34,305 bases of DNA. It comes from Thermoplasmatota archaeon (lineage in GTDB: Archaea; Thermoplasmatota; E2; DHVEG-1). The notes under the pieces are model-generated. The model did no database searches. It had not been told where the DNA came from and saw nothing but the letters and a program-made list of their open reading frames with translations. Location of the stretch: contig JAWOBC010000004.1 of assembly GCA_046498165.1 (NCBI GenBank), positions 1 to 34,305 of the forward strand, written 5' to 3'. The number at the start of each line of letters is the position of its first letter. The first letter of the stretch is position 1. A program made the position numbers and the translations under genes. Below, in pieces: positions 1-34,305 of the stretch.

Positions 1-126
1 AAAAAAATCCAAAACATTTTATCATTTTTCTTTTCTCATAGTATTTTTCCTTTTTTCGACTCCTGCCGAGTTAAATCACCTAAAGATTTTTAGAGAATGA
101 ACGGATGACGGGTGTGGTGATTCAAT

Positions 127-1266
127 TTGGATTTCAATCTCACCGATAATCAAAAATTATTCAAAAAAACCATTAGACAATTCTGCGAAAAAAACATTAC
201 ACCAATCGCAGAAAAAATAGATAAAGAAGAATACTTCCCCAAAGAGCTTTACAAAAAAATGGGGCAGATGGGGCTGATGGGTATGACCGTTCCCCAGGAA
301 TATGGAGGAGCAGGAATTGATCGGATCAGTTACATGATTGCTCTAGAAGAAATCTCCAGAGCCTGCGGATCAACGGGGCTAAACGTGGAAGCACATAATA
401 GCCTAGGCGTAGGACACATCTATGAAAAAGGAACCGAGGAACAACGAAAAAAATATCTGCCAAAACTCTGCAATGGTGAAGAACTCGCTGCATGGGCTCT
501 TACTGAACCAAATGCAGGATCAGATGCCAGTGCTACTCAGACCACTGCTGTTCTCGATGGTGATGAATGGATACTAAATGGAACCAAACAATTTATCACC
601 AGTGGGGATACCGCCTGGATTACCACAGTAATGGCCAAAACAGATAAAGACAAAGGTGCAAAAGGCATCAGCGCATTCATCGTGGAAAAAGACACCCCAG
701 GATTCACCATTGGACAACTCGAGGATAAACTCGGGCTGCGAGGAAGCCATACCGCAGAACTGATTTTTGAGGACTGCCGAATTCCAAAGGAAAACCTGCT
801 TGATGAACAAGGCAAAGGTTTCGTTGGAGCAATGAACATCCTTGACCGAGGACGAACAGCTATTGGAGCGATGAGCGTTGGTATTGCACGTGGTGCATTT
901 GAAGATGCATTGGAATATGCAAAGCAACGACAGCAATTTGGAAAACCAATTGGAAAAAACCAGGCGATTCAATGGATGCTAGCTGATATGGCAACAGATA
1001 TTGATGCCGCCCGATTACTGGTATTCCGAGCAGCAGATATGGAGGATAAAAATATTGCATTCACTAAAGAAGCAGCAATGGCGAAATTGTTTGCTTCAGA
1101 AAAAGCCATGCAGGCCACTGTAAAAGGTATTCAAATCCTTGGTGGATATGGATATACTCGAGAATATCCACAGGAACGATATTTTAGGGATATCAAACTC
1201 TGCACTATTGGCGAAGGAACCAGTGAAATACAACGGATGGTAATCGCAAGGCAACTTGGGCTATAA
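127..1266 (+). CDS. Acyl-CoA dehydrogenase (short/medium-chain, butyryl-CoA dehydrogenase-like)
   Basis: TTG start 6 nt after a GGTGA SD (116-120). ACAD hallmarks are present: LTEPNAGSDASATQTTA and the C-terminal IGEGTSEIQRMVIARQL. The catalytic Glu is at the MCAD-E376-type position, so this is not isovaleryl-CoA-DH-type. Length of 379 aa is typical. Confidence 0.9.
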   Translation: MDFNLTDNQKLFKKTIRQFCEKNITPIAEKIDKEEYFPKELYKKMGQMGLMGMTVPQEYGGAGIDRISYMIALEEISRACGSTGLNVEAHNSLGVGHIYEKGTEEQRKKYLPKLCNGEELAAWALTEPNAGSDASATQTTAVLDGDEWILNGTKQFITSGDTAWITTVMAKTDKDKGAKGISAFIVEKDTPGFTIGQLEDKLGLRGSHTAELIFEDCRIPKENLLDEQGKGFVGAMNILDRGRTAIGAMSVGIARGAFEDALEYAKQRQQFGKPIGKNQAIQWMLADMATDIDAARLLVFRAADMEDKNIAFTKEAAMAKLFASEKAMQATVKGIQILGGYGYTREYPQERYFRDIKLCTIGEGTSEIQRMVIARQLGL

Positions 1267-1289
1267 ACAAAAAAAGGAGTAAAAAAATC

Positions 1290-2933
1290 ATGGCAAAAAA
1301 AGCAATGACTGTACATGAAATAAAGGATTATGATGAACTCTACAAAAACTTCAAATGGAAAGTACCAAAATATTACAATTTTGGTTTCGATGTCGTCGAT
1401 AAATGGGCAGAGGATCGAACCAAACTGGCATTGATCTCCATTGATCGCACAGGTAAACATGATCGCTATCATACCTTTTATGATCTGAGCAAAGCATCAG
1501 ATCGATTTGCTAATATGCTACAAAACATCGGAGTGAAACCCGGTGATAGGGTACTAGTGATTCTGCAAAGTATACCAGAATGGTATATCGCTCTCATTGG
1601 AATGTTTAAACTAGGAGTCATTCCTATGCCAGGGACTGTGCTTCTCACCGCAAAAGATATTGAATACAGAATCAACCGTGCAGAAGCAACCATGGTCTTA
1701 ACTGATTTAGATCATGCTGATGCGGTTGAATCAGTGAAACCAAAATGTCCTACTCTGAAACATATGATGCTCGTGGATGGGAAACGAGCAAACTGGTACA
1801 ACTATGATGAAGAAATGAATGAAGTAACTAGTGATCTTGACAAAGACAACATTGGAAAAACCAAATCAACCGATCCTATGCTTATCTACTTTACCTCAGG
1901 GACCACAGGTCATCCAAAAATGGTACTGCATACCCATAGCTATCCGATTGGTCATGAAGTCACCGCTCGTTTCGCTCAAGCGCTCACCGAAAAAGACCTT
2001 CACTGGACCGTATCAGAAACAGGATGGGCGAAAGCCGCCTGGGGAAAACTCTTCGGACAAATGATTGCCGGAGCAGCAGTCATTCAATGGGAGACACCGG
2101 GTCGATTCGATCCTGATGGATTATTACGTGCCATGGAAAAATATGGCGTTACCACCTTTTGTGCACCACCCACCGTCTATCGGCTGCTCATTCAACAAGA
2201 TCTCTCCAAATACAATCTCAGCCTGCGACATTCCATGAGTGCTGGTGAACCACTCAACCCAGAAGTCATCAAACAATGGAAAGAAGCCTTTGGTTTAGAA
2301 ATCTATGATTTCTACGGACAAACCGAAACAGTGTGTGTGGTATCAAACTATCCATTTATGAAAATGAAATATGGATCCATGGGAAAACCAACACCGGGTC
2401 ATGATGTCCGCATCGTTGATGATGATGGAAAAGAACTAGGACCAAATGAAGAAGGAAACATTGCCCTTTATCTTAAAGAAAGTAGACCACCCGGTTTATT
2501 CAAGGAATACTGGAAAGATGAAGACATTATGCAGAAATCGTTCAAAGGGGACTACTATTACACCGGTGATCGAGGATTCATCGATAAAGATGGTTATTTC
2601 TGGTTTGTGGGAAGAGATGATGACGTCATCAAATCCTCTGGTTACCGAATCGGTCCCTTCGAAGTGGAATCTGCTCTTATTGAACATGATGCCGTAGCAG
2701 AATGTGCCGTTGTGGGCACACCTGATCCTGATGGTGTTCGAGGCATTGTAGTAAAAGCATTTGTGGTGCTTTCAAAAGGATACAAACCATCAAAAACATT
2801 GACCAAGGAACTACAGGATTACGTGAAAAAAACCACTGCACCCTACAAATACCCACGAATCATCCAATACATGGATGAACTCCCAAAAACGATTTCTGGA
2901 AAAATCCTGAGACGAGAACTTCGGAAACAATAA
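1290..2933 (+). CDS. AMP-forming acyl-CoA synthetase (medium-chain acyl-CoA ligase-like)
   Basis: ANL-superfamily motifs YFTSGTTGHPKMV, SGYRIGPFEVESAL and C-terminal PKTISGKILRRELR. 547 aa. ATG lies 23 nt after the acd stop, preceded by AGGAG. Confidence 0.9.
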   Translation: MAKKAMTVHEIKDYDELYKNFKWKVPKYYNFGFDVVDKWAEDRTKLALISIDRTGKHDRYHTFYDLSKASDRFANMLQNIGVKPGDRVLVILQSIPEWYIALIGMFKLGVIPMPGTVLLTAKDIEYRINRAEATMVLTDLDHADAVESVKPKCPTLKHMMLVDGKRANWYNYDEEMNEVTSDLDKDNIGKTKSTDPMLIYFTSGTTGHPKMVLHTHSYPIGHEVTARFAQALTEKDLHWTVSETGWAKAAWGKLFGQMIAGAAVIQWETPGRFDPDGLLRAMEKYGVTTFCAPPTVYRLLIQQDLSKYNLSLRHSMSAGEPLNPEVIKQWKEAFGLEIYDFYGQTETVCVVSNYPFMKMKYGSMGKPTPGHDVRIVDDDGKELGPNEEGNIALYLKESRPPGLFKEYWKDEDIMQKSFKGDYYYTGDRGFIDKDGYFWFVGRDDDVIKSSGYRIGPFEVESALIEHDAVAECAVVGTPDPDGVRGIVVKAFVVLSKGYKPSKTLTKELQDYVKKTTAPYKYPRIIQYMDELPKTISGKILRRELRKQ

Positions 2934-2949
2934 ATCGTTTTCACAACCC

Positions 2950-2967
2950 TCTCTTTTTTCTTTTTTT
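2950..2967 (+). terminator. Oligo-T/pyrimidine tract (archaeal-type terminator candidate) after the acyl-CoA synthetase gene
   Basis: tctcttttttcttttttt lies directly downstream of the stop at 2933. A second T7 run is at 2981-2987. No hairpin is required for archaeal termination. Confidence 0.3.
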
Positions 2968-3054
2968 GAATATTATCCGATTTTTTTGGAAAATCATTTA
3001 AACGCTTTTTCTATTGGTGATGTATACTTTCTAGATAGGAGGAGGCTACAGAAG

Positions 3055-4236
3055 ATGAAAGAAGTTGTCATTGTCGCTGGTGTGAGAACCGCACAAGGAA
3101 AATTTGCTGGTGCTTTAAAGAATTTTTCCGCTCCACAACTCGGGAGCATAGCAATTGATAGTGCTTGCAAACAAGCTAGGATCAAAAAAAAAGATGTTGA
3201 TGAAGTCATCATGGGATGTGTCGTTCCTGCTGGTCTTGGGCAAAACGTGGCCAGACAAGCAGCAATCGGTGCAGATATACCCTACGAAGCCGGTGCGTTA
3301 CATGTGGATAAAGTCTGTGGATCATCATTAAAAGCAGTGGTACTTGCCAATCAAGCCATTCAATGTGATGATGCAGATATCATTGTCGCTGGAGGAATGG
3401 AAAACATGAGCAATATTCCCTATGCCATTCCCAAAGCAAGATACGGACTTCGTATGTTTGATAGTAAAATCGTTGATCTCATGGTATGTGATGGACTTTG
3501 GGATGTGTACAATGATTTTCACATGGGAAACACTGGAGAAATCATTGCAGATCGACATGATATCAGTAGAAAGGACTGTGATGAATTCGCTGCATGGAGT
3601 CATCAAAAAGCAGAACATGCCACTGAAAAAGGATACTTCACCGATGAAATCACACCAGTTGAAATTCCTCAACGAAAAGATGATCCAATCACCTTTGAAA
3701 AAGATGAAGGCATCAGAGCAGGAACCACCAAAGAAAAACTTGCTGGATTAAAACCATTCTTTAAAAAAGATGGTGTGGTCACTGCTGGAAATGCTTCACA
3801 GATCACTGATGGATCATCAGCAGTGATTGTGATGAGTAGAGAAAAAGCAGATGAACTCGGAATCAAACCTTTGGTTAGCATCAAAGGATACAACACGAGT
3901 GGAGTGAAACCGGAACATGTGATGGAAGCACCTATCCCCGGTGTAGAACATCTGCTTAAAAAGATGAAATTAACTATTGATGATATCGATTTGGTTGAAC
4001 ATAATGAAGCATTTTCTTCAGCATCAATCGCAGTGATGAAATCCTTTGATATCCCAAAAGAAAAGTTCAATGTCCATGGAGGAGCAGTAGCACTTGGTCA
4101 TCCCATTGGGTCTAGTGGATCTCGGATCTTAGTGACGCTTATGCATGCGATGAACCGGATGAACAAAGAGAGAGGCTTAGCTACAATCTGTCTTGGTGGG
4201 GGAAACGCAGTATCAATGATTGTTGAAAGAGAATAA
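3055..4236 (+). CDS. Acetyl-CoA C-acetyltransferase (thiolase II)
   Basis: The conserved N-terminus [12 protein letters not shown] starts at ATG 3055, 9 nt after AGGAGGAGG. The ORF-track start at 2986 is a TTG extension. Active-site motifs: [42 protein letters not shown]. Confidence 0.9.
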
Positions 4237-4255
4237 AAATATGGGGGAATATATC

Positions 4256-5113
4256 ATGAGTGTTAAAAAAATAGGTGTGATTGGTGCTGGACAAATGGGT
4301 CATGGTATCGCTCTAGTGTCTGCACAAGCTGGATACACCGTTATGCTAAGAGACATTAAAAAAGAATATGTAGAAAATGGACTGAACCGTATTGAGAAAT
4401 TTCTTTCAAAAAGTGTTGACAAAGGAAAAATGAAAGAAGCAGATAAAAAAAAGATACTTGATAACATCACTGGAACAACGAAACTCACTGATCTTAAAGA
4501 TGCAGATTTAATCATCGAAGCAATCTTTGAAGATATAGATGTTAAAAAAGACTTGTTCAAAGAACTTGATAACATTTGCAAAAAAGAAACCTATTTTGCT
4601 TCAAATACATCAACGATACCAATAACGGATCTTGCCTCAGCAACCAACAGACCTGAACAATTCATCGGCATGCATTTTATGAATCCTGTGCCATTAATGA
4701 AACTAGTAGAGGTCATCAGGGGATTACGAACCAGTGATGAAACCACGAATCTCATCCATGATTTATCAGAGAAAATGGGGAAAACACCAATTGAGGTCAA
4801 TGATGGACCCGGTTTTGTCTCCAACCGCTTACTTATGCCTATGATCAATGAAGCCGTTTTCTGCCTGCAAAATGATATAGGAACTGCTGAAAACATCGAT
4901 GCAGTGATGAAACTCGGGATGAATCATCCCATGGGGCCACTAGCACTTGCTGATCTCATCGGACTTGATGTCGTATTAAATATCATGAAAGTGCTCTACG
5001 AAGGATTCAATGATTCTAAATATCGACCTGCACCACTATTAAAAAAAATGGTGCAAGCAGGAATGCTAGGAAGAAAAACAGGGCAAGGATTTTATGATTA
5101 CACAAAAAAATAA
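4256..5113 (+). CDS. hbd: 3-hydroxybutyryl-CoA / 3-hydroxyacyl-CoA dehydrogenase (NAD-dependent)
   Basis: Rossmann motif [18 protein letters not shown] lies immediately after ATG 4256, with GGGGGA about 8 nt upstream. ORF-track start 4220 overlaps the thiolase gene. The resulting 285 aa is typical of Hbd. Confidence 0.9.
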
Positions 5114-5132
5114 TCTTAAAAGGTGAAAAAAG

Positions 5133-5912
5133 ATGCAATATCAAAACATCATCCTAGAAAAAAAAGACCATATTGGAACCATTAGAATCAACCGGCCAAA
5201 AGTTCTCAATGCACTCAACAAAGACACGGTCCGCGAACTTCTTTCCGCCGTAGCTGAACTAGAAGATGATCATAACATCAAAGCAGCGATTCTTACTGGC
5301 GAAGGCAAAGCATTCATAGCTGGAGCAGATATTAAACAAATGCAGGAAATGACCCCTCTAGAAGCAAAAGAGTTCGCTGAACTTGGTCATAGTCTTCCCC
5401 GAAACATTGAGGATTCCCGACTACCCTTTATCGCAGCGGTCAACGGTTATGCGCTTGGTGGAGGCTGCGAAGTGATGATGGCCTGTGACATCTGCATTGC
5501 ATCTAACGCGGCGGTTATCGGGCAACCTGAAATCAACCTTGGAATCAACCCTGGTTTTGGTGGAACACAACGACTCCCAAGAATAGTGGGATTGATGAAA
5601 GCAAAAGAACTCCTTCTCACAGGGAGAAATCTGAAAGCAGAAGAAGCATACTCAATAGGTCTCATCAATAAAATCGTAGAACCAGAAAACCTCACTGAAG
5701 AAGTAGAAAAACTCGCCCATGAAATCGCAGCGAAATCATCAGTTCAAACCGCATTTATCAAAGCACTGGTCAATAAAGGGTCTCATATCGATCTGAACAG
5801 TGCCTGTGCTCTAGAGATATCCTATTTTTCAACCAGTTTTTCTACTCATGATCAAAAAGAAGGAATGAAAGCATTCTTAGAAAAACGCAAAGCAGATTTC
5901 AAAGGAAAATAA
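5133..5912 (+). CDS. crt: Enoyl-CoA hydratase (crotonase), both catalytic glutamates present
   Basis: ALGGGCEVMMACDI and GQPEINLGINPGFGGTQRLPR carry the two crotonase Glu residues. 259 aa. AGGTGA SD precedes the ATG. Confidence 0.85.
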   Translation: MQYQNIILEKKDHIGTIRINRPKVLNALNKDTVRELLSAVAELEDDHNIKAAILTGEGKAFIAGADIKQMQEMTPLEAKEFAELGHSLPRNIEDSRLPFIAAVNGYALGGGCEVMMACDICIASNAAVIGQPEINLGINPGFGGTQRLPRIVGLMKAKELLLTGRNLKAEEAYSIGLINKIVEPENLTEEVEKLAHEIAAKSSVQTAFIKALVNKGSHIDLNSACALEISYFSTSFSTHDQKEGMKAFLEKRKADFKGK

Positions 5913-5932
5913 ACCAATTTCCCCCTCTTTTT

Positions 5933-6877
5933 TTATTTTAACACTTTATTAAGGATTTCATCAGCAGCAGAATGAGGATCAATCTCCTTTTTACAAATAC
6001 TACTAATCAACTGATCTATTTTTGATTTAAACTGCTGCTCATCAAATACAAAGCTCATCACTCGTTTCCGAATGATTTCAACAAGTTCAGCTTCATACCG
6101 CATTCTCCTCTGCGCCTCAAACTGTTTTGTTTTCTGAAGCATCAGTTTATGATCTTGAATGGTAGATGCTAAATCATGAATATGTGTCCCATCCTTTGCA
6201 ATCGTCTGCACAATTGGTGTTTTATAATCCTTGTTCGCACATTCAATCTCAACTAGACTTTGAACTTCTGCAACCGTTTGTTCAACACCTTCTCGATCTG
6301 CCTTGTTTACCACATAGATATCAGCGATTTCCATGATGCCTGCTTTCAACGTTTGAACCGAGTCACCAAGACCAGGAACAACGACGACAATGGTCGTATC
6401 CGCAATCTTGATGATGTCAACTTCTGCTTGGCCTACCCCGACGGTTTCGACAAGGATGATATCTTTTCCTGCGGCATCAAAAATCTCAGCGATATCATAT
6501 ACTGCGCTCGTCAAACCTCCAAGCATTCCCCGGGTTCCCAAACTTCGAATGAACACTCCTTCATCCATAGCAAGTTCCATCATTCGGATTCGATCACCAA
6601 GCAATGCTCCACCAGAAAACGGACTGGTTGGATCAACAGCAATGATACCAACGGTTTTTCCTCGTTTTCGATACCATTTCGTTAATTCAAAAATAAGAGT
6701 GCTTTTTCCACAGCCCATCACCCCAGTGATCCCAATAACCTGAGCCTTCCCCGTATGAGCATGAATTTCCTTCATCAATGCATGACCCTCAGGATGATCA
6801 TTTTCAACAAGGGTGATTAATCGTGCAATCGCTCGTTGATCACCGCTGATAACACGGGATGATAATGATTCCGTCAT
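5933..6877 (-). CDS. meaB: MeaB/ArgK-type G-protein chaperone of B12 acyl-CoA mutases
   Basis: P-loop [14 protein letters not shown] and NKxD motif VVNKADREG. 314 aa. The start overlaps the stop of the upstream mutase small subunit as ATGA (6874-6877). Confidence 0.85.
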
Positions 6878-7269
6878 TGTTTCACATTCTTTTTCACAAA
6901 CTCAACGATTTCATCAACAGGAGTACCAGGGCCAAAAACTCCACCGATACCTTTTTTCTTTAATTTCGGTATATCCTCCTTAGGTATAATACCGCCACCA
7001 AGAACTAAGACATCACCTAATCCCTTTTCTTTTAACAGATCAGCGACATCAACAAAAAGCGTCATATGAGCACCAGACAACAAACTCAGGCCCACGACAT
7101 GGACATCTTCCTGAATCGCTGCTTCCACGATCATAGCTGGTGTTTGATGTAATCCGGTATAAATTACTTCCATCCCTGCATCACGGAGGGCACGAGCAAC
7201 CACTTTTGCCCCTCGGTCATGACCATCAAGCCCTGGCTTTGCGATAAGCACACGAATTTTTTGTTCCAT
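6874..7269 (-). CDS. icmB: B12-binding small subunit of acyl-CoA mutase (methylmalonyl-/isobutyryl-CoA mutase family)
   Basis: Cobalamin DxHxxG motif in [16 protein letters not shown]. 131 aa, the size of stand-alone IcmB and archaeal Mcm small subunits. Confidence 0.9.
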
Positions 7270-7294
7270 ACTAATTCACTCCCCATACTCTTTG

Positions 7295-8971
7295 TTAATA
7301 CAAACTTGTTTCCTTGTATTCTCCAAATTCATCACGAAATACCTGACAGATCTCACCAAGAGTAGCATACCCATGTACACACTCAAGGATATGAGGCATC
7401 AAATTACTCTCATCCCGTGTAGCCTTCCTTAGTTTTTCAAGTTTCTGATTAACCTTTATTTTATCCCGATTTTTTCGTAATTGTTGCAGTCGTTTAATCT
7501 GTCGTTCCTCACCTTTCTCATCCATTTTTAGAAGAGGGATATCGATTTCCTCATCAGTCTGATAATTGTTCACACCAACAATGGTTCGTTTCCGGTCATC
7601 AATTTCCTTTTGATATTTATATGCTGCTTCAGCGATTTCACGTTGGAAAAACCCTTTTTCAATGGCAGGAATCACCCCGCCTAATTGTTCAACGCGATCA
7701 AAATATTGGTAGGTTTCCTCCTCCATTTTATCTGTCAACCATTCAACATAATATGATCCACCTAAAGGATCAACGGTATGAGTTACCCCACTCTCTTCAG
7801 CAATAATCTGCTGTGTACGCAATGCAATACGCACTGCTTTCTCACTGGGAAGGGCGAGAGCTTCATCCATGGAATTTGTATGAAGAGATTGGGTTCCACC
7901 AAGAACCGCGGCAAGAGCCTGCATGGTCACCCGAACAATGTTGATTTCAGGTTGCTGCGCTGTTAAAGAACAACCCGCAGTCTGGGTATGAAAACGTAAA
8001 AGAAGAGATCTGTTCTTTTTTGCCCCTAGTTTTTTCATCTCCTTTGCCCAAATTCTTCGAGCAGCACGGTATTTTGCGATTTCTTCGAAGAAATCATTAT
8101 GAGCATTGAAAAAAAAGCTCAGACGAGGGGCAAACTGATCGATTTCAAGACCCCGCTCAACTGCCCATTTCACGTATTCAATGCCATCACCGAGGGTAAA
8201 GGCGAGTTCTTGCACCGCAGTAGAACCAGCCTCCCGAATATGATATCCGCTAATACTAATCGTGTTCCACCGAGGAACGTTTTTTGATCCATATTCAAAG
8301 GTATCAACGATCAAGCGCATGGATGGTTTTGGGGGGAAAATATATGATTTCTGCGCAATATATTCTTTTAAAATATCATTTTGAATGGTGCCACCAATTA
8401 AATCCTTACTGATACCTCTATTCTCAGCATTTGCTATATAAAACGCCCAAACAATAGCAGCAGGTCCATTAATGGTCATACTCGTGGTTACCTTATCAAT
8501 AGGAATATCCTGAAATAAAATCTCCATATCCTTTAATGAAGAAATAGCAACACCACATTTTCCAAATTCACCACGGGCCAAGGGATGATCTGTGTCATAT
8601 CCATAAAGCGTCGGGTAATCAAAGGCAACACTCAAACCAGTTTCACCATGATCAAGTAGATATTTATAGCGTTGGTTGGTCTCTTCAGCAGATCCAAAAC
8701 CGGCGAACTGCCGCATGGTCCACAGTCGTCCGCGATGCATGGTAGCATGGATACCTCGTAAAAAAGGAAATTCACCGGGAAAACCTCGATCTGAGAGATA
8801 CTCATCATCCTTAACATCCAGTGGGGTATACAGCGGATCAATAGTAATTGAGGAAAGGTTCTCAAACTCTTTTTTTCTCTCCGGATGGTTCTTAGTCAAA
8901 GCCTCATAGGTTTCCTTTTCCCAACTCTTCTTTGCTTTTTTGATGTCATCAAGGTTTTTTTTATCAACCAT
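7295..8971 (-). CDS. icmA: B12-dependent acyl-CoA mutase large (substrate-binding) subunit, methylmalonyl-CoA mutase family, with an isobutyryl-CoA-mutase-type Phe89/Gln207 signature
   Basis: Family blocks [65 protein letters not shown] and HTQTAG. 558 aa. Residue 89 is Phe (TTC, 8705-8707) and residue 207 is Gln (CAG, 8351-8353). Confidence 0.9.
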
Positions 8972-8991
8972 TTATCTTTCACCTATTTATG

Positions 8992-9510
8992 TTAAAAATC
9001 AATTCCCTTCCGTGACTGTATTCCTTTTTGATAAGGATGTTTTATCTCAAGCATCTCTGTGACAAGATCTGCTTTTTGGATAATTTTTTCATGTGCATAT
9101 CGGCCAGTTAACACCAGTTCGAGAGATTCTGGTTTCTCCTCCATGATTTTTAGAACATCCTGGAGTCTAATGAGATTGAAATCAACTGCAACATTAATTT
9201 CATCAAGAATAATAATATCATATTTGTTATCATAAATAATCTTTTTTGCAAAAGAAAATCCCTGTTGAGCCATATCAATATCTATCTGCTCAGGGTTTTC
9301 CTTATTGACAAATTCATCTCGACCATGCTGAGAAACCGAAAAATGTGACAAGTGAGCAATCGCATCAATCTCACTATACCGTCGACCTTTCATGAACTGA
9401 ATCATATGAACCTTAAATCCTTCACCTGTTGCCCGTAACCCTAGACCTAGCGCGGCAGTCGTTTTCCCTTTACCTGAACCAGTATAGACATGGATGAGAC
9501 CCTTTTTCAC
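8992..9510 (-). CDS. cobO: ATP:cob(I)alamin adenosyltransferase (CobA/CobO/BtuR type)
   Basis: N-terminal P-loop YTGSGKGKTTAALGLGLRA. 172 aa with a GTG start. It is the first gene of the mutase operon. Confidence 0.85.
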   Translation of the reverse strand: MKKGLIHVYTGSGKGKTTAALGLGLRATGEGFKVHMIQFMKGRRYSEIDAIAHLSHFSVSQHGRDEFVNKENPEQIDIDMAQQGFSFAKKIIYDNKYDIIILDEINVAVDFNLIRLQDVLKIMEEKPESLELVLTGRYAHEKIIQKADLVTEMLEIKHPYQKGIQSRKGIDF

Positions 9511-9620
9511 GTTAACAGCTCCCCAGATTATGAATATATAGATATATTATATGTCTTTCTTTTTGATACACATCGTTTTTTATGGAAAGATTTATGTTAT
9601 CATATTTTATTTGCCTCTCC

Positions 9621-10763
9621 ATGCAATTAGAATTAAATGACCAACAAAAAATGATTCAAAAAATGGTTCGGGAGTTTGCTGAAAAAGAAGTTGCTCCCCT
9701 TGCTCAAGAACTCGATGAAAACGAGGAATACCCAACAAAGACCCTTGAAAAAATGGCCAAGTTGGGACTTCTCGGTGTCATCATTCCACAGGAATACGGA
9801 GGTGCAGGACTGGATACCATAAGCTATGAAATCGTAGTAGAGGAAATCTCACGGAAATGCGCATCAACTGGTGTTGTCACCTCGGTTCATAATTCCCTGG
9901 CAGCTTGGCCGATCATGCACTATGGAACCGAAGAACAAAAAAAGAAATATCTTCCCATTTTAGCAAAAGGAGAAAAAATCGGTGCATTTGCCGGAACAGA
10001 ACCAAATGCTGGATCAGATCTGGGGGCAATGAAAACTACAGCAACGCTCAAAGGAGACAAATACATCATCAACGGCGACAAAACATTCATCACCAGCGGT
10101 CCAGAAGCAGGAATCATCATTGTTTTTGCGGTTACTGATAAAGACGCTGGATCAAAAGGAATCAGTGCTTTCATCGTGGAAAGCGATATGAAAGGATACA
10201 AAGTCGGAAGTATCTTTGACAAACTCGGCATCAATGCCAGCAAAACATCAGAACTTATCTTCGAAGACATGGAAGTACCAAAAGAAAATCTTTTAGGAAA
10301 AGAAGGAGATGGTTTTAAGATCTGCCTTGCAACCTTAGATGGTGGACGTATTGGGATTGCTGCACAAGCCGTGGGTATCGCACAAGCCGCTCTTGATGAA
10401 TGCATTGAATATGCAAAACAACGACAACAATTCGGTCGACCGCTTGCGAAATTCCAAGCCATTCAATGGATGATAGCAGATATGGCCACCCGCGTAGAAG
10501 CAGCCCGAATGCTTACCCTGAATGCTGCTTATACCAAGGATCAAGGCAAAGGAAGATATTCAAAGGAAGCAGCCATGGCAAAACTCTATGCATCAGAAAC
10601 CGCTATGGACAGCGTCATCAAAGCCGTCCAAATCCATGGAGGATACGGCTACACCAAGGAATACACCGTGGAACGATTGTTCCGAGATGCAAAAATCACT
10701 GAGATCTATGAAGGAACCAGTGAAGTCCAACGCATGGTGATTGCTGCCAGTCTCCTTAGGTAA
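9621..10763 (+). CDS. Acyl-CoA dehydrogenase (short/medium-chain type), paralogue of 127-1266
   Basis: N-terminus MQLELNDQQKMIQKMVREF is collinear with MDFNLTDNQKLFKKTIRQF of the first ACAD, so start is ATG 9621. ORF-track 9582 adds 13 non-conserved residues. Motifs GTEPNAGSDLGAMKTTA and IYEGTSEVQRMVIA. Confidence 0.9.
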   Translation: MQLELNDQQKMIQKMVREFAEKEVAPLAQELDENEEYPTKTLEKMAKLGLLGVIIPQEYGGAGLDTISYEIVVEEISRKCASTGVVTSVHNSLAAWPIMHYGTEEQKKKYLPILAKGEKIGAFAGTEPNAGSDLGAMKTTATLKGDKYIINGDKTFITSGPEAGIIIVFAVTDKDAGSKGISAFIVESDMKGYKVGSIFDKLGINASKTSELIFEDMEVPKENLLGKEGDGFKICLATLDGGRIGIAAQAVGIAQAALDECIEYAKQRQQFGRPLAKFQAIQWMIADMATRVEAARMLTLNAAYTKDQGKGRYSKEAAMAKLYASETAMDSVIKAVQIHGGYGYTKEYTVERLFRDAKITEIYEGTSEVQRMVIAASLLR

Positions 10764-10783
10764 AGAATTTATTGTGTGATATT

Positions 10784-12424
10784 ATGGGAGAATTTAATTA
10801 TCAAAAAGAACGAGAACAATGGAAATGGAACATCCCAGATTACTACAACATTGGTTATGATTGTGTTGATAAACATGCTGAGGGGGAAAACAAACAAAAA
10901 CCTGCTCTGCTCTGGGAAAACGAACAAGGAGAAACAGCAAAGTATAGTTTTGTTGAAATGAAAACACTTACGGATAAATTTGGCAATATCCTCAAAGATC
11001 TTGGTCTTCAAAAAGAAGATCGATTCCTTATTCGACTCCCGGATATTCCTGCGTTTCAAACCTCCTTTCTAGGAGGTGTCAAAATTGGAACTGTCCCCAT
11101 TCCATCTAGTGTCATGTTTCGAGCAAAAGAAGTTGCCTACCGCATAAAGGATAGCGAAGCAAAAGCAGTGATTACTACAGAAGATTATGTTAAAGAAGTC
11201 CATGAGATCAAAGATAGTTGTCCAACATTAGATCATATCATCGTAGTTGGTGACATCACAAAAGATGAAATCAGCTACAACAACGAAATGAAACAAGCCT
11301 CACCCACGCTTGATCTGGAAAAAACAAAAAAAACAGATACCGCATTTTTCTGTTACACCTCAGGAACAACGGGTGATCCAAAGGGAGCAGTTCACTTGCA
11401 TCAATGGGTTCCCGGAAATGATCCCAGTGTGCTTTACTGGCAGAATACAATCAAAGATGACATCATTGGTCACACTGGGAACCTTAGCTGGATATTTCCT
11501 CTAGGAAATGGATTTCTCTATCCTTGGCGATGGGGGATTACCACCATGGTCTATGATGGAAAATTCACTCCCAATCGCTGGTATGAGCTCATTCAAAAAT
11601 ACAAAATCACCAATCTTGCCAGTGTTCCCACCTGCTACCGTATGTTTCTCACCATTGAAAACGCAGAAAAGACTTATGATCTTTCAAGCCTCCGGCATTG
11701 TATCTCAGCAGGGGAACCATTAAATCCAGAGGTGATGAAAAACTGGAAAAAACGATTTGGCATGCAGATCTATGATGGCATTGGCATGACCGAGGTCATG
11801 GTATATCTCTCAAACTTGAAAGATATGCCTATCAAAGCCGGGTCATGTGGTAAACCACAACCGGGTAAGATCTGTGACATTATCGATGAAAATGGTAATA
11901 TTCTACCAGCTGAAAAACCTGGGATGCTGGCGGTGAAGCGAACTGATCCTGGATTGTTCAGGGAGTACTGGAACAAACCAGAAAAAACACAGAAAAGCTT
12001 CAAAGGGGACTGGTTTTTTACTGGTGATGTCCTCTACAAGGATGAGGATGGATATTTCTGGTTCAGCGGACGAGATGATGATCTTATTATGGCCAGTGGC
12101 TACCGTATTTCACCATTTGAAGTTGAATCAGCAATCATCTCACATCCAGATGTCCTAGAAGCAGCAGTAGTGGCAAGTCCGGATGAAATGAGGGGAGTAA
12201 TCGTTAAATCATTTATCATTCTCCATGATTCTACTAAAGCTACTGATGAATTAAAAAAAGATATTCAAGAACACACCAAAAGAGTAGCTGCACCATATAA
12301 ATATCCAAGAGAAATTGAATTTGTAGAAGAACTTCCAAAAACACAAAGTGGAAAAATAAAACGAAAAAACCTGCGAGAAATGGAAAAACAAAGGAAAAAA
12401 ACAGAGCAGGGGGTAAAAATATGA
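10784..12424 (+). CDS. AMP-forming acyl-CoA synthetase, paralogue of 1290-2933
   Basis: Motifs CYTSGTTGDPKGAVH, SGYRISPFEVESA and PKTQSGKIKRKNLR. ATG 10784 (MGEFNYQ...) is preferred over the TTG at 10772. The stop overlaps the etfB start as ATGA (12421-12424). Confidence 0.85.
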   Translation: MGEFNYQKEREQWKWNIPDYYNIGYDCVDKHAEGENKQKPALLWENEQGETAKYSFVEMKTLTDKFGNILKDLGLQKEDRFLIRLPDIPAFQTSFLGGVKIGTVPIPSSVMFRAKEVAYRIKDSEAKAVITTEDYVKEVHEIKDSCPTLDHIIVVGDITKDEISYNNEMKQASPTLDLEKTKKTDTAFFCYTSGTTGDPKGAVHLHQWVPGNDPSVLYWQNTIKDDIIGHTGNLSWIFPLGNGFLYPWRWGITTMVYDGKFTPNRWYELIQKYKITNLASVPTCYRMFLTIENAEKTYDLSSLRHCISAGEPLNPEVMKNWKKRFGMQIYDGIGMTEVMVYLSNLKDMPIKAGSCGKPQPGKICDIIDENGNILPAEKPGMLAVKRTDPGLFREYWNKPEKTQKSFKGDWFFTGDVLYKDEDGYFWFSGRDDDLIMASGYRISPFEVESAIISHPDVLEAAVVASPDEMRGVIVKSFIILHDSTKATDELKKDIQEHTKRVAAPYKYPREIEFVEELPKTQSGKIKRKNLREMEKQRKKTEQGVKI

Positions 12425-13185
12425 ATATCATTGTCTGTGCAAAACAAGTCGTTGACATCTCAGAAATGAAAATGGATGCAAACACTAACAAACCCATTCT
12501 CTCTGGACTTGATAAAAAAGTCAATGAGATCGATAAAAACGCAGTAGAAGAAGCAATAAACATCAAAGAAGCCATCGGTGGAGGAAAAATAACCGTCATC
12601 ACTGTTGGTGAAGCAGATGCCAAAGAACGCATGAAAGAAATGCTTGCGATGGGTGCCGATGAAGGAATCATCATTAACCCACCAGAAAACCATGATTACG
12701 CGGTATTAACCACGATTTTATCAAAAGCAATTGAAAAAATCGATGACTATGACCTTGTTCTCTGCGGGGAAGCATCCACAGATATGTTCAGTGGTCAAGT
12801 CGGCCCACGTTTGGCGGGTATGCTAAATATCCCACAGATTACCTATGCTCAAAAAATACATGCAGATAAAGAAAAAATCACTGCAGAACGAAATCTTGGT
12901 GATACCACGATTACTATGGAATCGTCATATCCAGTTCTTATCACGGTTACCAAAGAGATCAATGAACCACGCCTGCCTAGTCTCATGCAAATCCTTGCTG
13001 CTGCAAATAAACCCATAAATGAATGGACAACCGATGATTTAAATATCAAGATTGAACCAAAGGTAAATAGCATCGACCTTCAAGGTGTTTCCATGGAAAG
13101 AAAAAACATTGTCTATGAAGATGACAGTGATGAATCCATTCAAAAACTGGTTGATAATCTTGCTAAAGAAGGAGTGTTGAGGTGA
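12421..13185 (+). CDS. etfB: Electron transfer flavoprotein beta subunit
   Basis: MNIIVCAKQVVD N-terminus and CGEASTDMFSGQVGPRLAG nucleotide-binding loop. 254 aa. Confidence 0.9.
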   Translation: MNIIVCAKQVVDISEMKMDANTNKPILSGLDKKVNEIDKNAVEEAINIKEAIGGGKITVITVGEADAKERMKEMLAMGADEGIIINPPENHDYAVLTTILSKAIEKIDDYDLVLCGEASTDMFSGQVGPRLAGMLNIPQITYAQKIHADKEKITAERNLGDTTITMESSYPVLITVTKEINEPRLPSLMQILAAANKPINEWTTDDLNIKIEPKVNSIDLQGVSMERKNIVYEDDSDESIQKLVDNLAKEGVLR

Positions 13186-14135
13186 TACCTATGACAATCG
13201 TTTATGCTGATAAAAAAACCATGGTCTTTGAATTACTCAAAAAAGCAGCTGAACTTTCAAAAGAAACCATCGCCGTTATCATTGGAGAAGAAAAAAAGGA
13301 TCTAGCGGTAGAATATATCTCCTATGGTGCAGACAAGGTCATCATGGTCGAAACTGATGTTGTCCAATATAAAGCGGAAGAATACGCTGAAATATTAAAA
13401 CAACTCATTGAAGAAAACAAAACCGAAACCGTCCTCATTGGATCAGATAAAAACGGAAAGGAACTTGCCTCACGACTTGCAGGCATCCTTGATACAGGCT
13501 GTGTGATTGATGCCACCAATGTGTCTCTGAAAGATGATAAGATCACCACGGAACGAGTCGTTTACAGTGGAAATGCTGTTGCTGTTGAACAATTCAACAC
13601 TACCCCAGCAATTATTACTGTTCCCTCCAAAGTATTTGATCCAATAAAACCAGATACCTCACGGAAGGGAGAAATCATAACCAAAAAGATATCCCCAGAA
13701 ACCGCAGCAACAACCATTACCAATATCTCAGAAAGCAAATCCGATGGAGTAAGCGTTGAAGATGCAGAGATCATTGTATCCTGTGGACGAGGATTCAAAA
13801 ACAAAGACGATCTCAAATATGCAACAGATTTAGCAGATGTCCTTAAAGGAAAAACCGTTGGCTGCAGCAGACCCATTGCTGCAGATCTGAAATGGCTACC
13901 TGAGGAACACTGGATCGGTCTTTCGGGTCATAAAGTAAAACCACAGCTTTACATAGCAGCAGGAATCTCAGGACAAATACAGCATATTGCGGGAATGAGA
14001 GATTCAGGCGTTGTCGTCGCAGTCAACAAAGATCCTGAAGCATTGATCTTTAACTCCGCGGATTATGGTATCGTTGGAGATTTATACAATGTTCTCCCAA
14101 AACTTACTACGGCGATAAAGGAGAAGATGGAATAA
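13182..14135 (+). CDS. etfA: Electron transfer flavoprotein alpha subunit (no N-terminal ferredoxin domain)
   Basis: FAD motif YIAAGISGQIQHIAGM plus VSCGRG and GCSRPI blocks. GTG 13182 overlaps the etfB stop. ATG 13191 is an alternative start. Confidence 0.9.
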   Translation: MIPMTIVYADKKTMVFELLKKAAELSKETIAVIIGEEKKDLAVEYISYGADKVIMVETDVVQYKAEEYAEILKQLIEENKTETVLIGSDKNGKELASRLAGILDTGCVIDATNVSLKDDKITTERVVYSGNAVAVEQFNTTPAIITVPSKVFDPIKPDTSRKGEIITKKISPETAATTITNISESKSDGVSVEDAEIIVSCGRGFKNKDDLKYATDLADVLKGKTVGCSRPIAADLKWLPEEHWIGLSGHKVKPQLYIAAGISGQIQHIAGMRDSGVVVAVNKDPEALIFNSADYGIVGDLYNVLPKLTTAIKEKME

Positions 14136-14140
14136 TACTT

Positions 14141-14158
14141 CTTATTCTTTCTTTTTTT
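14141..14158 (+). terminator. Oligo-T tract after etfA (archaeal-type terminator candidate)
   Basis: cttattctttcttttttt begins 6 nt after the etfA stop and includes a T7 run at 14152-14158. Confidence 0.3.
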
Positions 14159-14203
14159 ATTATTTAATCTTTTAATATACATATTGGATGAAGGTAGAAA
14201 ACT

Positions 14204-14731
14204 ATGGACCGAGAAAAAGATCGAGCATTAATTGAAGACATTCCCAAGGAAAAACTTGCTGATTTCGTGTTCATGCATCTACGAAACATGTGGGCTGTTG
14301 ACGGCTTTTACTACATGTTTATCGAAGAAACATATGGAACCGAGGTAGCAACGGAAATCGACCGAAGAGTCTGGGAGGTCATGGGAAAAATAGAAGCCCG
14401 GAAAATAAAGAAATTATTCGACATTACTGGTGATAGCCTATCTGATATGATCAACGCTCTCCGTTATTCAGGATGGACCATTGATCTTGAAGACAAAGAA
14501 ATCGAAGAAAAAAACGGAGTAGGTATCATTCGAAATGTAAAATGCCGGGTGCAAAACACACGAATCAATAAAGGGCTGGGAGAATTTGGCTGCAAACCCG
14601 TTCGAAAAGGATTTTTAACCTCTTTTGCAAAAGAATTCAATCCTGATATCAACCTCACCTGCAATGTTTGTCCTCCTGATGATCACCCTGATGATTTATG
14701 GTGCGAATGGGTGTTTTCCCTTAAAGAGTAA
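14204..14731 (+). CDS. Uncharacterised 175-aa cytoplasmic protein with a C-terminal Cys cluster (possibly ATC-hydrolase-like / DUF family)
   Basis: Clean ORF with its own upstream AT-rich region. The N-terminal half looks helical (MHLRNMWAVDGFYYMFIEETYG). The C-terminal half carries five Cys: KCRV, FGCKP, CNVC, WCEWVF. The family assignment is a recollection of overall pattern only. Confidence 0.6.
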   Translation: MDREKDRALIEDIPKEKLADFVFMHLRNMWAVDGFYYMFIEETYGTEVATEIDRRVWEVMGKIEARKIKKLFDITGDSLSDMINALRYSGWTIDLEDKEIEEKNGVGIIRNVKCRVQNTRINKGLGEFGCKPVRKGFLTSFAKEFNPDINLTCNVCPPDDHPDDLWCEWVFSLKE

Positions 14732-15022
14732 TTCAGGACAGTCTTATCACATTATTTTAATAACCAGCGTTGTGAATGGATCAACATAGATCATATGCAT
14801 GATAAGAAAATCACATATGACATTATTTTTGCCGATGGATAATGCTTATTTTTTATCAATTGCCGAAAAAAAGTTGGGAGATTTTATAAAGTAGTTCCTG
14901 ATTAGACCAAAGGGCAACAATCTTATAAATAAACTTGATTTCTCAACAATGAACACAAGCAATTATTCAACTTGGCCACAAAGCCATTCATATAATCATA
15001 AAAAATCAAGGAGGTTATCCAT

Positions 15023-15550
15023 TTGAGTATTGTTGATTTAACTTCTATGGGCGAATCACAAACAGAACTAAAGGAAGAAATAAATACTAGATTAAAAAAA
15101 CTACAAGATGAAGCATCAGCTTACTGCTTCCAATGTGCAAAATGCACCTCAGGTTGCGAAGCACACAAACTCCTAGAACTAGAACCCCATAATATCGTAG
15201 CCCTTCTCAAACGAGGCTTAATCGATGAAATGGTGAACTCAGATATCATCTGGACCTGTATGAGCTGTTTTAAATGCAGAGAACGCTGCCCACAAAAAGT
15301 GGCACCTGTTGATATTTTATTTGCATTAAAAAACATGGTCGTAGCACGAGGAAATCAAATACCTGGCAATTATTCAACTATGCTACAATTTGTTCTATCC
15401 ATGGGTCTCTTACAAGATGAAAAAGAAATGAGCACCATTGATAACAAAACCGTAAAACGGGATGATCTCGGACTGCCAGCACTCAGCAAACCACAGGATG
15501 CAAGCACATTTCAACAATTTTTATCAAAATTAGCAATGGAGAAAATATAA
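15023..15550 (+). CDS. hdrC: Heterodisulfide reductase subunit C-like (2x[4Fe-4S] ferredoxin-like)
   Basis: Two CxxCxxCxxxC motifs: CFQCAKCTSGCEA and CMSCFKCRERCPQ. TTG start lies 8 nt after AGGAGG (15009-15014). ATG 15047 is an alternative start. Confidence 0.8.
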   Translation: MSIVDLTSMGESQTELKEEINTRLKKLQDEASAYCFQCAKCTSGCEAHKLLELEPHNIVALLKRGLIDEMVNSDIIWTCMSCFKCRERCPQKVAPVDILFALKNMVVARGNQIPGNYSTMLQFVLSMGLLQDEKEMSTIDNKTVKRDDLGLPALSKPQDASTFQQFLSKLAMEKI

Positions 15551-15566
15551 AAAAAGGTGCAATCCT

Positions 15567-16445
15567 ATGAAAAAATATGTTTTTTACCCAGGTTGTGTGA
15601 TGCAAACAGAACAATACGCCTATGAACTCTCCATCCGGGAAGTTTTTCCACATCTAGATATTGAACTGGTCGACGTTAAAGGTTTCTCCTGTTGCGGTAC
15701 ACCACTGAAAAGCGTTAATCAAATGCTGACTCTTGCTCTTTCAGCTCGAAATATTGCGCTGGCTGAACAACAAGGTCATGACATCTTTGCACCCTGCTCT
15801 ATCTGCCATCACGGTCTGAGTGAATGCAAACATGTCCTTGACTCTGATGAAGACATGAAGAAACGGATTAACACCTATTTATCAGATGAAGATCTTAGCT
15901 ACCAAGGAACAGCAGAAATCGTTCACACCGTTGATCTCCTCCATGATGTTGTAACCCCAGAAGTCATCAAAAAAAAGGTGAAACAACCACTAGATGAAAT
16001 GAAACTAGCAACACATTACGGCTGTCATCTCATCCGACCTAAAGAAATCGGTCGACCCGTTGATTCAGAAAACCCTCAAAAAATGGAAATCATCCTCAAA
16101 GCCATTGGAGCAGAACCAAAAGAGTACCCAGAAAAACTTGATTGCTGCGGTGGTCTGCTTAATGCAAACCTACCAGAATCAGCATTAACTAAAACCGGTC
16201 AGAAACTACAACAAGTAAAAGCACAAGGGTTCGATGCCTTTGTAGATGTCTGCCCCTGGTGTCATCGACAATTCGATCAAAAACAAAAACAAGCAGGAAA
16301 AACAGTTGCAGAAACCCTTGATGTTCCTGTTTTTTATTTAACACAACTCCTCGGAGCTGCTCTAGGAATCGATAAAGAAAAACTTGGTTTCACCCTGAAT
16401 CAAAGTCCTATTCAAAGCATTACTATTGGGGGGAGCTCACCATGA
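15567..16445 (+). CDS. hdrB: Heterodisulfide reductase subunit B-like, two complete CCG domains
   Basis: Domain 1: PGC...GFSCCGTPL...CSICHH. Domain 2: YGCHL...LDCCGGLL...CPWCHRQF. 292 aa with an AGGTG SD. Confidence 0.9.
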   Translation: MKKYVFYPGCVMQTEQYAYELSIREVFPHLDIELVDVKGFSCCGTPLKSVNQMLTLALSARNIALAEQQGHDIFAPCSICHHGLSECKHVLDSDEDMKKRINTYLSDEDLSYQGTAEIVHTVDLLHDVVTPEVIKKKVKQPLDEMKLATHYGCHLIRPKEIGRPVDSENPQKMEIILKAIGAEPKEYPEKLDCCGGLLNANLPESALTKTGQKLQQVKAQGFDAFVDVCPWCHRQFDQKQKQAGKTVAETLDVPVFYLTQLLGAALGIDKEKLGFTLNQSPIQSITIGGSSP

Positions 16446-18424
16446 ACAAAAAAATCGGTGTCTTTATCTGTCACTGCGGAGAAAACATTGCATCCAAAGT
16501 AGATGTGAAAAAACTCTCAGAATATGCAGAAACATTAGATGATGTAGTGGTCAGTAAAACCTATAAATACATCTGCTCAGAAGCAGGAGCAACCCTGATT
16601 AAAGATACCATCAAAAAATACAAGCTTGATGCAGTGGTCACTGCATCCTGTTCACCTCGGATGCATGAAACAACGTTTCGTGGCATCATCAAAGATGGAG
16701 GTCTTAATCCATTTAATCTAGAAATCGCAAACATCCGGGAGCAATGCTCCTGGATCCATGATGATCCAAAAATCGCAACAGAAAAAGCCAAAAAAATATT
16801 AAAAGGAGCCGTTGCCAAAGCACGATTACTAGAATCACTTGAACCACCAAAAGTAAAAGTCATCCCAAAAGCAATGGTCATCGGAGGAGGAATCGCTGGC
16901 ATTCAGTCAGCACTGGATCTTGCTGAAGATGGACACCAAGTCTATCTCGTGGAAAAAACGCCTAGTATCGGCGGACGCATGGCTCAACTTGATAAAACCT
17001 TTCCCACGCTTGACTGCTCTGGATGTATCCTCACCCCAAAAATGAAAGAAGTTTTTTCCCATCCAAACATTGAACTCATCACTTATGCAGAAGTCAGCAA
17101 TGTCGATGGAACCATAGGCAATTACAAGGTGACCGTGAACAAAAAAGCTCGCTATGTCCAACTGGATAAATGCAAGGGCTGTGGTGACTGTGCAGAAGCA
17201 TGCAGACTCCATGATCGTATCATCAGTGAATTTGATATGGGTATGGGGAAACGCAGTGCAATTTACATTCCCTATGCACAAGCTGTTCCACCGAAATATA
17301 CCATTGACAAGGATACTTGTTTAATGCTTACCAAAGGCAAATGTGGTAGTGGTCCACTCTGCGTGGAAGCCTGTCCAGAGAAATGTATTGATTTCAATCA
17401 ACAAGATACCATTGTTGACATAAATGTTGGTGTTATTGTTGTTGCAACAGGTTATGATGTGTTAGATCCCTCAGCATTACATGAATACAGTTACCGTACC
17501 TCAGAAGATGTCATCACTAGCATGGAAATGGAACGACTCATTAACTCTGCTGGTCCCACCGATGGAAAAATTGTTTGTCCATCAAATGCAGAAAAACCAA
17601 AAAGTGTGACCTATGTACTCTGTGTTGGAAGTAGAGATGAAACCGCATGTTCCTGGTGCTGCCGCATTGGCTGTATGAGCGCCCTCAAACAAATATATCT
17701 TCTCAACGAAAAACTTGGAGATGACGTAGAACTTAACATCTGCTACACCGATATTCGAAGTTTTGGTAAAGGTTATGAAGAATTCTACCGGAAAATCCGA
17801 GGGATGAATGTGAATCTTTTTCGGGGACGGCCCTCAGAGGTACGAAACAGCGAAAAAGGTCTTATTATTGATATTTTTGATACCATAACAAACAAACTCT
17901 TTGAAATCACCTCTGATCTTGTGGTTCTTGTACCTGCGCTTGTTCCACGTGAAGATACGGAGACATTTTCTAGAATCCTACGGATTTCACAGAGTGCTGA
18001 TGGATTTTTGTTAGAAGCACATCCAAAACTACGTCCTATGGATACCTTTACCAGCGGAATCTTTATCGCTGGATCCTGTCAAGGACCAAAAGACATTCAG
18101 GATTCCGTTGCTCATGCCAGTGGCGCTGCAAGCAGAGCAGCAAACATTCTCTCCAAAAAAGAATATGAAACCGAGCCTTACATTTCAGTGGTCGATGAAG
18201 ACCTTTGTTCAGGTTGTGCAACCTGTATCTCCATCTGTCCCTATGATGCCATTGAACTTGAAAAACAAAAAGATGATACCACAATTGCAAAAGTCAATGA
18301 AACACTCTGCATGGGTTGTGGTGCTTGTGTTGTTGCCTGTCCATCAGGAGCCATGCAACAACGAGGATTCAATGATAAACAACTCCTGGCGATGATACAT
18401 GCTTATGCAAAGGAGGAGGATTGA
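16442..18424 (+). CDS. hdrA: Heterodisulfide reductase subunit A-like (FAD, multiple Fe-S; flavin-based bifurcation subunit)
   Basis: N-terminal Cys motif FICHCGENIA, FAD fold VIGGGIAGIQSALDLAEDG, and C-terminal ferredoxin motifs CSGCATCISICPYDAI and CMGCGACVVACPSGAM. 660 aa. ATGA overlap with hdrB. Confidence 0.9.
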   Translation: MNKKIGVFICHCGENIASKVDVKKLSEYAETLDDVVVSKTYKYICSEAGATLIKDTIKKYKLDAVVTASCSPRMHETTFRGIIKDGGLNPFNLEIANIREQCSWIHDDPKIATEKAKKILKGAVAKARLLESLEPPKVKVIPKAMVIGGGIAGIQSALDLAEDGHQVYLVEKTPSIGGRMAQLDKTFPTLDCSGCILTPKMKEVFSHPNIELITYAEVSNVDGTIGNYKVTVNKKARYVQLDKCKGCGDCAEACRLHDRIISEFDMGMGKRSAIYIPYAQAVPPKYTIDKDTCLMLTKGKCGSGPLCVEACPEKCIDFNQQDTIVDINVGVIVVATGYDVLDPSALHEYSYRTSEDVITSMEMERLINSAGPTDGKIVCPSNAEKPKSVTYVLCVGSRDETACSWCCRIGCMSALKQIYLLNEKLGDDVELNICYTDIRSFGKGYEEFYRKIRGMNVNLFRGRPSEVRNSEKGLIIDIFDTITNKLFEITSDLVVLVPALVPREDTETFSRILRISQSADGFLLEAHPKLRPMDTFTSGIFIAGSCQGPKDIQDSVAHASGAASRAANILSKKEYETEPYISVVDEDLCSGCATCISICPYDAIELEKQKDDTTIAKVNETLCMGCGACVVACPSGAMQQRGFNDKQLLAMIHAYAKEED

Positions 18425-18429
18425 AGCGT

Positions 18430-18858
18430 ATGGCAAAAGAAAAAGAATTCGAACCAAATATTATTGCATTTCTTTGTAATTGGTGTTCATATGCTGGATC
18501 AGATCTAGCAGGAACAAGTCGGATTAAATATCCACCAAATGTGCGGTCCATCCGGGTGATGTGCTCTGGACGAGTAGATACATCCTTTATTCTTAGTGCA
18601 CTCAAGGAAGGTGCAGATGGAGTATTAATCGCCGGCTGTCATCCAGGGGATTGTCATTATCAAACAGGAAATTATAAAACAAAAAGAAGAACCCTTCTCC
18701 TGAAAAAACTCATGGATCAACTCGGTATCGATGAAAAACGCGTCCGATTTGAATATGTATCAGCTTCAGAAGGACAAAAATTTGCTGATGTCGTCACTGA
18801 ATTCGTCGATGAACTCAAAAAACTAGGTCCATGCACCTTGAAAAAAGAGGTGAAATAA
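18430..18858 (+). CDS. mvhD: MvhD/FlpD-type hydrogenase delta subunit ([2Fe-2S] Hdr-Mvh connector)
   Basis: Motifs IAFLCNWCSYAG, RVMCSGRV and IAGCHPGDCHY. ATG 18430 lies 10 nt after GGAGGAGGA and is preferred over TTG 18421, which is only 1 nt from the SD. Confidence 0.85.
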   Translation: MAKEKEFEPNIIAFLCNWCSYAGSDLAGTSRIKYPPNVRSIRVMCSGRVDTSFILSALKEGADGVLIAGCHPGDCHYQTGNYKTKRRTLLLKKLMDQLGIDEKRVRFEYVSASEGQKFADVVTEFVDELKKLGPCTLKKEVK

Positions 18859-19847
18859 TGAGTGCGAAAAAAACAAAGAAACCACGATTTGCGTTTTACT
18901 GGGCTGCAAGCTGTGGTGGCTGTGAAATCGCCGTGCTTGACATCGATGAAAAAATCCTAGATGTTGCAGAAAACGCTGAAATCCTTTTCTGGCCTGTTGC
19001 CATGGATTTCAAATACCATGATGTTGAACAAATGAAGGATAATTATATTGATGTCTGCTTTTTCAATGGAGCGATACGAACCACGGAACAGGAGGAACTA
19101 GCAAAACTTCTTCGAAAAAAATCAAAGGTTCTTGTTGCTTTTGGAGCCTGTGCCACTCATGGTGGCATCCCGGGTCTAGCAAATGTTGCTGATAAAAAAG
19201 AAGTCTTTGAAACCGCGTATTTAGATAATCCTTCAACTGAAAACAAAGAAAAAATTGTTCCCAAAACAAAAACAAAGGTCAAAGAAGGCATCCTGACCCT
19301 CCCAGAGTTTTATGATACCGTGAAAAGCCTGGATCAAACCGTTGATGTAGACTACTACCTCCCCGGCTGTCCACCACCAACAAAACTCATCCTCAACGCA
19401 GTCACTGCTATCCTTGAAGGAAAACTTCCAAAGAAAGGATCAGTGCTTGCACCAATGAAATCAGTCTGTGATGAATGCCCTCGAGAACGATCAGAAAAAA
19501 TGCTCAACGACATTAAACGTGTCTATGAAACAACAGATATTGATCCTGAGAAATGCCTGCTTGAACAAGGAATCATCTGCCTGGGTCCTGCAACCCGTGG
19601 AGGCTGTGATGCACGTTGTCTTGATGCAAACATGCCCTGCACTGGCTGTGGTGGACCAACACCACAATCTCTGGATCAAGGAGCGAAAATGATATCTGCA
19701 TTAGCATCAATCATTGGCGTAGATCATGAAGAAGATATGACTGAAGATGAACTCAATGATTTGATAGAAAAAATTAGAGATCCCATTGGAATCTTTTACA
19801 AATATGGATTGCCCAAAGCAATTATCAACCGGAAGGTGAAAAAATGA
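18858..19847 (+). CDS. mvhG: [NiFe]-hydrogenase small subunit, MvhG-like (group 3c)
   Basis: FYWAASCGGCEIAVLD proximal-cluster motif and further Cys clusters (CDECP, CTGCGGP). ATG 18858 overlaps the mvhD stop (TAATG) and follows GAGGTGA. ORF-track 18831 is an extension. Confidence 0.85.
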   Translation: MSAKKTKKPRFAFYWAASCGGCEIAVLDIDEKILDVAENAEILFWPVAMDFKYHDVEQMKDNYIDVCFFNGAIRTTEQEELAKLLRKKSKVLVAFGACATHGGIPGLANVADKKEVFETAYLDNPSTENKEKIVPKTKTKVKEGILTLPEFYDTVKSLDQTVDVDYYLPGCPPPTKLILNAVTAILEGKLPKKGSVLAPMKSVCDECPRERSEKMLNDIKRVYETTDIDPEKCLLEQGIICLGPATRGGCDARCLDANMPCTGCGGPTPQSLDQGAKMISALASIIGVDHEEDMTEDELNDLIEKIRDPIGIFYKYGLPKAIINRKVKK

Positions 19848-21298
19848 AAACCATAACCATTGATCCCATTACCCGACTAGAAGGACATGGGAAAATAAAC
19901 ATCTTTCTTAATGACAAAGGAAACGTTGAAAATGCTTATCTTCAAATCCCTGAGCTTAGAGGCTTTGAACGATTCTGTCAGGCACGATGTGCTGAGGATA
20001 TGCCTCAGATCACCTCTCGTATCTGTGGAGTGTGCCCAGTTGCTCATCATTTTGCTGCAACCAAAGCTCTTGATGATGCATTTAATGTTGAACCACCCGA
20101 GGCAGCTAAAAAACTCCGGGAACTCATGTACTGTGGTTATGTTATTTATGATCACATCCTTCATTTCTACTATCTTGGTGGACCAGATTTTGTGGTTGGA
20201 CCAGATGCACCAGCAGCTCAACGAAATATCCTCGGCGTTATCGAAAAAGCAGGTCTTGATATAGGTAAAGAAGTCATCAAACATCGATCATATGGGCAAA
20301 AAATCACTGCTATTCTTGGAGGAAAAGCAACTCATCCCGTCTGCGGTCTGCCCGGTGGTGTCTCAAAAGGGCTCAACAAAGATGAAGTCGATGACATCAA
20401 AAAAATGGTTGATTCCAGTATCAAATTCGCAGAGTTCTCATTAAAACTCTTTAATGATATCATTTTGGAAAACAAGGATTATGTATCCATGATCAAAAGT
20501 GATCCCTATCAACTCAACACCTATAATATGGGACTTGTGGATGACAACGATCAACTTAATTTCTATGATGGACAAATACGAATCACTGATCAAAAAGGAG
20601 AAGAATATCTGAAATTTCCGGTTCAACAATATCATGATCACATCGATGAACATGTCGAAGAATGGAGTTACATGAAATTTCCCTACATCAAAAAAATCGG
20701 GTGGAAAGGACTTTCTGATGGAGAAAACAGTGGAATCTACCGAGTAGGTCCTCTGGGAAGACTCAATGCTTCAAAAGGCATGGCAACATCAAAGGCTGAT
20801 AAAGCCTACAAAAAAATGTATGACACCTTTGGTGGTACACCAATTAACTCAACTCTTGCCTTTCACTGGGCACGGCTTATTGAACTTCTTTATGTAACTG
20901 AAAGAGCAAAAGAACTGATCACGGATTCTATCATTACCTCAAAAAACATCCGAAACCCGGTGGGAGAACCTGGGGAGGGATATGGAGTTGTAGAAGCAGC
21001 ACGGGGAACACTGATTCATCATTATAAACTCAATGAACACGGCATGGTTGATAAAGCAAACTTGATTGTGGCCACTACGAATAATGCTGGAGCTATTACC
21101 ATGTCCGTTCGTGATGCAGCGAAAGGAGTCATCAAAAATGGAAAAGTAGATGATGGTATTCTCAACCAGGTGGAAATGGCCTTTCGCGCTTATGATCCCT
21201 GTTTTGCCTGTGCTACTCATGCATTACCTGGTGGTATGCCCATGCAAATTGATATCTATGACAATCAGAAAAATCTGTACAAAACCTATAAACAATAA
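19844..21298 (+). CDS. mvhA: [NiFe]-hydrogenase large subunit, MvhA-like (group 3c)
   Basis: Motifs ITRLEGHGKI, N-terminal Ni-binding RICGVCPVAHH, and C-terminal DPCFACATH followed by a cleavable tail. 484 aa. ATGA overlap with mvhG. Confidence 0.9.
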   Translation: MKTITIDPITRLEGHGKINIFLNDKGNVENAYLQIPELRGFERFCQARCAEDMPQITSRICGVCPVAHHFAATKALDDAFNVEPPEAAKKLRELMYCGYVIYDHILHFYYLGGPDFVVGPDAPAAQRNILGVIEKAGLDIGKEVIKHRSYGQKITAILGGKATHPVCGLPGGVSKGLNKDEVDDIKKMVDSSIKFAEFSLKLFNDIILENKDYVSMIKSDPYQLNTYNMGLVDDNDQLNFYDGQIRITDQKGEEYLKFPVQQYHDHIDEHVEEWSYMKFPYIKKIGWKGLSDGENSGIYRVGPLGRLNASKGMATSKADKAYKKMYDTFGGTPINSTLAFHWARLIELLYVTERAKELITDSIITSKNIRNPVGEPGEGYGVVEAARGTLIHHYKLNEHGMVDKANLIVATTNNAGAITMSVRDAAKGVIKNGKVDDGILNQVEMAFRAYDPCFACATHALPGGMPMQIDIYDNQKNLYKTYKQ

Positions 21299-21311
21299 AA
21301 ACAGCTCAAAT

Positions 21312-21785
21312 ATGAAAACCATACTTCTCGGAATCGGCAATCCCATACTTGGTGATGATGGTATCGGCATAAAAATCCTCCAAATCCTTAAAAAAAGGAT
21401 AACAAACAATGATATCGTTTTTGAAGAAGCAATGACTGGTGGAATGAATCTTCTTGATATCATCAAGGGATTTCAAAAAGCGATTCTTATTGATGCTATC
21501 TATGATAGACAAGCACCCCTTGGCTCAGTCAAACGATTAAGCATTCATGATTGTGCAACTGTTCATTCCTGTAATCCTCATGATGTTAGTCTTGCTGAAG
21601 CAATACAACTTGCTACAAAACTAGGGGAAGAAAACATTCCAAAAGAAATTATTATCATTGGAATCGTCCTGCATGAAACACCTGTTGAATTCACTGAAAA
21701 AATTAGCCCTAATATCGCAGAAGCCATTCCAAAAGCAACTAAGATGATTCTCTCAGAGATCAACCATTCAGAACACAAGGAATGA
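21312..21785 (+). CDS. Hydrogenase maturation endopeptidase (HycI/FrhD/HyaD family)
   Basis: The conserved N-terminus MKTILLGIGNPILGDDGIGIK starts at ATG 21312. The ORF-track start at 21150 overlaps mvhA in another frame and is not conserved. Confidence 0.85.
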   Translation: MKTILLGIGNPILGDDGIGIKILQILKKRITNNDIVFEEAMTGGMNLLDIIKGFQKAILIDAIYDRQAPLGSVKRLSIHDCATVHSCNPHDVSLAEAIQLATKLGEENIPKEIIIIGIVLHETPVEFTEKISPNIAEAIPKATKMILSEINHSEHKE

Positions 21786-23077
21786 AAACAATCATGAACA
21801 GAATACTTTCTTTAGACGTCCTTAGAGGTTTTCTCATCTTTTATGTGGTTTTCATCCATGCGGTTCTTCTCATCATTTTTCAAGCAAACTATGATTACAT
21901 CGACCTTCTCCCAATCTGGCTGATTGCTCTGATGTTTCCATTGCTTATTTTAGCGATGTGGGGTCCTCTGTTTTCCATGATGTCCGCAGCTACAAACACC
22001 ACTCTCGTTTATCATCAACTCGAAAAAGGAAAACCTCTTACAAAAACCCTTTTTCAGAGGATGATTAGTTATGCGCTCATCGTCATTGTTCATCTTATCA
22101 ACATGATTTTTTTCATTCATTTCATCCCTCTGGATGGAAACATCTATCGATCACTTCTCTGTGGCACAATTGAAACTGGTCAACTCACCATCCCAAACAT
22201 ATTTATGTTTCTTAACTCAGGGACACTTCTTCTTATTGGCTTATCAGGCTTGTTGATAAATTTGATCTTGTTCTTTTTATGGAGAAACAACGGACATAAA
22301 AACATTAAAAGAACCGCTGCTATGTTTATTGGATTAGCAATTGTTTTTCTCATCATCAGACCATTTATCTATCCATCAACGGAATCCATTATTCTTTTGC
22401 TTGTTGAACAAAACAATCTTATCCCAGCGATTCTACTTTCATGGCTCTTTAGAGGACAATTTGGCCTTATTCCCATGGCGGCTATTCCCTTTTTTGGCGT
22501 TATCTTTGGATTGTTACTTACAACAAAACCGACCAAAAAACATATGCTCAACATAGGATTCATTGCTACCATTGGAATGTTACTTGTTTCACTTCTATTC
22601 CTTGGAATATTTGGTATACCAGATCTCACCCTGACCTATTGGCCAATTAGCATGGTTGCCTTTAACTTAATGCTTATGATCTTGGTCATGACACTGGTGA
22701 TCGTTCGCTATGATTATTGTTCTTTTGAGAAACGACTGAAACGAGCCAAACGAACCGTGTTTTTTAGAAGATTCAGCATGATAACTCTCACCATGTTTGT
22801 GTTTGAATCAATCATAGCTGTACTCTGGGCAAAACTTTTTACTTTCTTATTTGTCGACCCATTTCCCTATAATGTTTTCGCAGATCTCTTGTTTCTCTTC
22901 AGTGTTCTTGCAACATGGTATGTCATCGCTCGATTTTGGGAAAAAATTGATTTTAAATTCAGCATTGAATGGTTCATGATCAAAATACTTAGTCGCATTA
23001 GAGGAAAAACCTCACAAAAATTAGATGTTCACACTGTTTTATATCATCCAATCCCAACAGAGAAACTTGATAACTAA
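21782..23077 (+). CDS. Polytopic membrane protein, YeiB/DUF418-DUF1624 (HGSNAT/acyltransferase-3-like) type
   Basis: About 10-11 hydrophobic segments. N-terminal RILSLDVLRGFLIF motif is typical of this family. ATGA overlap with the protease gene stop (21782-21785). Confidence 0.7.
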   Translation: MKTIMNRILSLDVLRGFLIFYVVFIHAVLLIIFQANYDYIDLLPIWLIALMFPLLILAMWGPLFSMMSAATNTTLVYHQLEKGKPLTKTLFQRMISYALIVIVHLINMIFFIHFIPLDGNIYRSLLCGTIETGQLTIPNIFMFLNSGTLLLIGLSGLLINLILFFLWRNNGHKNIKRTAAMFIGLAIVFLIIRPFIYPSTESIILLLVEQNNLIPAILLSWLFRGQFGLIPMAAIPFFGVIFGLLLTTKPTKKHMLNIGFIATIGMLLVSLLFLGIFGIPDLTLTYWPISMVAFNLMLMILVMTLVIVRYDYCSFEKRLKRAKRTVFFRRFSMITLTMFVFESIIAVLWAKLFTFLFVDPFPYNVFADLLFLFSVLATWYVIARFWEKIDFKFSIEWFMIKILSRIRGKTSQKLDVHTVLYHPIPTEKLDN

Positions 23078-23153
23078 AAAAAGATGATCCGGCCAACCAG
23101 CTGACCAAATCCTCTTATGAATAAAATGTCTTGGGAAGACAAAGATAAGTTTT

Positions 23154-24761
23154 TTACATTCTAAAAATGCCTGGGCTCCAATTGGGAATCGGTGCGTTTA
23201 ACGCTGCTGAAATACCAAGACCAAGCACCATCCGAGTGTCCACGGGATCAATAATACCATCATCCCAAATTCGGGCTGTACTATAATAAGGACTGCCTTC
23301 CTGCTCATATTTTTCAAGAATAGGTTCAGTGATATTTTTTTCCTCTTTTTTGCTTAATTCTTTTCCCTTCCGCCACATCTGATCACGTTTCACCGTTAAC
23401 AACACAGTAGCTGCTTGCTGCCCCCCCATCACCGAAATACGTGAATTTGGCCACATCCACAACTGACGAGGCTCATAGGCTCGTCCACACATTCCATAAT
23501 TACCAGCACCAAAGGATCCACCAATAAGAACAGTAAACTTAGGAACATTTGCTGTTGCAACCGCATTAACCATTTTTGCCCCATCTTTTGCGATACCGCC
23601 AGATTCATATTTTCGTCCAACCATAAAACCCGTAATATTCTGCAAAAAGACCAATGGGATCTTGCGTTGACAACACATTTCAATGAAATGAGATCCCTTC
23701 AAAGCGGATTCAGAAAACAACACCCCGTTATTGGCAAGAATGCCCACGGGATAGCCCATGATACGAGCAAACCCACAAACAATAGTTGGTCCATACAATG
23801 CTTTGAACTCATGGAACTTTGATCCATCTACAATACGGGCGATGATTTCCCTAACTTCAAATGGTTTCCGTGAATCCTTTGGGATAATGCCATATATTTC
23901 TTTAATATCATAAGCAGGTTCCTCTGGTTTATGAATATCAAGATATGTTTTTGCTGGTCGATTCAAGTTTTCAACGATACTTCGTACTATATGAATTGCC
24001 TCAGAGTCATCATGAGCATAATGATCTGACACCCCGCTTTCCTTACAATGTACATCAGCTCCACCAAGATCCTCAGCACTAACCTCTTCACCCGTAGCAG
24101 CTTTTACCAAGGGAGGTCCACCAAGAAAAATGGTACCTGTGCCTTTCACGATGATGCTTTCATCGCTCATGGCCGGAACATACGCACCACCAGCAGTGCA
24201 AGAACCCATCACCGCTGAAATCTGAGGGATATTCTTTGAAGACATCATCGCTTGATTATAAAAAATACGGCCGAAATGCTCTCTATCAGGAAACACCTCA
24301 TCCTGCATAGGAAGAAACGCTCCACCAGAATCCACCAAATAAATACAAGGAAGATTGTTTTCCAAAGCGATTTTTTGAGCTCGTAAATGTTTCTTCACCG
24401 TCATTGGATAATATGTTCCACCAGTAACCGTTGCATCATTAGCAACAATAACAACCTCCCGGCCATGGATAATACCAATACCGGTGACAATACCTGCACA
24501 AGGAGCCTTATCTTTATACATTCCATAAGCAGCCAATGGGTTAAACTCCATGAATGGAGTATCCGGATCAAGCAACGCATCAATACGCTCACGAGCAAGC
24601 ATTTTATTCCTACTTTTATGAAGCTTTATTTTTTCTTTACCACCACCCATCTGAGCCTGAGAAATATTATCCTTAAGATTTTTTACAAGCTTCTCATAAT
24701 GTGCATAATTATCCTTAAACTGCTTACTCTCTGTATCAATGCTACTTTCAATGACATCCAT
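23154..24761 (-). CDS. liuB: Acyl-CoA carboxylase carboxyltransferase subunit, 3-methylcrotonyl-CoA carboxylase beta type
   Basis: Long blocks typical of MCC-beta: [73 protein letters not shown] and [16 protein letters not shown]. 535 aa. Confidence 0.9.
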
Positions 24762-24776
24762 AGCTGATTTCCTCTC

Positions 24777-25271
24777 CTATTTTTTCTTAATTTCGATAGT
24801 CGTCTGACCAATTTCAACTTGATCATTTTTCTTGAAATGAATCTTTTTCACTTTACCTTTATATGGCGCTCGAATTAAATACTCCATCTTCATAGCCTCA
24901 ATAACTATCAACACATCGCCCTTTTTCACCGTATCATTAGTTTTTACTTTCACATTCACAATTTTGCCTGAAATCGGTGAATCAAGATCACTTTTATCGC
25001 TTTCCTTTTTACCTTTCTTCTTTCGACCGGTAAGCTCCACTGGTTTTACTTTGAACACGTTACCATCAATAAAAACAAATTTTTCATGTTCGCCTTCTGT
25101 GACAATTGCTTTGATTAACTGATCTCCTACTTGAATTTTTAAATGACCAGGTTTGATTTCCTCTGGATTCACCTTATATTCTGTGTTATCATAGGTAACA
25201 AAATAAGTATCCTTCCGCCGTTCAATGGTCACACTGTATACATTATTCTTATGTTCGTAATTGATAAACAT
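24777..25271 (-). CDS. Biotin carboxyl carrier protein (BT-like N-terminal region plus biotinyl domain)
   Basis: Biotinylation motif IEAMKMEY near the C-terminus. 164 aa. ATG lies 3 nt after the biotin carboxylase stop. Confidence 0.85.
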   Translation of the reverse strand: MFINYEHKNNVYSVTIERRKDTYFVTYDNTEYKVNPEEIKPGHLKIQVGDQLIKAIVTEGEHEKFVFIDGNVFKVKPVELTGRKKKGKKESDKSDLDSPISGKIVNVKVKTNDTVKKGDVLIVIEAMKMEYLIRAPYKGKVKKIHFKKNDQVEIGQTTIEIKKK

Positions 25272-25274
25272 AGC

Positions 25275-26777
25275 TTATGCCTCCCCGCTCACTCGCCATC
25301 TTCCCATATGTTTCCAAGGGGAATGAGGATCAGCTTCTTTGTAGCGAACGATTTCCTCCTTCGTAGAATGCATGGAATCATAGACTGCTAATGCAATAAT
25401 TGCTTCCACTGGTAGCCCCTTTTTAGTAATGGTCCAATCCTTGAAATAATTATCAATAAAATGCGTGGTCGTATTTCCTTTTTGAAACTGTTCATGTTCG
25501 ATTACTTTTTTTAAAAACGATATGTTGGAAGTGATACCAAGCACGGCATAATGAGAAAGCGCCCAAATCATTTTTTTGATTGCTTCTGCTCTGTTTTCAG
25601 CTGAAACAATTAGTTTCGAAAGCATTGGATCATAATAAGCTGAGACCTGAATATTGGAAATAATTCCAGAATCAACTCGGATGTTAGGTCCATTTGGTTC
25701 CTCAACTTTTTTAAGCATTCCCACACTAGGAAGAAAACCATTTTCTGCATCCTCAGCATAAATCCGGCATTCAATAGCATGACCCCGTTGTACCAAATCT
25801 TTTTGTTTCAAGGTTAATGGTTCATTGTCTGCAATACGAAGCTGCCATTTTACCAGATCAATTCCCGTGGTCATTTCAGTGATTGGATGTTCCACTTGAA
25901 GACGGGTGTTCATCTCCATAAAATAATAATTAAGATCCTTATCCACCATGAACTCAACGGTACCGGCATTCTCATAGCCAACTGCTTTCGCAGCACGCAC
26001 CGCAGATTCGCCCATTTTTTCACGAAGCTCATCGGTCATCACTGGGGAAGGTGATTCCTCAATGATCTTCTGATGACGACGCTGGATTGAACATTCCCGT
26101 TCAAATAAATGAATGGTGTTACCTTGTTCATCAGCAAGGATTTGAAATTCAATGTGGCGAGGTTTATCAAGATATTTCTCAAGAAAAACATTGTCATCAC
26201 CAAAAGAAGATTTTGATTCACGTTTCGCACCCTCAATTGCTTCAAGAAGATCATCTTTGGTTTTAACAATCCGCATTCCTTTACCGCCGCCGCCAGCAGC
26301 AGCCTTTACCAACAGAGGAAAACCGATTTTTTTCCCTTCCTCAACCAAGGCATCATCATCCTGTTTTGATCCATGATAACCAGGTATAACCGGAACCTTA
26401 GCTTTCTGCATGGTTTTCTTCGCAGCAATTTTATCACCCATCAAACTAATGACCTTTGGAGAAGGACCAATAAATTTAATTCCTGCCTTGTTACAGGTTT
26501 CCGCAAAATCAGGGTTTTCTGCTAAAAAACCATACCCTGGATGGATGGCTTCAGCTTCTTTTTCCTTTGCAATTTTAATGATTTTTGGAATATTTAAATA
26601 GCTTTCAACCGGTGTTGGATCACCAAGACAAACTGTTTCATCAGCAAGGAGAACATGTGGTGCTTTTTTATCTACATCTGAGTAGATTGCAATGGTTTGA
26701 ATTCCTAGTTCCTGACAGGCTTTGATGATCCGAACAGCGATTTCTCCACGATTCGCAATGAGAATTTTTTTAAACAC
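25275..26777 (-). CDS. Biotin carboxylase subunit of acyl-CoA carboxylase
   Basis: N-terminus KILIANRGEIAVRIIKAC, ATP-grasp glycine loop KAAAGGGGKGMRIV, and EMNTRLQVEHPITE. GTG start. 500 aa. Confidence 0.9.
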   Translation of the reverse strand: MFKKILIANRGEIAVRIIKACQELGIQTIAIYSDVDKKAPHVLLADETVCLGDPTPVESYLNIPKIIKIAKEKEAEAIHPGYGFLAENPDFAETCNKAGIKFIGPSPKVISLMGDKIAAKKTMQKAKVPVIPGYHGSKQDDDALVEEGKKIGFPLLVKAAAGGGGKGMRIVKTKDDLLEAIEGAKRESKSSFGDDNVFLEKYLDKPRHIEFQILADEQGNTIHLFERECSIQRRHQKIIEESPSPVMTDELREKMGESAVRAAKAVGYENAGTVEFMVDKDLNYYFMEMNTRLQVEHPITEMTTGIDLVKWQLRIADNEPLTLKQKDLVQRGHAIECRIYAEDAENGFLPSVGMLKKVEEPNGPNIRVDSGIISNIQVSAYYDPMLSKLIVSAENRAEAIKKMIWALSHYAVLGITSNISFLKKVIEHEQFQKGNTTTHFIDNYFKDWTITKKGLPVEAIIALAVYDSMHSTKEEIVRYKEADPHSPWKHMGRWRVSGEA

Positions 26778-26779
26778 AG

Positions 26780-27565
26780 TTATTCACTCCAGTTGGCTTT
26801 TCTTTTCTCTAGAAATGCATTGATTCCCTCTTGACCTTCCTTTGAAATACGTAATTCAGCAATTTTTTCAACGGTATGCTTTTTGTATTCTTCAATGGAA
26901 AGATTTTCATAATTATCGATGAGTTTTTTTATTTCAATGATTGCTTTTGGTCCAGATGATTTTAGAATAGAACAATATTTTTGCACGTTATCATCGATTT
27001 CTTCTTTGGAAGAAACCATATCAATCAACCCAAACCTCTGGGCATCAATGCTTGTGAATCGTTCACCTGTGATAAATAAACGGCGCATATGAGCAATACC
27101 AATAATCCGCCGGGCAATGAATGTGGAAATAACAGATGGTATTATCCCAAGTTTGGCTTCGCTAAAAGCAAATTTACATTCCGGAACAGCTATTGCAAGG
27201 TCACAAACTGCAAACAGACCAAGACCACCGCCAAATGCATGACCATTAATTTTAGCTATCACCGGTTTCGGACAATGATAAATAAAATCATAAAGATCTA
27301 AAAGTAAATTACTATCTTTGATATTTTCTTCTTTTGAATAATCAACCATGCTTTTCATCCAGTTCAAATCAGCTCCAGCGCAAAATGACTTACCTTTCCC
27401 TGTGAGAATGATTGCTCGGCAATTTTTATCATGTTCTAACTCTTTAAAACAATCAATTAATTCTTTCATTAATGGTTCATTCATTGCATTATGAACCTCT
27501 GGTCGATTTAAAAAAATGGTAACGGTTTCTTCGCTTCGTTTTAGTTCCAATGTTTCGTATGCCAT
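26780..27565 (-). CDS. liuC: LiuC-type 3-methylglutaconyl-CoA hydratase (crotonase superfamily)
   Basis: Motifs FCAGADLNWMKSM, AFGGGLGLFAVCDLAIA (first Glu replaced by Gly) and FSEAKLGIIPSVIS (second Glu kept). As I recall, this is the pattern of bacterial LiuC. It sits directly upstream of the carboxylase genes. Confidence 0.7.
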   Translation of the reverse strand: MAYETLELKRSEETVTIFLNRPEVHNAMNEPLMKELIDCFKELEHDKNCRAIILTGKGKSFCAGADLNWMKSMVDYSKEENIKDSNLLLDLYDFIYHCPKPVIAKINGHAFGGGLGLFAVCDLAIAVPECKFAFSEAKLGIIPSVISTFIARRIIGIAHMRRLFITGERFTSIDAQRFGLIDMVSSKEEIDDNVQKYCSILKSSGPKAIIEIKKLIDNYENLSIEEYKKHTVEKIAELRISKEGQEGINAFLEKRKANWSE

Positions 27566-27674
27566 AATGTTTCCCCAGAATTTACCTTTAATGAATCATC
27601 TGTCTTAGGCCTAATCGATGAAAGTGAAATACATAAATTTTTCTCAAGTTTCAATCGACAATAAGCGAGATTTT

Positions 27675-28457
27675 CTATTTTCCTTTAAATTTCGGTTTCC
27701 GTTTTTCAACAAAAGCAGCAACACCTTCTGAGAAATCATCTGTTCCTGCTGTAAATGCTGCCGTCAAACTTTCTAGTTCAAGATGTTGTTCCATACTATT
27801 ATCTAGACTTTTATTAATGAGCATCTTTGCTTTTCCTACTGCAACCGATGGAAAATTTAGAAAAATATCAACATATTTTTTTATTTCATTATCGAACTCT
27901 GCATCGTCAACGATTTGGTTGATGATTCCAAGTTGATGGGCTTTTTCTGCTGAGAACACTTTGGATGTAAGAATAAATTCACAAGCCTTTTGATATCCAA
28001 CGATTTTGGTTAATAATTGGGTTCCACATCCCGGAGCCAACCCTATCCCAATAAACGCAGTGCCAAATTTTGCTTTTTTATTTGCAATGATAATATCGCA
28101 AGCAAGCATCAAAGAAAAACCTGCTCCAAATGCTGCTCCATTCACTGCTGCAATCACTGGTTTTTCCATGGATCTCATGGTTAACACGCAACGATGAATA
28201 GATTTTGTAAGATCTCGGAGAAATTGAGGTTTGTTTGTAGCTCTGTGCATTTCCTTTACATCTCCACCTGCGCAGAACCCCTTTCCAACTCCCCTGAGGA
28301 TAACAATTTTTATCGTTTTATCTGAGGAAACCTGTTGTAATAATTCGTAGAGTTCCTCTCCGAGTTTCATATCAAATGAATTCAGGCGATCTGGTCGATT
28401 CAGGGTTATCGTAGCACAAGCATCATCGATGTTTAGAGAAACTGTTTCATAGGCCAT
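27675..28457 (-). CDS. Enoyl-CoA hydratase/isomerase superfamily protein lacking both canonical catalytic glutamates
   Basis: Crotonase fold: FCAGGDVKEM, AFGAGFSLMLACDIII, FGTAFIGIGLAPGCGTQ. The positions of the two crotonase Glu residues are Ser and Phe. 260 aa. Confidence 0.8.
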   Translation of the reverse strand: MAYETVSLNIDDACATITLNRPDRLNSFDMKLGEELYELLQQVSSDKTIKIVILRGVGKGFCAGGDVKEMHRATNKPQFLRDLTKSIHRCVLTMRSMEKPVIAAVNGAAFGAGFSLMLACDIIIANKKAKFGTAFIGIGLAPGCGTQLLTKIVGYQKACEFILTSKVFSAEKAHQLGIINQIVDDAEFDNEIKKYVDIFLNFPSVAVGKAKMLINKSLDNSMEQHLELESLTAAFTAGTDDFSEGVAAFVEKRKPKFKGK

Positions 28458-28588
28458 GGTAACCTTTTTTCGTATTGATTATTTTTATATAAAATGGTAG
28501 GATTGATATCTTGGTTTTTTTGCTTTCTCATGCGAAAAAAACTATGGGGCCAAAAACTATTTATACCATTATTGTATTGCATGTTAAA

Positions 28589-28603
28589 TTGTAATGATTA
28601 CAA
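28589..28603. promoter_or_regulatory. PerR/Fur-type operator candidate: perfect 7-1-7 inverted repeat TTGTAAT-G-ATTACAA
   Basis: The two arms are exact reverse complements. It lies 20 nt upstream of the ATG of the Fur-family gene and about 25 nt downstream of a TTTATA element (28559-28564). It resembles the Bacillus PerR box TTATAATNATTATAA. Confidence 0.5.
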
Positions 28604-28623
28604 AAAAGTAATTAATATTAGAT

Positions 28624-29073
28624 ATGGTGGATCAATTGGAACAAATAGTTAACCTCCTCAAACAAAATAACCTCAAAATCACCCCACAACGCCTCTTCAT
28701 TCTGAAATACCTCAATACCCATCATACCCATCCAACAGCAGAGGAAATCTATGATCATCTCAAAAAAACAACTCCCTCCCTCTCAAAAACAACCGTTTAT
28801 AACAATCTTGAAACCCTTACTAAAACAGGGATCATATCACAACTCACTATTTGCCCAACAGAACACCGCTATGATATCAACACCGAGATGCATCATCATT
28901 TCATCTGTAAAAACTGTGGAACGGTCTATGATATCCATTTTCAATGCCCAAATGTAGAAAAAATCAAAAAAAAAGTGACGAACAAAGGCCATCATATTGA
29001 TGAAGTACACGGCTACTTCAAAGGAATCTGCAAAGACTGCCTAAGCAAACAAGGGGGAAAACAAAACGAATAA
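28624..29073 (+). CDS. perR: Fur-family metalloregulator, PerR-like
   Basis: Winged-helix N-terminus ([12 protein letters not shown]), [11 protein letters not shown], regulatory-site [10 protein letters not shown], and a second CxxC in GICKDCL. 149 aa. Confidence 0.85.
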
Positions 29074-29161
29074 AAAGGCATTACAAAAAATATCATATGG
29101 CTTATACATCATCTGCTCCCAACATAACAACAAAGCAAATGGACAAATCGCCAATGCCATT

Positions 29162-29764
29162 ATGCAAATCACCGCAGATCCACCAATACTTGCTACAAGC
29201 ATAAACAAGGAAAACTACACCCATGAAATTATATCAAAGAGCAACAAATTTACTATCTCAATCCTTGATAAAGAAACACCAATGAGCCTTATTGGCACCT
29301 TTGGCTTTAAATGCGGTAGAACAACAAATAAAATGGAACATGTCACCTGCATTCAAAACAAAAGTATGATTCCTATCATCACCGATCACACCATTTCCTA
29401 CATCGAAGTAACATTAATAAATAAAGTAGATGTTGGCACTCACACAATATTCATCGGGGAGGTAAGAAATGCTGAACTCTTAACAGATGCAGAACCAATG
29501 ACCTATGAATATTATCATACTGTGAAGGGTGGATTATCACCAAAAAATGCACCAACCTATCAAGGTGCACCATCAGAAAAAGAAAAAAATATGGAGGAAA
29601 AAACAATGGATAAATATGTATGCACTGTCTGTGGCTATATTTACGACCCAGAACAAGGAGACCCAGATAATGATGTTAAACCAGGAACACCGTTTGACCA
29701 GGTTCCAGATGATTGGGTCTGCCCTGTATGTGGAGCCGGAAAAGACGCTTTTGAAAAACAATAA
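29162..29764 (+). CDS. Flavin reductase-like domain fused to rubredoxin (high-molecular-weight rubredoxin, Hrb-like)
   Basis: C-terminal rubredoxin motifs [12 protein letters not shown] and [16 protein letters not shown]-binding split-barrel domain precedes them. The coordinates are the ORF-track ATG. The conserved reading frame clearly continues upstream to about 29066 without a canonical start (see findings). Confidence 0.8.
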
Positions 29765-29782
29765 ACAAGGAAGGAACATCAA

Positions 29783-30964
29783 ATGAAAGCAGTTGAAATC
29801 AAACCAAATGTCTACTGGGTTGGTGGGATAGACTGGAATCTACGGAATTTCCATGGCTACATCACCCCACGTGGCTCAACCTATAATGCATACCTCATCA
29901 TTGATGAAAAAATTACGCTCATTGATACAGTAAAACACTATCTAATCGATGAACTAAAAGAACGTATCTCATCAGTAGTTGATTTAAAAGACATCGATAT
30001 CGTTGTTTCCAATCATGTGGAAATGGATCACTCAGGAAGCCTGCCGAAAATCATGGACATGATGCCAGATGCTACCTTAGTAACCTCAAAAAATGGAGAA
30101 CGAGGTCTAAAGAAACATTACCACAAAAACTGGAACTTTCATGTCGTAGATGGTGAAGAACCACTTTCCATCGGCAAAAGAACCCTTGATTTTGTATCTA
30201 TTCCCATGGTTCATTGGCCAGATTCCATGGTCACCTATAGCAAAACCGATAAGATTTTGTTTCCCAATGATGCCTTTGGTCAACATATAGCCAGCAGCCA
30301 ACGATTCGATGATCAACTCGACTGGGGAATACTCAAAGAAGAAGCAGCAACATACTATGCAAATATCGTATTGCCTTACAATAGTCAGGTGCAAAAAGCT
30401 TTACAGGCACTCTCTTCACTAGATTTTGATTTGATTGCTCCCAGCCATGGTATCATCTGGAAAAAACATGTCAAGGATATCATCAATCTCTATCAAACCT
30501 GGTCAACAAATCAAACAAAACCAACTGCGATCATCCTTTATGATACCATGTGGGGATCAACAGAGAAAATGGCGTATGCACTTCTCTCAGGTCTAGAAGA
30601 GCAAGGTATCAATGTCCGGTTACGACATGTACAAAAAACACCTAATTCAGAAATCGTCACTGATATCCTTGAAGCTGAACTCATCTGTATTGGATCACCC
30701 ACCCTAAACAACAACATGCTTCCCAGCATTAGTGGTTTTCTAACGTATTTAAAAGGACTACGGCCACAAAAACGAACTGGTTTTGTGTTTGGATCCTATG
30801 GATGGGGTGGTCAAGCAATTAAACTTATCGAAAACACGCTCGATGGCTTATCATGGGATTTTCCTGAAAAAAGCCTGAATATTAACTATATCCCCCAAGA
30901 AAAAGACCTGGGGGATATCAAAAACATTGGAAAAAAACTAGCAAAAAAAATCAAAAAAGAGTAA
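29783..30964 (+). CDS. fprA: Flavodiiron protein (FprA / rubredoxin:oxygen oxidoreductase type)
   Basis: Metallo-beta-lactamase-like diiron motif SNHVEMDHSGSLP and C-terminal flavodoxin domain ILYDTMWGSTEKMA. 393 aa. Confidence 0.9.
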   Translation: MKAVEIKPNVYWVGGIDWNLRNFHGYITPRGSTYNAYLIIDEKITLIDTVKHYLIDELKERISSVVDLKDIDIVVSNHVEMDHSGSLPKIMDMMPDATLVTSKNGERGLKKHYHKNWNFHVVDGEEPLSIGKRTLDFVSIPMVHWPDSMVTYSKTDKILFPNDAFGQHIASSQRFDDQLDWGILKEEAATYYANIVLPYNSQVQKALQALSSLDFDLIAPSHGIIWKKHVKDIINLYQTWSTNQTKPTAIILYDTMWGSTEKMAYALLSGLEEQGINVRLRHVQKTPNSEIVTDILEAELICIGSPTLNNNMLPSISGFLTYLKGLRPQKRTGFVFGSYGWGGQAIKLIENTLDGLSWDFPEKSLNINYIPQEKDLGDIKNIGKKLAKKIKKE

Positions 30965-30991
30965 CATAAAAAAAATTGGAGGAAAAAAACA

Positions 30992-31639
30992 ATGGATGAA
31001 GAAACAAAAATGCCCCTGATAGGGGATAAATTCCCAACATTAAAAGTACAAACCACAGAAGGAACAATGAAATTACCTGATGATTTCAAAGGGAAATGGT
31101 TTATTCTCTTCAGTCATCCAGCTGATTTCACACCGGTATGTACCACTGAATTCTATGCGTTTCAAAAACGCTACCCTGCATTTAAAAAGCTCAATACTGA
31201 ACTCATTGGTCTCAGCGTAGATCAAGTCTTCAGTCATATCAAATGGGAGGAATGGATCAAAGACAACCTTGATCTAGAAATCCAATTTCCCATTATCGCT
31301 GATACCGGTGGAGTAGCAAACAAACTTGGTCTTATCCATCCAAACAAAGGAACCAACACCGTTCGCGCAGTCTTTATCATGGATCCAAAAGGAATCATCC
31401 GAGCAATTCTCTATTATCCACAAGAACTCGGTAGAAACATGGATGAATTTCTGCGGATGATCAAAGGATTTCAAACATCCGAAAAAGAAGGTGTTGCCAT
31501 TCCAGCAAACTGGCCAAACAATGAACTCATCAAAGATCGCGTCATCATTCCACCTGCAACAGATACCAAAACAGCAGAAAAACGCAAAAAAGAATATGAA
31601 TGCTACGACTGGTGGTTCTGCCATAAACCAGTTAAATAA
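30992..31639 (+). CDS. Peroxiredoxin (Prx6/archaeal 1-Cys-like thiol peroxidase)
   Basis: Peroxidatic Cys motif [15 protein letters not shown] and a C-terminal CYDWWFC pair as in archaeal Prx. GGAGG SD. Confidence 0.9.
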
Positions 31640-31675
31640 AAAAATAACCCGATAAAAATGAGGTGAAAAGATAAT

Positions 31676-32206
31676 ATGATGAAAAAATCAATGGAAAAAG
31701 CAATCAACAAACAAATCAACGCTGAACTCTGGTCAGCCTATCTGTATCTTTCCATGGCCTCCTATTTTGACTCAAAGAGCCTGAGTGGTTTTTCAAATTG
31801 GATGCAGGCACAAGCTCAAGAAGAAATCAATCATGCCATGCGATTCTACAACCATGTAGTAGAACGTGGTGGACAGGTAAAACTCTCTGCCATCGATGAA
31901 GTACCCACCAAATGGGATTCACCGCTTCACGTCTTTGAAGAAACCTACAAACATGAACAAAAAGTAACAGGCTTAATCGAAAATCTTGCTGATGTTGCGG
32001 AAAAAGAAAAAGACCGAGCAAGTATGAACATGCTGCAATGGTTTATCGATGAACAAGTCGAAGAAGAAGACTCCGCTGATGAAATCGTGCAAAAACTCAA
32101 ACTCATCGGGGACAACGGCAACGGTCTTTTTATGCTAGACCGAGAACTTGGTCAACGTCAATACAACGGTGATATCACTGCACAACAAACAGAGGAAGGA
32201 GCATAA
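31676..32206 (+). CDS. ftn: Ferritin (non-haem, FtnA-like)
   Basis: Ferroxidase-centre blocks ELWSAYLYLSMASYF, QEEINHAMRFY, HEQKVT and WFIDEQVEEE. 176 aa. Confidence 0.9.
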   Translation: MMKKSMEKAINKQINAELWSAYLYLSMASYFDSKSLSGFSNWMQAQAQEEINHAMRFYNHVVERGGQVKLSAIDEVPTKWDSPLHVFEETYKHEQKVTGLIENLADVAEKEKDRASMNMLQWFIDEQVEEEDSADEIVQKLKLIGDNGNGLFMLDRELGQRQYNGDITAQQTEEGA

Positions 32207-32233
32207 AAAAAGGTAGCTAAAGAGGAATCAATC

Positions 32234-32635
32234 ATGATCGGATCACTTAATAAACAACTCACAGAAGCTGTGTTAGAAACCATGCCCCTGCAGATATCAG
32301 TTCTTGACAAAGACGATAAGGTACTTGCTTGGAACAAACATCATACCCGGGTTTTCAAACGACCAGAAAACGTGGCCGGAAAAGATGTACGAAACTGTCA
32401 TCCACAAAAAAGCCTGGCAAAAGTAGAACAAATCATTACGGAAATGAAACAAGGCGAAAGAGAAACCGCTCAATTCTTTATCGATATGAAACTCGATGAT
32501 AAAAAAAACCATAAAATACTAATCGAATACTATGCCCTTCGTGATGAAAACGGTGCCTATTTGGGTTGCCTGGAAGCAAGTCAGGATATCACACAGATCC
32601 AATCAATAAGTGGGGAAAAACGATTACTTGATTAA
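32234..32635 (+). CDS. Stand-alone PAS_10-type domain protein (the domain normally found at the C-terminus of DUF438/hemerythrin proteins)
   Basis: GKDVRNCHPQKSL, YYALRDENGAYLGCLEASQDITQIQ and GEKRLLD match my recollection of the PAS_10 consensus (..NCHPPKS.. ..QDIT..). 133 aa. Confidence 0.6.
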   Translation: MIGSLNKQLTEAVLETMPLQISVLDKDDKVLAWNKHHTRVFKRPENVAGKDVRNCHPQKSLAKVEQIITEMKQGERETAQFFIDMKLDDKKNHKILIEYYALRDENGAYLGCLEASQDITQIQSISGEKRLLD

Positions 32636-32657
32636 AATAGAATAGGGGAAAAAAACA

Positions 32658-33152
32658 ATGGATTTAACAAACTATGATCTAGAAGCATTACTGCTGGCCG
32701 CAATCAAAAGCGAAGAAGAAAGCAACACCGTCTATACAAAACTAGCGCAGCATGTTAAAAATGGACTGATGAAAGATAAATTTCAGTTTCTTGCCTCTGA
32801 AGAACTCAAACACAAACAATACATCACTGATCTTTATTATGCCGAATACCCAGATAAAACCTTGAAACTACCTACGAAAAGCCCGGTGCCACTCCCAGAA
32901 GTAACCATTCCAGAAGATGAACACATCCCGATTAGTGAAGTTCTCAGCCAAGCCATGCAGGCTGAACAAGCCGCTTGTGATTTCTATCTAGGTCTTTCTG
33001 ATCGCTACGAAGATAAAACCATCAAAAACATGCTTCATTATTTTGCGGATATGGAAACTGGGCATTACCATACCTTGAAACAAGAAAAAGAAAGCATGGA
33101 ATGGTTTGAACAATCAGATGTCTACTGGCCCATGATCCATGCTGGGCCCTAA
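32658..33152 (+). CDS. Ferritin-like diiron (erythrin/rubrerythrin-domain-only) protein
   Basis: Two E...ExxH halves: KSEEES...LASEELKH and QAEQAA...FADMETGH. No rubredoxin domain. 164 aa. Confidence 0.65.
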   Translation: MDLTNYDLEALLLAAIKSEEESNTVYTKLAQHVKNGLMKDKFQFLASEELKHKQYITDLYYAEYPDKTLKLPTKSPVPLPEVTIPEDEHIPISEVLSQAMQAEQAACDFYLGLSDRYEDKTIKNMLHYFADMETGHYHTLKQEKESMEWFEQSDVYWPMIHAGP

Positions 33153-33177
33153 AACAAGAAAATGAGGTGAAAAAACG

Positions 33178-33753
33178 ATGGCTGATTTAAAAGGAACACA
33201 AACAGAACAAAACCTATTAAAAGCATTTGCTGGAGAAAGCCAAGCACGCAACCGGTATACCTATTTTGCCAAACAAGCAAAAAAAGAAGGATATGAACAA
33301 ATCGCAGCAATCTTTGAAGAAACCGCAGAAAATGAAAAAGAACACGCAAAAGTCTTTTTCAAACACCTGCAAGGAGGAATGGTAGAAATCACTGCGGACT
33401 ACCCTGCAGGTACCATAGGAACCACTGAGGAAAACCTGCTTGCTGCGGCAGAAGGAGAAAAACTGGAATGGGGCACGCTCTACCCAGATTTTGGACAAAT
33501 CGCTGAAGATGAAGGCTTTCCTGAAATCGCTCAGAGCTTCCGAAACATTGCACAAGTAGAAGCACAACATGAAAAACGCTACCGAACACTACATGCAAAT
33601 GTGAAAGAAAACAAAGTCTTCAAACGAGAGAAAACCATGAAATGGAAATGTCGAAACTGCGGATTCATCTATGAAGGAAACGAACCACCAAACATGTGTC
33701 CTGCCTGTCAACACCCTCAAAGCTATTATGAAATCTTAGCAGAAAACTATTAA
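33178..33753 (+). CDS. rbr: Rubrerythrin
   Basis: Motifs AGESQARNRYTYFA and ENEKEHAKVF, and a C-terminal rubredoxin-like WKCRNCGFIY...MCPACQHP. 191 aa. Confidence 0.9.
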   Translation: MADLKGTQTEQNLLKAFAGESQARNRYTYFAKQAKKEGYEQIAAIFEETAENEKEHAKVFFKHLQGGMVEITADYPAGTIGTTEENLLAAAEGEKLEWGTLYPDFGQIAEDEGFPEIAQSFRNIAQVEAQHEKRYRTLHANVKENKVFKREKTMKWKCRNCGFIYEGNEPPNMCPACQHPQSYYEILAENY

Positions 33754-33775
33754 AAAAATATGGTGAGGAAAAAAA

Positions 33776-34159
33776 ATGACGGAATTAAAAGAAATATATA
33801 AATGCAACATTTGTGGAAACATCATAGAAGTTCTTCATACCGGCGTAGGAGAACTCGTCTGCTGTGGTGAACCTATGCAGAAACAAGAACCACAAACAGA
33901 GGATGCATCAACAGAAAAACATGTGCCCTACATTGAACACACCGATGAAGGAATCCTTGTTAAAATCGGACAAAACCAGGATCATCCTATGGAAGAAAAA
34001 CACTACATTGAATGGATTCAGCTTATCGCTGATGGAAAAATCTATCGACAATTTCTCAAACCTGATGATAAACCACAGGCACTTTTCTGCATCACCGCAG
34101 AAAACGTTGAAGCTCGGGAATACTGCAATGTGCATGGCCTCTGGCAGAATAAAAACTAA
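33776..34159 (+). CDS. dfx: Desulfoferrodoxin (2Fe superoxide reductase)
   Basis: N-terminal desulforedoxin motifs [10 protein letters not shown] and LVCCGEPM. Centre II ligand motifs [19 protein letters not shown] and YCNVHGLW. 127 aa. Confidence 0.9.
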
Positions 34160-34165
34160 AAAATA

Positions 34166-34187
34166 CTCTTTTTCTCTTTCTTTTTTT
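34166..34187 (+). terminator. Pyrimidine/oligo-T tract after dfx (archaeal-type terminator candidate)
   Basis: ctctttttctctttcttttttt begins 7 nt after the dfx stop. It is the first non-SD intergenic element since the perR promoter. Confidence 0.35.
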
Positions 34188-34198
34188 GAGGAAAAATA

Positions 34199-34305
34199 AT
34201 GACAAACCAAGATCAAGATATCTCCCTGGTCATTGCTGGTGAAGCAGGACAAGGAATACAAACCATAGGAAATCTACTTACTAAACTCTTTCATCAACGT
34301 AAGTA
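34199..34305 (+). CDS. 5' fragment of a 2-oxoacid:ferredoxin oxidoreductase gamma-domain-like protein (runs off the window)
   Basis: MTNQDQDISLVIAGEAGQGIQTIGNLL resembles the G-x-G-G-Q-G N-terminus of the gamma subunit/domain of pyruvate or 2-oxoglutarate:Fd oxidoreductases. Only 35 codons are visible. Confidence 0.4.
   Translation, partial: MTNQDQDISLVIAGEAGQGIQTIGNLLTKLFHQRK

Follow-up and report, generated by a model that had tools for sequence, protein, structure and literature searches.

Soluble HdrCBA genes recur beside ETF genes in Thermoplasmatota archaea, suggesting a candidate membrane-free path to hydrogen for electrons from acyl-CoA oxidation

The recurrent pairing of genes for ETF, the flavoprotein that gathers electrons from the breakdown of fatty acids and amino acids, with genes for soluble HdrCBA suggests a candidate membrane-free route that would lead from the oxidation of acyl-CoA to hydrogen in an uncultured archaeon from sediment, one of the MBG-D (Marine Benthic Group D; Thermoprofundales-type) Thermoplasmatota. 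In the window (the whole stretch of DNA analysed, 34,305 nucleotides), the genes acd-acs-etfB-etfA are followed by a DUF6125 gene and then by a tight hdrC-hdrB-hdrA-mvhD-mvhG-mvhA-protease operon, and the block is embedded in an island of branched- and short-chain acyl-CoA genes. Our tentative interpretation, to which we give slightly less than an even chance, is that the ETF is a simple non-NADH shuttle linking acyl-CoA dehydrogenases to soluble HdrCBA, with the acyl-CoA/enoyl-CoA couple taking the place of the heterodisulfide.

Gene content and transcription units of the window

The etf operon lies on the forward strand and opens with an acyl-CoA dehydrogenase gene (acd2, 9621..10763; Pfam Acyl-CoA_dh_N/M/1), whose ORF begins at 9582 and whose 380-aa homologues fit a start at 9621. 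Its product, the predicted electron donor to the ETF, most resembles Bcd/AcrC-type enzymes among NCBIfam models, below cut-off. The AMP-forming acyl-CoA synthetase encoded next (acs2, 10772..12424; Pfam AMP-binding and AMP-binding_C) is nearest to the branched-chain acyl-CoA synthetase MbcS, also below the NCBIfam cut-off. The small ETF subunit (etfB, 12421..13185; Pfam ETF) and the large subunit (etfA, 13182..14135; Pfam ETF and ETF_alpha) were both assigned with PDB comparison, etfB also from motif tables. The etfA gene likely starts at ATG 13191, where its homologues begin (a database homologue has 314 aa), and Pfam finds no ferredoxin domain at the EtfA N terminus. The sequence-only reading had all four genes coupled by ATGA overlaps; this is true of acs/etfB, but acd and acs are separated by 8 to 20 nt, and etfB and etfA meet in a GTGA overlap or across a 5-nt gap.

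The small Cys protein noticed earlier between etfA and the hdr operon is a Cys-rich DUF6125 protein of 175 aa (14204..14731, forward strand; PF19620). Its gene lies directly 3' of etfA in 28 related loci and is a conserved partner gene of etfA. Six residues forming a Cys/His cluster are invariant (C114, C130, C153, C156, H161, and C167), and the AF2 model (pLDDT 86.6) has a predicted V4R/Bet3/MopR-sensor-like fold with weak fold matches. Oligo-T tracts are archaeal termination signals, and the forward-strand T7 tract 3' of etfA (14152..14158) is plausibly such a terminator. The 291-bp intergenic region that precedes hdrC on the same strand (14732..15022), contains, when read directly, a run of six T, boxes resembling TATA (TTTATAAA / CTTATAAATA), and, ahead of hdrC, an AGGAGG site; it is likely the hdr-mvh operon's own promoter. 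Tract and gap had both been located exactly in the sequence-only reading; to judge from them and from the promoter-like boxes, the etf and hdr units of the window are separate transcription units.

The hdr-mvh operon (forward strand) begins with hdrC for the 2x[4Fe-4S] subunit (15023..15550; Pfam Fer4_8/17, NCBIfam HdrC models below cut-off) and hdrB (15567..16445; Pfam CCG twice). HdrB has two complete CCG motifs (10 Cys), and its alignment to methanogen HdrB spans the full length and conserves every Cys; a thiol/disulfide substrate may therefore still be used, because the full set of ten Cys of the catalytic disulfide reductase is kept. HdrA (16442..18424) is the full-length FAD/Fe-S bifurcating subunit, matching methanogen structures 8rvu and 5odc over residues 3 to 656 (phmmer E 4e-214). 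The [2Fe-2S] adaptor gene mvhD follows (18421..18858; Pfam FlpD 1e-56, VhuD and HdrA2 C-terminus models), then the [NiFe]-hydrogenase small-subunit gene mvhG (18857..19847; Pfam Oxidored_q6, VhuG model), whose start fits homologues of 329 to 332 aa, and mvhA for a group 3c-type large subunit (19844..21298; Pfam NiFeSe_Hases, VhuA model). The best PDB matches of MvhA are the bifurcating NiFe hydrogenase 7t2r and MvhA 5odc_F, and its L1 (RICGVCPVAH) and L2 (AYDPCFACATH) motifs match those in PMC6085437. HdrA, HdrB, and MvhA are all full-length with intact cofactor motifs, and TM prediction gives no TM segment in any Hdr, Mvh, or ETF subunit.

ORFs, Pfam, and NCBIfam bear out the tightly packed gene order reported earlier through the hydrogenase maturation endopeptidase (21312..21785; Pfam HycI, TIGR00072 above cut-off). 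ATGA overlaps join hdrB/hdrA, mvhG/mvhA, and the protease gene to the next one; hdrA/mvhD meet in TTGA and mvhD/mvhG in TAATG. The protease gene is thus not the last: the coupled gene (21782..23077, forward strand) encodes a membrane protein with 10 TM segments by TM count and a weak Acyl_transf_3 match, has a counterpart in the closest relative (L081) only, and probably has no part in the system.

Pfam also substantiates the acyl-CoA-rich flanks described earlier. Upstream (127..9510) are acd1-acs1-thiolase-hbd-crt on the forward strand and meaB-B12 subunit-acyl-CoA mutase-cobO on the reverse strand, a block that relatives, too, keep next to the acd-acs-etfBA operon. Downstream on the reverse strand (23154..28457), the carboxylase genes already noted (carboxyltransferase, BCCP, and biotin carboxylase) are accompanied by two further enoyl-CoA hydratase genes, one resembling gamma-carboxygeranoyl/methylglutaconyl-CoA hydratase models (NCBIfam, below cut-off); from its gene content, this set is a predicted leucine/isovalerate-type acyl-CoA carboxylase branch. 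The AMP-forming synthetase of the operon and the carboxylase and mutase branches of the island fit acyl-CoA oxidation. The MBG-D lineage is non-methanogenic, and the window has no mcr or CoM/CoB genes. Pfam scans of the 36 main ORFs of the window find no FixC/FixX, ETF-QO, or second CCG-domain protein, in agreement with the reported lack of an ETF:quinone oxidoreductase.

Recurrence of the ETF-Hdr pairing in relatives

The sequence-only reading had proposed a comparison of gene neighbourhoods, and ETF/Hdr adjacency proves more frequent than chance. Hdr genes occur within the fetched flank in 10 of 36 dereplicated loci centred on EtfA relatives of the Thermoplasmatota clade, versus ~0.6 expected (Poisson P ~1e-9, for loci that are phylogenetically non-independent). 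The neighbourhood recurs over EtfA divergence down to 57% identity and in at least five gene arrangements. In a rough NJ tree, adjacency is found among the basal branches as well as within the clade of the window, and all positive loci may descend from one ancestral adjacency.

The window-type order, etfA-DUF6125-hdrCBA-mvhDGA, is found in L081-86, L170, and L173, the last with a small 2x[4Fe-4S] ferredoxin gene within its acs-acd-etf operon. Both modules form one uninterrupted operon in L012 and L010 (acd-etfBA-thl-hbd-crt-hdrCBA-mvhDGA): gaps of 124 and 40 nt flank thl, crt and hdrC abut (0-nt gap), and from there to mvhA the genes overlap. In L014, 46 bp separate etfA from hdrCBA, and NuoE-like and NuoF-like genes replace the hydrogenase; in L009, etfA is followed by NuoBCDI-like genes, an HdrA::MvhD fusion, HdrC'B', and then the orthologous hdrCBA. 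The same modules are shuffled within 20 kb in L002 and L171, where hdrCBA lies tail-to-tail with the etf operon and mvh ~6 kb away. The ETF-linked Hdr occurs with several modules, of which Mvh is only one, and the conserved pair is therefore ETF and HdrCBA rather than ETF and hydrogenase.

The pairing is not universal. Five relatives (L004, L008, L088, L098, and L102) have no Hdr beside the ETF in the 9 to 10 kb of downstream flank. In two of these genomes, on large contigs (L169 and L172), orthologous hdrCBA (70% identity) follows a DAO/BFD, Pyr_redox_2, and DUF1667 flavoprotein set without mvh. L174 has hdrCBA with neither partner, and the ETF is therefore not the sole associate of HdrCBA. 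Of the two large contigs, CP070712.1 has ~330 kb between etf and hdrCBA, and no etf was located on CP070635.1. L169 also carries a 421-aa Fer4/CCG (HdrD-like) gene ~9 kb from hdrCBA. Of the ETF-Hdr-Mvh link claimed from the window, the ETF/HdrCBA part is upheld as recurrent, whereas Mvh is exchangeable (L014 and L009).

The nearest outgroup ETFs (Bathyarchaeia and Nitrososphaerales) directly adjoin a fused HdrC+HdrB protein with two to four predicted TM segments, which is of the membrane-anchored, HdrD-like EtfD/EMO type. EtfD takes electrons from ETF, and HdrBC is a homologue of its soluble part (PMC13083937); docking of the ETF on HdrBC is therefore a reasonable proposal by homology. Clustering of hdrF3 with etfBA has been noted in Desulfobacterium autotrophicum (PMC2702500).

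ETF type, proposed electron path, and alternatives

Motif definitions and roles in bifurcating ETFs were taken from PMC9232219. In the motif tables, the window EtfB has neither the NADH motif RxFxG nor the SPT anchor of bifurcating ETFs. Throughout its clade, the RxFxG position reads PP--ENH--DY and is two residues shorter, and SPT is also missing. The loop STDMFSGQVGP, quoted in the sequence-only reading, is present in the translation; its b-FAD motif, DMFSGQVGP, has the clade form D[ML]FSGQxGP, in which the GD of DGDTAQVGP is replaced by MF or LF. Lacking RxFxG and SPT, the window ETF needs an external redox partner. A second FAD may still be bound, because the b-FAD motif is only partly degenerate. 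That the ETF is instead an NADH-dependent bifurcating Bcd-EtfAB type, with no need of an Hdr partner and with an unrelated Hdr-Mvh operon beside it, is very improbable. In the PDB, EtfB and EtfA match bifurcating ETFs best (5ol2, 6fah, 7qh2, and 4kpu), with scores above those of human and Paracoccus ETF, and QVGP and the EtfA Arg are retained, but this Arg is kept in every aligned non-Bcd ETF and is therefore not diagnostic. Bcd-type ETFs from the same search keep all three motifs (DRAFAGSD, DGDTAQVGP, and SPT), and mutation of the RxFxG, SPT, or b-FAD motifs abolishes NADH-linked activity in Ldh-EtfAB (PMC9232219).

Under the preferred interpretation, the acyl-CoA/enoyl-CoA couple would serve, via the ETF, as the high-potential arm of bifurcation/confurcation at the HdrA FAD. 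Electrons would pass from the acyl-CoA dehydrogenase to the ETF FAD, on to the CCG clusters of HdrB, and to the [4Fe-4S] clusters of HdrC. The HdrA FAD would merge them with low-potential electrons from reduced ferredoxin, and mid-potential pairs would leave through MvhD and MvhG to the [NiFe] site of MvhA, forming H2. The complex would be reversible; most likely it would evolve H2, given low H2 pressures in the sediment, while branched- and short-chain acyl-CoA derived from amino acids or fatty acids is oxidised. An earlier proposal, for a syntrophic archaeon that degrades amino acids, has an electron-confurcating MvhADG-HdrABC evolve H2, without naming the high-potential donor (PMC7015854).

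It is less probable, and on balance doubtful, that the two units are neighbours without direct electron exchange. Hdr-Mvh would then be a general bifurcating complex for H2, ferredoxin, and some disulfide, or a dehydrogenase hub, merely located in an energy-metabolism island, and the ETF acceptor, such as a membrane or soluble HdrD-like protein, would be encoded elsewhere. The separate transcription units of the window, the relatives lacking adjacency, the hdrCBA standing alone or beside another flavoprotein dehydrogenase trio, the complete catalytic Cys set of HdrB, and the HdrD-like gene of L169 are all consistent with this. However, chance or island membership leaves unexplained the 0-nt crt-hdrC junction of L012, the 46-bp etfA-hdrC junction of L014, the persistence of the pair through inversions and module swaps, and the excess of observed over expected loci.

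The same ETF-HdrCBA-Mvh complex could also run in reverse, which we consider unlikely: HdrA would split electrons from H2 oxidation between ferredoxin and, by way of HdrBC and ETF, enoyl-CoA. The outcome would be butyrate or branched-chain-acid fermentation, or chain elongation, driven by H2 and reducing ferredoxin, and H2 would take the role that NADH has in Bcd-EtfAB. Canonical MvhADG-HdrABC does run in the H2-oxidising direction (PMC5861303). As a high-potential acceptor, enoyl-CoA (~-10 mV) is superior to the heterodisulfide, thl-hbd-crt is reversible, and the NuoEF-like module of L014 would give an exact functional analogue of NADH-dependent Bcd-EtfAB. Against reversal, the AMP-forming synthetase of the etf operon spends ATP to activate free acids, the ATP-consuming carboxylase branch and the mutase branch are typical of catabolism, and both CoA-transferase and ADP-forming synthetase are missing from the window. 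H2 is also very low in sulfate-reducing or methanogenic sediments.

Comparison with known systems

Like the H2:CoB-CoM heterodisulfide, ferredoxin reductase MvhADG-HdrABC from hydrogenotrophic methanogens (PDB 5ODC and 8RVU), the window encodes six full-length subunits in one operon and a maturation protease, with HdrA alignable over 650 residues, both CCG motifs in HdrB, and group 3c L1/L2 motifs in MvhA. Unlike that system, the operon adjoins etfBA and acyl-CoA genes, and relatives join both in one operon; ETF/enoyl-CoA is proposed as its high-potential partner and H2 evolution as its direction. The ETF:menaquinone oxidoreductases EtfD, EMO (DUF224), and HdrF3, membrane proteins found in mycobacteria, syntrophs, and sulfate reducers, share an HdrC-like 2x[4Fe-4S] domain and two HdrB-like CCG domains encoded beside etfBA (PMC13083937 and PMC2702500), the ETF-acceptor role being a proposal for the window proteins. 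The window HdrC and HdrB differ in being separate and soluble, with no TM or cytochrome b domain, and in their association with HdrA, so that a bifurcating flavin and a hydrogenase would receive the electrons instead of quinone.

The bifurcating Group 2 ETF complexes (Bcd-EtfAB, CarCDE, and Ldh-EtfAB) are the closest to the window ETF among solved structures. They share the acd-etfBA gene order and, as proposed, the coupling of the enoyl-CoA/acyl-CoA couple to ferredoxin and a mid-potential carrier, but retain RxFxG, SPT, and an intact b-FAD motif; in the window system, the bifurcating flavin would sit in HdrA and the carrier would be H2 (NADH via the NuoEF-like genes in L014). Sulfate reducers and syntrophs have FlxABCD-HdrABC (Flox-Hdr), likewise a soluble HdrABC of non-methanogens with a swappable donor module; its high-potential partner is unidentified, and confurcation has been proposed in syntrophs (PMC6687939, PMC5606693, and PMC5017805). 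The window has a [NiFe] hydrogenase in place of Flx, and where a DsrC-type or unknown disulfide is assumed for Flox-Hdr, its gene context names ETF as candidate high-potential partner. In the archaeal amino acid degrader Prometheoarchaeum syntrophicum MK-D1, Mvh-Hdr is predicted to evolve H2 with reduced ferredoxin from 2-oxoacid oxidation, and acd-etfAB clusters are assigned to a distinct confurcating complex that serves butyrate fermentation (PMC7015854), whereas the neighbourhood in the window links acd-etf with Mvh-Hdr.

Gene content, origin and Hdr-Mvh proteins

Gene calls and domain scans of the window (34.3 kb, ~40% G+C) place acd1-acs1-thiolase-hbd-crt on the plus strand (127-5912), followed on the minus strand by meaB, the genes for a B12-binding subunit and acyl-CoA mutase, and cobO (5933-9510). 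The etf operon, on the plus strand, comprises acd2 (9621-10763), an AMP-forming acyl-CoA synthetase gene (acs; 10772-12424), etfB (12421-13185) and etfA (up to 14135); its coupling by ATGA overlaps, claimed for all four genes in an earlier sequence-only reading, needs the minor correction that acd and acs do not overlap. The gene for a 175-amino-acid DUF6125 protein (14204-14731) and hdrC, hdrB, hdrA, mvhD, mvhG, mvhA and a maturation protease gene (15023-21785) follow on the same strand. The T7 tract 3' of etfA and the 291-bp gap 5' of hdrC are exactly as that reading described them; the host being archaeal, TATA-like boxes and T tracts were located by visual inspection. The described order of the hdr-mvh genes also stands, but the operon does not end at the protease gene: it continues into a nonconserved gene for a 431-amino-acid membrane protein with ~10 predicted transmembrane (TM) helices and a weak Acyl_transf_3 match (21782-23077). 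This gene is ATGA-coupled to the protease gene and is probably a recent insertion, because it was found only in L081, the closest relative of the window; for the same reason its product was rejected as a membrane anchor or ETF acceptor. On its 3' side, the minus strand carries a carboxyltransferase/BCCP/biotin carboxylase set and two enoyl-CoA hydratase genes.

Across the 36 main ORFs of the window, Pfam scanning gave no FixC (FAD quinone reductase), FixX (ferredoxin-like) or ETF-QO, as previously noted, nor a CCG protein other than HdrB; mcr and CoM/CoB genes are also absent from the window. At 28624-34159, the gene for a Fur-family regulator precedes an oxidative-stress set, which encodes a flavin reductase-rubredoxin fusion, flavodiiron protein, peroxiredoxin, ferritin, a PAS protein, two rubrerythrins and desulfoferrodoxin; such a compact set is typical for a strict anaerobe meeting occasional oxygen. 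The nearest named relatives of EtfA, DUF6125 and HdrB are encoded in metagenome-assembled and single-cell genomes labelled Thermoplasmatales or Thermoplasmatota archaeon, including SG8-52-3 and SCGC AB-539-N05 (locus tag MBGDN05), and these matches assign the window to the MBG-D (Marine Benthic Group D)/Thermoprofundales radiation. Members of this radiation are abundant, uncultured, protein-degrading sediment archaea described as non-methanogenic (PMC6461988), and HdrA transcripts are listed among the in situ transcripts of MBG-D archaea.

HdrA is full length, with FAD and Fe-S cluster domains, and residues 3-656 (~650 residues) match methanogen HdrA structures (phmmer against 8rvu_a and 5odc_A, E ~1e-212 to 4e-214). 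HdrB contains two Pfam CCG domains and can be aligned with methanogen HdrB over its whole length; all ten cysteines of both CCG motifs, the set required for two noncubane [4Fe-4S] clusters, are retained. HdrC has two [4Fe-4S] motifs (Pfam Fer4_8/17), and MvhD, MvhG and MvhA match the Pfam families FlpD, Oxidored_q6 and NiFeSe_Hases, respectively. The translated MvhA contains RICGVCPVAH (L1) and AYDPCFACATH (L2), corresponding to the group 3c hydrogenase motifs ICGxCxxxH and AYDPCxxCATH (PMC6085437); its nearest solved structures are a bifurcating NiFe hydrogenase and MvhA, and the Mvh subunits score under the cut-offs of the NCBIfam Vhu models. No TM segment is predicted in any ETF, Hdr or Mvh subunit of the window. 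With full-length HdrA, the intact HdrB cysteines, the MvhA motifs and the lack of predicted TM segments, the gene set is thus of the MvhADG-HdrABC type, complete and soluble, in a host that is not a methanogen. Because the catalytic cysteine set of HdrB is intact, a thiol or disulfide is also a possible HdrB substrate.

Class of the electron transfer flavoprotein

Among solved structures, EtfB and EtfA of the window score best against bifurcating ETFs. Three EtfB motifs, whose roles were established by mutagenesis in Ldh-EtfAB (PMC9232219), are nevertheless altered in the window and in every member of its clade. The RxFxG motif of the NAD(H) site is replaced by PP--ENH--DY, two residues shorter, where Bcd-type ETFs in the same alignment have DRAFAGSD. 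The b-FAD motif DGDTAQVGP reads DMFSGQVGP (D, Q, V, G and P kept, GD changed to MF) within the loop STDMFSGQVGP, which is present as originally reported, and D[ML]FSGQxGP across the clade. The SPT arm anchor, present in four Bcd-type loci (L027, L036, L048 and L070), is absent, and the region is shortened. All three motifs are kept in Bcd-type ETFs recovered by the same searches from Omnitrophota, Planctomycetota and others, most of which carry an N-terminal ferredoxin domain on EtfA (L048 is one exception). The EtfA arginine that contacts N5 of b-FAD in the Bcd type (TTERVVYSGN) is present in the window, but it appears not to be diagnostic of bifurcation, as it is conserved in every other ETF class aligned.

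The PP-containing EtfB loop presumably resembles that of human ETFB, and the sequence, in which the NADH site is missing, is compatible with a Group 1 (non-bifurcating) ETF that has AMP in place of FAD in EtfB and lacks NADH dehydrogenase activity. An NADH-bifurcating ETF was rejected on the missing RxFxG and SPT motifs and the altered DGDTAQVGP motif. From these motifs, the ETF of the window is concluded to be independent of NADH; bifurcation by this ETF alone is unlikely, and an external redox partner should therefore be needed.

Gene neighborhoods in related genomes

No exact match to EtfB of the window was present in the assembly index, and neighborhoods were compared through homologues. 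An EtfA alignment was searched in species-representative genomes and JGI metagenomes with 10-kb flanks, and all window proteins were mapped on the loci. Every locus of the Thermoplasmatota clade (EtfA identity of at least 55%) shares a core of thl-hbd-crt, meaB-mutase-cobO and, diverging from the latter, acd-acs-etfB-etfA, after which DUF6125 usually follows. Dereplication at 90% identity left 36 loci, and for 10 of them the fetched flank includes Hdr genes, compared with ~0.6 expected for two Hdr loci placed at random in a 1.8-Mb genome, a contrast that overstates significance because the loci are not phylogenetically independent. The variety of arrangements, of which there are at least five, weighs more than the locus count, and the check suggested in the earlier reading, whether ETF and Hdr genes adjoin beyond chance in relatives, has a positive outcome.

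The window type, etfA-DUF6125-hdrCBA-mvhDGA-protease, occurs in relatives down to 73% EtfA identity. One locus with this order but another upstream context, L173, has a gene for a 70-amino-acid 2x[4Fe-4S] ferredoxin between acs and acd (5307-5519) in an acs-fd-acd-etfBA-DUF6125-hdrCBA-mvhDGA cluster, a candidate low-potential partner. In L012 and L010 (57% EtfA identity), the order is acd-etfBA-thl-hbd-crt-hdrCBA-mvhDGA; the crt-hdrC gap is 0 nt and genes overlap onward to mvhA, so that the cluster forms one operon. L012 (JBKHKA010000004.1) is labelled Candidatus Aenigmatarchaeota, yet the identity between its genes and those of the Thermoplasmatota window is 44-73%; either mis-binning or lateral acquisition of the entire module may explain this. 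In L014 (68%; 550-6725), etfA is followed after 46 bp by orthologous hdrC-hdrB-hdrA. The place of mvhDGA is taken there by genes for a NuoE-like [2Fe-2S] protein, whose N-terminal stretch is HdrA-like, and for a NuoF-like FMN/NADH subunit, which would link the ETF-Hdr module to NADH. In L009 (62%; 3185-9403), etfA is followed by NuoB/C/D/I-like genes, an HdrA::MvhD fusion, HdrC', HdrB' and orthologous hdrCBA, and the NiFe cysteines of the large subunit in the Nuo-like set are partly lost (RICVLES; GCPADIDR). The L009 cluster resembles a Helarchaeota cluster (PMC6478937) and the detached MbhJKLN arm of Thermoprofundales subgroup E (PMC9585477). In L002 and L171 (71%), the same modules are shuffled within 20 kb, with hdrCBA tail-to-tail with the etf operon and mvhGA-protease-mvhD past the carboxylase genes. 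A rough neighbor-joining tree, in which L014 is placed from partial EtfA, has the adjacency in basal branches and in the clade of the window, with losses in clades of 65-69% identity.

No Hdr genes were found near ETF genes in five relatives (L004, L008, L088, L098 and L102) within 9-10 kb of downstream flank each. Orthologous hdrCBA (70% identity) in CP070712.1 (L169:6281-12842) and CP070635.1 (L172:6298-12845) follows three genes, whose products (a DAO/BFD-[2Fe-2S] flavoprotein, one Pyr_redox_2 and one DUF1667 protein) resemble a glycerol-3-phosphate or proline dehydrogenase; no mvh is adjacent. A further locus (L174) has hdrCBA alone. Because of the loci without adjacency and these other neighbors of hdrCBA, the conserved functional pair is read as ETF and HdrCBA, not ETF and hydrogenase. 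The arrangements suggest that HdrCBA is a hub also able to serve another or several flavoprotein dehydrogenases, mirroring Desulfobacterium autotrophicum, in which membrane HdrF paralogues cluster with glpAB or etfBA (PMC2702500).

The DUF6125 gene lies directly 3' of etfA in 28 related loci (e.g., L002:4711-5241 and L088:10994-11545), with or without Hdr genes nearby. The protein is lineage specific and highly conserved, with invariant C114, C130, C153, C156, H161 and C167. Its AF2 model (pLDDT 86.6) has weak fold matches (E ~0.006-0.05) to TRAPP Bet3, H-NOX and the V4R-like MopR/PoxR phenol sensor; in the model, the arrangement of the Cys/His cluster suggests a metal site of structural type, and the protein may bind or sense fatty acids or acyl-CoA as a partner of the etf operon. 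The idea that it shuttles thiol/disulfide equivalents from ETF to Hdr or back, as a DsrC-like carrier, was set aside, since the gene is missing in L009, L010, L012 and L014, all of which pair ETF with Hdr; its presence beside etfA in loci lacking Hdr, the weakly matched V4R/Bet3/MopR-sensor ligand-binding fold and the structural-looking metal site also argue against it. An HpaB_N/HpaB-family gene, absent from the window, lies just 3' of etfA-DUF6125 in four loci (L002:5245-6702, L087:16524-17963, L088:15298-16749 and L171:12907-14397). The HpaB family includes 4-hydroxybutyryl-CoA dehydratase.

Electron transfer from ETF to HdrABC and comparison with known systems

The nearest outgroup ETFs are encoded in Bathyarchaeia (40-42% identity) and one Nitrososphaerales MAG. 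There, etfBA immediately neighbors a gene for a protein of 640-780 amino acids, in which 2-4 TM segments are predicted ahead of domains resembling HdrC and HdrB (EtfD/EMO, DUF224 type), which indicates widespread EtfD-type ETF oxidation in archaea. Fused HdrC and HdrB domains occur in L015, L016, L018, L109, L111, L115, L116 and L033 (1092-3200); the gene adjoins etfB in most of these loci and in L015 lies ~4 kb off on the opposite strand. Chloroflexi loci of the same ETF motif class have FixC/FixX-like genes 5' of etfB. Transfer of electrons from ETF to EtfD has been shown structurally and biochemically, and the soluble part of EtfD shares homology with HdrBC that extends to the CCG-bound clusters (PMC13083937). 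Taken together, these neighbors and the EtfD data suggest that, in this part of the ETF family, the gene beside etfBA encodes the ETF acceptor, usually an HdrBC-type module.

The account considered most likely, though held tentatively, has four steps. Acyl-CoA dehydrogenases would reduce the ETF FAD, as known for the family. ETF would then dock on HdrBC and feed its CCG and [4Fe-4S] clusters, and the HdrA FAD would confurcate these high-potential electrons with low-potential electrons from ferredoxin; both steps are inferred from gene context and homology. Finally, as expected from family knowledge, mid-potential electron pairs would reach the [NiFe] site by way of MvhD and MvhG and form H2. 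The mean of ~-10 mV and ~-500 mV, calculated from standard potentials, is ~-255 mV, equivalent to ~1 Pa H2 or less, so that H2 evolution would be allowed only at very low H2. One 2-oxoacid:ferredoxin oxidoreductase step, giving one reduced ferredoxin, and one acyl-CoA dehydrogenation, giving one reduced ETF, would yield two H2, a stoichiometry that suits amino-acid breakdown.

Hdr-Mvh and ETF could instead be neighbors without direct electron exchange. The division into distinct transcription units seen in the window, the lineages lacking adjacency, the alternative neighbors of hdrCBA and the intact catalytic cysteines of HdrB all support this reading, which is judged less likely, since diverse arrangements bring ETF and Hdr genes together. 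Operation of the same complex in reverse, with H2 driving reduction of enoyl-CoA and ferredoxin, is improbable: the gene context favors oxidation because an AMP-forming, MbcS-like synthetase is encoded inside the etf operon, because the carboxylase and methylglutaconyl-type hydratase fit leucine or isovalerate breakdown and because the mutase fits valine or isobutyrate breakdown. Least plausible by far is a self-sufficient NADH-bifurcating ETF, to which the best structural matches of EtfB and EtfA would point but which the EtfB motifs contradict.

With somewhat more reserve than the four-step route itself, we propose that sedimentary Thermoplasmatota may possess an undescribed class of flavin-based bifurcating/confurcating system, in which ETF carrying electrons from beta-oxidation and amino acids would be the high-potential substrate of soluble HdrBC, and HdrA would couple it to ferredoxin and to interchangeable mid-potential modules (group 3c Mvh, NuoEF-like NADH and NuoBCDI-like). 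To our knowledge, the answers known for the electrons (~-10 mV) of acyl-CoA dehydrogenation in strict anaerobes are membrane bound (EtfD/EMO and menaquinone with reverse electron transport; FixABCX), and we know of no identified high-potential partner of HdrABC in non-methanogens, whether for Flox-Hdr or for the Mvh-Hdr of Asgard and other sediment archaea. If true, the proposal would solve the problem that acyl-CoA dehydrogenase poses to anaerobes without quinone or membrane and would provide a concrete answer to what HdrABC reduces or oxidizes in non-methanogens, both for MBG-D/Thermoprofundales, which are among the most abundant archaeal lineages of marine sediments; it would also explain a stoichiometric coupling of their protein and fatty-acid degradation to H2 release. 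Recombinant proteins would permit a direct test, since every component is predicted to be soluble and the genes span only ~12 kb.

Etf-Hdr complex names were not found in the literature searched, and a limited search of MBG-D genome literature found no mention of ETF, Mvh or beta-oxidation; within this literature, the ETF-HdrABC-Mvh link is undescribed. An "electron-confurcating MvhADG-HdrABC" was put forward as the H2-releasing system of MK-D1, an Asgard archaeon that degrades amino acids, with the high-potential donor unnamed and the acd-etfAB clusters treated as a separate complex (PMC7015854). For Flox-Hdr of syntrophs, the high-potential substrate is assumed to be an unknown disulfide. 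Like EtfD/EMO, the window has an HdrC di-cluster domain and two CCG domains near etfBA, 0.9 kb 3' of etfA; unlike EtfD/EMO, a single polypeptide whose N-terminal TM domain is cytochrome b-like, HdrC and HdrB are encoded by separate genes, lack TM segments and are accompanied by HdrA, whereas the Bathyarchaeial neighbors of etfBA have 3-4 TM segments. The ETF-HdrABC of the window is thus read as a soluble, bifurcation-coupled counterpart of EtfD, the new aspect being a new high-potential arm on known HdrABC-based bifurcation.
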